A DNA stretch of 62,963 bases, from IMG/VR virus record IMGVR_UViG_3300042199_000105, positions 1 through 62,963 of that record. One strand, 5' to 3'. Position 1 is the first letter of the stretch; every line of letters begins with the position of its first letter. This document shows, piece by piece, positions 1 through 62,963 of this stretch. This DNA is from a virus. Taxonomy: Duplodnaviria; Caudoviricetes. A model generated the notes under the pieces. The model saw only the letters and a program-made list of their open reading frames with translations. It did not search any database and had not been told where the DNA came from. The translations under genes and the position numbers were made by a program.

Positions 1-136
1 GTTCTCTTTTCATATGAGAATGAGGATTCACTGGACCTGTTGATGTAGGTCTTCGTACAGGACGACCCCAATTAGCTTCTACTAAATTTAAAGCCTCGGC
101 TATAAGTAGCCCTATGTATTTATAAGTATTGTTCAT
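1..136 (-). CDS. Partial (5' end) probable head/internal protein
   Basis: ATG at 136, just downstream of the protease stop; reads MNNTYKYIGLLIAEALNLVEANWGR... and runs off the window; shares a YxxIGLxxAE motif with other putative head proteins. Confidence 0.6.
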   Translation of the reverse strand, partial: MNNTYKYIGLLIAEALNLVEANWGRPVRRPTSTGPVNPHSHMKRE

Positions 137-138
137 AA

Positions 139-1353
139 TTAATCTTCTTCTTCATCTGTTACCGAAATTGTTGGTCCACCTTTACCACCTACACCTGTAT
201 AAGTTGTTAATTTACCTATTTGGAATTTACCACTTCTAGGTTTTTTATCTATCATTCCCTTATATCTTTTTGCTACTTTAGACTTTACACCTGTGTGGAG
301 TCTTCCTCTACCTGTAACGATTCTTGCTTCATCTATAAGTCCCATAGACTCTGCTATGATTAAACCTATACGATGATATTCAGTATGCTCACCAGCCCAA
401 CCCTTTTTTAATCCAGATAAAAACTCTCCAGGGGCTCTAACCGCTTTTCTTGCAAAAGATCCTATTCTTTGACCTAAAGGAGCTTTTGGTTCTTTAGCTT
501 TCGCTTGTCTTTCCTTTTCAGCAGCTAATGCTCGTTGATGATATATTTGACCTAGTGAAGATCTAAGATTACCCCAGTAACTTCCTGTATCTTTAAATCC
601 AGGTCGTTCTCTTGATGGTCTTCTAACAACTTCTTTATCATCTTCTTCTTCATCTTCTGTGTCAGAAGGGGATGGAGGAGGTGGTGGAGGTGGTGGAGTT
701 TGTGGAGGTGGTGGTTGAGGTCGATTTCGATTTCTTTTCTCAGTTAATACTAAATCATATTCTTCTCTCAATCGAGATTTAAGTAAAGTTACAAAGTTAC
801 TTTCTTTTTGTAACTTGGTTTGAGATTCTCTTGCAAATCTTGATTGAGTAGATTCAGCTAATGAAGGGAATGCACCTCTTGTAGATGGATCGGCTACAAG
901 ATCAAATGTAACTAGTCTATAATCTTCATTAACGATCTTATTACCTTGGGCATCTTCAGAGAGTGTACCCATACCACGGGAAGAAATACCAATACGAACG
1001 CCACCATCTATTAAAGCCTTTGCAGTTAGACCAGCAGGAGTCTTAAGAATCTCTGCTTCACCTATAAGTTCATTACCCTTTATTTCAAGCTTCGTAATTA
1101 AGTGAGAAGCATTGGAAAGTTTTACGGTATCATTTGATGGGTGATCTAATTCACCACAAAGTCTACGCTCTTGAATTAAAGGTTGAACTTTCTTTAATTG
1201 GCTTTCTAAAACGGTTGTAGGATAAATACGTCCGTTATTATTCTTTTCGTTGCAACGACCAAACACACCACGAATTTTCATGGTATCTTTGGCTGCTCCT
1301 TCGTTAAGAACTTGAAGTTTTTCTATTATGAATATGTCTTGTAGTAACTGCAT
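139..1353 (-). CDS. gp21: Prohead core protease (T4 gp21-like) with Pro-rich/basic C-terminal extension
   Basis: Motifs NNNGRIYP, GELDHP, ILKTPAG, GISSRGMG and FDLVADPS typical of T4-like prohead proteases. Confidence 0.95.
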   Translation of the reverse strand: MQLLQDIFIIEKLQVLNEGAAKDTMKIRGVFGRCNEKNNNGRIYPTTVLESQLKKVQPLIQERRLCGELDHPSNDTVKLSNASHLITKLEIKGNELIGEAEILKTPAGLTAKALIDGGVRIGISSRGMGTLSEDAQGNKIVNEDYRLVTFDLVADPSTRGAFPSLAESTQSRFARESQTKLQKESNFVTLLKSRLREEYDLVLTEKRNRNRPQPPPPQTPPPPPPPPSPSDTEDEEEDDKEVVRRPSRERPGFKDTGSYWGNLRSSLGQIYHQRALAAEKERQAKAKEPKAPLGQRIGSFARKAVRAPGEFLSGLKKGWAGEHTEYHRIGLIIAESMGLIDEARIVTGRGRLHTGVKSKVAKRYKGMIDKKPRSGKFQIGKLTTYTGVGGKGGPTISVTDEEED

Positions 1354-1772
1354 TATTTGTACTTTAATCCTCTAGCTTTCTTGATTGATCTACTTCCATA
1401 AGTTTGAGCTAACTTATCAGAAGCTCTTCCATAGCGTAACATGGTTCTTGCTGCGTGCTTCTTGATGCTACTCCAACCAGCAGAAGGTGTTGCACTTCCT
1501 GGAGTAAATCCTTTAGCAATTTTTCCTCTTCCGCTTTTAGCACCCCATTTACCTTTGGAAATCACATATAATCTTCCAGCAGCTTTAGTAGTAAAGATTT
1601 CACCGTATTGACCAGTATTTAAAGCATCACTAATACTGTTGTAAGTTCTAACTCTACCTTTAAATGATTTTTTTACGTTACGTTTAGTACCTTCTTTGGA
1701 TGCATAAACTTCACGACCAGATTTAGAACCTCTGGCTTCAAGTAATGAGTTTAGAACTTCTACTATTTTCAT
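1353..1772 (-). CDS. Small highly basic protein, probable prohead core/internal protein
   Basis: 139-aa K/R-rich ORF coupled to the protease gene; N-terminal LLE could be a protease site. Confidence 0.6.
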   Translation of the reverse strand: MKIVEVLNSLLEARGSKSGREVYASKEGTKRNVKKSFKGRVRTYNSISDALNTGQYGEIFTTKAAGRLYVISKGKWGAKSGRGKIAKGFTPGSATPSAGWSSIKKHAARTMLRYGRASDKLAQTYGSRSIKKARGLKYK

Positions 1773-2275
1773 TTAGTTATTCTTGCTTTTATTGATGCTT
1801 TAAGAACTTGAGAACGAGTGCTAAGTGCTTTTACTTTAGGTTTAACATAACCTAGCTTCTTTTCTATCTGCTCAAAAGGAACATTCTTTTGAGGTCCAGC
1901 TAAGTTAACACCAATACTACCAGTTGTGGTCATCTCCTGTAATAGATCTATAACTTGTCGTAGAAGAGGAACAAGCTCCTGTGCAGTTTCTTCAGTCATT
2001 AACTGAGTCTCCTGCTTAGGTTCTTCTTTAGGTTCATTTTCTGTCCAAACAAGTTCTGGGATACTATCAGCAGGTTCGGCATCTTGAGGAGTAAACTGCT
2101 CCCCGAGTATCTGCTTCATGAAGGTATCAGGAACTTTTATTTTAGATATATCTCTACCAGCAGGTGCAGCACCACTGCTTTTAGATGTGGCAGGATGTAA
2201 TTCCTTACCACTCTTAATATTACTCACACTTTCTAGTATGAGCTTTTCTGCGAAGTCTCCTATACTTCCCTTCAT
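1769..2275 (-). CDS. Hypothetical head-associated protein
   Basis: 168-aa ORF with 4-nt overlap to the next gene in the head cluster. Confidence 0.6.
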   Translation of the reverse strand: MKGSIGDFAEKLILESVSNIKSGKELHPATSKSSGAAPAGRDISKIKVPDTFMKQILGEQFTPQDAEPADSIPELVWTENEPKEEPKQETQLMTEETAQELVPLLRQVIDLLQEMTTTGSIGVNLAGPQKNVPFEQIEKKLGYVKPKVKALSTRSQVLKASIKARITK

Positions 2276-2294
2276 GAGCAGTTACTCCTTTTCC

Positions 2295-2822
2295 TCACTC
2301 TTCTTCGACTACTTCTTCGTCTTCGTCTAGAGTTTCGGTATCGTCTTGTAGAAGAAGCTCTTTGAGTGTTTCATCAATAACAGCTTCTACATCTTCTTCA
2401 CCTTCGTTTAGTTGGCTTAGACGCTCAACTAGACCCATGATTACATCGAGGTGCTCAAGGAGACGCTCTTCTTCTAGAGCTTCTTCTAACTGTGAGGTGC
2501 AAAGGGGGCAAACATGAACCTCTTCTGCAAGTTCTTCAGCGTCTTCACCATCTTCTACTTGCGTGGAGTCTTCAACAGAGCAATCTTTATCGCCCTTACC
2601 TTTCTTGTGTTCTTTCTTTTCTTCTTTCTTCATCATCTTCTTGATGAGCTTTTTATCTTCAGCCGCATCAGGATGACCTAATTCTTTTTCCTTGCCTACA
2701 TCATAGCCCTTTTTCTTTGTAGAGCCTTCTTCAATTACATGAGTTTCAAAACCAGCTTTGCCCCAAGCGGCTGATTCAATAAGTTTTTGACGAAGCTCGT
2801 CACTAAGTCTGAAATGATCCAT
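2295..2822 (-). CDS. Acidic putative prohead core/scaffold-type protein with a CxxC
   Basis: 175 aa, very E/D-rich C-terminal half, AAGGA RBS, lies upstream of the protease. Confidence 0.55.
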   Translation of the reverse strand: MDHFRLSDELRQKLIESAAWGKAGFETHVIEEGSTKKKGYDVGKEKELGHPDAAEDKKLIKKMMKKEEKKEHKKGKGDKDCSVEDSTQVEDGEDAEELAEEVHVCPLCTSQLEEALEEERLLEHLDVIMGLVERLSQLNEGEEDVEAVIDETLKELLLQDDTETLDEDEEVVEEE

Positions 2823-2926
2823 AAAATTTTCCTTTAGTAAATAGATTTAAGATTTTAATCTCTTACTTTATCTAGTAAAGCAAGAAAAATATTGTGATTT
2901 TTTTATTTTTTTGATAATTAAAGTTA

Positions 2927-5896
2927 TCATATTGGAATTTCTGGGTCTATTGGTGGAACTGGAGGTAGAGGTCTTATAGTAATAGTAGCCGAAAATTCCT
3001 TAGGCTGAGTAGTTGTTGTAGCTGTTAAAGTTACTTTCTGACTAGCTCTATTAATAGTAGGTATAACTTTTACACCATTTACAAGACCCTCTCTTAACTT
3101 TTTTCTAATCTCTTTAAAGTTCTCTATTCTGGATACCGTATTATATTCATTTAGTTTCATTCTACCATATACTTCATGCTCAGTTAAAGTCTTTCCTGCA
3201 CCATCCAAATTCAAATAATAGTTAGAATCTATTTCCTCAATTATCTCTTTTAAAACTCTTAATCCAGTCTTCTTTCTTGCAGGGGTTATTTCTTTTGAAG
3301 ATATAATATTATTATTTCTACGGTATCCAGAATTGAATACTTTATCAGAAATATTTAACTTCATAATTCTAGTTTGTGGATCAGTTTCTCCATAAACATT
3401 TACACCTTGCATACCATCAGTGCTCATAGTTACGAACTTATTAAGGTTAGGTACTGTAAACTCTGGTGATATGGATGATCTAAATCTTGCGGATCTTATA
3501 ACCGAACCAGAAGTCTCTAAAACTTTAATTTGAGATTTACCATTAAATAAGTTATATTCAGGTCTATTAGTTGGATATATTAAAATATACCAAGGTATTT
3601 GTCTCGTAAGTAAAGGAACAGTTTTATTTTCTTTTAAAGAATCAAAAGTGATGTCTACTTGAGTTAGATAAGCAGAAGATGTTTGTTCTATATAATCAAG
3701 CATCAAATCCTCATCATCTAGAATGAATACTCTGTGGTTTACTTTGTACTTAATATAATCATTTATTTCTTCTAAACCACTTGTAGTTTTACTATCCATC
3801 AAATCATATCTTACTTTAGTGTTCTTTAGTAAGAAGGATCCTGTATCTGCTGGAGTAGTTTCTAGAGAGCTTAATACAACTTTTAGTAAATAGAAGTTTT
3901 CTCTGGTTGCTGATAGTGAGTAATTGTATTCTATACCAGAAGCTAAAGGGGCACTTACTTCAAGAGTTCTATAGGTATCTCCTCCAAGAAGATTTATTGC
4001 TTTCTGTCTAACATCTTCAGAAATTATGAATGCATGATCTTTCTCTGATTGAGTGTAGAATCTATTCATAACTCCGTTAACGTCTATATTAAAGTATTCT
4101 CCATCTTCAAGAGCGTATGACGAGTTTCCTATAAAGGTATCATCATCCTTAATATAATACTTTTCCAAAACACCATCTACTTCAATAAAAAAGTTTCTAT
4201 CTATATCTGAAGATAATGTTTTCCAGTTAGGAAGAATAACTGACATTTTTCCCTCAGATTCTTTTGGATCTAAAGGAAACATATTCTGCTCTATAAATGA
4301 AAGAGCAGCTACTTCATTTACTCTATCATCTAAACTGTTCTTAAATGTTACTGTGTTTCTTCTTTCACTATCTCTAGCTAAATCCTCAAGCATACCTACG
4401 GTTATATTACCAAACGTACCATCAAGTATTCTAGTTCCTAATAAATTAAATATTTGTGATCTAGTTAAAGGAGTTCCATCATAATTTCTTATCTTATTTA
4501 GAATATCAATAACTTCTGGTTTCAAGCTGTTATATAAAGAAGCTTCCGTAACTCCAGCAGCAGCTTTAGTACTCCAACTACTTTCATTTTGTCTTGTTAA
4601 TATATAAGATATATTATTATCAATTAGTGATCCTAGTAATTCAGTATATCCTGTTTTATTTTCAACTAATTGAGATTCGCTAGGATACAGATCTAAGAAT
4701 GCATTAATATCCTGTGCTCCCGCTGGACGCTGTTTAATAATTGCGTTTGCTATAGTTGGATTAGTAAGATCAATTTCTCCAGCAGATACAAAGTTAGTTA
4801 CATTTTGAACAACGTCTGGATTTGATTGTCTAACTACACCTAATCCAGATGAAGGTTTAGATTTATTTAAATAGGTTGATGTATCTTTAATTGATACTTT
4901 TGAATTGTTAGAAGTGCTTGTAGTAACCAATCCTTTTCCCGAAGATGTTCTAGATGAAGTAGTGTTTGTTTTTATAGAGGTTTGTTTACTAGTCGATACA
5001 TTCTGTATCCCATTTCCAGATCCAGATTGTAATGCTGCTAAGTTTGAGCCAAATGGAACAAAAATTCTAGCTGAATAATAATCAAATGGCTCTTGTCCTA
5101 CAGAATTACAAGCATGAGTTAGAGTTCCTAGTGTACCTATTATTTCAGCATTACTGAAATTATTATCTGTAATAAAAGTTTGAATTGCATTATTGTAAAT
5201 TGTTTGATTCTGAGCTTGCCAATTTGGTTGATTAGTTACATCACTACAAACCTTACCAAAACCTACAATGTATAATCTTCCTGGCACACCAAGATAGGTA
5301 TAAGATTGAATATAGTCTAGATCAGGATCTCTTACTAAGGTAAATCCATAAACAGTTGGTGGAGGTGGGGGCGTATTAGCAACAAACGCAGCTACTCTGT
5401 ATAAATATGTCTGAGAATCATTTAATACATTACAAGGACTACCTACAGTACCTGTAGTAGAAATACCTCCAGCAGTTACATTTTGTATTAATGTCCAGTT
5501 ACTAGTTCCTAAACTTTGAGTTATTTTAGAATTAATATTGGATTTACTAGTATTAATAGTTTGTGTTAATAAAGTATTTGCTATTATTTGACAAACTTGA
5601 GTAAAAGTAAAAAAATATAAATTTCCTTGTTGACTGTTGTATGTAAAAGTTATAGGATTTGATTTTATAGGAACAGATGTAATTGGAACTATTGTTATTT
5701 GTGTGGTCTGATTTATAGTAGTTCCTGGAGGAATTTTTGTTGGGGGACTGTCTATACTTGGAGGAGGAGGTGGTGGTGGAGGTGGTGGTGGAGGATCTAC
5801 GACATCGACGGTACTTCCCCAATTAAAATCAGGGAAGTTTACAGGACCTATTCCAGGTAAATAGGTTCCGCATTCAAATGTCTTTACTAATGGCAA
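2927..5896 (-). CDS. Large virion structural protein (unknown), Pro-rich ends
   Basis: 989-aa ORF abutting the upstream gene in the tail operon. Confidence 0.7.
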   Translation of the reverse strand: MPLVKTFECGTYLPGIGPVNFPDFNWGSTVDVVDPPPPPPPPPPPPSIDSPPTKIPPGTTINQTTQITIVPITSVPIKSNPITFTYNSQQGNLYFFTFTQVCQIIANTLLTQTINTSKSNINSKITQSLGTSNWTLIQNVTAGGISTTGTVGSPCNVLNDSQTYLYRVAAFVANTPPPPPTVYGFTLVRDPDLDYIQSYTYLGVPGRLYIVGFGKVCSDVTNQPNWQAQNQTIYNNAIQTFITDNNFSNAEIIGTLGTLTHACNSVGQEPFDYYSARIFVPFGSNLAALQSGSGNGIQNVSTSKQTSIKTNTTSSRTSSGKGLVTTSTSNNSKVSIKDTSTYLNKSKPSSGLGVVRQSNPDVVQNVTNFVSAGEIDLTNPTIANAIIKQRPAGAQDINAFLDLYPSESQLVENKTGYTELLGSLIDNNISYILTRQNESSWSTKAAAGVTEASLYNSLKPEVIDILNKIRNYDGTPLTRSQIFNLLGTRILDGTFGNITVGMLEDLARDSERRNTVTFKNSLDDRVNEVAALSFIEQNMFPLDPKESEGKMSVILPNWKTLSSDIDRNFFIEVDGVLEKYYIKDDDTFIGNSSYALEDGEYFNIDVNGVMNRFYTQSEKDHAFIISEDVRQKAINLLGGDTYRTLEVSAPLASGIEYNYSLSATRENFYLLKVVLSSLETTPADTGSFLLKNTKVRYDLMDSKTTSGLEEINDYIKYKVNHRVFILDDEDLMLDYIEQTSSAYLTQVDITFDSLKENKTVPLLTRQIPWYILIYPTNRPEYNLFNGKSQIKVLETSGSVIRSARFRSSISPEFTVPNLNKFVTMSTDGMQGVNVYGETDPQTRIMKLNISDKVFNSGYRRNNNIISSKEITPARKKTGLRVLKEIIEEIDSNYYLNLDGAGKTLTEHEVYGRMKLNEYNTVSRIENFKEIRKKLREGLVNGVKVIPTINRASQKVTLTATTTTQPKEFSATITIRPLPPVPPIDPEIPI

Positions 5897-8323
5897 TTAA
5901 CTTTCCTTTAATGCAATTGTCGGATTAGTGCTATTTAGGTTTCCATATAGGAAGTTTTTATCTGCCATAGGAATACCTTCTAAGGACCATGTTACAGTTG
6001 GATATGTGCATAATCCAACTCTTGGGTTTCCTACATATCCAAAAGAGCTAATTGGAACTAGCGCATCGGTTTGTAATATATCTTGTACAGGAACAACGAA
6101 AGCAGAATATTTATTTAATGTTCTGTTAGAAACAGTAATATTGATGAAATCACTACCTTTTCCTGGATTTGTATCAATAGTGTCAGCTATATAAGATCCT
6201 CCAGGATAGTTTCTACGAGTAGAGTCATTAGCTTCATCTAATACTCTAGGCCAAGCAACATATATTGTAAAGCTATCAAAACCCTTTTCAACCCAAACAC
6301 CTTTATAATTTCCAAAAGCACCTATGGAAGGTAAACAATTTAAGAAATCAACGTGAACTTTATAATCTGCTAACCAACTAGGTCTTACAAATTGTATTTT
6401 CTTACTTACAAAATTAAATGTTATAGTATCATCATTTAGTGGAAAAGTATTGAACACAGGAGGAACTGAACCGTCTAGTGCTAATCCTGATGGAGTAACA
6501 GTTCCTAAATTACTTCCAGCAGCTACACCACCAATAAAAGTATTTATATAATCGTTTACATATAATCCTTTATCAGAAATATCTTGAAGAGTACACCATC
6601 TAGATAAATCCCAGTCTGGATAATCTGGAATATTAACAGTTGCAGCAGCAGAACCAAATGCATATCTTATTGCAACATAGTTTGTAATATATTCCTTACT
6701 ATCATTATCTTCTGTGTCTGTTGCAAATCTCTTTTGGTAGAAGTTATAAAGTGCTCCCTCAGGACCAAAATTCCATCCACCAAATACATATCCAGTAGCT
6801 AAGGTGTTAGTACCTCTTACTGGATCGGCTGTATCAGTATTTACCTGTTGAATTTTACCAATTAAATCATCATATGCTCTCTTTAATTCAAAGTCTAATT
6901 GAGCCTTACCTACGGCAGGGTTTGCTAAAGATAGCTGAGGAAACGCGGCTGCGATTCCTGCTCTTTCATTGTATGAAAGCTCCGCAGTTCTAAAAAATGG
7001 TCTTATATCTATAACATCAACTGGTAATACAACTTGAGAGTTATCTGATACAAACACATAAGCTACTGGAAGAATTGATTGACCTACTAATTCATATGCA
7101 TTATCTTCTAATCTTTCTGAAATTAGTGGAGCTATGTTTAGTAAATCATCAGGGCTTGGGAAGCTACCTCTAACAGAATATGCTATATCATTAGCTGAGG
7201 TAGAGTTAAATCCCATATTGTTGTTATTCTGATCAGCGGGATGTGCTAGGATAGATCCCTCAGTATTGACAATATAGTCTTTTGTAAAATTTGTTGTTGA
7301 TTGATAATTAACCCTAATACCAGCACCTCTTACAATACCTAGAGTTGGTTTAGTTATTGTTGTTGTGCCACCAGATTGTAGTAAATTAACTGAACTAAGA
7401 TCTATAGGTTTGCTGTATATGAAAACTAAATCAATTCTTTGTTGAACTCCAGTAACTGAAGTAGCCACACCATTCTCATCTGTGTAAGAGAAATCATCTA
7501 CGTCAAAATTGGGAACTTCTATTGTTAATTCTTCATCAACATCTACGATAGCTGTTCTTGCAATTCCTCTCCAAGCTTTTATAAAATAGTTTTCTGTCTT
7601 AGGAAGTTTTGCAAAACCATTATCTTGATTTGTAGTTTCAAAAGTAGGTAACACTATTGAAGCTGCTGCTAACTGATTTGCTTTTGCCCATAATAAAGAT
7701 TGTGTTATTATGAATGGAACTATGGAAGCTCCACCTCCTGGATAGTTAATATCGTAATCTCCATAACTAAGAACTGTAGCACCTGGTTGAATATTAACAC
7801 CTGATAAATTTACAGGAGTATCAGAATTAACTACAGGCCAAGTAAAAGCTCTTTCAGTTAGACCATTCATACCCATAGCATTTTGAGATACTATAGACTT
7901 AAAAGTTTCTAAAGCAGCTTGTAAGGCAGCATTTTTTCCATTAGGAAAGTCTCCACCATTAGGTAGCGCAGAATCCCAAGCATCAACATCACCTATAGCA
8001 GTACCCATAACTTTTCTAAGATATGCTAAAGGTCTTCGTGTAGATGCATCATTTATTCTAGCAGTATATCTTCCTGGTTTTACTCTTACTACTCTATCTT
8101 CTCCACTAGCGTAGGGTCTTAGTTCATCAATATCTGCTCTTTTAACAGAAGAAAGTTTTGTGGTAATTTCCTTTCTTATTTGATCTTTTAACCATAGGCA
8201 ATTCTCTTGAAGTTGTTTTAATGGTATATTATCAACTTCAAAATAATAAGGATCGTTCGCTTTAAAAAAGCGAATTGGATCTGTAAATCTGTAAGTACTA
8301 TCTAAGTATATTTTTTCAGCCAT
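5897..8323 (-). CDS. Virion/tail structural protein
   Basis: 808-aa ORF; N-terminal YYFEVDNIPL resembles FYNWEQDNLPL of the neighbouring gene. Confidence 0.65.
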   Translation of the reverse strand: MAEKIYLDSTYRFTDPIRFFKANDPYYFEVDNIPLKQLQENCLWLKDQIRKEITTKLSSVKRADIDELRPYASGEDRVVRVKPGRYTARINDASTRRPLAYLRKVMGTAIGDVDAWDSALPNGGDFPNGKNAALQAALETFKSIVSQNAMGMNGLTERAFTWPVVNSDTPVNLSGVNIQPGATVLSYGDYDINYPGGGASIVPFIITQSLLWAKANQLAAASIVLPTFETTNQDNGFAKLPKTENYFIKAWRGIARTAIVDVDEELTIEVPNFDVDDFSYTDENGVATSVTGVQQRIDLVFIYSKPIDLSSVNLLQSGGTTTITKPTLGIVRGAGIRVNYQSTTNFTKDYIVNTEGSILAHPADQNNNNMGFNSTSANDIAYSVRGSFPSPDDLLNIAPLISERLEDNAYELVGQSILPVAYVFVSDNSQVVLPVDVIDIRPFFRTAELSYNERAGIAAAFPQLSLANPAVGKAQLDFELKRAYDDLIGKIQQVNTDTADPVRGTNTLATGYVFGGWNFGPEGALYNFYQKRFATDTEDNDSKEYITNYVAIRYAFGSAAATVNIPDYPDWDLSRWCTLQDISDKGLYVNDYINTFIGGVAAGSNLGTVTPSGLALDGSVPPVFNTFPLNDDTITFNFVSKKIQFVRPSWLADYKVHVDFLNCLPSIGAFGNYKGVWVEKGFDSFTIYVAWPRVLDEANDSTRRNYPGGSYIADTIDTNPGKGSDFINITVSNRTLNKYSAFVVPVQDILQTDALVPISSFGYVGNPRVGLCTYPTVTWSLEGIPMADKNFLYGNLNSTNPTIALKES

Positions 8324-11300
8324 TAGTTCTCTCTCGAAAGATCAAAGATTGAAGCAGATCTAAATCCTATGCTTCCAGAAACATTTCCAATATATGATTC
8401 AGATTGTATTGAAGTATTGGATCTAGCAGAATAAATTGTAACCTTTTTAGGTCTTCCCGCTAATCCTACACTTGCATTTTGTGAGTTAGCAAATGTTTTA
8501 GCAGCAGACTCATCTAAAATACATTGAGTTGGATTTTCTTCAAGCATTTCAGAACAGTAATAGAATCCAGAAGTCCATAATGAATCGGGGATTCCATTAC
8601 TATTAGAGTCGTTACTAAACTTTAGTAAATCTGGATATGTTCCACTAGCATTAGCCGCTCCGGCGGGAACAACAGCAGATAAAGGAGCGGAACAGTTATA
8701 ACCTTGTGCAAATATTTGGTATGCAGGGCCAACTACTCCAGAGAATGATCCTCCTGTAGCATAAGGGTATGCTCCTTTAAAGAATCCTCCTCTATCAGTT
8801 TGTAAAACTCTTGCACTTGGTTTAGGCGACCAGTAAATTCTAAAGGGTCCTTGATTAGCATAAACACCTACACCTGCGCCTATAAGATATCGTGTAGAAT
8901 CATTATAATTTATTCCAGCAGTTCCTAGAAGTCTTATTGTTGCTGCATTTAGCGTTCCAGATATTGGGTAGAACGAATTAAATGGATTATTAACTGTTAC
9001 ACCAGAAGGTATAATCCAAACAGAGCTACCAGCGCCAAAGATATCTAGAATACTTAAAGATCCTGTATCAGGTGTTCCAGCAGGAGCACCAGAAGCTGGA
9101 ACAACATTTGTTGTGCTTATTCCATTAGCTGACGAAACCCATAACGCACTAGGTCCGTGATACTGAGAATCAGCGGGATGCATACCACTTACAGAAAGGA
9201 ATGAAGCATTTAGTCTTGAGGTATCTGCTATATTCCAAATCATGAATCTATCACATTCACTACCGCTAGTTGTGTAATATAATCCATCCAAGGGTGATGA
9301 ATTAGTTCCTACAGGAAAGTGAACATTTTTTACGTTTACAACACTATCTTCTGTAGCTCTTACGCAAACTCCTCCTTGAGTAATCTTACCTCTAGTTGTA
9401 AAGTTTGTAGTTCCATTTAATGGATTATCCACTACAAAGTATTGTAATAATCCTGTTTGAGATGTAAATGTTGGATAAGTTGGAGTTATTGTTGTTGGAG
9501 CTACAAAAGCTAAACCATTTGGATTCTCAAGATTATCTAGATAGAATTGACCTATTGCGGTTGTATCTTGAGGATTTGGATAGAATTGCAAACTACCTGA
9601 TGAAGTATAAGCACTAACATCATAAGTGTCAATAGGATAATCCGTTCCAAATCCTAGATAGGTTGGACCAAATGTTGCTCTTCTCCAGTTAGCAGGATAA
9701 GCACCTAAATCATTTAAGTTTATTATAGAATTTTTATTTGCAACTAAGCAAGCTCTAGTAGAATGTAATTCTACTGCTGTATGATTTTGTCCGTCTCCTA
9801 AATCAAAACCACTTACTTCTAAACCGAAAGAATCTCTAACTCTAGGTGGTTCTATATTTAGAATAGAATTATTTTCAACTAGAATATCTACACCAAACTG
9901 AGCGATTGCTGTTGGACCATGAATGTTTATTTGAGAATTATTATCAGCATATAATCCAGCCATCTTAGATTGGTTTGTTACTCCAGATGGACCGTATACA
10001 AAGTTGCATCCAGTTTTACTTCCAAATAAACTAGCTTTAGATGAGTTAGTAACTTTTAGTGCTCTACCATAAGAAGGTAGATTCCCTAAAGCATCAGAGG
10101 TTGAATCTACTCCAATATTTGGATGTAGTAAATCTAACATGGATCCTTGATCTACAGAGATTGCTGGTAAGTTACACTTATTAGCACCACTCCAACGAAT
10201 TACTCCGTGAGCTATATTAAATTTAGAGTTTCCGTAAGATATAGGAATACTATTCTTTCTAGCAAATCCAAAGTAACTATTATTTTGTAAATTAATATGC
10301 TGACCATTTCTTAAGAAATCTATTTGGGTTCTGTTATTTTGACCAGCGTTAGTAGGTGCAGCATAAGATGGATCCCAAGTAATTATTGAATTTTTAGCCA
10401 CTAAGCCTTCATTATTATGAAGTTCTACACAAAGCTCTTCAAATTTAATATTACTTCCTTCAGAAAGTATTCCTGTGTTATTGTGGAACACATCTATCAA
10501 GCCATCAAGATCTAGTATTGAATTTTGAAGAATCATACCAAATCCTGTATTACTATCAGATCCTAGTACACTACAAGAAGAGGATTGAACATTCGAGCTT
10601 CTAGTTAATCCTCCTCTTAGTTTAGAGTTCTCAATAACAAATCCTGCATAATTCTTAGAAGACTTGAATACTGCATCAGCATTAGAGCCACCAGCGTCAC
10701 CTACCCCTGTTGAAGTCGCAGCTACTGGATTAGAGCTTAGTGTTACATCACTATTTATTATATGGAATCCATAACCAGTATCTGCTTGTCTAGTAGTTGT
10801 TGTGGTTAGCTTATAGTTTCTATAAGCATAAGCTGATCTAGAAAGAATAACCTTAGAGTTATTAAACTTAAATCCAGCTTCTTGACATCTAGCTGCTCCA
10901 CAGTTTTCTAATACAACATCTGAGTTAATTACTTCAATACCATTAACCGTGGAACCTCCACCATTAACAAAGAAGTTTCTTATGTAAATTGGACCATCAC
11001 AATTCTTAATTGATATTTTTCTTAGATAATTTAGATAAATATTTCCTGTAGAAAAATCTCCAGCAGCAAAGTTTCTTCTTTGAGTAGTAGTAAATACTGA
11101 CTGGGTTGTTTGTCTAACTGCACTAAAATCTAGGGTTCCTATAGTAGAATCTCCAGTAATTCCTATGTTTTCTGGATAATTTGAATTAGCAAAACTAGCG
11201 TTTAATAAATCATAAACTGCTGAACTATCTAAGGAACAAAAAACAGGACCAGTTCTTAGATCATGTCTAGTTGAAAATATTACAGCCCCATCTCTTTGTA

Positions 11301-11889
11301 ATCTAACATCTGTAATTGAACTTAGAACTGGAGTAGCAATATTTATGCAAGACGCATCTTTAATTCCTGCGGAAGCGTCTGTTGAACGAAAAAATAGTGG
11401 AAGTCTATGATATTGATTGAGTGTTCCTGTAAGTGCTAAATTTCCTGTAGATGATGCACAAACAGCCCTAGCATAAGCTCTATTAATAATTTCAATAGAA
11501 CCATTTTCTTCTATTCTAAAGTTGTGTAATTCTAATTTACCTAAGTCTGCGAAGTTACCAACTTCAATTAAAACGGGGAATCTAACAACTTTAGGTATGG
11601 CTGCTATGCAAGAACTTAGTGTTGTAAATACATTTCTATTAGCGGCTAGAACGGAGGCGGGAGCATCGGCAGAAACCGTTAAAGCCAATCCAGGGACACC
11701 TGCCGAGGTAGCGAAACCCGCCTGTTCCCAGAGTTCGTATGTTCTTTCTTCAACATCATATAATGGAAGGTTATCTTGTTCCCAATTATAGAAAGAGCTA
11801 GTGTCAAACTTGGATACATAAGGAGTCCAAGAGTTGTAAAGTTTTACGCTACCGCTACTGGTATAAATATCGTTTCTGTTAAAAGGCAT
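8323..11889 (-). CDS. Tail spike / pectin-lyase-like beta-helix protein
   Basis: 1188 aa with repeating beta-helix-like strands (GIEVINSDVVLENC, GFKFNNSKVIL, GFVIENSKL). Confidence 0.7.
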   Translation of the reverse strand: MPFNRNDIYTSSGSVKLYNSWTPYVSKFDTSSFYNWEQDNLPLYDVEERTYELWEQAGFATSAGVPGLALTVSADAPASVLAANRNVFTTLSSCIAAIPKVVRFPVLIEVGNFADLGKLELHNFRIEENGSIEIINRAYARAVCASSTGNLALTGTLNQYHRLPLFFRSTDASAGIKDASCINIATPVLSSITDVRLQRDGAVIFSTRHDLRTGPVFCSLDSSAVYDLLNASFANSNYPENIGITGDSTIGTLDFSAVRQTTQSVFTTTQRRNFAAGDFSTGNIYLNYLRKISIKNCDGPIYIRNFFVNGGGSTVNGIEVINSDVVLENCGAARCQEAGFKFNNSKVILSRSAYAYRNYKLTTTTTRQADTGYGFHIINSDVTLSSNPVAATSTGVGDAGGSNADAVFKSSKNYAGFVIENSKLRGGLTRSSNVQSSSCSVLGSDSNTGFGMILQNSILDLDGLIDVFHNNTGILSEGSNIKFEELCVELHNNEGLVAKNSIITWDPSYAAPTNAGQNNRTQIDFLRNGQHINLQNNSYFGFARKNSIPISYGNSKFNIAHGVIRWSGANKCNLPAISVDQGSMLDLLHPNIGVDSTSDALGNLPSYGRALKVTNSSKASLFGSKTGCNFVYGPSGVTNQSKMAGLYADNNSQINIHGPTAIAQFGVDILVENNSILNIEPPRVRDSFGLEVSGFDLGDGQNHTAVELHSTRACLVANKNSIINLNDLGAYPANWRRATFGPTYLGFGTDYPIDTYDVSAYTSSGSLQFYPNPQDTTAIGQFYLDNLENPNGLAFVAPTTITPTYPTFTSQTGLLQYFVVDNPLNGTTNFTTRGKITQGGVCVRATEDSVVNVKNVHFPVGTNSSPLDGLYYTTSGSECDRFMIWNIADTSRLNASFLSVSGMHPADSQYHGPSALWVSSANGISTTNVVPASGAPAGTPDTGSLSILDIFGAGSSVWIIPSGVTVNNPFNSFYPISGTLNAATIRLLGTAGINYNDSTRYLIGAGVGVYANQGPFRIYWSPKPSARVLQTDRGGFFKGAYPYATGGSFSGVVGPAYQIFAQGYNCSAPLSAVVPAGAANASGTYPDLLKFSNDSNSNGIPDSLWTSGFYYCSEMLEENPTQCILDESAAKTFANSQNASVGLAGRPKKVTIYSARSNTSIQSESYIGNVSGSIGFRSASIFDLSREN

Positions 11890-11890
11890 T

Positions 11891-12499
11891 TTAGAAGTTC
11901 AATGTCCATCTGAAGATTAGACTAAAATCACTAGTCTTTCGTATATTGCTAAAAGTTCTGTAGCAAACTAATATGGGTCTTGGTGTTGCATTACCTGTAG
12001 GATTTTTCATGAACATTCCTATCTCATTAAGATTAAGAGATTGTCCACTTCTACTAAGATTATTACAAGCATCTTCATCCAACACTAAAGTGTATCTTAC
12101 AGAAGAATTACCTATCCTAGTTATTTTATGTTTTGGAATTAGTGCAAATAATCTATTTGTTGTTATAGTACCAGCAGTTATTTGATCTCTAGTATCTAAA
12201 TAAAGATTACTATTTGCTCCATACTCAGTTCCAGATAATGCTCCTGAAAGTTGGAATATCGAGCTAGTAACTCCACCTGTAGGGGGTCCTGATACACCTA
12301 CTTGGAATCTATCTATTTGATAATCTAGAATACTTTTAGATCCAGATGCAGTAAAAAGATAGGAAAGTCCTACTCCCATTCCAGATACAATTATATTTGC
12401 ATCATCTAATAGAACTTCTTCAGTACCATCCTTCATTCTTTTAGTAATTGAAAGATGCCCTGTTATTCCTAATACTGAATTTTTATCGTTTTCTTTCAT
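11891..12499 (-). CDS. Baseplate/tail-fibre attachment protein, paralogue A
   Basis: 202 aa; clearly similar to 12529..13149 (IVSGMG, IDRFQVGVSGP, NEIG, DFSLIFRWT). Confidence 0.65.
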   Translation of the reverse strand: MKENDKNSVLGITGHLSITKRMKDGTEEVLLDDANIIVSGMGVGLSYLFTASGSKSILDYQIDRFQVGVSGPPTGGVTSSIFQLSGALSGTEYGANSNLYLDTRDQITAGTITTNRLFALIPKHKITRIGNSSVRYTLVLDEDACNNLSRSGQSLNLNEIGMFMKNPTGNATPRPILVCYRTFSNIRKTSDFSLIFRWTLNF

Positions 12500-12528
12500 C
12501 TCTTTATTATATAGTTATAAATTTATAT

Positions 12529-13149
12529 TTAACTAAAATTCAAGTTGTTAAAGATAGTCCATCTAAAAATCAAACTAAAATCATTAGTTTTCTTAATTTG
12601 ATTAAAAGTTTTATAGCATACTAATATAGGTCTATTTGAATCAGTATTACCTGTGGGGTTTCTCATTAGCATACCTATTTCGTTAATAAAAACTTCTTTT
12701 CCATCTCTTTTTATATTATTACACGATTCTTCATCCAAAACTAAAATATATTCAACCGAACCACTTGTATCTGATTTTTTAATTCTATGCATTGGAATTA
12801 AAACGGATGGTAGCATTTTTGTAGAATCGCCTATTAACTGTTCGGCATACTCAATTAAATTATTACTACCAGCCCCGTACTCTTCTACTGAGGTTAAAGG
12901 TCCGTAAAGTTCAGACAAAGAACTTAATATAGTAGTAGAAGGTCCAGATACCCCAACTTGAAATCTATCAATAATGTAATCATTCACATCATCAGATCCA
13001 TCTCCAGTAAAGGCGTGAGATAACCCAAAACCCATTCCAGAAACGATCATGTTCTTATCGTCTAGTAATACTGTTTCTACACCGTCTTTAGATTTTTTTA
13101 TAATCCTTAGATGTCCTCGTAATCCTACGTTATCTGACATACTTATCAT
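12529..13149 (-). CDS. Baseplate/tail-fibre attachment protein, paralogue B
   Basis: 206 aa; paralogue of 11891..12499. Confidence 0.65.
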   Translation of the reverse strand: MISMSDNVGLRGHLRIIKKSKDGVETVLLDDKNMIVSGMGFGLSHAFTGDGSDDVNDYIIDRFQVGVSGPSTTILSSLSELYGPLTSVEEYGAGSNNLIEYAEQLIGDSTKMLPSVLIPMHRIKKSDTSGSVEYILVLDEESCNNIKRDGKEVFINEIGMLMRNPTGNTDSNRPILVCYKTFNQIKKTNDFSLIFRWTIFNNLNFS

Positions 13150-14282
13150 AGGAATCTAAGTCTCCACTTAATTGTTAGATCTTTATATTTATCTTCTCCA
13201 GTATTACCACCAAAAGGTTCTATAAATCCTAAATTTTTACTTAAACCTTTCCTACAGAAAAGTTTATATTTTCTTGGATTATTTAACACACTAAATCTAA
13301 AAGGAGGATTGTTACCAGCCTCTATTGATTTTTGCATATCAATTGTCCATAGACCAAGGTGATAAATTCCTCCATAAAAGTTTGCATAAGCTAAATCCCC
13401 AGCCCCTAAAGCTACAGAATACTCCACTATACCATTTGAGGAAAAGCTACCATTTGCAGACAGGCACAATCCACTAGCTACACTGCTCATAAGATATCCT
13501 GGTCTTGGAACACTAGACATAATCATATTAACAAAACCAGAAACATCCATTGAACTAGCTGCATTAAATAATCCAGCAGATGTTGATAATCCTGCATATT
13601 GTGTATCTTCAGGAATAACAGAAGTATTACTTGTTCTTCGTAAGAAGTATCTTTGTCCTAATCTAGGGTTAGACATTGTTCCACTTCCATCTGGAAAACA
13701 TCCCATTAAACTTGCTACTAAGACTGCTGAAGTATTATTGCTAAATGGAGTACCAATAACCATCTGTTTATAAATTGAAGATGGTAAAAAGTTAGTTAAT
13801 TGACCATTAGGAGGGAATACGGAACTAACAGAAATCCCTCCAACTGTAGCAGACATTTCTATATTAGGTTCTAAAACTTTTAATGTGGGATCTGGAGCTA
13901 CAGGTAATCCTGCAACAGGAACATAATTTAATGGGTAGGGATAAGGAGTGTTTGGAGAGTTTATTGAAGATATAAAAGATACTACAGGCATTACTCCGCT
14001 AGTAGCAACAATTGTTGCAAGATAACCTGCTAAACTTTCTTTAGATACATTATTAGCATGAGCATTTTCATTATATGCATCCTTACCTGTTCCAAATGAT
14101 ATTGCTTGAATTGTATAATTAGATGCATCTAATATAGCTGAAGTGGAAGTATTAGCAATACCAGATAAAGAAGGTGATAATGTCATTATATCTGCTAACA
14201 GCTCACCAGCACCATCAACAATCATGTTGGGTTCTCTAAGAACTAACTCATCTCCAGACCAAATTTCTACTTCGCCTCTCAT
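13146..14282 (-). CDS. Baseplate-associated protein, distant paralogue of the two downstream genes
   Basis: MRGEVEI...NMIVDG start and LTIKWRLRF end echo the downstream pair. Confidence 0.55.
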   Translation of the reverse strand: MRGEVEIWSGDELVLREPNMIVDGAGELLADIMTLSPSLSGIANTSTSAILDASNYTIQAISFGTGKDAYNENAHANNVSKESLAGYLATIVATSGVMPVVSFISSINSPNTPYPYPLNYVPVAGLPVAPDPTLKVLEPNIEMSATVGGISVSSVFPPNGQLTNFLPSSIYKQMVIGTPFSNNTSAVLVASLMGCFPDGSGTMSNPRLGQRYFLRRTSNTSVIPEDTQYAGLSTSAGLFNAASSMDVSGFVNMIMSSVPRPGYLMSSVASGLCLSANGSFSSNGIVEYSVALGAGDLAYANFYGGIYHLGLWTIDMQKSIEAGNNPPFRFSVLNNPRKYKLFCRKGLSKNLGFIEPFGGNTGEDKYKDLTIKWRLRFL

Positions 14283-17200
14283 TAGTTATCAAACTCCACG
14301 CTAATATAGTTATTATAGTTAGCTTGTTTTGTATTAGAAACCCAATCAGGACTGATTCTATAATTTAGTCTACTTCCACCACTAAGTTCAAGTGTACCAG
14401 ATGTTATAATTGCATTTCTTGATGCTAAGTTGGTAGAATACTCTCCAGAACTTTGACCAATCAATCCATTGAAGAATTTTAAAACGTCTAGTAGTTGATC
14501 TTTTGTTAAATAAATTTTATCTTCTTTAACAAATTTCTTAAGAGGTATACCGCTAGTCTCTACTCCATAACCAGTGCCTATTCCAGCGTTCTCTTTTAAT
14601 GTAAGATCTTGTAATTCTATTGAATCAATTAAAAGATACTTTTTAGAATCCTGATTAGGTACGAAGAAAACTTCTACAATATAATTAGTAAGATCCGTAT
14701 GAACTTGATTTACTTTTTGATAATCACTATCTGCTAAAGGAATAAGTTTTAAATATTCAAAGTTATTATTTGTAGTGTAGTTACGAGTATCAAAAGGTAT
14801 TTCAAAAGTTTCTAAATACGATCTACTTATATTGTTAATTGATCGTGGATTATTAGAAGAATCCGCAAGTTGAATATAAGTATCTAGGCACTTATACCCT
14901 GTATCTGGATCGTCTATATCATTAATTGAGAAGTTATAGATATGAGATAGCTGTGTAAGAACTGAATCTATAGACAGGTTATTCTCGTCAAATCTTTCCC
15001 ATGCGTTTCTAGGAGTCCAAGACCAGAATACACCACTTACAGGTCTTGTGTGAATCCAAACTCCTAGCTTTCCTCCTCCTAAAATTGGTGAAGTTTCGTC
15101 ACCAACAACGGCATTTACTTTAAGTTTAAATTCATGATCTTTTATTAAATAATTTCTTCTTTCTCCATATGAAGATAAATCAAATCTAAGTCTAGGAAGT
15201 CCTCCTAAAGATTTACATCTGATAACAGTATTATTTACTAAATAGTTTTCTTTTCCTGGAATAGCTGTGGATGGATCTAATCTAAAAACACTAAACGAGT
15301 TTCTAGCTGTTGCTCCTGAAATATCACAAAATTCAATACCACTAAGAATATGTGGATTCCTAAACTCTGCGTTGTACTCAGCACCAGCACTAAATATTCC
15401 TATTAAAGGAATTACACAGTTACCTAAACTACTTGCGATATAAGTACCTGTATTAGAAGTATTCCAAACAGTTGCTACATTAATAGAGCTTATAGGATCT
15501 AAAGTTTTAGAAATGTAAGAGGATCCAGCAGACCCTGCCAAAGAGAAATCACAATTATATATTCCATTTCCAAAAACATGAGCAAAGATATTTCCACCAG
15601 TCTTATCTTTCTCATCTTGAGTTAAAGCGTGCTTAGAGAAATAAGCACAGTAGTCTTTAAATAGTTTATGCAATCCAGTTCCAAAACTAAAGTTTTCATA
15701 GTCTGATAATGAGTTTAAAATAAAACCACTTGCAATTAAACTATTAGCTAAACTTTCTACATTGTTTTTCCAATAAGCATCTACGGAGTATACACTTAAA
15801 TTATTTTCTATTAATTTAGATGCATAAGATTTTGCTTTCTCTGTAAAAAGCTCATGCATGGTTATATAAATTTCAGGAACTTGACCTCTATCAATATACT
15901 TAGAAGTTCTAGATCCTTCTTCAGGCATCTTAGCATTTGAACCTAAAGTATACAAACCACGATAAGGGAATGTTGCACTAGTAAATACACCAGAGAACTG
16001 TCTTTGAGAACTTAAATTTTCACAATAGTGCCATACACCAGATGGATTTATTGGATCTACTATTGGGAAAAACTTACCTGCTGAAGCAACGTATCCAAGT
16101 GTAAACTCTCCAAGAGAAGAAGGTAAAGATCTTTCTAATACAGAAGTATCATAACTAACTGGGCCGTTGAATCCTGTTCTATCGTAGTAACTTTCTCTAG
16201 GTAAAAGGTATTTTAAGTTTCTTCTTCTTAAATCTCTTCTTGGAGCAGTTACTATAGCTCCAGTAGACGATACTAAAGAATCAAGAATTTCATTTACTTT
16301 ATCTCTCTTAAAAGTATTTAATCCACCCCGACCACTGTCTGAACCTAAAGATGCGCTATCTCCTCCACCTCCTGCAAAGGACATGGATACTCCACTTATA
16401 GCATATCCAGCTAGTATGGATGATTGACTATAACCAGATCTTAAATCATCTTGATCAAGCTCGACATATTGATATTCTGTATCAGCAATAGTAAATGTTT
16501 CGTCTGTATATCTTCCAGTCACGTTCATTCTTAATATGGCGTGTGCTGGTGAAAATTCTTTTATAACTCTTGAAGCTTGGTATAACGCATCTTTGCTATC
16601 ACTTTCAATTGATGTTTTACCAAAATCAAAATCAGAATCTTCAAAGCTAACAAACAAATGAGATGATTTACCATTCCATAAGCTTAACACGTTCTTATCG
16701 TAAGAAGTAATGTTGCTCATTACCTCATCGAAGTTTGGTGGAGTCTGTCTACTATCAAAGAACATTAACCACTCATTCAATATAGAAAGATCTGTGTTGT
16801 TCGATACAGCATTTTGAATTAAGAAAGATTTAACTTGATCAGCAAATTCTTTTCTAACTTTGAAACACTTTAATCTCTCTATTAGGAAATCCACCATATC
16901 AGCAGTTATTGTGGAATCTTTATAGAACTTATATTCTTCAAAAGGTGGTAATGGATAATTATTTTTTTCTCTATAGTTAAATAAGAAATTAAAATCACCT
17001 GTTGTCTTTAAATATGTTGGTCGTTTATTTGCTGGTGGAGGATTCAATCCAGCCATATAAACTCCATAGCCTAAAGGTCCATATCCAGTAGCTGCTTCAA
17101 AACTCTTAGACTCATTATTCCTTTCAGCTAGGATCTTCAGACCTTGATATTCGCGTCCACCAAATTCAAAGACATGGAATGAACGCATATTAGGTTCGCC

Positions 17201-18700
17201 AACAATTGTATAAAGTTCAGCCTGATTTCCTTGATCATCTAGATAATAAAGTCTTGGAGGATCAAATGGTTTTCCATTATATAAGAAATTTTGTGGAAAC
17301 TTCTTATACATATCTAAAAGTATTGAATCGGTTACAATCTTTAAGTTATCTTCAATACTCTTATTGCTATACTCATAAACTCCACCTTGCAAAGCAATTG
17401 ATTTAGTCCAAGTACTTAAATCTTTAAATAAGGGTGATTCAGTATATAAAGAATACCAGATAATCTGAGGAAGATACGACTCCCAAAGTTCTTGAACTTT
17501 TCCTTTTAAATCAAAAATAGAATCAACAATTAAAGAGTTAATTGCTGCTTGTATAGCCTCTAGAGTTCCTGTCTTTTTATAAAGATCAACTGCTATGCTT
17601 AACTGATGTCTCCATTTAGTAGGAGAACTTCCTCTTAGTTTAAATCCAATTAAATCAGCTATTAATTCTAAATGCTCATCTCTAACATTCTGTAAATCAT
17701 AAATTAGACCTATGTTCTCAACTTCATTAGAAATATCTGCTATATTGTAACCTAGCAAATTTGAGAATTTTCTTAAAGGTCCTTTAGATACATAGTCAGT
17801 AAGATAATACCCTGTATTTATGAAATCATCAAAAGCATCTTTAACTCTGTAATCCGTCTTATCAATATATAAAGGAGAATAAACAATATCTACTAAAGTT
17901 TTAAGATTTTCTAATCTTTGAATTCCACTAGTGTATGTTGCGACTATTCCTACGCTAGGATCTAGAATTGCGTCTAAAGTGCCTGAAACATATTTTGATG
18001 GTAAGTAATTATCAAAAGAACATACTGAATTATTTCTCCATAAATATTCAGTTACTCCTTTTATACCATCAACGGTTGTTAGAGTTTTTCCTAAATATAA
18101 GCTATTAAGAGACTCTAAAACATAACTAGAAGGACTGTATGTTAAACTTCCATTAGCAGAAGTGTTTAAGAAATAGAACCACCCTAGGGAATCAACTAAA
18201 TGATTGTGTACACTACTTGCATTTGAATTAGAAGTTAATGCAGATAATGTAGAAATATTTTGCTCTAAAGCGTGAGACTGTGTGGCTGTTGCTAATCTTA
18301 TTTTAGGTAAAAGATTAGATGAAAGATATGTGTTGAATTCTGCACTGGTGTCAAAATTAGCTAAACTAGTTCCTAGTGGAAGTAGTATTTGAGTTTCAAA
18401 TTCATACGGAGAAATTTGAGTTAAATCATTTTGCTTTATAAAATATTGACAAATTCCACTAATATTACCTAGATTTTTAGTTTGAGTTCCAGGAATAGAA
18501 GATATAGAAAATACTGTGGATATATTATTGGCTAATCTTATATTACTATTTATTAATTCAGATACTGGATTTAATTCAGTTCCGCTAAGATTATAATCCT
18601 CTGAAAGATACACATCAGGTATTAGCTTTTCTAATACCTCAACGAAGTTAGTTTTGGTATATCTTCTTCTTTGTGGTTTGAACTTATCTACGTTGTTCAT
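14282..18700 (-). CDS. Large baseplate wedge protein (gp7/P2 gpI-like)
   Basis: 1472 aa, immediately after gp6; HLELIADLIG...LYKKTGT segment resembles the tail protein I domain. Confidence 0.65.
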   Translation of the reverse strand: MNNVDKFKPQRRRYTKTNFVEVLEKLIPDVYLSEDYNLSGTELNPVSELINSNIRLANNISTVFSISSIPGTQTKNLGNISGICQYFIKQNDLTQISPYEFETQILLPLGTSLANFDTSAEFNTYLSSNLLPKIRLATATQSHALEQNISTLSALTSNSNASSVHNHLVDSLGWFYFLNTSANGSLTYSPSSYVLESLNSLYLGKTLTTVDGIKGVTEYLWRNNSVCSFDNYLPSKYVSGTLDAILDPSVGIVATYTSGIQRLENLKTLVDIVYSPLYIDKTDYRVKDAFDDFINTGYYLTDYVSKGPLRKFSNLLGYNIADISNEVENIGLIYDLQNVRDEHLELIADLIGFKLRGSSPTKWRHQLSIAVDLYKKTGTLEAIQAAINSLIVDSIFDLKGKVQELWESYLPQIIWYSLYTESPLFKDLSTWTKSIALQGGVYEYSNKSIEDNLKIVTDSILLDMYKKFPQNFLYNGKPFDPPRLYYLDDQGNQAELYTIVGEPNMRSFHVFEFGGREYQGLKILAERNNESKSFEAATGYGPLGYGVYMAGLNPPPANKRPTYLKTTGDFNFLFNYREKNNYPLPPFEEYKFYKDSTITADMVDFLIERLKCFKVRKEFADQVKSFLIQNAVSNNTDLSILNEWLMFFDSRQTPPNFDEVMSNITSYDKNVLSLWNGKSSHLFVSFEDSDFDFGKTSIESDSKDALYQASRVIKEFSPAHAILRMNVTGRYTDETFTIADTEYQYVELDQDDLRSGYSQSSILAGYAISGVSMSFAGGGGDSASLGSDSGRGGLNTFKRDKVNEILDSLVSSTGAIVTAPRRDLRRRNLKYLLPRESYYDRTGFNGPVSYDTSVLERSLPSSLGEFTLGYVASAGKFFPIVDPINPSGVWHYCENLSSQRQFSGVFTSATFPYRGLYTLGSNAKMPEEGSRTSKYIDRGQVPEIYITMHELFTEKAKSYASKLIENNLSVYSVDAYWKNNVESLANSLIASGFILNSLSDYENFSFGTGLHKLFKDYCAYFSKHALTQDEKDKTGGNIFAHVFGNGIYNCDFSLAGSAGSSYISKTLDPISSINVATVWNTSNTGTYIASSLGNCVIPLIGIFSAGAEYNAEFRNPHILSGIEFCDISGATARNSFSVFRLDPSTAIPGKENYLVNNTVIRCKSLGGLPRLRFDLSSYGERRNYLIKDHEFKLKVNAVVGDETSPILGGGKLGVWIHTRPVSGVFWSWTPRNAWERFDENNLSIDSVLTQLSHIYNFSINDIDDPDTGYKCLDTYIQLADSSNNPRSINNISRSYLETFEIPFDTRNYTTNNNFEYLKLIPLADSDYQKVNQVHTDLTNYIVEVFFVPNQDSKKYLLIDSIELQDLTLKENAGIGTGYGVETSGIPLKKFVKEDKIYLTKDQLLDVLKFFNGLIGQSSGEYSTNLASRNAIITSGTLELSGGSRLNYRISPDWVSNTKQANYNNYISVEFDN

Positions 18701-20310
18701 TAGCTTAACAACTCTATATTAATAGTTAAATTATTCAACTGAATAATTTCATTGAAATCCAATGGAACGTCTTGATCTAAATTGTCTATTGTAGAAAATC
18801 TAACCTCATCTATCTCAAATATCTGTCTGTTTAACTCAGCTATTGATAAGGCTTCTCCGAAATTTCTATTATCGGCATTCATGTAATCTAAAATAGTATC
18901 TCTAACTTTACTGGTTATTTCATTTTCTTTATTTTTTAAATCTTTATCAATTTTAATTGTTACAACTAAATCTAAAGTTCTGATTAGTCCATCAGCTATA
19001 ACCACATCGTCAGTAGCCATCTTCTTCAAGTTTATAGCATTTAATAACTGTGTTTTAAAGTTAGTAGTCGCTTTCTGTAGTTGTATATCAGAAGCTTTTT
19101 CTAGAACATAAATATCTATTATGTTTGCAGAAGAGTATGCTTTTCTTACGGCTGCTGTAGCCTTACCTACTGTTCCGTAGTTACTTATAAATGAATTTGC
19201 AAAAACAGAATAATCTTCTAAAGTAACTACTCTATCTTGTCTTCTAAAAGTTAAAGGAGCATATTTCTTAGCGTGCTGTATAGTTTCTGCATTAGTACCT
19301 CCTGTAGCTTTTGAAGAATTAATAAGAGTTGCATTTAAAGTGGCTCCAGTCCTTCCTATTGGACTCATTGAAGTCGATATTACATTTTTTTCTAGATTTC
19401 CTCTTGTTCCACCACCAACTCTATATTGAACTAAAAAGGTAGAGCTATTGCTTGGACTTACTCCTACCGCACCATCTCCAAATATTACTGTAGCATTATA
19501 ATTATCATCATATTCAACTTGGAATATTCTATCACTTCCACCAGAAGCGAAATAAATATTTTGAACTTCTGTATACGCACCATTAGCTGTAGTTTTATCT
19601 GGATCGGTTACGAATACTTGGACACTTCCATCAACTACAGGACCATTAGATAATTTTATGCTTTTAACTGATTCAGTTGCAGTAAAATCTCCTGATTCAG
19701 AAACTAAAGCACCTTCCTGTAAAACTAAATTTTGAAATATGGCTTTTCTACCTCCTAAACCTTCAGCTTCTGGATATAGAAGAATATTTCCGTTAGAATT
19801 TATAGTATCTACTAAACCATTAACAATCTTATATAGTGTATAAGATATTGTAACTCCATCCTCTGGAGATGTTATTGTTATAACTCTTTGAGAGGGTTGA
19901 ATTGTAACAGTTTCTCCTGCTGTATAACCAGTTAGTGATTGAACAATACTTAATTGAGCTTGAGCAGCGGCTGAAAGAGGTCCTTTCATTCTAACTCCAA
20001 TAAGTTCTAAAAGTTTTTTAACGCTTGATCGTTGTCTGGCAGTTGCTAGAAAGTTTTCATTAGCCAACATATCTGCTTTCATGGACATAACAGAACCCAT
20101 GTAAGCAACAAGCTCTATAAGCATCATTCCAAAGTCGGATTCAGTAAAGTATTGATAATCGTTTGGATATACAGTTCTAGCATATTGAATTAGCGAATTT
20201 CTTAGGGATAAAAAATCGTTATTAGAAAAATTAATTAAAGTTGGTCTTTTCTGAATTGGGATTTCAGCCAACTTCATGAAATCAGAAGATATACCTCCAG
20301 AGAAATTCAT
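18700..20310 (-). CDS. gp6: Baseplate wedge subunit (T4 gp6 / baseplate J-like)
   Basis: ENFLATARQRSSV, FGDG, YRVGGG, QDRVVTLEDY motifs. Confidence 0.9.
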   Translation of the reverse strand: MNFSGGISSDFMKLAEIPIQKRPTLINFSNNDFLSLRNSLIQYARTVYPNDYQYFTESDFGMMLIELVAYMGSVMSMKADMLANENFLATARQRSSVKKLLELIGVRMKGPLSAAAQAQLSIVQSLTGYTAGETVTIQPSQRVITITSPEDGVTISYTLYKIVNGLVDTINSNGNILLYPEAEGLGGRKAIFQNLVLQEGALVSESGDFTATESVKSIKLSNGPVVDGSVQVFVTDPDKTTANGAYTEVQNIYFASGGSDRIFQVEYDDNYNATVIFGDGAVGVSPSNSSTFLVQYRVGGGTRGNLEKNVISTSMSPIGRTGATLNATLINSSKATGGTNAETIQHAKKYAPLTFRRQDRVVTLEDYSVFANSFISNYGTVGKATAAVRKAYSSANIIDIYVLEKASDIQLQKATTNFKTQLLNAINLKKMATDDVVIADGLIRTLDLVVTIKIDKDLKNKENEITSKVRDTILDYMNADNRNFGEALSIAELNRQIFEIDEVRFSTIDNLDQDVPLDFNEIIQLNNLTINIELLS

Positions 20311-20768
20311 TGTATATTAACCTCTACATCAAAAATTTTTAAGGAATCTGAGTCTAACTTTAAACTTAAAACTACCTGTAAGGAGTTTCCTCCCATAGGT
20401 CCAAAATCTCCTGTTGGGAAAACAGCTACTTTAGCTAGTTTAGCTCCGACTATATATTTATTAAAAGATAAAACTATATCGTTTTTTATCTCTTCAAAAG
20501 TTGTTTCGTCAAGTGGTTGAAATAAGTATTTTTTTAAATTACACCCATAATTAGGAAGCATAACTCTTTCTCCTCTTTCGGTTAAAAGAAGTTGCTTTAC
20601 TGCTCCCTTAATTAACTCTATACCCGTTTTTTTACGGAAATAAGAATTTGGATTAGCTCCAGCAGGGAACTCAAATCCATAGATGTCTTGTTTATGTACT
20701 TTTGGAGACTCTAAAATATAGTCTGTTTGTATTGTGCCATAAACATTTGTAGTTAAATTAGCAGCCAT
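20307..20768 (-). CDS. gp25: Baseplate wedge / sheath initiator (T4 gp25-like)
   Basis: LLLTERGERVMLPNYGCNLKKYLFQP signature. Confidence 0.92.
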   Translation of the reverse strand: MAANLTTNVYGTIQTDYILESPKVHKQDIYGFEFPAGANPNSYFRKKTGIELIKGAVKQLLLTERGERVMLPNYGCNLKKYLFQPLDETTFEEIKNDIVLSFNKYIVGAKLAKVAVFPTGDFGPMGGNSLQVVLSLKLDSDSLKIFDVEVNIQ

Positions 20769-23449
20769 TATGTTCTAATGTTCTTGAAGAACCCTTTCTG
20801 GGCATTAAAGTTAGTAGAAACTTCAGAATTATCTAGAGGTCTTGAATAGAATTTTAAGCTTCCTATGTGTCCTCGAAGACCGCTTACGACTCCTCCCCTA
20901 GCTCCTCCACCCATAAAATTACCGTATTGATACATACCGTCTGTGTAACCCCCACCAACAATCCAAGGAGTATAGAAAGTATTTAGTAAAGGACCTTCTT
21001 TTAATATCGTAGGCCCATCGACAGTAGTATTAGAATATTCAAAACTATTATCTTTCTTAAATGTAGGAAGATTAGGAGAAGACTTATAAGGAACTCCGAA
21101 TACATTTGAAATTGATGATGTAGCCAACAGATTTCCATCACCATATATCTTAATAGTATCAGTTTCAGGTTCACAAGTTATGTCAATTAAAACAAATTGA
21201 GACGATACACTTCCAAGAATAGTTGAAGATAAATCTACTTTCATCTTATAGAAGGTTGGATAGTTTTGGCAATCATCATTATTAATCCAAGACAAGGATG
21301 AAGCGTCTCTGGATTGAGTAGGTGCAATAAAGAAACTTAAAGATGAAGCAGGATCATTCAAACTATTTGAATTACTAAATCCTGTATTATCCCTTGTGAT
21401 TCTTCTATCTCTAGTAAATCCACACAGAACCCCTCTTACTAATTGTTCACCTCGATCATTAGGTAAGTAATCTAGATCTCTGGTTTGTCCTGTATAATCT
21501 ACGTTTAAATAACCAGAAGCTATTCCTACGTTTTCACATCCAAGCAATACTTTAGTTAAAGACGATGTAGTAGAACTTAACCACCCAACACCTGCATTTG
21601 TTATGTTTGGAACATGAACCCAGCATTCAATCGTAAATCCACTTCTTGAATACATAAGATCTCTAAATTCTGTAGTGTCAGGTAATCTAACAAAGCTACC
21701 TAGACCTGATGCTCCAGCAGGATCGGAACTCTTGTTCTTTACAATACCCTCAAGATATGGTATACCTAGTCCAGAGAAGAATACAGATCTCTTAGAAGGT
21801 GCAACAAGTTGACAGTTATTTACTGGACCTTCTGTAGCATCGTTTAGTATGTTAAAATCTATAGATGATGGAAGAACTATATCAGCTTGCAAGAAATTGT
21901 AACTTGCAAATAATCCATTTGTGACTAACTGATCAGTAAGAGATAGAAGTGTTCCTGCGTTAGTTGATGATGGAGTATATAGAATAGCTCCTTTTCCTAC
22001 TATTGGAACTTTTAAGTGATCAACTCTTAGCGATGGAGCTTTTGTTGAAGAATCAACAAACTTAGGAACTATTGGAAGAATTATTCCATTAACATCACCT
22101 TGTTTAAAAACTAAAGCCTTTTGCTTTTCTAAATCAACAGAAAGATTACTATTTGCTAAATAGGAAAAATCATTAATAGGAATTTTTCCTGGTGCAAACA
22201 TAGGACTAGTCTGCCCGCCATAAATTTGAGGAGCTTTAACTGCTACTTCAATTTGTTTCTTTCTTCTATTTATTTTACTATTATGATTTGCTATTTCAGA
22301 TATTATTAATTGTCTTTGATTTGTTATTACAGATTGTCCTTCTCCATTATTTATAAATCTTTGAAGGTCTGAAGATAGATCATAAATGTGCTTGTCCCTT
22401 TGTTGCCTTAAAGTTATTAAGAAATCATCGGCATCATAATAGAGTTGTAATCCATTACTGTCATCTATAATGTCTGGATCAAAAAGATTATCTTTATATT
22501 TGTTTAATGAATCTAAAGATACTGTCTGACCTTTTCCACCTAAGTTTGGATCATAATTATACTTCCATTGATCTCCTAATGGAACTATACCAGAAATAGC
22601 AGCAAAAGCTACATCAATACCTCCGTTTCTTGAATCGTAATATAAACCATCGTTTGTTAAAATATATTGACCATCTAAGGATACTGGAGGTCCATAAGTT
22701 AATCTAAATACTCCATCATCCATTCCAACTTCTGGATCTTCTACAGGTGCTCTACAGAATGTGGTTCCTGATAAAAACTTATCAAATTCTCTACAATCAT
22801 TAATTGTAGGTTCAAGATTAGGATTAGATTCTCTTTCTAATAGAATATTGCTAATATCGTTAATGAGCCTATCACATTGAACAACAAAGTCGGTAGCGTA
22901 TCTAAGCTCTGCCCTTGTAGCAGCAAAGGTAGAATCATCAAGAGGAGTGGTTCTAGTGGAGGCTGAATTACCCCTTTCATACTGTTTCATGGTTTTAAAC
23001 GTATTTAAACAGTTTGCTATGGCATTAAATTCATTAACTACGTTTTGATAGTTCTGATATAACTGTGCTCCAAACGAAGCAGCATATTGCATAGCACCAA
23101 TAATACCTCCTAGATCAGATAATGCCTGAAGCCCATCGGCATCTAGATTCATCCAAGATATAATTGATTTGAATTTAAAAGTACCTGTCTCAGTATCAAA
23201 TTCAATTATTCCTGTATTCAAAGTTAACTTTCTAAAAATTTCAGCAATAACTTCGTTAGCCTTAGCCTTTCCTTGTTGAGCAGCAATATTTATTTGAGCT
23301 AATACAGGAGTTGGAAGAAGTGATAACGCGGCTGCTCCAAGACCTAGCATACAGCTTGGAACTCCAAACGCCATTCCAGCAGCATTTATAAAATTAGTGC
23401 CAGTTTGTCCCTGTGCTTTTGCAAAAGTTTCAAGATCGAATGATGCCAT
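20768..23449 (-). CDS. Virion protein with C-terminal LamG/ConA-like domain
   Basis: FTIECWV...IYGDG...GHIGSLKFYSRPL pattern. Confidence 0.7.
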   Translation of the reverse strand: MASFDLETFAKAQGQTGTNFINAAGMAFGVPSCMLGLGAAALSLLPTPVLAQINIAAQQGKAKANEVIAEIFRKLTLNTGIIEFDTETGTFKFKSIISWMNLDADGLQALSDLGGIIGAMQYAASFGAQLYQNYQNVVNEFNAIANCLNTFKTMKQYERGNSASTRTTPLDDSTFAATRAELRYATDFVVQCDRLINDISNILLERESNPNLEPTINDCREFDKFLSGTTFCRAPVEDPEVGMDDGVFRLTYGPPVSLDGQYILTNDGLYYDSRNGGIDVAFAAISGIVPLGDQWKYNYDPNLGGKGQTVSLDSLNKYKDNLFDPDIIDDSNGLQLYYDADDFLITLRQQRDKHIYDLSSDLQRFINNGEGQSVITNQRQLIISEIANHNSKINRRKKQIEVAVKAPQIYGGQTSPMFAPGKIPINDFSYLANSNLSVDLEKQKALVFKQGDVNGIILPIVPKFVDSSTKAPSLRVDHLKVPIVGKGAILYTPSSTNAGTLLSLTDQLVTNGLFASYNFLQADIVLPSSIDFNILNDATEGPVNNCQLVAPSKRSVFFSGLGIPYLEGIVKNKSSDPAGASGLGSFVRLPDTTEFRDLMYSRSGFTIECWVHVPNITNAGVGWLSSTTSSLTKVLLGCENVGIASGYLNVDYTGQTRDLDYLPNDRGEQLVRGVLCGFTRDRRITRDNTGFSNSNSLNDPASSLSFFIAPTQSRDASSLSWINNDDCQNYPTFYKMKVDLSSTILGSVSSQFVLIDITCEPETDTIKIYGDGNLLATSSISNVFGVPYKSSPNLPTFKKDNSFEYSNTTVDGPTILKEGPLLNTFYTPWIVGGGYTDGMYQYGNFMGGGARGGVVSGLRGHIGSLKFYSRPLDNSEVSTNFNAQKGFFKNIRT

Positions 23450-23457
23450 ATTTACCT

Positions 23458-24639
23458 CTATATAAGATCAAAAGTATTTATACCAATATTTCCATAATCG
23501 CTATCATGTTTAAGAATAGGTGCGGTTGAAGGAACTTGTGGAATCACAGGTATTATTGGTGGTTCGGGTGCAAGATTAACTATACCACCATCAAGATTAA
23601 TAACACCAGCTTTAGCGTTCATATCAGCACAGGTAAGATTAAACTGAGCGCACTGCATATTTATATTTCCAGCAGTATTTATATCTACGCCTTGTAAAGC
23701 ATCAACCATTACTGTTCCATTTGTTTTAATAGTTATTCCTCCACCAGCTCCGTTAGTTTCAATAACTATCTGTTGATTTACACCAGCAGCGTTAAGACAC
23801 TCGATAAAAATTCTACCATTAGGAGCTTTGGTAAAAACATTAACATCTCTATAAGTGCTTTGTATATTTACATTACCGCTTGGTTTTAAAGGGGGAGGCA
23901 CTCCTAATTGAGGCTTATATGTTGGAGGTGTACCGTTTAGAACACCATTTGCAGCATTAAGTATCTGAAGTTCTTTTCCTCCACCACCAACATAAATATC
24001 AGTTTGTGAGTCGTAGTTTATATATTTTTGTGGACCTGTAGTATGAACTTGAACCGACTGTGCTGGAAGTCCATTGATTGGATTATCTGGTGCATTAGTT
24101 AATAATATCTTAGCTCCATTTCCAGAATCTAAGATTATAGAATCTAAATTAGGCGTGTCATCTAATCTAATCTTTTTATTATTAGTAGACTTTACTTCTG
24201 TATATTTTTTGATGTAATCTGAGTTCTCATCCTCAATCATGCTAATTCCAGCACCTGTAGGAGATTTAAATACATAGTGAGTTGGAAATCCTCTAGATTT
24301 ATACATAGTAGGATCACATCTATCGACTGGAGATACAATTGAATCTCTAATAACTTGTCCATTTTTATAAAGAGGTTCAAAATTAAAAGTCGTTCCTAAA
24401 TAAAACCATTCGTTAGTATTATAAGGTTTTACGACTAAAATCTGAGTTCCTACTTCTGGGACAGCTATGAAAGCTCCTCCAGCATTAGACCCATAAGGAC
24501 TCACATAAGTAATCCTATAAAGTTCATTATCTAATCCATAAATATTAGCTAGGAATGACCCAGTTCTTGCTGCATCAGTCCTATCTCTAACTTCAGCTAA
24601 ACAAACTAGCTGATCTTGTTTTGGTCCTATATCTGTCAT
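23458..24639 (-). CDS. Baseplate hub/central spike (gp5/GpV-like OB fold plus beta repeats)
   Basis: GGAFIAVPEVGTQILV OB-fold motif; C-terminal short beta repeats. Confidence 0.75.
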   Translation of the reverse strand: MTDIGPKQDQLVCLAEVRDRTDAARTGSFLANIYGLDNELYRITYVSPYGSNAGGAFIAVPEVGTQILVVKPYNTNEWFYLGTTFNFEPLYKNGQVIRDSIVSPVDRCDPTMYKSRGFPTHYVFKSPTGAGISMIEDENSDYIKKYTEVKSTNNKKIRLDDTPNLDSIILDSGNGAKILLTNAPDNPINGLPAQSVQVHTTGPQKYINYDSQTDIYVGGGGKELQILNAANGVLNGTPPTYKPQLGVPPPLKPSGNVNIQSTYRDVNVFTKAPNGRIFIECLNAAGVNQQIVIETNGAGGGITIKTNGTVMVDALQGVDINTAGNINMQCAQFNLTCADMNAKAGVINLDGGIVNLAPEPPIIPVIPQVPSTAPILKHDSDYGNIGINTFDLI

Positions 24640-24666
24640 GGTTTTTTACTTATATAAATTATTTTT

Positions 24667-27477
24667 TTACTGAGGAGTTCTACTATCCACACCCCTACTA
24701 GTGTCAAAATCAGCATATGGATTAAATTTTGGTGGTGGTGGAGGTGGCGGTTTATAATAAGGATGAAATAAAGGTAATGTAGATCTTTGCCTATCTGATA
24801 TACCTAACAAAGAAGATCTAATATCTCTCGACATTTGTAAACTAGTATTAGGATCTTTTACTGTAAGAAATCTAGAGGTACTAAACTTAGGATCTTTTAC
24901 TGGATCTTTTACTGTAAGAAATCTAGTAGAAATTGAACTTGTGTTAGACTCTTTTAAAATTTCCATTGATTCTGTTTGATCTTTTGTTTTACTGTTTTTA
25001 ATTGATATAACTTTTTGTAAAAAGAATTCTGAGTAGCATCCATTAGAATCAATATTATGTCTGAATCCCATAATTCTATACAATCCAGAATATATAATAC
25101 TAAGTATTGAAGGATCTGGTTGTCTTATCATAGGCATATTAACATTCTGCATTAAAAGAATACAAGGTCTTGTCAAACTAATTACGTTTGACAAGTTAAA
25201 CATAGGTAATGTTTGAATATTAACTTGATAAACTTGATTATATACTTGATTAAGGAAGTTATTTATTATTAATGTTGGGTCTGTTGCATATTGCTGTTTA
25301 AATAATGTTCTTAACCCAATGTTACATTCTTGGCTCAAATATTCAATCATATAAAAAACAGCGATCATTACATCATTAGTATCTTGTCCATCAAAATCTT
25401 GAGATTCCGCTAATTTTCTAAGTTCAGAATATATTTCACTCCTTCTTTGAACACTAATCCCCTCATTAAATATTCCAGCCTCAGTTGCATAAAGTACCAA
25501 TTCTGTTATCGTTTTTGGTTTTAATGTACTAAATTCACTAGGAATTATTCCTCCTATTATACCAGCAGCTTTTCTAGATACAACAGTTTCAAAATGACGC
25601 AATAACAAAGCCCAATATTGATTAGATTCTTTTATAGTTAATTCTGTAATATTTGGATTTTTTGTATTGTACCTAAATACAGGACATTTTAATTTTGTTA
25701 TTATTTCATGATCTTTTTTACTCAATAAAGATCCAAACGATTCGTTACCCGAAGTTGTTGGATCATCTTGAAAATAAGCAAACTCGTCTGGAATATACGA
25801 TTGATCTCCAAAAGGATAAGTAATTTCAGTTGTATTAAACGCAGTAATTTTTTTAATTTTGTCTATATAATCTGGATTTAATAATATTTCTGCATCTTGA
25901 GGATGTAAAAACTTTCCTAAAATGTTTTCAATATCAGAAGCATAAAGATATTCTCTAATTAGATTAATATCTCCAAAAATTATAAATTCTTCAGACTCCT
26001 CAATGCTATAATCACCAGAAAACAAACGATATGTCTGACATTTTAATTTTGTGTCACTTTTCCATAAATCTAAAATTAAAAGATTATTTTCTGACAACAC
26101 TTCATGAGTTATTGTATAAATACCTCCAGCAATACTATTTATTGTTTTAATTAAATTATTTATAAGATCCATGTGCTTTGGAATTCCTGAATCTGTTGAA
26201 TTATACAACCTTGCACAAAATGAATTATTCTTATAATAATTTTCTAAATTATCTTTTTGATTTACTTTATCTGGTCTAAGTATAACTGATGCTCTAGAAG
26301 GAGCAATCGGTATTCCACTTACATTTTGTTGATTTTCATATTCCCTATCTCTTCTTATAGACTCTCTAATTCTATCTTTACTTCTTTTTTCTATTTGTGA
26401 AGATTCAGTAGAAATATTAGAAGGTACACCCGTTGTGATAATTCTATTATTATTAGCTGGTACGTTTACAAAATCTAAACCTAATGAATCTTGTAATAAT
26501 GTTTTTAAAAACTGTTCTCTTTTTGCTCTTATTTCTAATTCTGGAGACAGGGTTGCTGCCAGAGCTATTTTATCTCCTCCTTGCAAACTTCCTAAACTTC
26601 CAGTAGTAGAATTATCTAATCTAGATAAATTTTTAGCAAGATCTATTGCTTTAGAACAAATTTTATTTAAATCAGGTAATAATATTATTATATTTTTATG
26701 TTGAGTTGCTTGTCTTATATAATCTCTTAGTATATCAACAATCAAAACATGAAGATCTATTGGAGGGTTATAACCAATTTCAAGAGGATCATATATGTTA
26801 GGTAAATAATTTAAATTTATTAACTCAGAGTTTCCAGTACATACTGTTGTTGTTCCATTATTATCTATAATTGCAGGAATACCAAAAGCATTCGTATTTT
26901 CTTTTGGATCTAAATGATTTTCAGTTGCTACAAATTTAATTGTTAAAATTCTTGGTCCTTCAATTTTTACATCAATTGATTGGATATAAACTTTGAATGG
27001 ACCTGCCCATTGATTTAATTGATCACCTATTCCATATGCTAAATAAATATTTCTTTTTTTAGTATTTTTTAAATATTCTATATTAGAATTTCTAAGAAAT
27101 TCAAAATTTCTATTATAAACTTCACTTAATTCTCTTTGAGATTCATTTCCTTTCCAGTTTTTTGGAAAAAATCTAGATCCATCATTTGGATAAGAATTCG
27201 CCATAACTTCTAAAACATTTGAAGTTAAAAATTGTTTTTCAAATTCTGATGTGGGATCTATTAATGATAAAGTTAACTCAAAAGATTTTCCAATATTTAC
27301 TGTATGCTCTAACGATATAAAGTTAGGATTGCTTTGAGTAGAAAATACGAAACCCCCTCCAGTCTCTTTTAAACCTTCAACTAAGTTGGAAAAAGAACCT
27401 CCTTTTATAAAAAGTGTTTCAGCAGCTTCTCTTCCAAACATGAAGGCTATATTAGCTGTGGGTATTAATGTGCTCAT
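24667..27477 (-). CDS. Probable baseplate hub protein (gp27/VgrG-like)
   Basis: 936 aa between gp53-like and gp5-like genes; SGLYRIMGFRHNI...YSEFFL C-terminal hub-like motif. Confidence 0.55.
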   Translation of the reverse strand: MSTLIPTANIAFMFGREAAETLFIKGGSFSNLVEGLKETGGGFVFSTQSNPNFISLEHTVNIGKSFELTLSLIDPTSEFEKQFLTSNVLEVMANSYPNDGSRFFPKNWKGNESQRELSEVYNRNFEFLRNSNIEYLKNTKKRNIYLAYGIGDQLNQWAGPFKVYIQSIDVKIEGPRILTIKFVATENHLDPKENTNAFGIPAIIDNNGTTTVCTGNSELINLNYLPNIYDPLEIGYNPPIDLHVLIVDILRDYIRQATQHKNIIILLPDLNKICSKAIDLAKNLSRLDNSTTGSLGSLQGGDKIALAATLSPELEIRAKREQFLKTLLQDSLGLDFVNVPANNNRIITTGVPSNISTESSQIEKRSKDRIRESIRRDREYENQQNVSGIPIAPSRASVILRPDKVNQKDNLENYYKNNSFCARLYNSTDSGIPKHMDLINNLIKTINSIAGGIYTITHEVLSENNLLILDLWKSDTKLKCQTYRLFSGDYSIEESEEFIIFGDINLIREYLYASDIENILGKFLHPQDAEILLNPDYIDKIKKITAFNTTEITYPFGDQSYIPDEFAYFQDDPTTSGNESFGSLLSKKDHEIITKLKCPVFRYNTKNPNITELTIKESNQYWALLLRHFETVVSRKAAGIIGGIIPSEFSTLKPKTITELVLYATEAGIFNEGISVQRRSEIYSELRKLAESQDFDGQDTNDVMIAVFYMIEYLSQECNIGLRTLFKQQYATDPTLIINNFLNQVYNQVYQVNIQTLPMFNLSNVISLTRPCILLMQNVNMPMIRQPDPSILSIIYSGLYRIMGFRHNIDSNGCYSEFFLQKVISIKNSKTKDQTESMEILKESNTSSISTRFLTVKDPVKDPKFSTSRFLTVKDPNTSLQMSRDIRSSLLGISDRQRSTLPLFHPYYKPPPPPPPKFNPYADFDTSRGVDSRTPQ

Positions 27478-27779
27478 AGCTTAGGAATTAGTATTCTTTG
27501 ATTTATATAAAATCCTTCAAAAGGATCTGAAATATTGTTAACTAACATTAATAGCCACCAATTAGTAGGAGATCCATAGAATAAATTTGATATTAGATCT
27601 GGTCTATGTTGATATCCGTCTGGGATATAGCCAACATCATACTCATATGCAGTATCTATCGTTTTTATTAAGTTATCAAATACTGTAGAATTTAGTATGG
27701 TTGTAATAACCGCATCTTTGTGAGATGCGGTTATAGAATCTAAACTATACGGACCTCTTCTATTTCCTAAACTTGTCAT
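27474..27779 (-). CDS. Baseplate wedge gp53/LysM-like protein
   Basis: HRPDLISNLFYGSPTNWWLLMLVNNISDPF motif; start reassigned to ATG 27779 (ATGA overlap). Confidence 0.85.
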   Translation of the reverse strand: MTSLGNRRGPYSLDSITASHKDAVITTILNSTVFDNLIKTIDTAYEYDVGYIPDGYQHRPDLISNLFYGSPTNWWLLMLVNNISDPFEGFYINQRILIPKL

Positions 27780-28855
27780 ACTGATGTAGCCCCGTATCCA
27801 CCATATCCAGGATCCAATGAAGTTGTAGGACCTAAAATTACAGCTTCCCATCCAGCTAAGTTATCTCTTTCAACAATACTAGCATTTGTTGGATCAAACT
27901 TTCCAAAACTTCCAGTTCTTAATTCTTCTAATTTTAAAGAAATTTTTAATTGTCTTGGAAGTAAAGTATCTAGATCATATCCAGCAGCTTCATTTGCTTC
28001 TATAGAGTAATCCATACAAATACAAGGAATGTCCTGGTACATTATACCGTGTTTTAATCTGATTAGTGGAGGTCCATACATTGGATTTTCTGAATTATTT
28101 ATTACACTAGATCTTATTATATTTGTCCAATATACAATAAGATCAATCATTTTATATCTTAATTCAGTGGATTGATCTACTGTTTTATCCGCTTTTTGCA
28201 ATTCAGATCTCCAAGATAAAGTTGCAATATCTTTAGAAGAGGATTTTATTTTTAAAGAATCAATGTTTCTTGAAAGAAGAATATTATAGATACTATTCGC
28301 CCCTTTATTTTTTGCAGCCTCAGATTCAAATTCAGATTGATATCTACTTATTATAAACTGTTGATCTACTAAATTAGCATTGGTAAACCAATCACTTTTT
28401 AACACTTCTTTGATAGATTCATAAGCTTGATTTTTAGTATAATTATTTCCTAATCTAAAAGCTAAAGAAGTATTTCCAGTTCCTGTTGAAGTAGATGCAG
28501 GACTTTTAAATTTCATTTTATCATCTTCTCTAGATTCACCAGTAAAAAATACACCCGCATCTTGTTTTGCTCCAGGATGCAAATCTAATAAGTGAGGTAA
28601 TGTTATGTTGAATTCTAAATTAAATTCTCTAGAATCTGCTCCCATGTATGTGTATAAATTGCTAGATCTAGAAATTAATGAGTATCTTTGATATCGAGCC
28701 TTTTTGCTTTCTTTAATTCTAATATTTTCATAGAAAGGTAAATTTACAGAGTAGTATCTTCCATTAGCATTTTTTTGTGGTAATGGAAAATAAAATTTTA
28801 GTAAACTTCTTTGTGGTAATCTTCTGTCTACTATTGGTTGTGTAGTATTACTCAT
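27776..28855 (-). CDS. Tail tube initiator/cap-like protein
   Basis: YTYMGADSREFNLEF and GPPLIRLKHG motifs; lies between tape-measure-like and gp53-like genes. Confidence 0.6.
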   Translation of the reverse strand: MSNTTQPIVDRRLPQRSLLKFYFPLPQKNANGRYYSVNLPFYENIRIKESKKARYQRYSLISRSSNLYTYMGADSREFNLEFNITLPHLLDLHPGAKQDAGVFFTGESREDDKMKFKSPASTSTGTGNTSLAFRLGNNYTKNQAYESIKEVLKSDWFTNANLVDQQFIISRYQSEFESEAAKNKGANSIYNILLSRNIDSLKIKSSSKDIATLSWRSELQKADKTVDQSTELRYKMIDLIVYWTNIIRSSVINNSENPMYGPPLIRLKHGIMYQDIPCICMDYSIEANEAAGYDLDTLLPRQLKISLKLEELRTGSFGKFDPTNASIVERDNLAGWEAVILGPTTSLDPGYGGYGATSV

Positions 28856-28866
28856 TTAAAACCTTT

Positions 28867-30720
28867 TTAGAATCCTAATTGTTGTCCTCTGAATGAAGAG
28901 CCTAAAGCTCTATTTTTTAATTGACCTCGTTGAACTGTTCCATCTAAATTTTCTATAGCTTCTATAATTCCATTAGCAGAATCCACGGTTCCAGCACCTA
29001 ATATTCTTTCTAAAGATAATGATAAAGTATCCATGCTTTCCTGCAAGAAATCGGGAGTTCTTATTTCTACATCTTTTTTTGTATTGGCATTAATTTGACC
29101 TAGAAGTCCTACCATTGATTCATCTAAAGGTAAACCCTTTCTTGCATATTCAATACCTTGTTCTAGTTTCTGAATAATTTCAGGCTTTTCTCCTCCAATA
29201 CCTCCTAATGCTTTACTTAAATTTTTCAATCCCTCAGATTTGTTAGAAGCTAATGCATACTCTTTAAAAGCTTCAGAAACCTTTCCACCTAGATTAAAGT
29301 CTTGAATAGCCTCTTGTTGAGTTTCTGATAAATCTTTTATGCTTCTAGCACCTTCTGCTATGGCTATTTCAATTTCTTTTAATACTGCTTTCTTTTCATA
29401 AACTTCTATATCAACATCTGCAATATCTGCTCCAAAGAAATCTGAAACATGAAGTATGGCTGCATACAATCCGTAGAATGCGGCTTCTACTTGTGCCATT
29501 ATGCCTCCAGGTTCAGTTAGATTTATAAAGAAATCAGTAATTCCAGTAAAGACTGATCTAATTAATTCAGTTGCATTTTCTCCAATGAAGGTTACTATTG
29601 GATAAAATATTTCAATTACAGTTTTTGAAAACTGAAGTAATCCTATCTTAATATTCTTTAAAGTTTCTGATCCTATTGCAAGAGTTTCTTCTAACCATTT
29701 TCCTACACCAGATCCTATAGCTTTTGCAACAAAAGATAAAACCTCATATAATGTTACAAGAGGTTTATGTAATGTTGAAAGTGCATTTTCTATGGGAACA
29801 AATATTTCTTTTTTTAATGTTTGAATTGTTAAATAATATTCAGCTATATAATCATTTATATCTAAAACTCGTTTACCTAATCCATCTGCTAGAGAAAGAG
29901 CATTTAACATTTTCTCACCAAACAATGTCATAGGAACTGATGCTATTGCAAATTCTGATTGAGCACCTTGCCCAAACATCCTAACTCTTTCTGCTGAAGT
30001 CTTAATCATATTCTGAAGAAGATCTAACAGTTTATCAGTATTGTTTCTATTAGCTAATAATTGCTCTCTTTGTTCTAAAATGCCAAGGCCCGCTAATCTT
30101 GATAGGTTTTCAAAAGATGGATCAAGAACAGTTTTTACAAATCCAGTTAATTCTTGAGATAGTTGAGGTCCAACAATTCCTTGTAATTGAAGAATTGCTT
30201 CTTGGAAATTCTGTCCTAACCCTACTAACTTTTGTACTGGCATAGTATCAGCCAAAGCATTTAATGCTTGAACTAATTTATCAGTACCTATTTGATATTG
30301 ATTTCCATACTTTAATAGGGATAGGGCTAGACTATTAGTTTCTTCATTAGTAAGTCCCAATGCAACTTCAAGTTTTGCGAAAGTATCAGCAGTAGCTTTA
30401 AACGCAGTATTAGTTAACATCTGCTGGTTTATAAGTCTGGAAACCCCCATTGTATTTCCAGTCATACCAGCATTTAAAGTTTCTATTCCAGCTTTAAATC
30501 TCTGATCTAAAGAACCCCTTAATCCTTCTAGTTGACCTCCTAGAGTTTTTCTAGTATCCTCGTAGGTTAAACCTAGAGCCAAAGACTGTTGTTGAGCCTT
30601 GTCAGCAAATTCTATAGCAGCATCAAGCTTTTCTTTTAATGCATTAGTAGCTCCAACCAAGCTGCTTAACTTGGTTACAGCCTCTATTAAAATCATTACT
30701 GCTTGAGGAGGTACTACCAT
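28867..30720 (-). CDS. Tape-measure-like helical protein
   Basis: 617 aa, A/L-rich amphipathic helices, position upstream of tube initiator. Confidence 0.55.
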   Translation of the reverse strand: MVVPPQAVMILIEAVTKLSSLVGATNALKEKLDAAIEFADKAQQQSLALGLTYEDTRKTLGGQLEGLRGSLDQRFKAGIETLNAGMTGNTMGVSRLINQQMLTNTAFKATADTFAKLEVALGLTNEETNSLALSLLKYGNQYQIGTDKLVQALNALADTMPVQKLVGLGQNFQEAILQLQGIVGPQLSQELTGFVKTVLDPSFENLSRLAGLGILEQREQLLANRNNTDKLLDLLQNMIKTSAERVRMFGQGAQSEFAIASVPMTLFGEKMLNALSLADGLGKRVLDINDYIAEYYLTIQTLKKEIFVPIENALSTLHKPLVTLYEVLSFVAKAIGSGVGKWLEETLAIGSETLKNIKIGLLQFSKTVIEIFYPIVTFIGENATELIRSVFTGITDFFINLTEPGGIMAQVEAAFYGLYAAILHVSDFFGADIADVDIEVYEKKAVLKEIEIAIAEGARSIKDLSETQQEAIQDFNLGGKVSEAFKEYALASNKSEGLKNLSKALGGIGGEKPEIIQKLEQGIEYARKGLPLDESMVGLLGQINANTKKDVEIRTPDFLQESMDTLSLSLERILGAGTVDSANGIIEAIENLDGTVQRGQLKNRALGSSFRGQQLGF

Positions 30721-30726
30721 TTTATT

Positions 30727-31101
30727 TTAAAGTTTTACTTTTCTAATCCTTCGTAGAGGTCCATAGATCCTTCCCATAATATAAGTTCTATAGTTTTCTT
30801 TAGGTAAGGCTCCTTTTTTATATAGTTCTTCAAGAGAAGCTGGGGTATATTCACCGTCATCAGGTAATTTAAACCCAGTTAATAACAAGTTACCAGTCTT
30901 AGCCTCTTTAGTTATAGGCTCTATGATGAGAAAAATTCTGGAGGCTCTACTACCTTTTCCAGAACCTAGCTGATATCTAAAGAATAAAACATCCCCAGGA
31001 ACAGCACAAGAATCTGATTTTGGGACTATAGAAACTTCTTGGAACGGATCTGCTCCAACCTGTTTTAAAAAAAAATCAACTTGTCTTGAAAATATTGCCA
31101 T
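30727..31101 (-). CDS. Hypothetical protein, weakly like T4 gp2 DNA-end protector
   Basis: PGDVLFFRY...GNLLLTGF...NYRTY pattern; weak. Confidence 0.35.
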   Translation of the reverse strand: MAIFSRQVDFFLKQVGADPFQEVSIVPKSDSCAVPGDVLFFRYQLGSGKGSRASRIFLIIEPITKEAKTGNLLLTGFKLPDDGEYTPASLEELYKKGALPKENYRTYIMGRIYGPLRRIRKVKL

Positions 31102-31140
31102 GCTTTATATATTATATATTAATTATATAAGTAGTAATTT

Positions 31141-31437
31141 ATGACCAACCTTGATGTAGATATTATAGATTTTATAGATTTAATTAACGAAACACTTAGT
31201 TATTCGTTTGTAGATAAGTGGAGACATAAGTACTCCGAAAGATTCATAAAACACTTTCAATTTAAACTTCTGGATGCCATGAATCGACAAAAGCCTTTAA
31301 AGTTAGAAATGTTGTATAACTATTTAACCAAAAAGTGCAAGTATTCACCTGAACAGGTTTCTAACTTTTTTGAGTCCATAGACATAGAAATATATAGACC
31401 TTTTATCTATGGTCGATATTCTAAGAAGTCTTTTTAG
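31141..31437 (+). CDS. Hypothetical protein
   Basis: 98-aa ORF after an AT-rich divergent spacer. Confidence 0.6.
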   Translation: MTNLDVDIIDFIDLINETLSYSFVDKWRHKYSERFIKHFQFKLLDAMNRQKPLKLEMLYNYLTKKCKYSPEQVSNFFESIDIEIYRPFIYGRYSKKSF

Positions 31438-32191
31438 CCTTTAGCTCTTCTACCTTTTTAGTAACCTCGTTTATTGGATTAAACTCTGGACAAGCCGACT
31501 TGTAGGCGCACCAGTTACAGAAATCGTTACGGTTAGGCTTCATATCTTCCATCTTGCACTTACGAATCTTCCAAACCTCATCTACTATGGCTTTTAGGTG
31601 AGATCCTATCTGGGGTGTGGAATACTGTACATGGACAAAAGATCCAGTAAGTGGGTAGTAATGTGCCGCTACAATATTTGAATAAGGCACATTATACAAT
31701 TTACTTACAGCATACACATAGCCCTTAAGCTGAGAGTCTTGATATAGTTCAACTTTAGACTTCTCTTTCTTAGAAGTCTTGTAGTCGATAATTAAATACC
31801 CACCATCCTTACCTTTGACGATTCTATCAATTACTCCATTAAGAGTAATATCGTCTTTTACTTGAACTTCAAACGTAAGCTCTGTGGCTACCGTTTCATG
31901 AAGTTGTTGGTTGAACTTAACAAAATTCTGTATACACTTTAAATCTTTGCCATCGTACTTCTCTGATACGCTGTATGAACCCCTCACTTCTTCAGCTATC
32001 CGAACTAACTCCTCTTGAGACTTTGCGTTCACCCCGTTCTCAAAGATCTTGTGGACATAAGATCCAAAGTGCAGCGCGTCTGTGTTTGAGTCTTCTGGTT
32101 CAGGAAGCCTATCGACGTAGCGGTAACGATACTTCAACTTACACTGTTTAAAGGTTTGATACTTAGATTCGGAAATAGTTTGTATGTACAA
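31421..32191 (-). CDS. PD-(D/E)XK nuclease (RecB/Cas4-like exonuclease)
   Basis: GVIDRI, IIDYKT, QLKGY motifs; N-terminal Cys plus CNWCAYKSAC cluster; TTG start. Confidence 0.9.
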   Translation of the reverse strand: MYIQTISESKYQTFKQCKLKYRYRYVDRLPEPEDSNTDALHFGSYVHKIFENGVNAKSQEELVRIAEEVRGSYSVSEKYDGKDLKCIQNFVKFNQQLHETVATELTFEVQVKDDITLNGVIDRIVKGKDGGYLIIDYKTSKKEKSKVELYQDSQLKGYVYAVSKLYNVPYSNIVAAHYYPLTGSFVHVQYSTPQIGSHLKAIVDEVWKIRKCKMEDMKPNRNDFCNWCAYKSACPEFNPINEVTKKVEELKAKKTS

Positions 32192-33179
32192 TATAGCACC
32201 TCAGTTTATTAGAGACTACATTACCAAGAATTTTTCCAATATTGGTAAACTATCTGCTAATGGCCGAGAGTTTATAATGGAGTCGCTTTTTATCGAAAAC
32301 GATTATAAGCGACACATGAGCATTAATATAGATAGCGGTCTATGGCAGTGCTTCAAGACTGGACGTACAGGAAACTTTGTTAGATTCTACGCGGAAGCCG
32401 AAAATCTACCCTACTTTAAGGCTTACAAGGATCTCTTAGTTAAAAACTTCTGCTTCCTAGGTGACGATACAATTCCTGATATCGTCAAGGAAGAACGTCA
32501 GTTAGAACTTGATACTGATAGTCTAATACCACTTAATATTGCGTCTGGATTCTACGAAGATCCTAAGATATTGAACGCATGGAATATCCTCTTTAGTAGA
32601 AAGCTTTTTAATGAATCAAATGATACAAGACCAGAATACTACCTATGCTTGGATGGAAAGTTCAGAGATAGAATTATCATTCCGTTTAGTAAGGATGGTG
32701 TCGTGTTCTATTTCCAAGCCCGTGCTACTGGAGATCAGCGACCCAAGTATCTTAATCCTTCAACTGAGATAGCTCCTAATCCTTCTGAAATCCTGTATCC
32801 CTACGATGAAGATGCTGACCATCTAGTTGTTTGCGAAGGCCCGCTTGATGCTATCTCTCTACAGCTTCAAGGTGTAAATGCTACAGCCACCATGAAGAAT
32901 ACCGTTAGTCCTCGTCAGGCAGAAATCCTATCAACATTCCAAGGCAAGATTATTCTAGGATTTGATAATGATGCAGCGGGTAAAAGAGGTATCCAAGCCT
33001 TTGAAAGACTACGAAAGGAGCGTCGTATGAATCCTTTCTATGTCTGTGATCTTCCAAACAAGTGCAAGGATTGGAATGATGCTCATATAAAGGGAGTGAG
33101 CCTTCCTCAGTGGATTACCGAGAAAAGCTCACTGTATAATTTTGACTATAAGGTTATGAGTGAAATTAACTTATTGTAA
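32184..33179 (+). CDS. DNA primase (Toprim; T4 gp61-like)
   Basis: WQCFKTG Zn-binding remnant, RIIIPF, KYLNP, VCEGPLDA, GFDNDAAG, KDWND motifs. Confidence 0.92.
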   Translation: MYNIAPQFIRDYITKNFSNIGKLSANGREFIMESLFIENDYKRHMSINIDSGLWQCFKTGRTGNFVRFYAEAENLPYFKAYKDLLVKNFCFLGDDTIPDIVKEERQLELDTDSLIPLNIASGFYEDPKILNAWNILFSRKLFNESNDTRPEYYLCLDGKFRDRIIIPFSKDGVVFYFQARATGDQRPKYLNPSTEIAPNPSEILYPYDEDADHLVVCEGPLDAISLQLQGVNATATMKNTVSPRQAEILSTFQGKIILGFDNDAAGKRGIQAFERLRKERRMNPFYVCDLPNKCKDWNDAHIKGVSLPQWITEKSSLYNFDYKVMSEINLL

Positions 33180-34119
33180 AATAGAATGGTTTTGTTATTA
33201 TTGTATCATTTAATAAGTTATATTTAACTGTTAATCTATATGTCCCTGTAAGTCCTCCAAAGTTTGCTACTTGTGGGTGAGTTGCAAGAGTTGTAGTATC
33301 AAAATTAAATAATATCGTATTATCAGAGGTTACATTAACTAAATTTCTTGTATCATTAAAAGATGAAACCGTTACAACTGCTGGTAAAGTTGTAGAATCT
33401 TCATTTACTTTTTCTATTTTTATTTGAGGTAATACGATTGCTGTATCTTTAAATAAGTTCCTTATACTTGTGTCTATATTTCTATTTTGAATAGTTATAT
33501 CAGTCTTAACTTTGAGAGTTTCTATAGAGCTTAATGTTAAATGTTTATTTATTAAATAATTATTTGTTGCAAATATTAAAGGTTCAGTTACTGTAAAGAA
33601 TGTATCGTTATATAAACTAAACTCATTTATTAAAGTTTGATATTTAGAAGCTTGAGAAAATCTTACAGTCCAACAATCAATATAATCCGTAACAGCACTT
33701 GCAGTATTTCTTACTACTAAAGAAGATCCGTTCAATCCATAAAAACCTGAAGTTTCTTGAGTAAGATCTAAAACACAAACATATTCACCTTTAGCTATTC
33801 TATAAATAGAACTAGCAGCAGCAGGGTCCGTTTCAACATAGCGTACTGAAGAAAGACCAACTCTTTCTCCTGTAGCATTAGTTCCTGAACAACCAAAGTT
33901 CATTCTAATTATTGAACTTGGTATAGATGGAGAAATTAAGTTTTCATCTAAAACGCTGCTTGGAGAAAAGTTATCAGATTTATTAAAAATTGTTACGGCA
34001 CTGATATCAAAAGGGTCATAATATTCTCCATCATTGATGAAAAATGCTCTAAGGGCGACCTTTTGAATTACAGTGGGTCTATTATTTCTATCTACTAAAT
34101 CTACTCCGTTTAACTGCAT
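33166..34119 (-). CDS. Hypothetical virion protein (beta-rich)
   Basis: 317-aa ORF with AGGA RBS. Confidence 0.6.
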   Translation of the reverse strand: MQLNGVDLVDRNNRPTVIQKVALRAFFINDGEYYDPFDISAVTIFNKSDNFSPSSVLDENLISPSIPSSIIRMNFGCSGTNATGERVGLSSVRYVETDPAAASSIYRIAKGEYVCVLDLTQETSGFYGLNGSSLVVRNTASAVTDYIDCWTVRFSQASKYQTLINEFSLYNDTFFTVTEPLIFATNNYLINKHLTLSSIETLKVKTDITIQNRNIDTSIRNLFKDTAIVLPQIKIEKVNEDSTTLPAVVTVSSFNDTRNLVNVTSDNTILFNFDTTTLATHPQVANFGGLTGTYRLTVKYNLLNDTIITKPFYFTIS

Positions 34120-34282
34120 TTTCCTGTCTTTCTAAATCATCTTTCAATATTTTGGTAAATATTGTTCTTTCCATACGGGTCATACTCCTTACATCAGCGT
34201 ATGTAAAGTGTCCCTTATTTACCAATATATAGGCTTCTAGAAGCAGATTATCTAAATTAGTAATCTCTTCTAGTTCACGTTG
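34088..34282 (-). CDS. gp51-like baseplate hub assembly segment, probably reached by -1 frameshift from the gp26-like gene
   Basis: Not in the ORF track; -1 frame reads QRELEEITNLDNLLLEAYILVNKGHFTYADVRSMTRMERTIFTKILKDDLERQENAVKRSRFSR*, starting at slippery T TTT TTC. Confidence 0.7.
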   Translation of the reverse strand, partial: QRELEEITNLDNLLLEAYILVNKGHFTYADVRSMTRMERTIFTKILKDDLERQENAVKRSRFSR

Positions 34283-35013
34283 AAAAAATTTGCATCAATT
34301 GGCAGGTCTAGAACCGACACCCCTCCACAATCTTTGCATTTTAATTTAACCTTTGTATCAACCCCGTAATCAAGTTTTAGGCAGTTTACAATAGTTTTTA
34401 TATCTCTAATTGGCAACTTAGTTAGAACAGAGGCTATCACAGACTTATCTGTGTGTCCATCTATTTCTAATATAAACCTCCACAAGTGTTCCATAGGGTT
34501 TTCTATTTCAGAAAGCATCTTTTCATCTCTGACCCTTGGTAATCTTACTTTAACGGTCTTTTTAAGTTGAGGCAGTAGAACCTCTTTTGGATCACAGAAA
34601 TCATCTGGGACAGGGTTTACGTTTAATTGAGATAGTTTTACGGTAGTAGGATTTTCAGATTTACAATGACTACAGATTAATAGTGTTTTATAATCATCTC
34701 CATAAGAAATCTCTCTTAGCTTCATTAGTAAATAAAGCTTATCTATAGATAGAAGATCTAGAATCTTTATATTAGTTACACATCTCTGTAACAAGAGATT
34801 AATTGGATCTTGTTCTTTTTTTGCACTTACTAGTATCTTCTCATCTTCAAATGTCATTGGCCTGATAGTGATTGGCATATTAGGATCTTCTAATTCATAG
34901 ACTTTACATTCTGATGGTAAAGTAACTTCTATATCTGTACTAACAGGAAGATCTTTAAGTATTTCTTCTATAACTTTTTGCTTTGCTGGATCATTCATAC
35001 CCGATTGAATCAT
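34270..35013 (-). CDS. gp26: Baseplate hub assembly chaperone (T4 gp26-like)
   Basis: IRPMTFEDEKIL, DKLYLLMKLREISYG, two CxxC pairs, ends ...NFF. Confidence 0.85.
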   Translation of the reverse strand: MIQSGMNDPAKQKVIEEILKDLPVSTDIEVTLPSECKVYELEDPNMPITIRPMTFEDEKILVSAKKEQDPINLLLQRCVTNIKILDLLSIDKLYLLMKLREISYGDDYKTLLICSHCKSENPTTVKLSQLNVNPVPDDFCDPKEVLLPQLKKTVKVRLPRVRDEKMLSEIENPMEHLWRFILEIDGHTDKSVIASVLTKLPIRDIKTIVNCLKLDYGVDTKVKLKCKDCGGVSVLDLPIDANFFNVN

Positions 35014-35048
35014 ATATTATACTCCTACTTATACACTATAATAGTGTA

Positions 35049-36425
35049 ATGAAAATCTATGTCGATACTTTAAATTCTAGAATAGATACAGATAATCCAG
35101 ATCTGTTAAAAGCATTATGTGAATTATATGCTTTTAAGGAGCCTGGATCTGAGTATTCTATGGCGTATAAACGGAGACATTGGGATGGTAAGATTAAATT
35201 TATATCCAATACAGGCATTTTTAAGTCTGGCTTATTAAACAGAATACTTGAAGATCTAAAGAAAATAAATTGCGTTCCTGAAATTATATATGAGGATAGC
35301 ACCAAAAGTATCAGTTTTGATCACTTAGAGTTTAGTTTTAATAAGTTTAAATATTACGATTATCAGGAAAAACTTATAAGAACTGGTTTAGATCAGCACC
35401 GTGGGATAATAAAGTCTCCCACAGGTTCAGGAAAAACCTTGATAATGGCAGGTCTAATCAAAGCTCTGCGAGGCAGGAAGATGGTTATTTTATTTAATGC
35501 CAAGCAACTATTAACCCAAACTTACAAGTTCCTCACTGAATCTTGCGGTATTAAAGATGTAGGTCTATGCTTTGGAGAAGGATATGTGTACGGAGATATA
35601 ATGCTTTGTACCATCCAAAGTATAGATAGAATACTTGACACTCACCTAGAGTCTGCCGAAGTTCTAATGATTGATGAGTGCCATGAGTTTGCTAATGGAA
35701 AACAGACTTTGGCTGCTATCAGAAGTTTTCCCAATGCTGCCTATCGTTTTGGATTTACTGCTACACCACCTAGTGACAACATACCAAGATACAATCTTGA
35801 AGGTGCTTTGGGTAAGGTTATTCAAGTTGTAGATACAGCAAATCTTATTGAAGCAGGAACGCTAACCAAGCCTATAATACAGATTATTAACAGATCTTAT
35901 TCTGCTAGTGGAGCAGATGAAGATATGAGTTTCCAAGATGTTTATGAAACTTTTATTGTTAATAATGAATCTAGAAACAAAATAATTGCGGATATTGTAA
36001 ATGGAATCAAATCAAAAAACTCAAAAGCTCGTATCCTTATCCTTACCAAATCACTTGACCACGGTAGAGCCTTGGAAAAGTTGGTTGGAGGAAACGTCCA
36101 ATTCTTGGAGGGGTGTACTTCGATCAGCGACAGATATAACGCTATATCTAAGTTCAGAGGATGCGAAGAATCTAGCATCATTATTGGCACAAAAATCCTC
36201 CAAACAGGAGTAAATATCGAAGAGATTACACACTTCATAAATGCTAGAGGGTTAAAGTCTGAGATAGCTACATTACAAGCTCTAGGTCGTGCGATACGAA
36301 AGCATGAAAGTAAATCTGTAGTTTATGTTTATGATTTCTTAGATAAAGAAAAATATCTACATCAACATTCAAAAGCTAGAAAACGCCATTATGAAAGAGA
36401 AGGACATACGGTAAAAATTATATGA
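35049..36425 (+). CDS. uvsW: SF2 DNA helicase (UvsW-like)
   Basis: WDGKI, SPTGSGKT, IDECH, GFTAT, LQALGRAIR; start moved to ATG 35049, 6 nt after TATAAT. Confidence 0.93.
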   Translation: MKIYVDTLNSRIDTDNPDLLKALCELYAFKEPGSEYSMAYKRRHWDGKIKFISNTGIFKSGLLNRILEDLKKINCVPEIIYEDSTKSISFDHLEFSFNKFKYYDYQEKLIRTGLDQHRGIIKSPTGSGKTLIMAGLIKALRGRKMVILFNAKQLLTQTYKFLTESCGIKDVGLCFGEGYVYGDIMLCTIQSIDRILDTHLESAEVLMIDECHEFANGKQTLAAIRSFPNAAYRFGFTATPPSDNIPRYNLEGALGKVIQVVDTANLIEAGTLTKPIIQIINRSYSASGADEDMSFQDVYETFIVNNESRNKIIADIVNGIKSKNSKARILILTKSLDHGRALEKLVGGNVQFLEGCTSISDRYNAISKFRGCEESSIIIGTKILQTGVNIEEITHFINARGLKSEIATLQALGRAIRKHESKSVVYVYDFLDKEKYLHQHSKARKRHYEREGHTVKII

Positions 36426-36649
36426 AAACACCAGACTCAATAAAAAATGAACAGTTAAAGATATCTATAGATGATATAAATAATCTAAAGGCTGTTATAC
36501 AAGATATAACAGCCTTAATAGACAAGAAGGTTATCGAGGAAGATACTATTCGTAAGCTAACAAATGCTATAACTACGTTAGATAATGCTAGGGATAACTA
36601 CTATTGGCGGTTGCTTAGAAGCTCTAAGCAAAACCATATGATTGATTAG
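36422..36649 (+). CDS. Hypothetical protein
   Basis: 75 aa, ATGA overlap with the helicase. Confidence 0.65.
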   Translation: MKTPDSIKNEQLKISIDDINNLKAVIQDITALIDKKVIEEDTIRKLTNAITTLDNARDNYYWRLLRSSKQNHMID

Positions 36650-36876
36650 ATTATTTTACTAAATATCCAAGAAGCTGCTATTGATACTACAGAGGCTACT
36701 CCTGCGAGCCAGCCTTTGTATGCTTCTAATTTATTTATTCTTCCTTCAAGTTCCATAAGCATATTAGCTTGTCTATGGCTTTGGTTAATTAACGCATCTA
36801 GCTTACCTTCCAAGCGTCCGATAAGCAATACTAAGTCTGGGTCTAGGTGAGAGTTTGTATTCATAAATAATTCCAT
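36646..36876 (-). CDS. Small coiled-coil plus C-terminal TM protein (holin/XhlA-like)
   Basis: IGRLEGKLD...RINKLE then hydrophobic WLAGVASVVSIAASWIF. Confidence 0.55.
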   Translation of the reverse strand: MELFMNTNSHLDPDLVLLIGRLEGKLDALINQSHRQANMLMELEGRINKLEAYKGWLAGVASVVSIAASWIFSKII

Positions 36877-36887
36877 AAATTCTTTAA

Positions 36888-37352
36888 TTAGTTAGGTTCT
36901 GTAGGCCAAACTATATTAAAAGGATCGTTCTGAGTAGTTAGATCTCTAAGCAGTTGTCTGTATATTTGAAAATCAGATTTTTTTTGAGAACTTAGAGGAC
37001 TATCAGCTAATTGAGTCCAATCTGTTTGAAATAATTTCTTATTTCGTTCTAGTCTAATTGCAGCCCAAGCTTCCGTATCAGATTTTGGGGTTACTGTCCT
37101 AGAACCTATTACTGTTTTAGATTGTTCATCAATTGTGTAATTTAATTCAGAAATTATGTATAGTTTTCTATCTTCTGATGGAAGTTGATCTTCTACTACT
37201 GGGTAGAATTTATATCCAACATTATCTGACCAAGATAAATCCTGTAACTGAGCTTCAGAAAGCACATGAAAGCCTGATATGTTTTTCCAAGCTTCAGGAA
37301 GCTCTTTATGAATTGTAACTATTGAATCGTTATATATTTCTGCGTACTTCAT
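36888..37352 (-). CDS. Tail fibre assembly chaperone
   Basis: WAAIRLERNKKLFQTDWTQLADSPL...YRQLLRDL...WP signature. Confidence 0.88.
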   Translation of the reverse strand: MKYAEIYNDSIVTIHKELPEAWKNISGFHVLSEAQLQDLSWSDNVGYKFYPVVEDQLPSEDRKLYIISELNYTIDEQSKTVIGSRTVTPKSDTEAWAAIRLERNKKLFQTDWTQLADSPLSSQKKSDFQIYRQLLRDLTTQNDPFNIVWPTEPN

Positions 37353-37430
37353 GTCATTAGAAATTCTTTTCCATTAAGTATTATATTTTTCCAATATTAT
37401 TCCTTATAATATAGTGTTCAAAGATTTTTA

Positions 37431-37829
37431 TTAAAGTGCAGAATCAAAATTAATTGTTCCAAGACTAGTATTACCGTCTGATGTATTAATTATTTCTACA
37501 TAAGAAGCTAAAAAGAGTGAAGCATTGTTCCATTTAAAATACAAGGTGTCCCCATTTACAACTGTAAAGGTGTCACCACTATTCAAGTCTACAGGAGAGC
37601 CTCCATTTTTAACATATTGAAAAGCGTCCTCATCCGCAAATATTACATCAAAACGAAGTGTAATTGTTGTATTAATTCCTTCAATTGTTTGTTGTGTGCT
37701 CTGCATCCCAGCACTAGGGTAAGCTACATATTCAGTAAAATTAGTAGTACAAGTCACATCACTACCCCCACCTCCACCTGTTGATTTATTGGCTAACATA
37801 CTAATCTTATTAGACATTCCACCAAACAT
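37431..37829 (-). CDS. Tail-fibre-associated protein
   Basis: Likely start ATG 37829 (MFGGMS) overlapping the fibre stop; Gly linker then beta domain. Confidence 0.6.
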   Translation of the reverse strand: MFGGMSNKISMLANKSTGGGGGSDVTCTTNFTEYVAYPSAGMQSTQQTIEGINTTITLRFDVIFADEDAFQYVKNGGSPVDLNSGDTFTVVNGDTLYFKWNNASLFLASYVEIINTSDGNTSLGTINFDSAL

Positions 37830-40099
37830 TAGTAATTTTGACCTCCTGTAAATCCAAACCAAGTTGTTCCGTTATTAGGACTAAAGAAACTAAATATATC
37901 TGTTTTACCAGAAGTGCTAGTTAATGTAGGTCCAGTACCTCCTGCCCATTTAACAGCACCAGGCCAAGTAATTGTTCTAGCAGTTCCATCTGCAACAAGA
38001 ATCAAAGTAAATCCTTGTCCTGTACTAGTTCTAGGATCTGGGTTAGTTATACTGACGGAACTTATATTAGAATTTAATGTTCCTGAGAATACTTGAGCAT
38101 TATTTAAATTCAAAGTTATTGCACTTGTAGCAATAGTAAAAGTATTAACTCTTTCTGAATAATCAGTTAGTCTAATAGCACTTACATCACCACTAAGTGT
38201 TAGAGTATTAGTAGAAGATAAAGTTCCTGAAAATGTAGCACTAACTCCTGCAACTGTGCCTGTTACGTTAAATCCTGCTGGTGCTCTAGAGGCATTTAAT
38301 GCACTAGTAGCCGATAAAGCATTTGTAGCAGAGAAAGCATTAGTAGCAGAGAATGCACTAGTAGCCGATAAAGCATTTGTAGCAGAGAAAGCATTAGTAG
38401 CTGATGTAGCATTAGTAACTGAAGTTATTGATGAAGCAGTCCAAACAGTTCCATTATAAACTAAAGATTGTCCTGTTGTAGGAACCAATGTAGCCGATAA
38501 TGAAGAACCTCTGATTGCAGAAGCATTCCATTGTGCAGTTGTATTTCCTAATCCTTCAGGAACCCACCAGTTACTAGAATTTCTAAATACTAATATTTGA
38601 CCTTCTAATGGACTAGTTGCTTTTACTTCATATCCTTGAATACCAGAAGCATTCCATTGAGCAATGTAATTTTGAACTTGTTCAGGAGTAACTTGGTGAG
38701 GATTACTAAAGGTATCTCCAATGTGATTATCAATATCATTGTGAGAAAAGCTACCAATATTTAATAAATTATTGTGATCTATAGTTTGAGCAGTCCAAAC
38801 ATTTGAACTATAAATAAGTGCTTGATTTGTTGTTGGAGCTATTGTAGCGGATAATGGAGATCCTCTTAATGCTGAAGCATTCCACTTCGCAACAGTATTA
38901 CCTAGATTTTCATAAGTAGTTGCTGATACTGTAGTTGCTGATAATGAACTAGTAATTAATAAACTACCATATCCTGAAGTAGTAGTTGTAGTTCTTCCAA
39001 ATTGGAAATCACCAGAGCTAGTAGCTATCTTAGTTGCGTGTCCAGTTCCAGTAACGTCAATAGTCAAAGGACCGTGGGACTCTACAATCATTCTATTATT
39101 ACTTCTGCCATAATAATATTCTGATTGAATATGATATCCAGGCTCAACGTGAATATTTCCTGTTACATCTAATCCACCATTAGTTAACTGAACTTGTCCT
39201 GTAACAGTAAATCCATTAGGGGCTTGTTGTGCGTTTAATGCGCTTGTAGCTGATAGTGCGTAAGTAGATGAGAAAGCATTAGTAGAAGAGAATGCGTTAG
39301 TAGATGAGACAGCAGTTAATGCAGATGTTGGTAGTGCAGCAGGAATCCAGTTAGATCCTACATAAGTTAATACTTCATTTTGATTAGGTAATGCATTAGT
39401 AACCGCTACACCACGAATAGCAGAAGCATTCCATTGTGCAGTTGTATTCCCTACCTGAGCAGCAGTAACCGAGTGTGGGTTATTTGTTGCTGCTATGTGG
39501 TTAGATACGGTTGAACTTAATGTTGAGTTTGTAGATGAAAGAACGTACTGTGGGTGATCATTATCTGCAAGACCTAAAATAGCACCGTGGTCAATCTCTG
39601 CTTGAGTAAAGTGTACTGTGCTTGATGCGATGTGGTTAGATACGGTTGAACTTAAAGTAGAGTTCGTAGCAGAAAGAACGTATTGTGGGTGATCATTATC
39701 AGCTAAACCAGTTAAAGCTCCGTGATCAGTAACTCCACCACCTAATCCCCAAGTTGAAGAATTTGCTAATACAGTTTCATAAGTTCCGTTCCAAAATACA
39801 GAACTTGTATTTACTATAGAAGAAGTATTAGCTGCTGTAGCTGATACACTGTTTACTACACCACTAATATAGGATAAATCAGCAACACCCGCAGCTACGT
39901 TCCAGAATCCAGCACTTGCTTGTACTTGAGCATATACCGTATTCCAGAATGTAGATGAAACTAAAACTCCACTAGTAGCTCTATTAATACTAGAAGGAAC
40001 TATACTGCTGGTGAGAGTATCACCAGCAGCCATAGCTCTAATATTAGTAGGTCTGGCTAAACCATCTACTTCTAGTGATAGTAAGGAAGAAACTTCCAC
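37829..40099 (-). CDS. Tail fibre protein
   Basis: Internal repeats (DHGxxxGLADNDHPQY x2, xWNASxxxG x4, SATNAF hexads); C-terminal ITWPGAVKWAGG...DIFSF domain; chaperone nearby. Confidence 0.85.
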   Translation of the reverse strand: MEVSSLLSLEVDGLARPTNIRAMAAGDTLTSSIVPSSINRATSGVLVSSTFWNTVYAQVQASAGFWNVAAGVADLSYISGVVNSVSATAANTSSIVNTSSVFWNGTYETVLANSSTWGLGGGVTDHGALTGLADNDHPQYVLSATNSTLSSTVSNHIASSTVHFTQAEIDHGAILGLADNDHPQYVLSSTNSTLSSTVSNHIAATNNPHSVTAAQVGNTTAQWNASAIRGVAVTNALPNQNEVLTYVGSNWIPAALPTSALTAVSSTNAFSSTNAFSSTYALSATSALNAQQAPNGFTVTGQVQLTNGGLDVTGNIHVEPGYHIQSEYYYGRSNNRMIVESHGPLTIDVTGTGHATKIATSSGDFQFGRTTTTTSGYGSLLITSSLSATTVSATTYENLGNTVAKWNASALRGSPLSATIAPTTNQALIYSSNVWTAQTIDHNNLLNIGSFSHNDIDNHIGDTFSNPHQVTPEQVQNYIAQWNASGIQGYEVKATSPLEGQILVFRNSSNWWVPEGLGNTTAQWNASAIRGSSLSATLVPTTGQSLVYNGTVWTASSITSVTNATSATNAFSATNALSATSAFSATNAFSATNALSATSALNASRAPAGFNVTGTVAGVSATFSGTLSSTNTLTLSGDVSAIRLTDYSERVNTFTIATSAITLNLNNAQVFSGTLNSNISSVSITNPDPRTSTGQGFTLILVADGTARTITWPGAVKWAGGTGPTLTSTSGKTDIFSFFSPNNGTTWFGFTGGQNY

Positions 40100-40102
40100 G
40101 AA

Positions 40103-40693
40103 TTATTACCTACCCTTATCGTATTCAGTTCCATATTGACCTAGATTTGAGAATCCTGAAACTTTTAATGGATTAAATGGTAATAAGTTACCATAAGTAA
40201 TTCCTATAATTATTTGCGGTCCTGCCGCAGAATGACCATTATTTCTAAGAGTAGCTCCTACAGCCACTTCTCCATTAGATCCATGCCATTCTTGACTATT
40301 AACTATACGACCACCTCCATAAGGAAATCCAAAACCACAAATACCACTGGCTTGTGGGTTAGTATGGAAGGTTGCTGGTTGTATACTATTTATACTGGTA
40401 ACTCTAGAAAGTCCACTTAGTTCTACAGCCAAATAACCATTACCACCAACAGTAGCATTTGTAGCTGCTATATTAACATAATTACATTTAATTGGATTTC
40501 CAGCAGTATCTAAAAAAGGTACATATAAGTTTAAAGGAATTGTTCCAGATACCGCATAAAAAAATGTTCTTTGTCCTGTATCAATAATCATTTATTACCT
40601 ACCCTTATCGTATTCAGTTCCATATTGACCTAGATTTGAGAATCCTGAAACTTTTAATGGATTAAATGGTAATAAGTTACCATAAGTAATTCC
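40103..40693. repeat. 102-bp identical direct repeat (40103-40204 and 40592-40693)
   Basis: Direct comparison of the 3' ends of the two paralogues. Confidence 0.9.
40106..40591 (-). CDS. Virion protein, paralogue 2
   Basis: Shares TGQRTFF, IKCNY, SGICG, EWHGSNGEV and an identical 32-aa C-terminus with 40595..41077. Confidence 0.7.
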   Translation of the reverse strand: MIIDTGQRTFFYAVSGTIPLNLYVPFLDTAGNPIKCNYVNIAATNATVGGNGYLAVELSGLSRVTSINSIQPATFHTNPQASGICGFGFPYGGGRIVNSQEWHGSNGEVAVGATLRNNGHSAAGPQIIIGITYGNLLPFNPLKVSGFSNLGQYGTEYDKGR

Positions 40694-41077
40694 ATAACAT
40701 AAGAACGGATTTCCTGCTGCTTGCGCTCTTATATTAATTCCAGTACAAACTTCTCCATTTGAACCGTGCCATTCTACAGAAGCATTTCCAACAAATACAG
40801 AACCTATACCACAAATTCCAGAAGTTGGAAGTGCAGTTGTTGCATAACAAACTGCATTATTTCCAACATTTTTAAATATTGAAGGACCTACGGGTTCTAC
40901 TACAAAACATCCAGAAGTATTAGATGTTAAATTATTAACTACATCTACTTTAAAATAATTACATTTAATAGTATTTCCAGAAGTATCTCTAAAAGTAACA
41001 GAAGTATTTGCAAAAGTATTTGGATTTGCTCCTGAAACTCCTAGAAAAAAAGTTCTTTGTCCTGTTATAAGATCCAT
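40595..41077 (-). CDS. Virion protein, paralogue 1
   Basis: Tandem paralogue of 40106..40591. Confidence 0.7.
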   Translation of the reverse strand: MDLITGQRTFFLGVSGANPNTFANTSVTFRDTSGNTIKCNYFKVDVVNNLTSNTSGCFVVEPVGPSIFKNVGNNAVCYATTALPTSGICGIGSVFVGNASVEWHGSNGEVCTGINIRAQAAGNPFLCYGITYGNLLPFNPLKVSGFSNLGQYGTEYDKGR

Positions 41078-42705
41078 TACTCTTCCTCTACTTCAGTAGG
41101 TAAAGGCTTCTTTCCTTTTACTGGTTTTTTTGTTTTAGTTGGCATTGTTTCTTCTGGTGCTTCTTCTTGTTCTTGATCTACACCTAGTTCAGCAGCAAGT
41201 TCACCAACAACTTTTTCTAATTCAGTTAAATCACCTAAAATTTCTTCCTGCGATCTTTGTGGTGCTAATTCTGGTTCTTCCTCTGGAGCGGGAGGCATTT
41301 TATTCATGGCAGGAGGTTGCTGCATAGGAACTTCCTGTGGAGCTTCTTCTTCTGGAGCTAAAGCTTCGTCAGAAGGGTACTGTTGATCCATAGCTTTTTG
41401 CTTTAGAGTCATTATAAGGTCTTGAATATCAATTAGATCTTTGGCAACTCTTTTAAAATTTACTTTAGGAAGACCTTCCTCTGCTTCAGACAAAATCTTA
41501 TCATATCCAGAGGATACAAAGAGTTCCATTAAGTAATCATTAACATCAATGCACTCTACTCCAGACTTACTCTTTAAGCTCTTAGCCATTTCTGATAAAG
41601 TTTGCTTTAGTACAGAACCCTTAGGGCAAAGTCTTGATAGTGCTTCAAAAATTACAACGTGAGTATTTGCCAAACTCTTAAAAGATGCTGGATTTTGTAG
41701 ATTTTGAATATCGACACCATACTTTTCATTTATGGTAGTGATAAACATTTCTTTTACATCTTTCTTATATTCAAATATTCTAGAAGCATACTCTTGAATA
41801 TCTTTTTCTGATACACCTATTCCATCTGCTTGAGCTAGACAGTTTGAGAAAGTTTCAAATAGAGTGTTTTTTGAAACTAAAGCTAGATAAGGAACTTGTT
41901 GTAAAGCTTCTGATAAGGCTTCAACTACAGCCTCATCTTTTTCAAATATCATACTAGCTAGTTTTCTAATTGAAGAGTTATTTGCCCAAATGGTTTCAAA
42001 GCTCTTCTTTGATTCTAGTAGTTCTCTTTTAACCAACTCTTGTCTACAAATCATTTCATAGATTGAGGGTGTAACACCGTTCTTAAGAACATAAGTTTTA
42101 TTACTTTCTAATTCTTCTAGAGTTAATTTAGGAAGATCAAAAGCTTTGGATACTGCATTTGAAAGGTTAACAGCATTTCTAATCTCTGGAACTCGAATTA
42201 TTTTTTCTATGTTTTCTTTTAAGAACTTTTGAAGTTGAGGTGTAATCTCTAAAAGATTATTAAATTCTTTAGATTCTATAATCTGTTCAACCTTAGCAAG
42301 CTTTTCATTTTGTTCGTTTATTTTCTTTCTAACTGAAGAGATCTTTAGTCTGTTTTCCCATAAAGATAAAACATCGCTAAATGACATATCAGCAGAAGCG
42401 TATTCTCCATAATGAATGCTTTCAACAAAAGAGTGTATCTTATTGTTTACAAAGGTATCAAACTCTTTTTCATCATCAAAAATAGATGAGTCTTGAATTT
42501 TTATATTTTTTAATGTTACATCCTCACTAATTTCATACTTTCCACTAATAACTTTACCGCTCTTAGTTATATATGAAACTTGTGAAGACATACCATCTAT
42601 AGAAAATAAGCTTACATTTTCTCTTAAAGATCTGCCAATGCTATCACCTAACTTTACTAGGTGTGTAATCGTTTTGTTTCTTTCCTCAAAAATATTTGAA
42701 AACAT
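41077..42705 (-). CDS. Hypothetical head-assembly protein (helical, acidic tail)
   Basis: 542 aa directly downstream of portal; GGAG RBS. Confidence 0.6.
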   Translation of the reverse strand: MFSNIFEERNKTITHLVKLGDSIGRSLRENVSLFSIDGMSSQVSYITKSGKVISGKYEISEDVTLKNIKIQDSSIFDDEKEFDTFVNNKIHSFVESIHYGEYASADMSFSDVLSLWENRLKISSVRKKINEQNEKLAKVEQIIESKEFNNLLEITPQLQKFLKENIEKIIRVPEIRNAVNLSNAVSKAFDLPKLTLEELESNKTYVLKNGVTPSIYEMICRQELVKRELLESKKSFETIWANNSSIRKLASMIFEKDEAVVEALSEALQQVPYLALVSKNTLFETFSNCLAQADGIGVSEKDIQEYASRIFEYKKDVKEMFITTINEKYGVDIQNLQNPASFKSLANTHVVIFEALSRLCPKGSVLKQTLSEMAKSLKSKSGVECIDVNDYLMELFVSSGYDKILSEAEEGLPKVNFKRVAKDLIDIQDLIMTLKQKAMDQQYPSDEALAPEEEAPQEVPMQQPPAMNKMPPAPEEEPELAPQRSQEEILGDLTELEKVVGELAAELGVDQEQEEAPEETMPTKTKKPVKGKKPLPTEVEEE

Positions 42706-42725
42706 TTAAATCTCCGTAGGTTATA

Positions 42726-44564
42726 TTATATATGTTCCTTGATTAAAGACTCTTTAGTCTTATTCTTTTGTTTTTCTAAAATTCTTTCTAATACTAGTTT
42801 TGTATTAGCATCTTCATTAGAATTTATTAGATGATTAAAAGAGTGTTCTATCTGTTCATTGGCTGTAGGAGGTTTATTTTCTGCACCTTCTTGCCCACCA
42901 GCCTGACCATATCCTGGCTGCTTCATAGGTGGAGGTGCTCCAGCAGGTGCAGGTTGTCCAGGAATTGGAGCAGGACCTCCCATAGCCATCTGCTGTTGAG
43001 TTTGCATAGCTGCGGCTTCTTCCTGATCTTTCTTTACTTCTTCTTTCATTCTTCTAATTTCATCATCGGTCATATCATAATATTCTCTGTAGATTTGATC
43101 TTGAGAGAATATCATAAGACCCTTAACTGCCTGAACTACTCTAGCTTTTTGCTCATCAATATCAAGCTTTCTCTTAGCTGACATATCTGAGGGTTCGGGT
43201 AATTTGATTCTAAGTTTTTGAATTAAAGATGCAGGGAATCCCTTAAGTTGTAAATGGCGTTTAGCAACATTTTCTAACCCTGTTTCTATATCAATCTGAA
43301 TACGTTGAATAGTTCTTGCAAACTTAACGTCTAATTGAGAAAGGTTAGCTTTGCGTTCAGGTGATTGATCTTTTTCTACAATATAATCTTTTGGAATCTT
43401 AAGAGCAGCTAATAACTTATCTCTATAGTATTTTACGTCTTCAATCTCACCTAAGTTCTGTGCTCCAGGAAGTGTATCAATTTTTGTACCCTTACCATTC
43501 TTTGTAGGAACAAAGTAATCTTCATCCATTGTCATTGGATTGAATCTAGAATCTACAGTATCTCTTGCGTTATTGTAAAATCTTTCCTTTTTAAATTTTT
43601 GCTTTAGACGTTCAATAAACATCTCAGCCTTACTTGTTGGTAAGTTACCAGTATCAACATAGAAAATGCGTCTCTCAGGTGCTCTGGTTAAACGATAAAT
43701 CATCATGGCTTCTTCCATCATTCTTAATGATCTAAAAGTTCTATGGCACATCGAGGCTACTGATTTACCGTAAGGATAGAATACAGGATCTGATGTATGT
43801 AATCTAAAGTGAACTATTTGGTGTTTATCAAGTTCAATATATCTAACTGGTCTATGTTGAGCTGATTGACCCATTTCTGCATATTGCATACTTTCAGCAT
43901 TTGGTATTTCTTGTAAGAACTTCTTTAAATAACCAAATTCATTCTCTACTCTGAGAACCCAGTTAGGATTTAAAATCTTTAATTTCTTTATACCTTCTTT
44001 AGGATTATCTAAATCTACAATTAATTCTATAAAGCAATCTCCATACTTTACAGTATTTCTTGTAATATCCCAAATTAACTTATCTAGATTTATATTTAGG
44101 AATAGATTCTCAATCTCATTAACAACCATATCGTTGTCAGATTTTACAGTCCAACGCTCTGCTCTTGTTCCTTTTTGAGTTGAGTCATCTGCATAGATAT
44201 CGAAGGCTGATCCGATTTCTGGATACTCATCCATCTCTTCATAATCTTTGTATCGGCGTCTTCTATTAAGTTCTAACTCAGGTAATATGGGATTTCTAGA
44301 AATACCACCAAGAGCAGGAGCATCATCAACAGTTTCTGTTCTAATTATTTGAGTTGGATTGGTTATAACAGTGTCACCTGTATGAGGTGTAACCATTCCA
44401 CGATCTATAGCCTGTTGTACAGGTATTTGAGCTTTTGTAGCGAAGAACTTAGCAAAGAATCTTCCTATTGGTCCTGTAGGAATAAAATAGGAACCTGATC
44501 TATTCTCAGTTCCTCCAAAGTTTGTGTATCCTTCGTTAAGTTTTTTATCTATCTCATCAGCCAT
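42726..44564 (-). CDS. gp20: Portal protein (T4 gp20-like)
   Basis: MMIYRLTRAPERRIFYVDTGNLP, EDYFVP, IDTLPGAQNLGEIEDVKY motifs. Confidence 0.97.
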   Translation of the reverse strand: MADEIDKKLNEGYTNFGGTENRSGSYFIPTGPIGRFFAKFFATKAQIPVQQAIDRGMVTPHTGDTVITNPTQIIRTETVDDAPALGGISRNPILPELELNRRRRYKDYEEMDEYPEIGSAFDIYADDSTQKGTRAERWTVKSDNDMVVNEIENLFLNINLDKLIWDITRNTVKYGDCFIELIVDLDNPKEGIKKLKILNPNWVLRVENEFGYLKKFLQEIPNAESMQYAEMGQSAQHRPVRYIELDKHQIVHFRLHTSDPVFYPYGKSVASMCHRTFRSLRMMEEAMMIYRLTRAPERRIFYVDTGNLPTSKAEMFIERLKQKFKKERFYNNARDTVDSRFNPMTMDEDYFVPTKNGKGTKIDTLPGAQNLGEIEDVKYYRDKLLAALKIPKDYIVEKDQSPERKANLSQLDVKFARTIQRIQIDIETGLENVAKRHLQLKGFPASLIQKLRIKLPEPSDMSAKRKLDIDEQKARVVQAVKGLMIFSQDQIYREYYDMTDDEIRRMKEEVKKDQEEAAAMQTQQQMAMGGPAPIPGQPAPAGAPPPMKQPGYGQAGGQEGAENKPPTANEQIEHSFNHLINSNEDANTKLVLERILEKQKNKTKESLIKEHI

Positions 44565-46108
44565 TTAAAATCATCCTCGGACATTTGCTGTGCTACTCTA
44601 TTGCCTGTTTTTGGATCAATATGGTGTTTAAAACCCATAGCTGGCATTGGAGGTTTTTCTTCTATACCAGTCTTAGTTAAAAACTCCATAGGAGTTGTAT
44701 CTAGTATTTGTTTATAAACGTGAACAGCTAAAGCCATACTCATAATTAGGTCATCATGGTGATTCTTTTCAGCTTCAACTTTTCCGTTTTCAGTTATTAT
44801 AAATGTAGTAAGTTCATTAGCAGTTCTTGCAGAGTTAATTTTAATTAAGTTAGTTCTTATAGCTTCTTCTAGTTCAGCAAGAATAGTTTCTCTATTCTTA
44901 GCAGTTACTAGGAATCCAAAGTCGCCTTTTTCATCAGCCCAAAGATTTTCGTATTCGTAGTTATTATAGAGCCAGTCAATTAAATTATTTCCTATAGTAT
45001 TGCGTTCACAAACTATAGGAGCTACATTATATAGCATACCTTCATTCATTAAAATTTTAGCAAAATCATTTATTGCTGTTCTATTTGAATAAAACTCAGC
45101 TACCTGTTGTCCATTATACATATTAATAATATGGAAAGCAGAATAATCTCGATCTCTACCTAAAGATACATCGCACGCAATAACATAAGAATAGTGAGGT
45201 TGAGGATCTTGCCAAACTCTCATTCTATTGTTATACTTAGTATAATAATCTTCACTAGTTTGAGCCACTACTTGTTTTAAGATCTCACCCTCAATGTAAG
45301 TATCGCCTGTGCCTAAGAATGAACATTCATATTCTTGCAACCACTGTTTGGTTGGCATATTAGCTTTAGTGGTTTCTTCCCACTTATTAATATCCAACCC
45401 TTTTTTAGTCATCTCTTCGTAGAGATTTGAAAAGTTAGGGTTATACCGATACTCAGGGTGCTCTTGCCATTTGATATCAATTGCATTAAACGCATTCTGC
45501 TTGCTTATGGCATTCTGATATACTTCGTGATACCAATTACCTACGCCATTAACTGTAGAAAGAACAAAGGCTCGACCACCTGTTGAAATGATAGGATAAA
45601 CTGCTGCCCAAATAGTATCAATGTTTTCAATGAACGCAGCTTCGTCAATAATAAGTAAAGATCCTGCAAGTGAACGACCTGATTGTTTACCTGAGGGTCT
45701 AGACTTAATTACCGAATTAGTTTTAAGCTTGAGTGTGTGTTTGTTATCTTCGATTATTCCTGGTTTTAGGAATTCTGGAAGCTCGTCGTACATAAGTTTA
45801 ATTCTATCAAGTACTTCGGTCGATTCTGCGTCGCCTTTTGATAGAATTACAATAGACTTATGCTTTTGGAAGATTGCCATCCACAAAGAATAAGCAGCGG
45901 CGATAGTAGTGCATCCAGCCTGTCTAAACTTCCTAAGGATATTAAATCTATAACCTTGAAGTTCTTGAATAATACGTTCTTGGAATGGATATAACTTAAA
46001 TGGAACCAAACCTCTAACAGGGTGTGTAACTTTTATGTAGGTTGAGATAAAATGTACAGGGTCAACCGAACATCGCTTAAATTCTTCTAATAATTTTTGG
46101 TTTTCCAT
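44549..46108 (-). CDS. terL: Terminase large subunit (T4 gp17-like)
   Basis: LYPFQ, KFRQAGCTT Walker A, LIIDEAAF Walker B, STVNG, DVSLG...DYSA and HDDLIM nuclease motifs. Confidence 0.97.
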   Translation of the reverse strand: MENQKLLEEFKRCSVDPVHFISTYIKVTHPVRGLVPFKLYPFQERIIQELQGYRFNILRKFRQAGCTTIAAAYSLWMAIFQKHKSIVILSKGDAESTEVLDRIKLMYDELPEFLKPGIIEDNKHTLKLKTNSVIKSRPSGKQSGRSLAGSLLIIDEAAFIENIDTIWAAVYPIISTGGRAFVLSTVNGVGNWYHEVYQNAISKQNAFNAIDIKWQEHPEYRYNPNFSNLYEEMTKKGLDINKWEETTKANMPTKQWLQEYECSFLGTGDTYIEGEILKQVVAQTSEDYYTKYNNRMRVWQDPQPHYSYVIACDVSLGRDRDYSAFHIINMYNGQQVAEFYSNRTAINDFAKILMNEGMLYNVAPIVCERNTIGNNLIDWLYNNYEYENLWADEKGDFGFLVTAKNRETILAELEEAIRTNLIKINSARTANELTTFIITENGKVEAEKNHHDDLIMSMALAVHVYKQILDTTPMEFLTKTGIEEKPPMPAMGFKHHIDPKTGNRVAQQMSEDDFKWLMR

Positions 46109-46142
46109 AAAAATTTTTCATTACACTACATTATTATAGTAT

Positions 46143-46835
46143 ATGAATATACACGCCATAATATGTACTAGAGATAGAAACAATATATCCAAGACTACGG
46201 ATAAATTACTTAGCTTCCTTACGGGATGTGGAATTAAAGTATATTTAATGTCGGGAGCTAAGTCTATTTTTGCTGCTTATAAGGGTGCATTTGAAAAAAT
46301 CAATCCAGCAGATGATGATGGTATTATTTTTTGTCACGATGACATAGAAATTCGTGATATTAAGGAAGAATTTGTAAAAAAGTTCCAAGATTTACTAAAT
46401 TTACCAGAAACAGGCTTCATCGGACCAGCAGGAACTACCTATTTAAGCGAAAATGCTGTTTGGTGGGACAAAGATATATGGGCAGCAGGTAAACATAGAG
46501 GCAAAGTTAGCCATATTAATCCTCAAGGACGCGAATATGTCACTTTTTATGGCCTTCCAGGCGATGTAGTAGTGCTAGATGGTGTATTTTTAGCAGCAAA
46601 AGCCAAAACTATCAGACAAGTTGGCCTAGATAAGCCAGATTACTTCGAGGGTGAGTGGGATTTTTACGATATTTACTTCACAACGAAGGCTTTTTCAATG
46701 GGATTCTCAAATAGAATCTTAAGTATGGATGTTTTACACAACTCTAGAGGTGAATTAGTAGGTCGAGAGTCGTGGCATAAGAACCGTGAAGCCTTTATTA
46801 AGCATCATGAGTTCCCAATCAAGCTCGAAGATTGA
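46143..46835 (+). CDS. Glycosyltransferase family 2-like protein
   Basis: SIFAAY, IFCHDD, VVLDGVFLA, WDFYD motifs. Confidence 0.82.
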   Translation: MNIHAIICTRDRNNISKTTDKLLSFLTGCGIKVYLMSGAKSIFAAYKGAFEKINPADDDGIIFCHDDIEIRDIKEEFVKKFQDLLNLPETGFIGPAGTTYLSENAVWWDKDIWAAGKHRGKVSHINPQGREYVTFYGLPGDVVVLDGVFLAAKAKTIRQVGLDKPDYFEGEWDFYDIYFTTKAFSMGFSNRILSMDVLHNSRGELVGRESWHKNREAFIKHHEFPIKLED

Positions 46836-47033
46836 TTATTTCTTCTTAGAAGACTTCTTAAGGACTGGAGGTTCCTCAATTTTTGGTTCTTCAACCACTA
46901 TTGGAGCCTGTTCAACCACAGGATCAGCTAATTCCTGATCAGAAATCTTCCAAGCTCTCTTCATTATTCGGTAGCGCGATGAAGTTGGTTTCATATTTTT
47001 AAGTTCTTGTATTCTTTGTTCTCTATTTAACAT
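46836..47033 (-). CDS. Small hypothetical protein
   Basis: 65 aa, AGGAG RBS, preceded by CCTAGATA late-promoter-like motif. Confidence 0.6.
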   Translation of the reverse strand: MLNREQRIQELKNMKPTSSRYRIMKRAWKISDQELADPVVEQAPIVVEEPKIEEPPVLKKSSKKK

Positions 47034-47073
47034 AAAATTATCTCCTAATTTATCATATCTAGGTCAGATTTCG

Positions 47074-47162
47074 ATTGGAGTCCCTTAATATTTTAATTGG
47101 AGTCCCTTAAAGTTAATGGATGTTAGCATCTATGGCTCCGTTAGCCCCCCGTTAGGAGTCCC
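47074..47162 (+). repeat. GGAGTCCC direct repeats at the AT-to-GC boundary
   Basis: ATTGGAGTCCCTTAA at 47074-47088 and 47096-47110; GGAGTCCC at 47155-47162. Confidence 0.85.
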
Positions 47163-47210
47163 ATCGACGCGATTTTTTCCGGCGAACGTGATAAAAAAAA
47201 CTTTTTTCGC

Positions 47211-47244
47211 TTGCTTTCGCTTGACCCTATGCTATAATGACCCC
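47211..47244 (+). promoter_or_regulatory. Sigma70-type promoter, leaderless
   Basis: TTGCTT-16-TATAAT with extended TG; ATG 6 nt downstream at 47245. Confidence 0.8.
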
Positions 47245-47421
47245 ATGAGCAACACGCACTACGCCGACTACACCTACTCCCCCGTGGAACGCTTCGAGAT
47301 CGCGGAGGGCGATAGCATCCGATGCCAAGGGTGCTACGATACGGGTATCACGGATGAGGCGCACTATTGCACCTGTGAGAATGGCAGGCTCGAAGCCAAG
47401 CGTGCAGAGGAGATGGCATGA
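47245..47421 (+). CDS. Small Cys-containing early protein
   Basis: MSNTHY...CQGC...CTC; leaderless start. Confidence 0.75.
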   Translation: MSNTHYADYTYSPVERFEIAEGDSIRCQGCYDTGITDEAHYCTCENGRLEAKRAEEMA

Positions 47422-47633
47422 GCGAGATCGAGTTTCGCAAGGGCGACATCCTATTGATTCGTGGAAGCACTTCCCCTAATAAGGGATTGCCCCCTATTGA
47501 TAAAACCCTCATAGCAGACGAGGATGGGTTTAGTGGCGGGTGGGATGTTTATGATGGGCACGATCCCGCTACGGGCGAGGAAGTTAGCTTCTACGGATGG
47601 AATGTCCGAGAGCGAGGCGTGCATCTGCCATAA
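47418..47633 (+). CDS. Hypothetical early protein
   Basis: GAGGAG RBS; stop codon TAA lies inside repeat 1. Confidence 0.75.
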   Translation: MSEIEFRKGDILLIRGSTSPNKGLPPIDKTLIADEDGFSGGWDVYDGHDPATGEEVSFYGWNVRERGVHLP

Positions 47634-47748
47634 TGGCAGGGCTGGCGGCTCGGTCGCCATAAGTCTAGTGCCCACAATAACTTAGAGCAACCTGAAAACT
47701 TTCCTAGTTTCCCCTTGCAATACTCCCAGAGTATGCTATAATGAGCGC
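47625..47748 (+). repeat. Promoter-cassette module 1 (divergent copy)
   Basis: CTGCCATAATGGCAG; TAAGT-N15-ACTTA; TTGCAA-16-TATAAT; ATG at 47749. Confidence 0.88.
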
Positions 47749-47988
47749 ATGAAGAACATCATCATCAACATCGCGGGTGCGGTTATCATTCTCGGTTTTG
47801 TCGCGTCAGCTTGGTGGGCTGGTTACGCTGCGGGATCCTCTGACGCGGAGATTGATCGCGCGGAAGTGCGCCACCACACTCTTGAAGGTCGCATCGTCAA
47901 GGTTATCATGCGCGACGGTACGACGATCTGGATCGACGCGAACGAACCGCGTGACCACTCGATCCCCTTCATGCGCCAGAGCGACTGA
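47749..47988 (+). CDS. Small membrane-anchored protein
   Basis: N-terminal hydrophobic helix; leaderless ATG. Confidence 0.75.
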   Translation: MKNIIINIAGAVIILGFVASAWWAGYAAGSSDAEIDRAEVRHHTLEGRIVKVIMRDGTTIWIDANEPRDHSIPFMRQSD

Positions 47989-48027
47989 GCTGTGGATGAA
48001 GCGACCCTGGCTTGAAAGGGCTTTGAT

Positions 48028-48148
48028 CTGCCATAATGGCAGCGCAGCCGCCCGCGCGTGCGTAACCCTAGTGCCAGCAAACACTTAGGACGAAAAGATT
48101 TTGCCAGAAAGCCCTTGCATTCTAGCCTAGATGTGGTATAATGACCCC
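48028..48148 (+). repeat. Promoter-cassette module 2
   Basis: CTGCCATAATGGCAGCGCAGCCGCCCGCGCG...TTGCAT...TGGTATAAT; ATG at 48149. Confidence 0.95.
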
Positions 48149-48370
48149 ATGAGCAACAAGACACGCTACACGGTTTTCATCGGAAACTACCGCACGGAAC
48201 AGACGGTCAAGACCTTCCCGCAGGAACAGTATGAGCGCGCCAAGGCTTACGCCAGCAGGATCGCGGAAGGCTATTCTGCCTGCTTGTACGATGAAACGCA
48301 GACCGCTTGCGATCATTGGTGGAGCGAGGATTCGGGGGTTTATGTTGAAGTCCGCTCGGAGGCGTGCTAG
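48149..48370 (+). CDS. Hypothetical early protein
   Basis: MSNKTRY...; leaderless ATG after module 2. Confidence 0.78.
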   Translation: MSNKTRYTVFIGNYRTEQTVKTFPQEQYERAKAYASRIAEGYSACLYDETQTACDHWWSEDSGVYVEVRSEAC

Positions 48371-48451
48371 AATGAGCCGCATGAAGCAGTTCAAGGATCG
48401 TGCCACCTTCTGTTTCTTCCTCTTCCTCTTCAGCCTTACTTTCTTCATCTG

Positions 48452-48628
48452 ATGAAACTCATTTGCCCTTTTTGCGACGGGGATGATCTAGCGCAGGAAG
48501 TTACTTTCCTGATTGATCCTAACTCTCTCAAGAATGTTTACGAAATCTACCCCGCTGAACTGACGTTTCAGGATTTTTTCTGGTGCAATAGTTGCGACGA
48601 AGAAATCAACCCTAAGGAGATCGAATGA
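48452..48628 (+). CDS. Small Zn-finger protein (58 aa, absent from ORF track)
   Basis: MKLICPFCDG...FWCNSCDEEINPKEIE*, overlaps the next ATG. Confidence 0.72.
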   Translation: MKLICPFCDGDDLAQEVTFLIDPNSLKNVYEIYPAELTFQDFFWCNSCDEEINPKEIE

Positions 48629-48825
48629 AGATTCACAAGTCCGTTACGATTGAACGTATTCTCGACGCGGTTGAGAATGATGAGATGCTCGGAATCTGCG
48701 CTAGTTGCGGCGAGGATTATGAGTCCAATGTTGAACCCGATGCCCGCAGGATTGAATGCGGCGAATGCGGCGAGTGTGCCGTGTACGGTGCGGAGGAACT
48801 TCTCATTATGACGGGGGCTTTCTAA
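48625..48825 (+). CDS. Small Zn-ribbon protein
   Basis: CASC...VEPDA...CGEC; AAGGAG RBS. Confidence 0.8.
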   Translation: MKIHKSVTIERILDAVENDEMLGICASCGEDYESNVEPDARRIECGECGECAVYGAEELLIMTGAF

Positions 48826-48827
48826 GC

Positions 48828-48948
48828 CTGCCATAATGGCAGCGCAGCCGCCCGCGCGGCCCTAAGTGCAGTAGTGGCAAAGACTTAGGACGAAAAGATT
48901 TTCCCCTTTTCCTATTGCTTTCCCTTGCGGTTATAGTATAATGAGCGC
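48828..48948 (+). repeat. Promoter-cassette module 3
   Basis: Dyad; CCTAAGT-N15-ACTTAGG; TTGCTT-16-TATAAT; ATG at 48949. Confidence 0.95.
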
Positions 48949-49278
48949 ATGAACACGGAAGCCCAAAAGATCTACGACATCATCTCGAACTTCATCAACA
49001 ATCAGGAAGTGCCCCTGAGCAGCACGGATAGCATTCCCGAGAACGAGAAGGCTGTGATCCTCACGATGGAAGATCACGGCACGGGGTGGAAGTGGAAGGT
49101 GTACGAAGGGCAAGTCACGAAGTACCCCGACGGCGAGACCACTTGCACGATGTTCGGTCGTGTGGACGGTTTCGAGTCCGAGCTTGGCTACTTCGATTTG
49201 CAAGAAATCATTGAAGCCACGATTCAGCCCTCGGGGTTCTCCTCTCTGTTCTTCAATGGTCGCACTATGGGAGCCTGA
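48949..49278 (+). CDS. DUF2958-like protein
   Basis: W.W...E...FGRVDGFESELGYFDL motif. Confidence 0.65.
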   Translation: MNTEAQKIYDIISNFINNQEVPLSSTDSIPENEKAVILTMEDHGTGWKWKVYEGQVTKYPDGETTCTMFGRVDGFESELGYFDLQEIIEATIQPSGFSSLFFNGRTMGA

Positions 49279-49282
49279 AATA

Positions 49283-49447
49283 ATGTCCAAGAAGAAGATG
49301 CCCACCTTTAGATTGTTTCGTGACGGTGAGTTGATTATGACGGGCACAGAGTTTCAACTCATGCGCTATGTTCATTCCAAACACTCTTTCTCGTTCGATC
49401 ACGCTCTCAAGTACGAGGGCTATAGTTGGGAGCAAGTCCTGCCATAA
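49283..49447 (+). CDS. Hypothetical early protein
   Basis: MSKKKMPTF...QVLP*; stop codon lies inside repeat 4. Confidence 0.7.
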   Translation: MSKKKMPTFRLFRDGELIMTGTEFQLMRYVHSKHSFSFDHALKYEGYSWEQVLP

Positions 49448-49558
49448 TGGCAGCGCAGCCGCCCGCGCGGCCCTAAGTGCAGTAGTGGCAAGCACTTACG
49501 GCAAAAGATTTTCCCCTTTTCCCCTTGCTTTCCCTTGCGGTTAGGGTACAATGAGCGC
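49439..49558 (+). repeat. Promoter-cassette module 4
   Basis: Dyad; TAAGTGC...GCACTTA; TTGCTT-16-TACAAT; ATG at 49559. Confidence 0.95.
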
Positions 49559-49768
49559 ATGAAGAAAACGAATGACTACGAAATGACCTTCGAGCAGTTT
49601 TCGGAAGCCCTCTCTAAGCGTTGCATCCCGCAGGATCGCCACGAAGAATACTTCGAGGATGGCTATAGCGTTAGCGACGCTTGGGATGATTGGGAGTGGC
49701 AAAAGCAAGTGGATGAATACGCTCAAGCCCTCGCGGATCGTAACTCCGCAATCCTCGCACAAGCCTGA
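49559..49768 (+). CDS. Acidic hypothetical early protein
   Basis: MKKTNDYE...; leaderless ATG. Confidence 0.78.
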   Translation: MKKTNDYEMTFEQFSEALSKRCIPQDRHEEYFEDGYSVSDAWDDWEWQKQVDEYAQALADRNSAILAQA

Positions 49769-49779
49769 AAGGTTAGCAC

Positions 49780-49995
49780 ATGATTATCAACCGAGTATCC
49801 CCGTTCACGGGCAAGGTCAACACGATGAATCTTCCCATCACGGAAGAGCAGATCGCACGTTGGAAGCGTGGTGCTTACGCGCAAGACGTTTGGCCCGATC
49901 TCACCCCTTCGCAGCGTGAGTTCCTTATCTCGGGATCTACCGAAGAGGATTGGGAAACCTACATTACGGGAGCGTTTGAGGAGGAGGATGATTGA
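49780..49995 (+). CDS. Phage hypothetical protein
   Basis: 71 aa; SPFTGKVNTM...QDVWPDLTPSQREFLISG; AAGG RBS. Confidence 0.78.
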   Translation: MIINRVSPFTGKVNTMNLPITEEQIARWKRGAYAQDVWPDLTPSQREFLISGSTEEDWETYITGAFEEEDD

Positions 49996-50009
49996 GCTTT
50001 GACTTTTCC

Positions 50010-50131
50010 CTGTCATAATGGCAGCGCAGCCGCCCGCGCGGCACTAAGTCTAGTAGCCACAAGCACTTACGCTCAAAAGATTTTCCCCAAGAGGGTTTGA
50101 CTTTTCCCTAGAGTATAGTATAATATACCCC
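50010..50131 (+). repeat. Promoter-cassette module 5
   Basis: CTGTCATAATGGCAG variant; TTGACT-16-TATAAT; ATG at 50132. Confidence 0.93.
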
Positions 50132-50353
50132 ATGAACATCAAAACGCACTACGTCGTGTACCTCGAAACGCCCCACAAGACCCCCAGTTACGGTCGGCAG
50201 GTGATTGATACGACCAATCCCCGCGATGCCATGATCGTGTTCCAGACTCTTGCCAAGTATTACGATTGCAAGAAGGAGTACGGACCTTCTGGCCGACAGA
50301 ATGAGAACGGTGATACGATGATTTTCATCAACGCTGTCGCTCACCTTAGCTGA
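50132..50353 (+). CDS. Hypothetical early protein
   Basis: 73 aa, leaderless ATG. Confidence 0.78.
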   Translation: MNIKTHYVVYLETPHKTPSYGRQVIDTTNPRDAMIVFQTLAKYYDCKKEYGPSGRQNENGDTMIFINAVAHLS

Positions 50354-50364
50354 GGAGAAATCAC

Positions 50365-50538
50365 TTGAACGAGTTTGATGAGGACATGATTCAGGATGCG
50401 ATCAACGAAGCCCTTCGGACCCTTCTCAAGAACGGTCACGTTTCTTCGGGACTCAATGAAAGCGGCGAAATCGTTTTCTGGTGTTCGGACGAGGACTGGG
50501 CGAAATACAATCAGGAGAAGCACATTTACGAACTCTAA
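50365..50538 (+). CDS. Acidic 57-aa protein (absent from ORF track)
   Basis: GAGGAG RBS then TTG; MNEFDEDMIQDAINEALR...HIYEL*. Confidence 0.65.
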   Translation: MNEFDEDMIQDAINEALRTLLKNGHVSSGLNESGEIVFWCSDEDWAKYNQEKHIYEL

Positions 50539-50631
50539 GGAGTTCGGAGAAGGAATGTTCGACGGACAAGAAAGTATGTTGATAAAGGTTTTCGCCTATT
50601 ATCTCATTTTCTTTCTTGTCTGTTGGGTTTT

Positions 50632-50713
50632 GGGGGTGTAACGGTTTTTCGACTAGCTAATGCCCGAATGGGAACTAGCTCGGACAGGGGTTCAACTCCC
50701 CTCACCTCCACCA
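50632..50713 (+). ncRNA. Minimal tmRNA-like RNA (tRNA-like domain only, 82 nt)
   Basis: 5' GGGGGTG-TAACGGTTTTTCGAC; 3' GGAC-AGGGG-TTCAACT-CCCCT-CACCTCC-ACCA; G3-U70 wobble, no D stem, ~30-nt hairpin where the mRNA domain should be. Confidence 0.85.
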
Positions 50714-50719
50714 TACAAC

Positions 50720-50840
50720 CTGCCATAATGGCAGCGCAGCCGCCCGCGCGAGCGCAAGTGCAGTAGTGGCAAAGACTTAGGACGAAAAGATTTTGCCAGA
50801 AAGCCCTTGCATTGTGCCTAGGTTATGGTATAATGAGCGC
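50720..50840 (+). repeat. Promoter-cassette module 6
   Basis: Dyad; TTGCAT...TGGTATAAT; ATG at 50841. Confidence 0.95.
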
Positions 50841-51221
50841 ATGAACAACGACAACAACAACAAGCGTTCGCATCGTACTCTCGAACAGATCAAAGCTGAG
50901 ACGGAGGCCCGACTGGCTTCGCTTCGTGAGCGTCTGGCTCGCAAGGATGCCAAGAATGACCCGACCATGCAGTCGCTCATGGAACAACGCGAGTTCTTGC
51001 AGAAGCAGATCCGCGAGTGCAAGAAGATCCTCGGGGAAGGTCCGCAGTCTGCCAAGGTTCGCGCCCAAAAGCATCAGGCTTGGATCGACCTCATTCGGCA
51101 AGAGGCGACGACTGCTGAGATGGACCTCGAAGTGTTGCAGTCCAATCTTGAGCGATTGGACGAAAACATCCAGAGCAAGATTGCGGCGATGACTATCAAG
51201 GATTCGCAAGCGTCCTGCTAG
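50841..51221 (+). CDS. Coiled-coil early protein
   Basis: MNNDNNNKR...; heptad-rich; leaderless ATG. Confidence 0.8.
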   Translation: MNNDNNNKRSHRTLEQIKAETEARLASLRERLARKDAKNDPTMQSLMEQREFLQKQIRECKKILGEGPQSAKVRAQKHQAWIDLIRQEATTAEMDLEVLQSNLERLDENIQSKIAAMTIKDSQASC

Positions 51222-51291
51222 TGGCGATGGCTCTGGCTATGGCGATGGCGGTAGGAGGGTTCTGGCAGAGTGACCAGACCCTCCTGCCCTC

Positions 51292-51412
51292 CTGCCATAA
51301 TGGCAGCGCAGCCGCCCGCGCGCGCGTAACCCTAGTGCCAGCAAACACTTAGGACGAAAAGATTTTCCCCTTTTCCTATTGCTTTCCCTTGCGGTTATGG
51401 TATAATAAGCGC
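51292..51412 (+). repeat. Promoter-cassette module 7
   Basis: Dyad; TTGCTT-16-TATAAT; ATG at 51413. Confidence 0.95.
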
Positions 51413-51709
51413 ATGAACAACAACAACAACAACAAGATGGTTCCCGTTATCATCACCACGTCACACAGGGGCGTTTTCTTCGGTTACACGAAGGACTACA
51501 GCGGCGACACGATCACGCTCAAGGATGCACGAATGTGCATTTACTGGAGTGCCGACGTCAAGGGCTGCTTTGGTCTCGCAGCGACTGGTCCGTCGAGCGG
51601 ATGCCGTATCGGACCCAAGGCGGATATCGTCGTCCGCAACGTGACCGCAGTCGCGCTGTGCAGCGATGCTGCTGTTGCTGCTTGGGAGAAGGCTCCTTGG
51701 AGCAACTGA
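51413..51709 (+). CDS. Sm/LSm-fold-like protein (DUF6948-like), copy in array
   Basis: VIITTSHRGVFFG...ITLKDAR resembles the Sm1 motif; identical in protein to 57373..57681 from NKMVP onward. Confidence 0.7.
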   Translation: MNNNNNNKMVPVIITTSHRGVFFGYTKDYSGDTITLKDARMCIYWSADVKGCFGLAATGPSSGCRIGPKADIVVRNVTAVALCSDAAVAAWEKAPWSN

Positions 51710-51720
51710 TCCGAGGCGAG

Positions 51721-51963
51721 ATGAGCCGTGAAGGCTATGGCTTTGGCTATGGCTATGGAGATGGCTATGGCTCTGGATATGGCTATGGCGATGGAGATGG
51801 CTATGGCTATGGCTATGGAGATGCCTATGGCTCTGGATATGGCTATGGCGACGGATTTAGCTATGGCTATGGCGGTGGAGATGGCTATGGCGATGGCTAT
51901 GGCCGTGGCTTTGGCGATGGCGATGGCGATGCAGAGCAGGATATAGTATGCAAGAACAACTGA
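51721..51963 (+). CDS. Gly-Tyr/Asp repeat peptide A1
   Basis: MSREGYGFGYG...AEQDIVCKNN; GAGG RBS. Confidence 0.7.
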   Translation: MSREGYGFGYGYGDGYGSGYGYGDGDGYGYGYGDAYGSGYGYGDGFSYGYGGGDGYGDGYGRGFGDGDGDAEQDIVCKNN

Positions 51964-52247
51964 TCCGAGGCGAGATCAGCCGTGAAGGCGCTGACTATGG
52001 CTATGGCGATGGCTATGGCTATGGCTCTGGATATGGCTATGGCGATGGCAATGGCTGTGGCGAAGGCTATGGCGATGGCGACGGATTTAGCTATGGCTAT
52101 GGCGATGGAGATGGCTCTGGCTATGGCCGTGGCTTTGGCTATGGCCGTGGCTCTGGCTATGGCTCTGGCTATGGCTATGGCTATGGCTATGGCGATGGAG
52201 ATGGCTCTGGCTATGGCGAAGATGGTAGAGCGATTATGGCAGAGTGA
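51948..52247 (+). CDS. Gly-Tyr/Asp repeat peptide A2
   Basis: MQEQLIRGEISREG...; AGGA RBS inside the previous ORF. Confidence 0.7.
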   Translation: MQEQLIRGEISREGADYGYGDGYGYGSGYGYGDGNGCGEGYGDGDGFSYGYGDGDGSGYGRGFGYGRGSGYGSGYGYGYGYGDGDGSGYGEDGRAIMAE

Positions 52248-52257
52248 CCAGTCCCTC

Positions 52258-52380
52258 CTGCCATAATGGCAGCGCAGCCGCCCGCGCGTGCGTAACCCTA
52301 GTGCCAGCAAACACTTAGGACGAAAAGATTTTTCCAGAAAGCCCTTGCAGAATGGCCCTCAGCATGGTATAATACCCCGC
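52258..52380 (+). repeat. Promoter-cassette module 8
   Basis: Dyad; TTGCAG-17-TATAAT; ATG at 52381. Confidence 0.95.
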
Positions 52381-52581
52381 ATGAACGAAGATGAATACCT
52401 CGATGCGGCGTGGGAAGATGCGATCTCTGGGTACGACTACGAACAGGAGGCGTACTATGATCGTGACCCCTACGCCGACCGAGCCGACTATGATCTCTGG
52501 GAACAGAATCAGGTCGATCAGGATCGGGAAGGCTACGAGGACTACTACGAAGCCGACGAAGATTCTGAAGATTTCTCTTGA
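52381..52581 (+). CDS. Extremely acidic, Tyr-rich small protein (possible DNA mimic)
   Basis: MNEDEYLDAAWEDAISGYDYEQEAYYD...; 66 aa dominated by D/E/Y. Confidence 0.75.
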   Translation: MNEDEYLDAAWEDAISGYDYEQEAYYDRDPYADRADYDLWEQNQVDQDREGYEDYYEADEDSEDFS

Positions 52582-52612
52582 TTTCCCCTCCAACCTAAGG
52601 TACAATACGCAC
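52578..52612 (+). promoter_or_regulatory. Stand-alone leaderless sigma70-type promoter
   Basis: TTGATT-17-TACAAT-6-ATG; upstream dyads of the module are absent. Confidence 0.75.
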
Positions 52613-52858
52613 ATGAACAACAACAACATCGAACAGCTTTCCCTCAATCCGACTCAAGCCAAGGTTCACGGGCTCTCCGTGCAGGTTGGCGAACTCTTTG
52701 CCGATCTGTACCGCTCGTCTCCGACTGGGCTGGAAACCGAGTACGCTCTCAATGCGTACAAGAATCTGCGCCGCATTCTTCCGCGTGAGCGAGCTTTTGG
52801 GCGTCACATCGGTCGCCGTGCGGCTTGGCACGCTACTCAGGGGAACCGCACTCGGTGA
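52613..52858 (+). CDS. Hypothetical early protein
   Basis: MNNNNIEQ...; leaderless ATG. Confidence 0.75.
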   Translation: MNNNNIEQLSLNPTQAKVHGLSVQVGELFADLYRSSPTGLETEYALNAYKNLRRILPRERAFGRHIGRRAAWHATQGNRTR

Positions 52859-52859
52859 C

Positions 52860-53043
52860 CTTGGACTCGTCCGTGCGAGTATAAATAGGCTAATAGGCAC
52901 GGCGCGCCACCTCTCGCATAAGAGAGGCTGGGATAGCAGCCCCGCAGGGATAGCGGGAACCTCGAAACCTCTAGACGTAGAGGGACCGACAGAGGGTGCA
53001 TATTAGGTAGGTGCAGTCGGGGCACCTACCCCCTAACACTCTG
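52860..53043 (+). ncRNA. Candidate structured noncoding RNA/DNA element
   Basis: Six closely packed hairpins, no convincing ORF, TATAAATA at 52880-52887. Confidence 0.5.
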
Positions 53044-53160
53044 CCATAATGGCAGCGCAGCCGCCCGCGCGGCCCTAAGTCTAGTAATGCCAAGCACTTA
53101 CGGCAAAAGATTTTCCGATTTTCCCCTTGAAACTAGCTCAGGGTGTGGTATAATGCCCGC
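53041..53160 (+). repeat. Promoter-cassette module 9
   Basis: Dyad; TTGAAA-16-TATAAT; ATG at 53161. Confidence 0.95.
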
Positions 53161-53811
53161 ATGACCTACACGACCACTAAGTTCCGCAAGTCGATCAAGT
53201 CTCCCGCTACCGCTAATGTCCTCAAGTCGGGCGACAATAACGCCAAGCTCGGATTCAAGATTGAATCTAAGCGTTGGAATGGCAAGCGTCTCTATTCTCT
53301 CACGCTCACCGAGCGCGATACTTGCCCGCGTGACTGCCATCATTGGGACGATTGCTATGGCAACAATATGCCATTCGCTCACCGATTCAGCATTGACGGA
53401 TTGACCGACAAACTGCGTATTGAGATTCCCGCACTACTCAATAAGCACAAGGCTGGAATCGTTATTCGATTGCACGTTTTGGGTGATTTCTATTCGCCCG
53501 AATACGTTGCATTTTGGGATGAGATGCTCGCTACTTATCCCGAACTGTGCATTTTCGGTTATACTGCTCGCCGTGTTGATTCGGACATTGGCAAGGCAGT
53601 ATACATTATGAATCTGCGATACGGTGATCGTTGCGTTATTCGTTATTCGCGCAATCAATCATTCGAGACTATCGGCCAATCGTTTGCAGCCGAAGAATCG
53701 TTTGATGGTCAATCTTTCACCTGCCCCGAACAGACTGGAAAGCTCGATTCGTGTGCAGATTGTGGATTGTGCTGGACTGTTACTAAGACTGTTCGTTTCC
53801 TCTCACACTAA
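53161..53811 (+). CDS. Phage GP88-like Cys-rich protein (possible Fe-S enzyme)
   Basis: NAKLG, TCPRDCHHWDDCY, IRLHVLGDF, GYT, TCPEQ...CADCGLCW motifs. Confidence 0.65.
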   Translation: MTYTTTKFRKSIKSPATANVLKSGDNNAKLGFKIESKRWNGKRLYSLTLTERDTCPRDCHHWDDCYGNNMPFAHRFSIDGLTDKLRIEIPALLNKHKAGIVIRLHVLGDFYSPEYVAFWDEMLATYPELCIFGYTARRVDSDIGKAVYIMNLRYGDRCVIRYSRNQSFETIGQSFAAEESFDGQSFTCPEQTGKLDSCADCGLCWTVTKTVRFLSH

Positions 53812-53822
53812 GGAATAAACTA

Positions 53823-54011
53823 ATGGAAACCACGTTTTCGATTATGGTTTTGAATGATGGCAGCACCTACTCGTCAGTCGCGGGCTGTCGTATTCTGGTA
53901 TTGACCAAAGAGGCTTTTGATTTGCTCGAAAATGGCGAAGTGGAGATTCATGATTTGGAACACGATTCGCGGAAGTTTGTTCGCCACTTGATCGAGTTTT
54001 CGGGGGATTAG
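53823..54011 (+). CDS. Hypothetical protein
   Basis: 62 aa, AAGGA RBS. Confidence 0.7.
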   Translation: METTFSIMVLNDGSTYSSVAGCRILVLTKEAFDLLENGEVEIHDLEHDSRKFVRHLIEFSGD

Positions 54012-54069
54012 TCCATAATGCAGGAAAGGCTACAGATTCGTAGCTTATCATGCAACATGAATGGGTAGC

Positions 54070-54192
54070 CTGCCATTTTGGCAGTGCCGCCGCCTGCGCG
54101 CATGTAAGTCTAGTAGTGGCAAGCACTTACGGCAACCGTCCAAAAATAAAACTCAGATTTATGCGGAAACTTGGCATGGGCTATGCTACAAT
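54070..54192 (+). repeat. Promoter-cassette module 10 (terminal, divergent)
   Basis: CTGCCATTTTGGCAG; GTAAGT-N15-ACTTAC; ends TTGGCATGGGCTATGCTACAAT; no leaderless gene follows. Confidence 0.85.
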
Positions 54193-54270
54193 GTACCCCT
54201 GTTTCGAGCTTTTCAGAGTAGAAACAAAAAAAGACTCCATGAGCTTTTGGCCCTTGGAGTCTTTTCACCT

Positions 54271-54350
54271 ACACAACATATTGTGGGTGGGTCTGATATT
54301 TATACGGGATTTTCCCTAATCAGATCAGATTCATATACAATATATTGTGG
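54271..54350 (+). promoter_or_regulatory. Two NrdR-box-like palindromes
   Basis: ACACAACATATTGTGG (54271-54286) and ATACAATATATTGTGG (54335-54350) versus consensus acaCwAtATaTwGtg. Confidence 0.55.
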
Positions 54351-54364
54351 TGTAGGTGTGCAAG

Positions 54365-54428
54365 TGAGGATGGCAGGAGTCGAACCCACGAATGCTCCGC
54401 TACGATTTTACGATTGAGCTTCATCCCC
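54365..54428 (-). tRNA. tRNA-like element lacking the anticodon arm (pseudo-tRNA)
   Basis: GGGGATG/CATCCTC acceptor stem, GCTC/GAGC D stem, GTGGG-TTCGACT-CCTGC T arm; only ATTC between D and T arms; no encoded CCA. Confidence 0.6.
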
Positions 54429-54538
54429 ATTCAGTATTATTTAGTCCTCATATCATAGAAGCTCAAAGCAAATTTTAAACTAAATTCTGAACTCTGATTG
54501 TATTTTGTGTATGGCGGTTCTGATTTGGTGTGAGTTAA

Positions 54539-54742
54539 TTTGACTTTTTAGTTTGGGGGTCAAGCTAACAACTAATAACCAGACATATACTTTGACTTTT
54601 TAGTTATATGGTATAGGTATTTTAGGGGTGTATTCTCAATACTTTGACTTTTTGGTTTATTTTACGGGGGGAGGGGGTATTCATGAGAACTAAATACACA
54701 CCCTACGTCCCTACCTTGTTATTACCTTAAGTTTGACTTTTT
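54539..54742 (+). repeat. TTTGACTTTTT repeats, three at 52-bp period
   Basis: Copies at 54539, 54591, 54643 and 54732. Confidence 0.85.
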
Positions 54743-55219
54743 GGACCTGTATTTTAACCTATCTGATATCTGTTTTCCTAGTGCAATAGACTGTTCAACA
54801 TTAGATACAGTAACTACAAACTCATCCTGAACAACAGCACCTCTCCTATAAGTTTTAAGTGCTGATACATTCTTCTTAGATGTGAATCCTATTAGATAAG
54901 GTATATTATTATCATACAGAAGCTGGCATAGTGCTTCTAGTAATTTAATACCTATGCCTAGTCCTCTATACTGTTTTTCTGATACTATATCACATAGCAT
55001 AGCTTTCTTGGGTAAGTATTTATTGCCCGTTATGATTCCTACTACTTTATCGTTATGTTGCGCGATAATTACCCACTCATAGAATCCTAAATCCGTATTT
55101 TCGTGATCTCTTAAGTTTTCTCTCAAAAGAGTCTTAGCCTGTTGCACTATATTGTTCAACAGGCTATTTTTTATATCTTCCTTGGTTAAAAGGCGTGTGG
55201 TTATTTCTTCGTACTTCAT
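54722..55219 (-). CDS. GNAT-family acetyltransferase
   Basis: QYRGLGIGIKLL acetyl-CoA motif and NVSALKTY; start reassigned to ATG 55219. Confidence 0.8.
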   Translation of the reverse strand: MKYEEITTRLLTKEDIKNSLLNNIVQQAKTLLRENLRDHENTDLGFYEWVIIAQHNDKVVGIITGNKYLPKKAMLCDIVSEKQYRGLGIGIKLLEALCQLLYDNNIPYLIGFTSKKNVSALKTYRRGAVVQDEFVVTVSNVEQSIALGKQISDRLKYRSKKSNLR

Positions 55220-55338
55220 ACCATAGCCAGAACTATAGCTATAAGCATATAGATTGCCACTACACCAAGCACAGCGATAAGGCATCCGAAGTTATCTTCG
55301 GGCTTATCTTCATCCTCGTAATCAGAAGGGCAACTCAT
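55216..55338 (-). CDS. 40-aa membrane peptide (absent from ORF track)
   Basis: MSCPSDYEDEDKPEDNFGCLIAVLGVVAIYMLIAIVLAMV*; ATGA overlap with the GNAT gene. Confidence 0.55.
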   Translation of the reverse strand: MSCPSDYEDEDKPEDNFGCLIAVLGVVAIYMLIAIVLAMV

Positions 55339-55564
55339 TATTAGTATCCTCTTGGGATTGTTCTTCTACTTGAGTAAGTATAAACTGAAGACTATCTATT
55401 ACGTCAATAGTCTTTATTGCTCTCTCTGCTAACTGGATATTGAATCCTCCATTATACCAATCTTCCTTGGTAGTCTTGGTAGAGGTTTCTGCCAGTAGTG
55501 CTCTTGCGAACTCCTTGGCTTGCTGCAAATAATCTTTACCTTCTTTGTACGATCTCTTGTGCAT
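55322..55564 (-). CDS. Hypothetical protein
   Basis: 80 aa ending ELPF (SSB-tail-like). Confidence 0.6.
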   Translation of the reverse strand: MHKRSYKEGKDYLQQAKEFARALLAETSTKTTKEDWYNGGFNIQLAERAIKTIDVIDSLQFILTQVEEQSQEDTNNELPF

Positions 55565-55684
55565 AATTATTAGTTTGACTTTCTGGTTATTAGTACCCTT
55601 CCATTATAGCCTTCTTTGCGGCTGCCATGACGTTATTCCACTTTCTAACAGCGTCTGTGTAGTAAGGAGGCTAGTTGCCTCAAA

Positions 55685-55888
55685 TTAGTTGCTCTTGCAT
55701 ACTATATCCTCTTTTCCATAGCCATAGCCATAGCAATAGCCATAGCCATAGCCAGAGCCAGAGCCATCGCCATAGCCATAGCCATAGCCGTCGCCATAGC
55801 CATAGCCATAGCCATAGCCATCGCCATAGCCATAGCCATATCCAGAGCCATAGCGGCTCATTTCACCTCGGATCAGTTGCTCTTGCAT
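55685..55888 (-). CDS. Gly-Tyr repeat peptide B7
   Basis: MQEQLIRGEMSRYG...KEDIVCKSN. Confidence 0.7.
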   Translation of the reverse strand: MQEQLIRGEMSRYGSGYGYGYGDGYGYGYGYGDGYGYGYGDGSGSGYGYGYCYGYGYGKEDIVCKSN

Positions 55889-56184
55889 ACTATATCCTCT
55901 TCTCCATAGCCATAGCAATAGCCGTAGCCAGAGCCATCTCCATCGCCATCTCCATCGCCATCTCCATCGCCATAGCCATCTCCGTCGCCATAGCCATATC
56001 CAGAGCCATAGCCATCTCCATAGCCACAGCCAAAGCCATAGCCATCTCCGTCGCCATAGCCATATCCAGAGCCATCGCCATCTCCATAGCCACAGCCAAA
56101 GCCAAAGCCATAGCCATCGCCATAGCCATAGCCACAGCCACAGCCGTCGCGGATCATTTCGCCACGAATTAGTTGCTCTTGCAT
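55873..56184 (-). CDS. Gly-Tyr repeat peptide B6
   Basis: MQEQLIRGEMIRDG...EEDIVCKSN. Confidence 0.7.
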   Translation of the reverse strand: MQEQLIRGEMIRDGCGCGYGYGDGYGFGFGCGYGDGDGSGYGYGDGDGYGFGCGYGDGYGSGYGYGDGDGYGDGDGDGDGDGDGSGYGYCYGYGEEDIVCKSN

Positions 56185-56261
56185 ACTATATCCTCTTCTC
56201 CATCGCCATAGCCATCGCCATAGCCCTCACCATTTTTAGTCATTTTACCTCGAATGAGCAT
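56169..56261 (-). CDS. Short Gly-Tyr peptide B5
   Basis: MLIRGKMTKNGEGYGDGYGDGEEDIVCKSN; degenerate junction. Confidence 0.55.
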   Translation of the reverse strand: MLIRGKMTKNGEGYGDGYGDGEEDIVCKSN

Positions 56262-56554
56262 ATATCCTCTTTTCCATAGCCAGAGCCAAAGCCACGGCCA
56301 TAGCCAGAGCCACGGCCATAGCCAGAGCCATAGCCAGAGCCACAGCCGTAGCCGTGACCATAGCCATAGCCATCGCCATAGCCAGAGCCAGAGCCGTAGC
56401 CTTCGCCAAAACCAAAGCCATAGCAATAGCCATAGCCATCGCCAGAGCCATAGCCATCTCCATCGCCATAGCCATAGCCATAGCCGTCGCCATAGCCATA
56501 GCCATAGCCATAGCCGTCGCGGATCATTTCGCCACGAATTAGTTGCTCTTGCAT
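56240..56554 (-). CDS. Gly-Tyr repeat peptide B4
   Basis: MQEQLIRGEMIRDG...KEDICSFEVK. Confidence 0.7.
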   Translation of the reverse strand: MQEQLIRGEMIRDGYGYGYGYGDGYGYGYGDGDGYGSGDGYGYCYGFGFGEGYGSGSGYGDGYGYGHGYGCGSGYGSGYGRGSGYGRGFGSGYGKEDICSFEVK

Positions 56555-56838
56555 ACTATATCCTTCTCTGCATCGACATCGCCATCGCCAAAGCCACGGC
56601 CATCGCCATAGCCACGGCCATAGCCAGAGCCAGAGCCATAGCCACAGCCGTAGCCGTGGTCATAGACAGAGCCATAGCCATCGCCATAGCCATAGCCATA
56701 GCCATAGCAATAGCCATAGCCAGAGCCAGAGCCATAGCCATCTCCATCGCCATAGCCATAGCCAAAGCCAGAGCCATCGCCATAGCCATATCCGTCGCCT
56801 TTGCGACTCATTTTGCCACGGATCAGTTGCTCTTGCAT
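56539..56838 (-). CDS. Gly-Tyr repeat peptide B3
   Basis: MQEQLIRGKMSRKG...EKDIVCKSN. Confidence 0.7.
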   Translation of the reverse strand: MQEQLIRGKMSRKGDGYGYGDGSGFGYGYGDGDGYGSGSGYGYCYGYGYGYGDGYGSVYDHGYGCGYGSGSGYGRGYGDGRGFGDGDVDAEKDIVCKSN

Positions 56839-57092
56839 ACTATATCCTGCTCTGCATCGCCATCGCCATCGCCAAAGCCACGGCCATAGCCATCGCCATA
56901 GCCATCTCCGTCGCCATAGCCACAGCCATAGCCATAGCCATAGCCAGAGCCATAGCCATAGCCATAGCCCAAGCCATCGCCATAGCCATAGCCATAGCCA
57001 GAGCTATAGCCACGGCCATAACCATAGCCATAGCAATAGCCATAGCCATCGCCTTTACGGCTCATTTCGCCACGAATTAGTTGCTCTTGCAT
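56823..57092 (-). CDS. Gly-Tyr repeat peptide B2
   Basis: MQEQLIRGEMSRKG...EQDIVCKSN. Confidence 0.7.
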   Translation of the reverse strand: MQEQLIRGEMSRKGDGYGYCYGYGYGRGYSSGYGYGYGDGLGYGYGYGSGYGYGYGCGYGDGDGYGDGYGRGFGDGDGDAEQDIVCKSN

Positions 57093-57361
57093 ACTATATC
57101 CTTTTCTCCATCGCCATAGCCATCGCCATAGCCATCGCCATCGCTATCGCCATCGCCATCGCTATCGCCAAAGCCATAGCCGTCGCCAAAGCCATAGCCA
57201 GAGCCAGAGCCATCTCGATCGCCATAGCCATAGCCATCGCCAAAGCCATCTCCATCGCCATAGCCATCTCCATCGCCATAGCCATCTCCATCGCCATAGC
57301 CATAGCCGTCGCCAAAACCATAGCCAGAGCCAGAGCCAAAGCCATAGCCTTCACGGCTCAT
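57077..57361 (-). CDS. Gly-Tyr repeat peptide B1
   Basis: MSREGYGFGSG...EKDIVCKSN; directly after the Sm-like gene. Confidence 0.7.
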   Translation of the reverse strand: MSREGYGFGSGSGYGFGDGYGYGDGDGYGDGDGYGDGDGFGDGYGYGDRDGSGSGYGFGDGYGFGDSDGDGDSDGDGYGDGYGDGEKDIVCKSN

Positions 57362-57372
57362 CTCGCCACGGA

Positions 57373-57681
57373 TCAGTTGCTCCAAGGAGCCTTTTCCCAA
57401 GCAGCAACAGCAGCATCGCTGCACAGCGCGACTGCGGTCACGTTGCGGACGACGATATCCGCCTTAGGCCCGATACGGCATCCGCTCGACGGACCAGTCG
57501 CTGCGAGACCAAAGCAGCCCTTGACGTCGGCACTCCAGTAAATGCACATTCGTGCATCCTTGAGCGTGATCGTGTCGCCGCTGTAGTCCTTCGTGTAACC
57601 GAAGAAAACGCCCCTGTGTGACGTGGTAATGATAACGGGAACCATCTTGTTAACTGCCTTCTTAACGATTTTCTTAGCCAT
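57373..57681 (-). CDS. Sm/LSm-fold-like protein (DUF6948-like), probable donor copy
   Basis: AAGGA RBS; MAKKIVKKAVNKMVPVIITTSHRGVFFG... Confidence 0.75.
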   Translation of the reverse strand: MAKKIVKKAVNKMVPVIITTSHRGVFFGYTKDYSGDTITLKDARMCIYWSADVKGCFGLAATGPSSGCRIGPKADIVVRNVTAVALCSDAAVAAWEKAPWSN

Positions 57682-57705
57682 GTTTAAATCCTTTTTTGTT
57701 AGTTG

Positions 57706-58065
57706 TTAATTGTAGAATTCCAAGTTGTACCCATGACGATTAAACAGCTCTTTGAGATCTTTCTCTCGATCTTCGTCGGAGCACATAGCATCGTCATTGA
57801 TCACCATAGCTTCTAGAGCTAATGTGTTGTTTACGAGATTACCGTAATCAGGAAACGAAAAACGGATCTCAGTTAATATCGAGGGCTTCTTGTAGAACTT
57901 CTTAGGTTCTCTCAAACTTTCGAGATCATCCCAAGAACACTTGGTGGTTTGGTGAATAACGTGCCCCAAGCAGCACCCAGCCTGTCGATCAGCGCACCAG
58001 AGGCTATTCTCAACGGTAGACATGCCGCGCAACCACTTCTTACGATCAATGCGGAAAGTTTTCAT
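57706..58065 (-). CDS. Hypothetical protein
   Basis: 119 aa; IDRKKWLRG...CCLG...NDD. Confidence 0.72.
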   Translation of the reverse strand: MKTFRIDRKKWLRGMSTVENSLWCADRQAGCCLGHVIHQTTKCSWDDLESLREPKKFYKKPSILTEIRFSFPDYGNLVNNTLALEAMVINDDAMCSDEDREKDLKELFNRHGYNLEFYN

Positions 58066-58340
58066 TGTGTAACCTTGTTGGTTTGAGCCTTTTCGATCAG
58101 CATGATTTCATAGAGAATGTAAGACGAGATACGCTGCATATTGAGAGCGATGTTCTTGGCATCCTCCAGAGAGAACGCCATGATGCGCGTCTCATGTGTA
58201 TCATTATACCGCTCCTTGGACCGAGTTTCAAGATAAATCGACAAATACTCGAAAGTTTCGTCAGGCTTGGTCATAACATGGCAGGTCATGTTAAACTTGT
58301 TGTCCTTGCTGACGTTGATTTCAAAACGAGTGTCAGTCAT
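58062..58340 (-). CDS. Hypothetical protein
   Basis: ATGA-coupled in the minus-strand operon. Confidence 0.7.
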   Translation of the reverse strand: MTDTRFEINVSKDNKFNMTCHVMTKPDETFEYLSIYLETRSKERYNDTHETRIMAFSLEDAKNIALNMQRISSYILYEIMLIEKAQTNKVTQ

Positions 58341-58546
58341 TGTGCTTGCTCCACAGAATAGTTTTCTACGTCGGGTTTACTGATGTTACGGAGACAGAAA
58401 AACATATTAGTAGCATCGAATTCGATCTTGTCAGTAAGTTCTTCTTGAACTCGCTCCCAATGCTGCTTTGTATCAGTCCATTGGTTCTGATCGAACTCCC
58501 AGCTATAAGTAATTTGTACTTTAACCTTGGTCATGAGTGGGATCAT
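58337..58546 (-). CDS. Hypothetical protein
   Basis: Coupled in the minus-strand operon. Confidence 0.65.
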   Translation of the reverse strand: MIPLMTKVKVQITYSWEFDQNQWTDTKQHWERVQEELTDKIEFDATNMFFCLRNISKPDVENYSVEQAQ

Positions 58547-58856
58547 CCAAAGAATCTTCGTAATGAATGCTCATGCCAAGCTGTTCTGCGATATACTTCT
58601 CCAGAGTAGCGCCCTTACTTTTAGACCAGCCCTGAAGCATCATAATGGAATCGCACTTCATAAGTTGAACGATACCATCCCTCATGTAATCCTCCCAAGT
58701 ACCTCTCTTAGGGTTCAGCGTAGGATTATAGACATCGAACCCTTTCTTTTCAAGGATATTGTACATATTGGAGAAATGATCCATTACCTCCTGATGCTCG
58801 CGTCCTGTAATGGGTCCGCTGATGTAAACAGAGTGCTTGCCAGAGTAACCAGTCAT
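58521..58856 (-). CDS. DUF4406 / nucleoside 2-deoxyribosyltransferase-like protein
   Basis: VYISGPITG, YNP, WEDYMR, CDSIMML.GWSKSKGA.LE motifs. Confidence 0.85.
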   Translation of the reverse strand: MTGYSGKHSVYISGPITGREHQEVMDHFSNMYNILEKKGFDVYNPTLNPKRGTWEDYMRDGIVQLMKCDSIMMLQGWSKSKGATLEKYIAEQLGMSIHYEDSLDDPTHDQG

Positions 58857-59413
58857 ACGAGTGTATTTCCAATCTTATTACCAATTTGTTCTAGAATCTC
58901 ACTAACCTTGTTCCAAGACATATTCGAGTCCTTGGCGAGAGCATTGATGTTAATCATACCAGAGGGCTTGATGTATTCAGGATCCTCAAGAATAAGGGTA
59001 ACGATCTGCATCTGCTCGTCGTTCAAAACACAAGGAAGCTCCTCAAGGAATACCGAAGTCTCTGGAGAACCCACAGAGGGGTCTGCCTTGTGAAGAACTT
59101 CTTCATTGTCGGAAATGTCAACAGTATTTCGGGTGATGTTGAACTTTTTAGTGATCTTAGCTCCCTTACTGTTTTTGATGTTCCAGAGGCAGGTTTTGAG
59201 ATACTTGTCGAATCCTTTGCTGCCCCAGAACTCGTCAAACGTAAGATTCTCCTTCTTTTCATAACCGCGAATAGCTTCCATAGCTGCCATCCAAATGTCT
59301 TGAGTGTTATCTTCGTGAGACGAGATGGCAGCGTCACCCGAAATCCAATGTCCAATCTTGTGAATGAGCTTACCGTACTTCTGTTCGATAAGGTTGAATT
59401 GTTGTTGATTCAT
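58853..59413 (-). CDS. Sigma70-family (ECF-like) sigma factor
   Basis: Region 2-like YGKLIHKI...EDNTQDIWMAAMEAIRGY...FDKYL; C-terminal HTH-like INALAK...SWNKV. Confidence 0.7.
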   Translation of the reverse strand: MNQQQFNLIEQKYGKLIHKIGHWISGDAAISSHEDNTQDIWMAAMEAIRGYEKKENLTFDEFWGSKGFDKYLKTCLWNIKNSKGAKITKKFNITRNTVDISDNEEVLHKADPSVGSPETSVFLEELPCVLNDEQMQIVTLILEDPEYIKPSGMININALAKDSNMSWNKVSEILEQIGNKIGNTLV

Positions 59414-59426
59414 GGCGAGTGTTGTA

Positions 59427-59801
59427 TCACTCCTTGGGCTGAGTATCTACGGTATTCTTGGAATTCGGCTTCACAGTATATCCTCGCTCTTGGAGGATAC
59501 CCGCGAGCGTATCACTTTCCATATCCTTGAGAAGATCAGAGACATGGAGAGAAACTGCCTGACTAGCAGCAGATAGCAGAGCGAAGATATCCTTGCCCTT
59601 GATATCCCAATTCTCTGCAACAATTTCGTGAAGCATAGCATTGGCTGCATCTTCGAGAGATCGGTAGAACTTGTCGGGGTTCTTCCACTTGGACTGCTTC
59701 ACCTGTCCAGCGAATCGACCGCGTTCCACAATATCTCCACCGTCCTGCCACTCTTGAATGGCCCAATTGTGTGCATCAGCACGAATGATTCGTCGCTTCA
59801 C
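59427..59801 (-). CDS. Hypothetical protein
   Basis: GTG start with AGGAG RBS. Confidence 0.7.
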   Translation of the reverse strand: MKRRIIRADAHNWAIQEWQDGGDIVERGRFAGQVKQSKWKNPDKFYRSLEDAANAMLHEIVAENWDIKGKDIFALLSAASQAVSLHVSDLLKDMESDTLAGILQERGYTVKPNSKNTVDTQPKE

Positions 59802-59953
59802 TTTTGCTCCTTGGCACAGGTTTCACAAAGCACAGCAGACTCACCGACGTTGGCGGATTGGATAGCCTTGGTGAGAGAGGCAACCCAGACGCACGGGAGG
59901 AACGTGATGTTCTTCGCGCAATCGTCACAGTAGCGTTGTGTCGTGTTCTTCAT
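59798..59953 (-). CDS. 51-aa Zn-finger protein (absent from ORF track)
   Basis: MKNTTQRYCDDC...LCETCAKEQK*; leaderless ATG; GTGA overlap with the next gene. Confidence 0.72.
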   Translation of the reverse strand: MKNTTQRYCDDCAKNITFLPCVWVASLTKAIQSANVGESAVLCETCAKEQK

Positions 59954-59989
59954 GGCGCGTATTATACCATGTATTATCGGCTAGGTCAA
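59954..59989 (-). promoter_or_regulatory. Sigma70-type leaderless promoter
   Basis: TTGACC-17-TATAAT with extended TG; ATG 7 nt downstream. Confidence 0.85.
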
Positions 59990-60092
59990 GGGGTATCTTT
60001 AGAAAATTTGGAGATTTTTATGTGTTTCATTAGTGAAAAGAGGGACCAGACGATCACTCCCGCACACAAAATTAACACAGCAAGGTCTAGAA

Positions 60093-60575
60093 TCATGCGG
60101 TCCACCATTCGGGCTTCTTAGCATTGGGCCACTCCCACTTCGCAAATCCAGCCTTGGCTCCCTTGTAGTATGCTCGGTATGCTTCTACCGCATCAGCACG
60201 CTTATACTCGTCGGGCATAGCTTGGGCAAACGGGGTCAAACCCTTGCTAGGCATACCTACGGGAACCGTACCAAGGATGCTTGCAAGTTTTTTCCAAGAT
60301 TCGTGAGTCTTGTTACGACGCATCACGAATTCCAGATTGAGGTTATTGAACAGGTGCCAAGCCCATTCGTAGTTAGCCACAGATTCACGAATCCAGATGG
60401 TGCAAGGGTGGTTAACGTGAGCTTTTTTGTAAACCAGAGCAGCTTCTGGAGTATTATAAATATGATGGGCAGTAGACATCATCTGAGCAGTCTCAAGAAT
60501 CATCTTGGGAACGTGCTTATCACAATGCATCTGCGCTGCAATCTTAGGATCTTTGTCCAAAATGAAGATGTTCAT
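60093..60575 (-). CDS. Pyrimidine-dimer DNA glycosylase family (DenV-like) protein
   Basis: MNIFILD.DP..AA..HCDKHV.KMILE.AQ and H.NHPC.IW motifs; upstream TTGAAA-17-TATTAT-7-ATG. Confidence 0.8.
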   Translation of the reverse strand: MNIFILDKDPKIAAQMHCDKHVPKMILETAQMMSTAHHIYNTPEAALVYKKAHVNHPCTIWIRESVANYEWAWHLFNNLNLEFVMRRNKTHESWKKLASILGTVPVGMPSKGLTPFAQAMPDEYKRADAVEAYRAYYKGAKAGFAKWEWPNAKKPEWWTA

Positions 60576-60628
60576 GCCCTACATAATAGCATGGGTTACG
60601 CCCGTTTTCAATTAAAAAATAAAATATT

Positions 60629-61198
60629 ATGCGAATTAAGAAGGAGCCAATCGTGCCATTAAAAGCAGGAACTAGCGATAAAGCTGTATCAGCAAATATC
60701 CTAGAATTAATTAAATCAGGACGCCCACGAAAGCAAGCAGTAGCCATAGCTTTAAGCGCAAAAAGAAAAGCAAAGAGAAGGAACACTATGAAAGAATCAT
60801 TATTTACTTCATATAAGAACCTTGGCTTGGTAATGGAAAGATGCTGGGCTGGTTATAGATCGGTTAAAGGCAAGAAAGCCTATTCAAAAGGGTCTTGCGT
60901 TAAAGAATCAGAACAAGTATCCGAAGAGGGTTTACACGCTTGGTTCTCTAAATCTAAATCTAATGATGGCAAAAAGGGGTGGGTACAAGTAGTTTCTGGT
61001 AAGCCTTGCGCTCGTCAGGAAGGACAAAAATCTACTCCAAAGTGTGTATCATCCGCAAAGAGGGCTTCTATGTCCAAGTCTAAACGCTTGTCAGCGCAAA
61101 GAAGAAAACGTCAAGCGGATCCAAACCAACCACAAAAAAGTGGTGCTGCTAAACCTACATATGTTCCAACAGATAAACCAAAAAGGAATGTCAAATGA
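60629..61198 (+). CDS. Highly basic putative internal head protein
   Basis: Modular K/R-rich: QAVAIALS, CWAGY, GLHAWF...GWV...KPC...PKC, separated by Glu-containing linkers. Confidence 0.7.
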   Translation: MRIKKEPIVPLKAGTSDKAVSANILELIKSGRPRKQAVAIALSAKRKAKRRNTMKESLFTSYKNLGLVMERCWAGYRSVKGKKAYSKGSCVKESEQVSEEGLHAWFSKSKSNDGKKGWVQVVSGKPCARQEGQKSTPKCVSSAKRASMSKSKRLSAQRRKRQADPNQPQKSGAAKPTYVPTDKPKRNVK

Positions 61199-61653
61199 TT
61201 AATGAAAAAAAAGATGCGTGTTACCACAAAGTAAAAGCTCGTTACAAAGTTTGGCCCTCAGCGTATGCTTCTGGTGCTTTGGTTAAATGCAGAAAGAAAG
61301 GTGCATCCAGTTGGGGTAGCAAGAATGAATCTATAATCAATGCTTACTATGCTTTAGGAGTTATTCTCGCAGAAGCCAAGACTCCAGCTTGGCAAAGAAG
61401 TGAAGGAAAGAATCCAGCAGGTGGATTAAATGCCAAGGGGGTAGCTTCCTATCGTGCTGCAAATCCAGGTTCTAAGCTAAAGACTGCTGTAACCACAAAA
61501 CCGTCTAAACTTAAAAAGGGTAGCAAAGCTGCCAAGAGACGCAAATCATTCTGTGCTCGCATGAGTGGAATGAAAAAGAGACTTACTTCTGCAAAGACCG
61601 CTAACGATCCAGACAGCAGAATTAATAAGTCTCTACGCAAGTGGAATTGCTAG
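61195..61653 (+). CDS. Highly basic putative internal head protein
   Basis: DACYHKVK...WPSAYASG, AWQRSEGKNPAGGLN, RRKSFCARM...LRKWNC modules. Confidence 0.75.
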   Translation: MINEKKDACYHKVKARYKVWPSAYASGALVKCRKKGASSWGSKNESIINAYYALGVILAEAKTPAWQRSEGKNPAGGLNAKGVASYRAANPGSKLKTAVTTKPSKLKKGSKAAKRRKSFCARMSGMKKRLTSAKTANDPDSRINKSLRKWNC

Positions 61654-61877
61654 AGGTCTTTTAGATTCTTGGGATTCTTTATCCCGAAGGTATTATTCTT
61701 AAATACCACAAACTGATCTGACCTGAAATGCCGTAATGCTCCATCCTTTTCGAGCACTACGGCAAATATATCATTAGACCATGTACCACCGTCCCGAACG
61801 TACATGATCCAACCTTCTCCTAGTTCGGTGTTAACAGGAATTGGGTTTTTGAATTCGTAAATCATCAGCAAGCACAA
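61650..61877 (-). CDS. Hypothetical protein
   Basis: EFKNPIPVNTELGEG; overlaps the upstream gene. Confidence 0.65.
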   Translation of the reverse strand: MCLLMIYEFKNPIPVNTELGEGWIMYVRDGGTWSNDIFAVVLEKDGALRHFRSDQFVVFKNNTFGIKNPKNLKDL

Positions 61878-62200
61878 ACGGGATCAGAGCCTTCATCGGG
61901 CTTGATCTCAATGTTTGACTTTTTAACATCACCATACAGAGCTTTTGTAGCATAATTAAAATCAGCTACGATGAGAGAGCTACCATAAGGACCAACACCA
62001 TCAACAACTCGATCCCTTGGATTCTTGTCTCGCAAAGCCATTCCTGTTACAGCAAATGGCAGAAGTGCTTGACGCAGATTGTAGTTGATTGAGTTAAGTT
62101 CTTGAATACGCTTCTCAAGATCCTTAATCTTATTTGTTAAAACAAACTCTTGTTTAAGCATATCGTATTCCTCATCCATACTTTTAAAGTATTCAGTCAT
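61865..62200 (-). CDS. Hypothetical protein
   Basis: Likely start ATG 62200 (MTEYFK). Confidence 0.65.
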   Translation of the reverse strand: MTEYFKSMDEEYDMLKQEFVLTNKIKDLEKRIQELNSINYNLRQALLPFAVTGMALRDKNPRDRVVDGVGPYGSSLIVADFNYATKALYGDVKKSNIEIKPDEGSDPVCAC

Positions 62201-62348
62201 CCTTCTTATTTTCCTTTTCATCTTCTGCGATAGCTTCCCAATCAATCTGGGAAAACAGATCCTCAAGTTCCTTCATAAACTTTTCAACTTCGGCATCCAA
62301 TTCTTGGTCAGTCTTAGAAGTGAATCCACTGGTGTCTTGATTTTGCAT
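62193..62348 (-). CDS. Acidic 51-aa protein (absent from ORF track)
   Basis: GAGGAG RBS; MQNQDTSG...KKDD*. Confidence 0.6.
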   Translation of the reverse strand: MQNQDTSGFTSKTDQELDAEVEKFMKELEDLFSQIDWEAIAEDEKENKKDD

Positions 62349-62350
62349 AA

Positions 62351-62656
62351 TTACTCCTCGATGCTTTTCTTTTCCATGTAGCGTGCCATACCCAACAATC
62401 CATATCCAACGATGTCTTGGTAAGGATTCTCGTTGAAAGCCTTGGGATTGTTTGCGATACGGAACAACTTATCTAGGATACGAACAATGGTAAGAACATC
62501 ATCATATTGCTCAGGTTTGATACCATTGGGGAACATTTGTCGAAGGCAATTGCCACTTCGACCAAAAGAATCCCCATAAGCAAGTTGCTTTTGACGGACA
62601 AGTTCTCCAACATCGTATCCAATATCTTCATAGTTTTTAGGGTTATTGTTGTTCAT
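62351..62656 (-). CDS. Nucleotide-modification-associated domain-like protein
   Basis: KQLAYGDSF...RILDKLFRI...DIVGYGLL; start ATG 62656. Confidence 0.6.
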   Translation of the reverse strand: MNNNNPKNYEDIGYDVGELVRQKQLAYGDSFGRSGNCLRQMFPNGIKPEQYDDVLTIVRILDKLFRIANNPKAFNENPYQDIVGYGLLGMARYMEKKSIEE

Positions 62657-62819
62657 CTTTGATTCTCTGTAGATCCGCTTTGATTTCCAGTAGTGCATCG
62701 AGCCTTCCCTTAGCGTAGTCTCGGAAACCTCTACCACTATCCATTAGAGTGCTGTTGTTGTAGATATTCAACCACTCTTGAACATTTTTATCCACTTGCT
62801 GCTTTAGTTCGCTCAACAT
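62643..62819 (-). CDS. 58-aa hypothetical protein (absent from ORF track)
   Basis: MLSELKQQVD...KDEQQ*, overlapping both neighbours. Confidence 0.55.
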   Translation of the reverse strand: MLSELKQQVDKNVQEWLNIYNNSTLMDSGRGFRDYAKGRLDALLEIKADLQRIKDEQQ

Positions 62820-62963
62820 ATACTTTCTACAATTATTCCAGCTTTTGTTAAAAGGGCTATTCCGTCAGAATGATAGTTCTCATGGTAGACAACACGCTTT
62901 ATTCCAGACTGAATAATTAGTTTGGAACATTCATAGCATGGTGCCATCGTAACGTATAATGTA
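62813..62963 (-). CDS. dCMP deaminase, 3' part (truncated by window)
   Basis: TLYVTMAPCYECSKLIIQSGIKRVVY motif. Confidence 0.88.
   Translation of the reverse strand, partial: TLYVTMAPCYECSKLIIQSGIKRVVYHENYHSDGIALLTKAGIIVESIC

Follow-up and report, generated by a model that had tools for sequence, protein, structure and literature searches.

An uncultivated freshwater tailed phage, represented by a 63-kb record that is 56% complete (the window hereafter, 62,963 nt), carries an array of ten near-identical modules of ~125 nt, each following the cargo of the preceding cassette. The array is probably a hyperplastic early-gene region, in which cassettes of the promoter-early stem-loop (PeSL) type are shuffled by recombination between modules. 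The phage encodes a distant T4-type terminase and a T4-type baseplate protein. As we envisage it, the region would consist of tandem transcription units with one composite module heading each. The 3′ half of the module would provide an A/T-rich UP-like tract and a near-consensus sigma-70 promoter, presumably active early in infection, with the start codon placed at the expected transcription start, so that the first gene of a cassette would be expressed as a leaderless mRNA, translated from its own promoter only. Later genes within a cassette carry ordinary ribosome-binding sites. The 5′ half, composed of a 6+6 palindrome, a GC box and a TAAGT..ACTTA dyad, lies directly 3′ of the last gene or RNA of the preceding cassette. 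Exact stretches of 40-75 nt are common to modules, which would thus act as portable homology where the phage recombination machinery may delete, insert, duplicate and reorder cassettes, possibly through circular cassette intermediates. In this regard, the window encodes an UvsW-like helicase, a primase and a PD-(D/E)XK nuclease, and relatives of the phage encode a RecA/UvsX-type recombinase, the RecA family being found in two of four related fragments. The features of the region are as follows:

47195-47247, +, first array promoter: -10 TATAAT at 47233-47238, 6-nt spacer, g0a ATG at 47245
47245-47633, +, cassette 0 cargo: g0a and g0b
47245-47421, +, g0a, 58 aa, Cys-rich
47418-47633, +, g0b, 71 aa, stop at the TAA in the module 1 loop
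47625-47748, +, module 1: palindrome H1, inverted GC box, TAAGT..ACTTA, TTGCAA-16-TATAAT, ATG at 47749
47749-47988, +, cassette 1 cargo: g1, 79 aa, N-terminal membrane helix
48028-48148, +, module 2
48149-48825, +, cassette 2 cargo: g2a (48149-48370), mini-ORF, g2c (48452-48628), g2d (48625-48825)
48828-48948, +, module 3
48949-49447, +, cassette 3 cargo: g3a, 109 aa; g3b (49283-49447), stop at the TAA in the module 4 loop
49439-49558, +, module 4
49559-49995, +, cassette 4 cargo: g4a, 69 aa; g4b, 71 aa, phrog_20898
50010-50131, +, module 5: palindrome CTGTCA..TGGCAG; TTGACT-16-TATAAT
50132-50713, +, cassette 5 cargo: g5a, g5b, small membrane ORF, tmRNA-like RNA
50632-50713, +, tmRNA-like RNA, 82 nt, tRNA-like domain only, 61.7 bits
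50720-50840, +, module 6
50841-51291, +, cassette 6 cargo: g6, 126 aa, coiled-coil-like, then a gene-tail remnant
51222-51291, +, remnant of a Gly-Tyr-repeat gene tail, 70 nt
51292-51412, +, module 7
51413-52257, +, cassette 7 cargo: DUF6948 gene (51413-51709), two Gly-Tyr-repeat ORFs
52258-52380, +, module 8: 75-nt exact stretch common to module 2
52381-53040, +, cassette 8 cargo: g8a (acidic, 66 aa), g8b, Pistol ribozyme, structured RNA of ~100 nt
52865-52937, +, Pistol ribozyme, 42 bits
53041-53160, +, module 9: TTGAAA-16-TATAAT
53161-54011, +, cassette 9 cargo: g9a, 216 aa (Pfam GP88, phrog_2554); g9b, 62 aa
54070-54200, +, module 10, terminal type: TTT loop, different 3′ half, extended -10 TGCTACAAT, without ATG
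54229-54265, both directions, array-closing canonical intrinsic terminator: A-tract, 11-bp stem, U-tract; z -3.88

The ten module starts given in an earlier note were all recovered by a repeat search and a pattern search. The palindrome CTGCCATAATGGCAG is present in eight exact copies, module 5 having one mismatch and module 10 two, and its pattern gave 23 matches (up to 3 mismatches, both strands) against 1.07 expected, a number reached by none of 100 shuffles. A consensus sigma-70 promoter occurs in nine modules with the -10 box 6-7 nt ahead of the ATG (6 nt in seven of them, 7 nt in two), and the -10/ATG motif has 8 matches against 0.10 expected. A palindrome-to-ATG distance of 120-124 nt was measured again, and the GC box and TAAGT-N15-ACTTA dyad were found as previously described, including the degenerate left dyad half of modules 2, 7 and 8 (TAACC) and 6 (CAAGT). 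The GC box of module 1, however, is inverted, which corrects the former description. Module 10 does have the TTT loop reported for it, but it also keeps the extended -10, which had been overlooked, and a strong terminator lies downstream. Within the array or next to it are three more -10/ATG units that lack the palindromic block; their ATGs lie at 47245, 48381 and 52613. The spacing is also kept in the relatives: among 76 distinct modules from the window and its relatives, a set that leaves out three duplicates and a module at a contig end, 68 show a -10 with an ATG 6 nt (n=51) or 7 nt (n=17) further on that starts an ORF of 25 codons or more.

The cargo of the array is mostly composed of ORFans. 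Among the 19 array proteins scanned, two reached the Pfam cut-off, DUF6948 and GP88, both families of unknown function, so the host-takeover or anti-defence role previously suggested for the cargo is a guess. The most widely conserved cargo gene is g9a (41 IMG/VR loci), g1 has a weak PHROG spanin-like match, and g2c and g2d resemble small zinc-ribbon proteins; homologues of g2c in two relatives (L002, L010) are the first gene downstream of a terminal-type module. Two cassettes have internal promoters: a TAGAAT heads a presumably leaderless mini-ORF of 23 codons (48381-48452) in cassette 2, and a TACAAT heads g8b (52613-52858), presumably leaderless too, in cassette 8. The DUF6948 part of cassette 7 is identical at 278 of 282 nt to an inverted copy at 57370-57651. 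Two cargo ORFs, g0b and g3b, do stop at the TAA of a palindrome loop, and the presence of RNA cargo holds as well, since the tmRNA-like RNA, whose 3′ end lies 6 nt upstream of module 6, and the Pistol ribozyme both exceed the Rfam gathering scores. Contigs from RNA libraries matching cargo genes had a low depth and could be DNA carry-over.

A search for the same repeat with different cargo or order was fruitful in both metagenome contigs and IMG/VR relatives. Thirty-five full-length modules were detected in 12 metagenome contigs, always in a single orientation within each contig, and diverged arrays occur in at least five IMG/VR loci (L016, L017, L018, L020 and L025), with a variant type in another (L019). 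The arrays of the IMG/VR relatives, whose backbones have a TerL 68-81% identical, occupy the same genome position, between the terminase/glycosyltransferase genes and g9a. No full modules were found in the genomes of 185,579 species, where 17 pattern matches came down to only 4 partial nhmmer matches. In a contig ~90% identical to the window (L009), cassettes 1 and 7 are missing and g0b is exchanged for an unrelated ORF. The junction left by cassette 7 matches module 7 of the window through AAAAGATTTT and module 8 from there on, which maps the crossover inside the module, within ~75 nt of common sequence. Moreover, cassettes common to the window are permuted in three more distant lineages (L005/L008, L010/L006 and L002/L012): the window order g4>g5>g6>g7>g8>g9 becomes g6>g8>g9>g4 in L005 and L008, and g8>g6 in L010 and L006, whereas cassette 4, which precedes g5 in the window, follows g9 in L005, L008, L002, L012 and L010. 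The relatives thus differ from the window in cassette order and show gain and loss at module boundaries, which supports the earlier proposal of promoter-bearing, PeSL-type cassettes that shuffle genes. The modules themselves are mosaics of two 5′ types and two 3′ types, with all four combinations seen (modules 2, 7, 3 and 6), and the longest exact stretch common to two of them is 75 nt. Modules in a genome evolve in concert: 5′ halves are more alike among same-genome paralogues (0.852, n=72) than among positional orthologues of other lineages (0.800, n=37), whereas 3′ halves track the cargo (0.696 vs 0.641), in a comparison where pairs are not independent and p-values are therefore rough.

The array also forms a sharp compositional island, a feature absent from the earlier note. 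Its GC content is 52%, against 33% for the phage contig, with a GC3 of 0.52-0.76 and a codon usage that departs strongly from the genome elsewhere. The GC rise, from ~38% to 56%, starts at the first array promoter. Cassette shuffling does not account for this split of 20 points in GC and 45 points in GC3 between array and backbone, and all the relatives are metagenome assemblies, in which repeats can misjoin. Such data, wholly metagenomic, raise the idea of a GC-rich array misjoined to a low-GC phage, with orders scrambled by repeat collapse in short-read assemblies; steps of 20 GC points at both array edges (47.2 and 54.2 kb) would fit, and k=31 contigs of other runs break at modules. This reading is nevertheless largely refuted, and we give it hardly any credit. 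The independent contig L009 crosses the junction (window 45698-46902, then array), a 7,393-nt contig from another run spans 46900-48056 and extends further left, and in five IMG/VR relatives the terminase, the glycosyltransferase, the array and g9a are laid out in the same way, the rise in GC included. Furthermore, the 75 nt of the longest exact repeat is under the usual final k-mers and read-pair spans, and each order is found in at least two independent contigs, except for parts of L010. At least half of the sampled words from junction and array were present in each of 14 DNA runs, the run listing comprising 20 rows from 13 studies.

The function of the 5′ block is a separate matter. Covariation offers no support for the dyads as RNA structures, as the stems and loops of the earlier description suggested, with no compensatory changes in either dyad, 90.5% of cells paired compared with a shuffled mean of 90.6%, and a single pair changed on both sides against 1.7 in shuffles. 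Module folds show no extra stability relative to shuffles (z -0.07 to -1.79), and a canonical terminator is absent from the modules, all 12 terminator-like sites that were scanned lying elsewhere. The palindrome arms are kept in sequence around a variable 3-nt centre (TAA, TTA, TTT, CAA, TTG or AAA). The palindrome is also found in 12 copies in a complete, unrelated 138-kb phage (G006) with no cargo in common, which points to a function beyond homology. In this phage and in contig L072, palindromes are paired at a distance of 29 nt, their centres lying ~60 and ~90 nt ahead of ordinary leadered promoters. We tentatively favour a sequence-specific protein site on DNA, serving the early promoters as operator or insulator; a set of RNA 3′-end or attenuator hairpins is a possible, somewhat doubtful function, and mere recombination homology seems unlikely.

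A broader alternative would put regulation first, with the block as an operator array through which a single DNA-binding regulator, of host or phage origin, switches the early promoters as a set; selection for binding would keep the repeats alike, and recombination there would be a by-product. The lack of compensatory changes in both dyads, the H1 arm substitutions unbiased toward G-U-compatible changes (coding strand), the paired palindromes of the unrelated phage and L072, and a near-fixed ACTTA-to--10 distance (48-50 nt in 53 of 72 modules across lineages) all speak in its favour. We regard it as improbable, however: the promoters at 47233, 48368 and 52601, that is, the first of the array and the two internal ones, lack the block, and the last block, beyond the final cassette, lacks a gene, indicating that the block tracks cassette 3′ ends and not promoters. 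Besides, no candidate regulator was found, in the window ~115 nt separate the palindrome centre from the start downstream of it, a long way for RNA polymerase to be contacted directly, and off-mode spacings follow the helical repeat unclearly (~9-10 of 19 in phase). Such a regulon is also compatible with cassette shuffling, itself observed. Another mechanism would be a site-specific platform analogous to integrons, with a dedicated recombinase or nuclease that would bind the CTGCCA-N3-TGGCAG palindrome and/or the TAAGT..ACTTA dyad to excise and insert cassettes, either host-encoded or in the unsampled ~44% of the genome, the record being 56% complete. Conserved arms with a variable centre are typical of protein sites, the GC box occurs in both orientations across the module family, and between lineages the 5′ block (0.80) is better preserved than either the promoter half (0.64-0.70) or the DNA of the cargo (67-77%). 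We find this mechanism very unlikely, as no match to Phage_integrase, Resolvase or Y1_Tnp appeared in the 63-kb record, bearing out the lack of an integrase already stated for the window, and no tyrosine integrase was found in four related fragments (43-82% complete) or in the complete G006, despite its 12 palindrome copies. Moreover, the crossover lies somewhere in ~75 nt of common sequence, as homologous exchange predicts, mosaic exchange points also fall in the promoter half, and each cassette brings a promoter of its own, in contrast to integron cassettes. The former label of an integron-like platform therefore holds as an analogy only, being unsupported in its mechanistic sense, and homologous shuffling of PeSL-type cassettes is the explanation we retain.

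Among known systems, integrons hold arrays of gene cassettes served by intI, attI, attC and Pc, where attC sites are alike by structure rather than sequence and have the dyad cores AAC/GTT. The phage array has in common with them its directionality, its small and mostly single-function cassettes with imperfect palindromic repeats in between, and a cassette content and order that differ among relatives. It differs in the lack of a detected integrase in the record and the four related fragments, in repeats alike in sequence with AAG/CTT dyad cores, in the promoter owned by each cassette and in the exchange within long homology. REP/BIME palindromic units of bacterial chromosomes, associated with RAYT transposases, are likewise short, GC-rich, recombination-prone units found 3′ of stop codons in either orientation, but the 63-kb record has no Y1 transposase, and the array units are joined at a near-fixed distance to a promoter, all in the same direction. 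The halovirus HF2, as described, is another tailed virus with repeated intergenic families carrying promoters for downstream genes, although its host and promoter type are archaeal and its repeats, of 58 and 29 bp, are shorter (PMC8707807).

The closest known kind is the PeSL of T4-type phages, described in RB49/phi1, T4/PST and KVP40/nt-1, with cassette shuffling shown experimentally in T4-type coliphages (PMC2839356, PMC4122927). As these reports present them, PeSLs are also small repeated composites with a strong sigma-70-type early promoter, an A/T-rich upstream tract and a dyad adjoining the promoter, placed immediately behind the stop codon of the upstream gene, ahead of ORFans in hyperplastic regions. 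Indels and replacements between close relatives terminate in the elements, and no integrase is involved, the phage's own recombination system being implied. In contrast with the elements so described, which have a Shine-Dalgarno site at their 3′ end, dyads between or over the -35 and -10, and terminating stem-loops, the modules of the array have no Shine-Dalgarno site and presumably no leader, the ATG coming 6-7 nt after the -10, carry dyads 60-120 nt upstream of the promoter and show no terminator-like U-tract. The array is further set apart by ten longer, head-to-tail modules of ~125 nt in 6.6 kb, by two structured RNAs among its cargo, by a codon usage distant from that of the remaining genome and by a three-part palindromic 5′ block conserved across lineages.

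The ten modules that the earlier note had placed between 47625 and 54192 were all recovered at those positions by repeat finding and by pattern search, inside a GC-rich island. The motif CTGCCATAATGGCAG is present in eight exact copies, one with a single mismatch and one with two, and a pattern count on both strands allowing up to three mismatches gave 23 matches versus 1.07 expected, a figure reached by no shuffle. Read 5' to 3', a module is composed of the palindrome H1, a GC box (inverted in module 1), the TAAGT-N15-ACTTA dyad, whose left arm becomes TAACC in modules 2, 7 and 8 and CAAGT in module 6, the element AAAAGATTTT at about -57 to -47, a TTG-type -35, a -10 reading TATAAT or TACAAT and commonly preceded by a TG extension, and, 6-7 nt further on, an ATG. 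The promoter takes the form TTGnnn-16/17-TATAAT, nine of the ten modules carry their own -35/-10 pair, and the distance from palindrome to ATG is 120-124 nt, as claimed earlier. Module 10 had been described as keeping the stem while launching no gene: it does keep the 5' block (palindrome, GC box and dyad) and has no ATG, yet it also retains the extended -10. It is followed by a short, RNA-sized stretch and then by an intrinsic terminator.

Features in and around the array
1-47,100, minus strand: low-GC block (~33% GC) with structural and replication genes
47065-47160, plus strand: GGAGTCCC three times in ~90 nt, upstream of the block-less first array promoter
50632-50713, plus strand: tmRNA-like RNA of 82 nt
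51222-51291: 70-nt remnant of a Gly-Tyr gene tail, after g6
51700-52247, plus strand, and 55685-57424, minus strand: head-to-tail, slightly overlapping genes for Gly-Tyr(-Asp) repeat proteins of ~100 aa
52865-53040, plus strand: region with the Pistol self-cleaving ribozyme that ends the g8 cassette
54229-54265: strong two-way intrinsic terminator (z -3.88)
54268-54430: 20-nt inverted repeat, CACCTACACAACATATTGTG ... CACAATATATTGTGGTGTAGGTG
54362-54428, minus strand: weak match resembling a tmRNA/tRNA 3' end, after the inverted repeat (20.1 bits, under threshold)
57370-57651: inverted, conventionally led copy of the DUF6948 gene
59949-59998, minus strand: leaderless-type unit without palindromic block, TTGACC-17-TATAAT, ATG 7 nt after the -10
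60575-60611, minus strand: leaderless-type unit without palindromic block, TTGAAA-17-TATTAT, ATG 7 nt after the -10

After three duplicates and one contig-end module had been dropped, 76 distinct modules from the window and its relatives could be counted, and in 68 of them a gap of 6 nt (51 modules) or 7 nt (17 modules) separates the -10 from the ATG of an ORF of at least 25 codons, a distance that leaves no room for a leader. The remaining eight comprise five with the same geometry and an off-consensus -10 (judged by eye), two without an ATG and one with an ORF of five codons. A start codon at the predicted transcription start is thus a design rule of the module family, which would make every first gene depend for its translation on the promoter just ahead of it; the first genes of the cassettes begin at this predicted start, and later genes show visible ribosome-binding sites. 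Three -10/ATG units of the array lack the 5' block, namely the first array promoter (ATG 47245) and two internal ones (ATGs 48381 and 52613), and the two minus-strand units close to 60 kb indicate that leaderless starts occur outside the array too. The triplicate GGAGTCCC may serve the first cassette as a control site of its own. ARAGORN found no tRNA in the window; L010, a related contig, has a complete tRNA at the corresponding position beyond its terminal module.

The window makes up an entire virus record (62,963 bases), 56% complete according to CheckV, and encodes in its low-GC block a portal protein and a large terminase (TerL) about 31% identical to those of the T4 group, together with a T4-type baseplate protein, a UvsW-like helicase, a primase and a PD-(D/E)XK nuclease, with Pfam matches to T4_baseplate and UvsW_N. 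Judging by these genes, the phage appears to be a distant T4-type relative, outside the T4-like subfamily in which promoter-early stem-loop (PeSL) cassettes were described. At 47.2 kb the GC content steps up to ~52% and stays there until 54.2 kb. Codon usage is split to an extreme degree, GC3 being 0.52-0.76 in 18 array genes (47245-54011) versus 0.13-0.27 in six structural genes (region 1-46108), with intermediate values (0.50-0.59) in the genes at 57.7-60.6 kb. Relatives show this GC rise over the array as well, and so does an unrelated phage, G006; the locus lets one ask whether early genes are tuned to the codon pool of the host.

A search of the array DNA against 50,697 GenBank phage records gave no match, and the exact 25-nt module pattern was absent from IMG/VR and from genome contigs; the same pattern matched 12 metagenome contigs. 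The module profile proposed in the earlier note, built as an HMM of the window modules, found 35 full-length modules in 12 metagenome contigs, always in a single orientation per contig. A looser pattern and a search with g9a brought in IMG/VR contigs, five of which (L016, L017, L018, L020 and L025) hold arrays of three to eight diverged modules, and L019 carries a low-GC variant of the module. Among genome contigs the looser pattern gave 17 single matches in assorted bacteria and nhmmer four partial ones, with no full module; only the 1.8-kb contig L072, which resembles G006, looks related. The arrays of the IMG/VR relatives sit in the same place, downstream of genes for the portal, terminase (68-81% identical) and a glycosyltransferase, and end near g9a, and the cargo that these relatives have in common with the window is limited to g3a, g6, g8b, g9a, g2c and g4b. 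Moreover, the junction of low and high GC is crossed independently by L009, a relative ~90% identical to the window, the left junction is spanned by a 7.4-kb contig from another run, and at least half of the sampled words are present in 14 DNA runs. The 20 rows listed correspond to 13 studies, and the DNA runs X2 and X3, whose contig tables are near-identical, may be one data set. Altogether, the shared position, the junction in L009, the 14 runs and the spanning contig show that the locus is no chimera: it is a hyperplastic region that a family of phages has conserved. The k=31 contigs of the read data break at modules; three joints seen in read contigs lie within Gly-Tyr repeats, with sides of 22-46 nt, and were put down to repeat effects.

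The earlier note had asked whether relatives gain or lose cargo at module boundaries, and the closest one answers this directly. L009 lacks cassettes 1 and 7, and the second gene of its cassette 0 is not that of the window, so that three of its four differences from the window inside the array (the replacement of g0b and both missing cassettes) end at modules, the fourth being internal to cassette 2. A three-way alignment of the cassette-7 site shows that L009 matches the window through the end of cassette 6 and on into module 7 as far as AAAAGATTTT, beyond which it switches to the promoter half of module 8 and g8a, pointing to an exchange within ~75 nt of shared module sequence. Among the relatives the cassettes are also permuted, and the shuffling of cassettes proposed earlier is borne out on both counts.

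Cassette order in the window and in related contigs
Window: g4, g5 + tmRNA-like RNA, g6, g7, g8 + Pistol, g9
L005 and L008: g6 + tmRNA-like RNA, g8 + Pistol, g9, g4
L010 and L006: g8 + Pistol ahead of g6
L002 and L012: g9, then g4

The modules themselves are mosaic, two 5' types and two 3' types occurring in the window in all four combinations (modules 2, 7, 3 and 6). The 5' halves resemble each other more when paralogues of a single genome are compared (0.852, n=72) than when positional orthologues of different lineages are (0.800, n=37; rough p 3e-5), whereas the 3' halves track the downstream cargo (0.696 versus 0.641; rough p 0.004), the pairs behind both p-values being non-independent. 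These patterns show that the modules evolve in concert. Exact stretches of up to 75 nt are common to modules and could serve as substrate for recombination. A RecA/UvsX-family gene is present in two of four related fragments, and the window encodes the UvsW-like helicase. No tyrosine or serine recombinase and no Y1 transposase was found in the window (a 56% complete record), and the tyrosine integrase family PF00589 had no match in the window, which agrees with the earlier note, nor in four related fragments or in the complete genome of G006.

Each cassette holds one to four small ORFs. Only two of the 19 array proteins scanned reached the Pfam cut-off, as DUF6948 and GP88, both of unknown function; PHROG matches are few and all of unknown or uncertain function, and Atlas places g9a in GP88 phage clusters. 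These results speak neither for nor against the anti-defence role that had been proposed for the cargo. That the cargo includes RNAs, as anticipated, is confirmed by two cassettes ending in structured RNAs above the Rfam gathering scores. The tmRNA-like RNA (58-62 bits for Rfam tmRNA, relatives included) consists of the tRNA-like domain only, with an acceptor stem containing a G3:U pair, a T-arm and an encoded CCA, and a 12-nt hairpin in place of the ~300-nt message and pseudoknot part of tmRNA. It recurs in L004, L005, L008, L009 and L010, and in L019 near 5690-5719, its 3' end always lying a few bases ahead of a module. Such an RNA might accept alanine and act as a decoy towards the machinery of ribosome rescue; our literature search found no description of a tmRNA-like RNA reduced to the tRNA-like domain. 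The Pistol ribozyme scores 42 bits in the window and 54.8-56.7 bits in relatives, being also present in L005, L006, L008 and L010, and from it ~100 nt of well-folding RNA (z -2.78) extend up to the next module. Cleavage might release a small RNA that begins with a 5'-OH.

The DUF6948 gene of cassette 7 is identical at 278 of 282 nt to its inverted copy outside the array, which suggests a recent capture or copy. Cassette 7 contains two genes for Gly-Tyr repeat proteins and the minus strand at least six, either group following a DUF6948 gene, and the proteins share a conserved start (MQEQLIRGE) and end (DIVCK(S/N)N). As for expression, RNA-library contigs from run X16 match g2a, g6, g8a and g8b, and those from run X18 match g4a, g4b, g8a/b and g9a, in both cases at depth 2-6 and with 0-4 differences; they were set aside as expression evidence because there was no silent control stretch, and array parts without such cover are uninformative on expression. 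High-depth pieces at 50679-50711 have loose ends and were assigned to the tmRNA of other organisms.

The role of the 5' block was approached through its symmetry, which is real, 90.5% of cells being paired versus 25-44% when the partners are slid, and rests on conserved sequence without compensatory change. RNAalifold retains the first palindrome only, with none of six pairs compensatory, and pairs counted in both dyads do not exceed shuffles, so that covariation does not support RNA structure as an account of the module. The consensus fold has no helix other than the 6-bp palindrome (-7.1 kcal/mol), whole-module folds fall within the shuffled range (z -0.07 to -1.79) and the TAAGT dyad beats its shuffles in 15 of 72 cases. 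The GC box occurs in both orientations, and its counterpart in L019 reads in some modules as the exact reverse complement of what it is in others; a lineage-specific hairpin at this box, hinted at by L016, L017 and L020, was discarded (mean z -0.10, one of 51 segments beating shuffles). The absence of covariation, the unimpressive fold stability, the flips of the GC box and the presence of the palindrome in the unrelated G006 all favour a DNA site recognised in a sequence-specific manner by a protein, possibly of the host, a reading to which we give a little under an even chance. Neither a sigma-54 (-24/-12) nor a LexA-box reading of the palindrome was retained, both fitting the consensus poorly by eye. 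The distance from dyad to promoter has its mode at 48-50 nt, with other values at 38, 56-60 and 68; only about half of these off-mode values are in phase and many come from orthologues, too little for a claim of helical phasing.

An RNA 3'-end or attenuator element is a further possibility, somewhat less likely. The block is missing at the first array promoter and present after the last cassette, a distribution resembling that of a 3'-end element of the upstream unit; on the other side, none of 12 terminator-like sites falls in a module, and no module has a U-tract terminator. No known RNA family matches at the modules at E<=1 (matches to miRNA and isrG families, far under gathering scores, lie in Gly-Tyr repeat DNA and were rejected). 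That the block serves as homology only is less likely still.

Further information on the protein-site reading comes from G006, a complete phage of 138,480 bp with terminal repeats and a terminase unrelated to that of the window. In its locus L080 (G006:C1:20000-38000), twelve copies of CTGCCA-N3-TGGCAG occur within 13 kb, versus none for a control pattern, often as pairs spaced by 29 nt that flank a GC box and stand upstream of strong promoters. The same palindrome-GC box-palindrome unit is found in L072, which had been binned with a bacterial MAG. Near the palindromes of G006 there are also additional TGCCAAA half-sites and long C-run/G-run elements. The promoters past them are of the TTGACA/TAGAAT type with normal leaders, indicating that the palindrome and the leaderless trait are separable. 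No cargo or backbone protein is common to G006 and the window. Two phage backbones with unrelated terminases carry the palindromic 5' block upstream of predicted early promoters. The block might even be a dedicated recognition signal for a protein that unrelated phages of a single freshwater host have in common, marking cassette borders for targeted breakage or exchange as well as for control, which we consider improbable. If so, the array would be a promoter-carrying, integrase-free counterpart of the integron, and different phages could share a pool of leaderless, host-codon-adapted early genes.

Among known systems, the integron combines the tyrosine recombinase IntI, attC sites, imperfect palindromes conserved in structure with RYYYAAC and GTTRRRY cores, and promoterless cassettes under one common promoter. 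The integron-like platform proposed in the earlier note fails on all three features: there is no IntI match (PF00589) beside the array in this 56% complete record, the repeats are alike in sequence, with TAAGT/ACTTA cores and no covariation, and nine of the ten modules carry their own promoter. REP/BIME elements with their RAYT fit no better, there being no Y1 transposase match (PF01797) in the same incomplete record, and, unlike intrinsic terminators, the modules lack a GC-rich stem with a U-tract, only the array-closing hairpin at 54229-54265 having that form.

The closest kind is the PeSL, described as a small composite that combines a strong promoter of the sigma-70 type with an A/T-rich tract and a stem-loop that terminates transcription, with a Shine-Dalgarno and start codon at its end; PeSLs stand ahead of ORFans in hyperplastic regions, delimit the indels by which close relatives differ and give rise to mini-circles (PMC2839356, PMC4122927). 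Shuffling of this kind has been demonstrated in a few cultured T4-like coliphages and vibriophages. The comparison with T4-type PeSLs drawn earlier holds for promoter, setting and indel ends: at the sequence level the modules have a sigma-70-like predicted early promoter with an upstream A/T-rich tract, the array occupies a hyperplastic region where modules mostly precede ORFans, and the indels and replacements that set close relatives apart end in modules. Unlike PeSLs, the modules are leaderless and have no Shine-Dalgarno, carry a long upstream three-part block, have no recognisable terminator and belong to a distant lineage. In the respects that could be compared, the modules would work like PeSLs, and the array is best filed as a PeSL variant. 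For specialists, the leaderless starts, a palindromic block common to an unrelated 138-kb phage and the GC3 split of the early region are unexpected together. The locus extends the PeSL logic to a far-removed, uncultivated freshwater lineage and supplies natural before-and-after cases, from a clean cassette loss with a mapped crossover to permuted orders, mosaic modules and concerted evolution, offering a concrete system for asking how the accessory-gene regions of phages form and exchange.

Follow-up and report, generated by a model that had tools for sequence, protein, structure and literature searches.

A predicted Gly-Tyr gene array in a freshwater phage as an extreme case of a conserved two-gene module

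The window analysed here (the whole stretch of 62,963 nt) comes from a freshwater phage and carries an unusually long tandem array of Gly-Tyr open reading frames (ORFs). On its minus strand, the sequence and the ORF list place a 102-aa DUF6948 gene at 57373–57681, followed by seven overlapping small ORFs (55685–57385) whose stop codons begin at 57077, 56823, 56539, 56240, 56169, 55873 and 55685, which bears out the gene and seven overlapping Gly-X ORFs, stops included, that an earlier sequence-only reading of this DNA had described. In each ORF of the array an SD site precedes a conserved leader, (M)(Q)EQLIRGxM, which runs into a (Gly-X)n core and then an EDIVCKSN tail; the termini are constant and the cores variable. 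Neighbouring genes in the window match GNAT, DUF4406 and a sigma-like protein (Pfam). The minus-strand features are as follows.

57373–57681, minus strand: DUF6948 barrel gene copy 1, 102 aa, with an SD-led start and the C-terminus ..AWEKAPWSN* (PF22253 match, AF2 model)
57077–57385, minus strand: Gly-X peptide P1, 102 aa, with a GGGAA/GGAG SD site and a -1 frame TTG start that overlaps the barrel gene's last Trp codon
56823–57092, minus strand: Gly-X peptide P2, 89 aa, MQEQLIRGEM..DIVCKSN
56539–56838, minus strand: Gly-X peptide P3, 99 aa (ORF list and sequence)
56240–56554, minus strand: Gly-X peptide P4, 104 aa, with the variant tail ..GKEDICSFEVK
56169–56261, minus strand: mini peptide P4b, 30 aa, MLIRGKMTKNGEGYGDGYGDGEEDIVCKSN, preceded by an L005-type junction
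55873–56184, minus strand: Gly-X peptide P5, 103 aa (ORF list and sequence)
55685–55888, minus strand: Gly-X peptide P6, 67 aa, the final complete unit (ORF list and sequence)
55680–55700, minus strand: terminal junction remnant MQEQLI* (junction pattern and sequence)

The remnant in the last line agrees with the earlier observation that the frame after the last junction stops at once. One barrel gene per seven peptide genes fits a simple 1:1 complex poorly.

The plus strand holds a second DUF6948 gene with two Gly-X ORFs (51413–52247), and the family profile found both barrel copies in the record. From the AAGATGGTT (..KMV) codons onward the DNA of copy 2 is nearly identical to that of copy 1, and its ATG lies 6 nt downstream of TGGTATAAT. 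Peptide A2 indeed has ATC where the other peptides have an inner ATG (MQEQLIRGEIS), as had been noted, and its tail is replaced where its ORF enters a repeated intergenic element.

51221–51262, plus strand: relic of the 3′ end of a Gly-X unit, GDGSGYGDGG.., read directly from the sequence and preceding the repeated intergenic element
51413–51709, plus strand: DUF6948 barrel gene copy 2, 98 aa, MNNNNNNKMVPV.. (profile match in the same record)
51697–51963, plus strand: Gly-X peptide A1, 88 aa, its TTG start again overlapping the last Trp codon
51948–52247, plus strand: Gly-X peptide A2, 99 aa, with the inner Met as Ile and the tail ..GEDGRAIMAE

The units are joined by a recurring junction that can be read in two frames. 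A degenerate 32-nt junction pattern gave seven exact matches in the window (minus strand 55677, 55865, 56161, 56531, 56815 and 57069; plus strand 51940) and none in any of 100 shuffles. One frame of the junction ends ..DIVCKSN*, and the -1 frame provides GAGGA, 6 nt and then ATG CAA GAG CAA CT. (MQEQLIRG.M). Both the dual coding with a 16-nt overlap and the echo of the barrel gene 3′ end (TGGAGCAACTGATCCGTGGCGAGATGAGCCGT), each proposed in the sequence-only reading, were recovered here. The junction near 56250, which had been listed as a degenerate copy, is present and deviant but not merely degenerate: it represents a second type (..KEDIC.. / MLIRGKM) and matches the junctions of the related contig L005 (..KEDVC* / MLIRGDM).

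Tandem Repeats Finder reported a 6-nt period over 55716–57349 (269 copies) and also over 51733–52217. The suggestion that the array is expandable is supported: run length differs among eight copies within one genome, and unit number differs among close relatives. No short-read contig from three DNA runs and one RNA-library run extended across the whole array, the unit number being that of the assembly, and the stretches at about 55731–55807 and 56270–57039 were skipped or left uncovered by such contigs because of the repeats. Array-internal pieces of 90–200 nt and both flanks recurred exactly in three independent freshwater runs, and the sole RNA-library support was one 186-nt contig, an exact match to 56090–56267 that could be DNA carry-over. 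Promoter and terminator scans gave no excess of sites over shuffled sequence, and Rfam miRNA and isrG matches within the array were rejected as far below gathering scores.

The 102-aa barrel protein belongs to DUF6948 (Pfam PF22253; 83.6 bits where the cut-off is 27, E 1.1e-23, with 83 of the 85 profile positions covered). The claim that it has an Sm fold stands in part: the AF2 model has a pLDDT of 89 and all of the top PDB matches listed by Foldseek are Sm/LSm proteins (TM 0.35–0.70), but their E values are only 5e-3 to 3e-2, with none at E <= 1e-3. The model opens with a strand (E14-20), places helices at 55–62 and 89–96, and has no Sm-type N-terminal alpha-helix before strand 1. By sequence, the barrel had no LSM or Hfq Pfam match at E <= 0.1 and no match in the PDB. 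The predicted fold resembles Sm/LSm folds best, and does so weakly.

At about 95 aa, the barrel is very conserved (mean column identity 61% across 41 diverse homologues). At least 329 IMG/VR stretches contain it, as do prophage-like loci from many bacterial phyla, one of them (L089) in the genome of an isolate, and a tblastn search of 50,697 GenBank phage records returned none. Searches of PHROGs, NCBIfam and PADLOC turned up no informative match to the barrel or to the accessory domains described below, and only weak, low-complexity matches for the window peptides; Pfam matches of the peptides to TrAA12, CFAP143 and SGP were likewise set aside as low-complexity matches. The ESM Atlas contained DUF6948 clusters and unnamed clusters only, and the literature searched contained no mention of DUF6948 and no study of the barrel and Gly-Tyr gene pair. 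Alignment of DUF6948 with a distant barrel branch by hhalign gave a probability of 87% (E 4e-6). A search for longer forms, which is weak for long proteins, produced two candidates, an over-called N-terminal extension and a probable hydrogenase small subunit chimaera, neither of them a barrel–Gly-Tyr fusion.

The barrel gene and the Gly-Tyr run are linked in both directions. By a loose criterion, a Gly/Tyr-rich frame overlapped the 3′ end of the DUF6948 gene in 76 of 80 viral loci, the four misses having downstream DNA of 8, 37, 104 and 253 nt. By a strict criterion, a Gly-Tyr/Asp/Ser run lay directly downstream of DUF6948, on its strand, at 53 of 60 loci from viruses and 25 of 27 from bacterial genomes, and in none of the upstream and opposite-strand controls (viral 0/71, 0/60 and 0/71; genomes 0/31, 0/27 and 0/31). 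For the converse, 80 loci were chosen solely by a 24-nt Gly-Tyr coding motif, and in 59 of the 66 that were assessable a DUF6948-superfamily gene lay directly upstream: 35 DUF6948 HMM matches, 23 members of the distant branch (20 of them sequences used in building the HMM of that branch, 3 independent) and one (L203) that Pfam places in DUF6948 (E 1.8e-19). Since the pairing holds in both directions across hundreds of loci, we take the barrel and the Gly-Tyr proteins to be real partners, as the sequence-only reading had supposed. Complex prediction of the barrel with P2 scored 0.00 in two runs, with the controls not folded, and carries no weight either way. Judged by these comparisons, the window array is no local oddity but the extreme form of a two-gene phage module that is conserved; the apparent leader is the conserved N-flank (LRGxxPxW) of a widespread family, and the EDIV tail its conserved C-flank. 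The module is widespread in uncultured phages, a spread of the family that had been missed in the sequence-only reading.

The start codon of the downstream gene overlaps the last Trp codon of the barrel gene in the -1 frame and has its own SD site. In 77 loci the overlapping codon was GTG (45), ATG (21), CTG (7) or TTG (4), that is, ATG or GTG in 66. At the last Pro codon of the barrel gene the third base was A/G 60 times and C/T 9 times, whereas the remaining Pro codons of these genes gave 170 and 108 (Fisher p = 2.8e-5). An SD-like core lay upstream in 94 of 98 genes, the overlap measured 10 or 13 nt in 95 of 98, and it is kept even between distant family branches. Since the barrel's own Trp-Glu codons supply the downstream SD site, the two genes are probably translationally coupled. 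Within the window, the small ORFs have the look of coupled cistrons that are each initiated separately, as had been proposed.

The runs themselves are compositionally narrow. Across 88 loci they consist of G (50.5%), Y (19.8%), S (15.0%) and D (11.5%), each other residue staying below 1%, and the 538 run residues of the window comprise 269 G, 119 Y, 71 D, 31 S and 19 F; they are [G/S]Y[G/S]-rich in the manner of a FUS-like low-complexity domain. His and Cys, the transition neighbours of TAC, occur 9 times each in the 88 loci, against 613 D and 799 S, and loci differ in their use of GGC/GGG/GGT and of TAC/TAT with the residues unchanged. These codon patterns indicate selection on the protein combined with rapid in-frame slippage. 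The window peptides have net charges of -2 to -19, and Cys and Ser are present in their cores.

In most relatives the run belongs to a larger protein: of the 69 complete downstream proteins that contain a run, 50 have a globular domain and 19 are short forms. The most frequent companion is a DUF7666-like domain, which is absent from the window. The common C-terminal accessory domain aligned with DUF7666 by hhalign (probability 94%, E 1e-7), and the N-domain of locus L039 scored 26.7 bits against the DUF7666 HMM, whose cut-off is 27. An AF2 model of the DUF7666-like domain (pLDDT 92) had no significant fold match in the PDB, the best long alignment being with rifampin ADP-ribosyltransferase (TM 0.41, probability 0.30, E 0.84). 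In six loci in which this domain is fused to pentapeptide repeats and no Gly-Tyr run is present, neither HMM found a barrel gene (0/6). The Pfam content of 96 upstream and 65 downstream neighbours places the module in early/recombination regions, with RecT/ERF/Rad52, HNH, HTH and methylase genes.

Several other explanations of the array were weighed. A hexanucleotide satellite that codes for nothing, or a low-complexity region wrongly assembled, would suit the 6-nt period with its 269 copies and the failure of any short-read contig to span the array; we consider this extremely improbable, given that wobble bases vary from locus to locus but the residues stay conserved, that the substitution spectrum is non-neutral, that only the Gly-X frame is kept across loci, that the junctions conserve an SD site and a start codon, and that array pieces and both flanks recur exactly in the three freshwater runs. 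A single polyprotein, in which repeated programmed -1 frameshifting fuses the barrel to all Gly-X units, would account for the -1 shift of the open frame that is seen at each junction, the one behind the barrel gene among them, and no natural in-frame fused form was seen that would make frameshifting unnecessary. This too is highly improbable: the canonical slippery heptamer X_XXY_YYZ was absent from the last 20 codons in all 103 distinct barrel genes examined, and none can be seen at the junctions of the window, each of which instead has GAGGA, 6 nt and ATG, in keeping with the SD-like cores and the strong bias of the overlapping codon towards ATG/GTG.

Two further explanations concern what the peptides do. 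Multi-precursor RiPP loci combine a conserved leader with variable cores, and the array shares with them tandem small genes, constant ends and variable middles, with Cys and Ser in the cores; the leader MQEQLIRGEM, Gly-X core and follower DIVCKSN could on that basis be a RiPP- or bacteriocin-type precursor array yielding processed, modified and secreted peptides. This leader-core-follower possibility, raised in the sequence-only reading, has been weakened, because no RiPP modifying enzyme, protease or exporter family recurs among the 96 upstream and 65 downstream neighbours and because the run is found mostly in larger proteins with a globular domain; in these it is therefore an internal or terminal segment, not a peptide core. 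There is also no export signal, and the sole constant partner is the barrel of about 95 aa; we regard a precursor array as improbable. In another explanation, the acidic Gly-Tyr/Asp run acts as a decoy that mimics nucleic acid or a substrate and soaks up a host protein (for example, a defence or DNA/RNA-binding factor), the barrel loading or targeting the run and the array raising its dose and variety. The strong acidity of the peptides (net charge down to -19) and the early/recombination setting are compatible with such a role, as is the fusion elsewhere of the DUF7666-like domain, the usual companion of the run, to pentapeptide repeats, whose fold is a known DNA mimic. However, no family matched an anti-phage defence model in PADLOC, and the pentapeptide-repeat versions have no barrel, which leaves the two types of repeat only loosely analogous. 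A decoy role, in all its parts, seems to us unlikely.

The comparisons show the locus to be a tandem amplification of the widespread two-gene module in its domain-less form, and we lean, by a small degree, towards a fuller reading in which the barrel is the dedicated partner of a self-associating Gly-Tyr polymer and the two form an assembly. Gene 1 of the module encodes the very conserved DUF6948-superfamily barrel, for which an Sm-like fold is predicted. Gene 2 starts at an NTG overlapping the barrel's last Trp codon in the -1 frame, with an SD site made by the barrel's Trp-Glu codons, and always contains a (Gly-X)n run (X being Tyr, Ser or Asp) between LRGxxPxW-like and EDIV/EYWL-like flanks, with or without interchangeable globular domains. 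In the phage of the window, the domain-less unit of leader, run and tail was duplicated along with the last bases of gene 1, giving seven predicted cistrons after one barrel gene and two after the other, all of them equipped with an SD site and ATG; since a hexanucleotide underlies the run, slippage alters its length and leaves the frame intact. Judged by composition, the Gly-Tyr/Asp/Ser proteins may be acidic, disordered, Tyr-rich polymers that self-associate. The barrel could serve them as a binder, holdase or nucleator, and together they might build a higher-order assembly early in infection, a condensate-like or fibrillar scaffold to which an attached globular domain, where present, would be tethered. 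The array would then supply more polymer, varied in length and charge.

Known systems offer partial parallels to this two-gene module. An account of Acinetobacter baumannii Hfq describes an Sm core with a long disordered C-terminal domain of GGFGGQ repeats and an acidic C-tip, and a function that depends on repeat number (PMC11617691); the window likewise combines a predicted Sm-like barrel, glycine-aromatic repeats and an acidic tip, its runs ending E(E/K)DIV. Hfq as described there is one polypeptide, whereas the repeat region of the window is the predicted product of a separate, probably coupled gene and has a G-Y/D/S dipeptide in place of GGFGGQ, and the likeness of DUF6948 to Hfq/LSM is known here from the predicted fold, without a sequence match. 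Eukaryotic Sm/LSm proteins have low-complexity tails that are RG/RGG- or Q/N-rich, lie in cis and have been implicated in granule assembly; the pairing of barrel and low-complexity region is similar, but the match of DUF6948 to them is weak and at the level of fold. FUS-type domains are prion-like low-complexity sequences of the [G/S]Y[G/S] kind. The phage runs share a Gly/Ser-Tyr composition with these domains and with prion-inspired GYGYGYG heptapeptides, for which assembly into amyloid-type fibrils, and thus (GY)n self-assembly, is documented (PMC8163036). They differ from both in their strict two-residue period, about 11% Asp and high negative charge, in their phage origin and dedicated partner gene, and in being maintained by hexanucleotide slippage. 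Sulphur globule proteins (Pfam SGP) are alike in Gly/Tyr-rich composition only, one relative matching SGP at E 0.042, below the cut-off; there is no homology, and those proteins are secreted or envelope-forming, whereas the phage Gly-Tyr proteins have no signal peptide and are encoded in the phage early region.

More tentatively, the module may be an undescribed two-component phage system in which the barrel is a nucleator or chaperone, the polymer a condensate or amyloid-like scaffold and the accessory domains its cargo, with slippage and unit duplication tuning length, charge and dose; among the loci compared here, the 7+2 array of the window phage would be its most amplified form. For a phage protein the barrel shows unusual conservation, and the strict tie, in both directions, that a kept gene overlap makes between it and a dipeptide-repeat polymer points to a basic, unstudied function. 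If the polymer assembles, the module would provide a simple bacterial/phage model of tyrosine-driven low-complexity assembly with a built-in genetic length dial, and also a source of programmable Gly-Tyr materials.

The barrel gene of the window, which encodes a DUF6948 (Pfam PF22253) protein, is followed by a series of overlapping open reading frames (ORFs) for Gly-X dipeptide runs, and both elements recur on the opposite strand:

57373–57681, minus strand: DUF6948 barrel ORF, 102 aa (Pfam E 1.1e-23; 83.6 bits, cut-off 27)
55685–57385, minus strand: seven overlapping ORFs behind the barrel gene (P1, P2, P3, P4, P4b, P5 and P6)
51413–51709, plus strand: second barrel gene copy, its DNA nearly identical to the first from the eighth codon on
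3′ of the second barrel copy, plus strand: two Gly-X ORFs (A1 and A2) of the same type as the minus-strand array

A 32-nt junction pattern is present in seven exact copies in the window and in none of 100 shuffles. One frame of every junction encodes ..(E/K)(E/K/Q)DIVCKSN*, and the -1 frame contains GAGGA followed after 6 nt by the ATG of MQEQLIRG(E/K)M; P1 lacks an ATG and has a TTG start overlapping the last Trp codon of the barrel gene. The description given by the sequence-only reading was thus correct in all points that could be checked.

Scanning IMG/VR with a profile built from 41 aligned barrel homologues yielded 329 stretches with a relative, the best 80 loci of which were retained. 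By a loose criterion, a Gly/Tyr-rich frame began within the 3′ end of the barrel gene in 76 of these 80 loci, and the four misses had only 8–253 nt of downstream DNA. The neighbourhoods of homologues, proposed earlier as the place to look for Gly-Tyr ORFs, bore out the association: by a strict criterion (at least eight Gly-X dipeptides, X being Y, D or S in at least 70%), a run followed the barrel gene on its own strand in 53 of 60 distinct viral loci and in 25 of 27 loci from bacterial genomes, and in none of the upstream and opposite-strand controls (viral 0/71, 0/60 and 0/71; genomes 0/31, 0/27 and 0/31). For the converse test, 80 viral loci were chosen solely by a 24-nt Gly-Tyr coding motif; 14 had too short upstream DNA and 66 were assessable. 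The barrel gene was directly upstream by HMM in 35 of these, a distant barrel branch (RGW.FVG...WGTTKGLGELA) in 23 more, and one further locus (L203) was DUF6948 by Pfam (E 1.8e-19), leaving seven unexplained. Within the distant branch, 20 of the 23 were recognised by a post hoc motif and used to build the branch HMM, and three are independent matches. The two branches align over 73 columns (hhalign probability 87%, E 4e-6) and share the same arrangement, the ATG in the distant branch overlapping the last Trp codon (..SKWKLL* in the barrel frame, M-E-T-T-L-T-L-D-G-.. in the next gene). The barrel/Gly-Tyr module is a family rather than an isolated oddity. At one locus (L045, 3297–3750), an additional ORF with an HNH-like Cys/His pattern lies between the barrel and Gly-Tyr genes, and this ORF begins at the usual overlapping GTG.

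Among 96 distinct downstream frames, 27 ended in a ~110-aa C-terminal domain, 17 had an N-terminal domain, four another C-terminal domain and two something else; 19 were short, domain-less and window-like, and 18 were cut at contig ends. In the other nine the run was missing from that frame, owing for instance to another start codon, insertion of an HNH gene or the shortness of the contig. It is the run, not any attached domain, with which the barrel is paired. The common C-terminal domain has a confident predicted fold (pLDDT 92), for which a structural search returned no significant match, and is homologous to a DUF7666-like N-domain of other members (hhalign probability 94%). A whole-library profile search gave 302 representatives of this DUF7666-like domain, the usual companion of the Gly-Tyr run, many with pentapeptide repeats and no Gly-Tyr run; long pentapeptide-repeat (A[DN]LxG) fusions were seen in the protein representatives P0143, P0148, P0159–P0170, P0182 and P0189 and in loci L125–L130. 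The barrel gene was absent by both HMMs in six viral pentapeptide-repeat/DUF7666-like loci, one of which has only about 300 nt upstream. Because the varied flanking genes encode HNH, HTH, RecT/ERF/Rad52, methylase and exonuclease proteins, the module is placed in early/recombination regions; no third constant partner was found among the flanking genes surveyed.

On several grounds, the Gly-X ORFs are most likely real genes, initiated separately. Of 77 loci, 66 have GTG or ATG as the codon that overlaps the final Trp of the barrel gene; the overlap measures 10 or 13 nt in 95 of 98 genes, and a Shine–Dalgarno-like core, supplied by conserved Trp-Glu codons, lies 4–16 nt upstream of the overlapping start in 94 of 98. 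The Pro codon before the final Trp ends in A/G in 60 of 69 distinct genes, compared with 170 of 278 other Pro codons of the same genes (Fisher p = 2.8e-5). A canonical slippery heptamer was found in none of 103 barrel genes, and the alternative of a polyprotein made by frameshifting is unlikely. Nearly one codon per residue is used within the runs of each locus, the signature of slippage and concerted evolution. Selection acts on the protein, not on an RNA or DNA motif, because codon choice differs between loci (GGC, GGG or GGT; TAC or TAT) and Y, S and D dominate the runs, whereas His and Cys, the transition neighbours of TAC, are rare at nine occurrences each versus 613 for D and 799 for S; a non-coding reading is correspondingly unlikely. 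The leader, run and tail of each unit invite comparison with RiPP precursors, a reading that we also consider unlikely.

The Gly-X array is dynamic, because run length differs among copies in one genome and unit number among close relatives of the barrel of the window, which carry 1, 2 or 4+1 units. One Candidatus Marinacidobacterales MAG holds at least eight near-identical scattered copies of the module (L108–L115, each with an 8-kb flank), which look like a multi-copy mobile element and whose runs vary from 102 to 118 aa. In the window, amplification took place by duplication of the unit along with the final few bases of the barrel gene. In another locus (L070, ~3222–3590), a Gly-X ORF terminates in ..KEVKAWESAPWK, where the C-terminal codons of the barrel recur, now in the Gly-X frame; this ending, like the junction echo of the window, shows that units duplicate along with the 3′ end of the barrel gene.

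The window is a linear IMG/VR virus record of 62,963 bp, 56% complete by CheckV, whose large terminase shares about 31–33% identity with its counterparts in T4-like Flavobacterium and Microcystis phages. GC content is about 33% across the genes of 1–46 kb and about 52–58% at 47.2–54 kb and 55.6–57.7 kb, a strong mosaic that sets the structural genes (1–47000) apart from the early island and the barrel/Gly-Tyr modules (47200–54000 and 55600–57700). T-ending codons (TAT, GAT, TCT) are used in the runs of the window and C-ending ones in most relatives; both features would fit acquisition from a phage of higher GC content, followed by partial amelioration. At least half of the sampled words of 55500–57800 were present in nine runs from at least seven freshwater/lake studies. 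Contigs of three DNA runs matched both array flanks and internal pieces of 90–200 nt exactly, and one RNA-library contig matched 56090–56267 exactly, a weak hint only. The early island and its surroundings hold further elements:

47233–53149, plus strand: nine small genes with T(A/G)TAAT 6–7 nt ahead of the ATG, mostly TGGTATAAT or TGCTATAAT
48032–48084, 51296–51348 and 52262–52314, plus strand: exact copies of a 53-nt intergenic pattern (three seen, none expected)
near 47650, 49480, 50700, 53000 and 54060: degenerate copies, recognised only as recurring translated motifs
50632–50713, plus strand: tmRNA-end-like RNA, 82 nt (61.7 bits versus a gathering score of 47)
54362–54428, minus strand: weaker tmRNA-end-like match (20 bits)
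52865–52937, plus strand: Pistol self-cleaving ribozyme match (42.0 bits versus a gathering score of 34.5)

The T(A/G)TAAT forms an extended -10 box, and the nine genes, several of whose proteins start with MNNNNN.., look like leaderless early transcripts. The repeated intergenic element (..CTGCCATAATGGCAG CGCAGCCGCCCGCGCG.GCGTAACCCTAGTGCCAGCAAACAC..) follows the small early genes and could serve as a terminator-promoter cassette or encode a small RNA. The 82-nt RNA covers only the tRNA-like tmRNA ends (acceptor and T arms, encoded CCA), 12 nt replacing the 306-nt middle; ARAGORN called no tRNA or tmRNA in the window.

The Sm fold claimed for the barrel stood in part. The AF2 model (pLDDT 89, pTM 0.81) has five strands and two helices, lacks the N-terminal helix, and resembles an Sm-like barrel: the PDB matches listed at the top are all Sm/LSm proteins, including peptide-binding LSm domains, although at TM 0.35–0.70 none reaches E 1e-3. 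Matches in the viral structure library were further DUF6948 proteins plus a few entries bearing the label 'Sm-like', and the barrel sequence had no match among solved structures. It is fair to describe the predicted fold as an 'Sm-like barrel', but the protein is not an established member of the Sm/LSm family.

To judge by sequence, the loci present a coupled gene pair in which a conserved barrel accompanies an acidic Gly-Tyr/Ser/Asp polymer. The polymer would self-associate, as described for GYGYGYG peptides (PMC8163036), and the barrel may bind it or act as its chaperone. In architecture the nearest precedent, without shown homology to the barrel, is Acinetobacter Hfq, described as an Sm core with GGFGGQ repeats and an acidic tip, parts that, unlike those of the two-gene module, are joined in cis (PMC11617691). 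The main functional rival to a self-associating polymer with its binder is a role of the module as decoy or mimic. Full-text searches found no mention of DUF6948 or DUF7666, literature searches that paired phages with glycine-tyrosine or low-complexity terms gave nothing relevant, and the barrel was absent by tblastn from 50,697 GenBank phage records. Because these searches gave no match, we rate the barrel/Gly-Tyr module as a so far undescribed kind of system, whose function is putative only.
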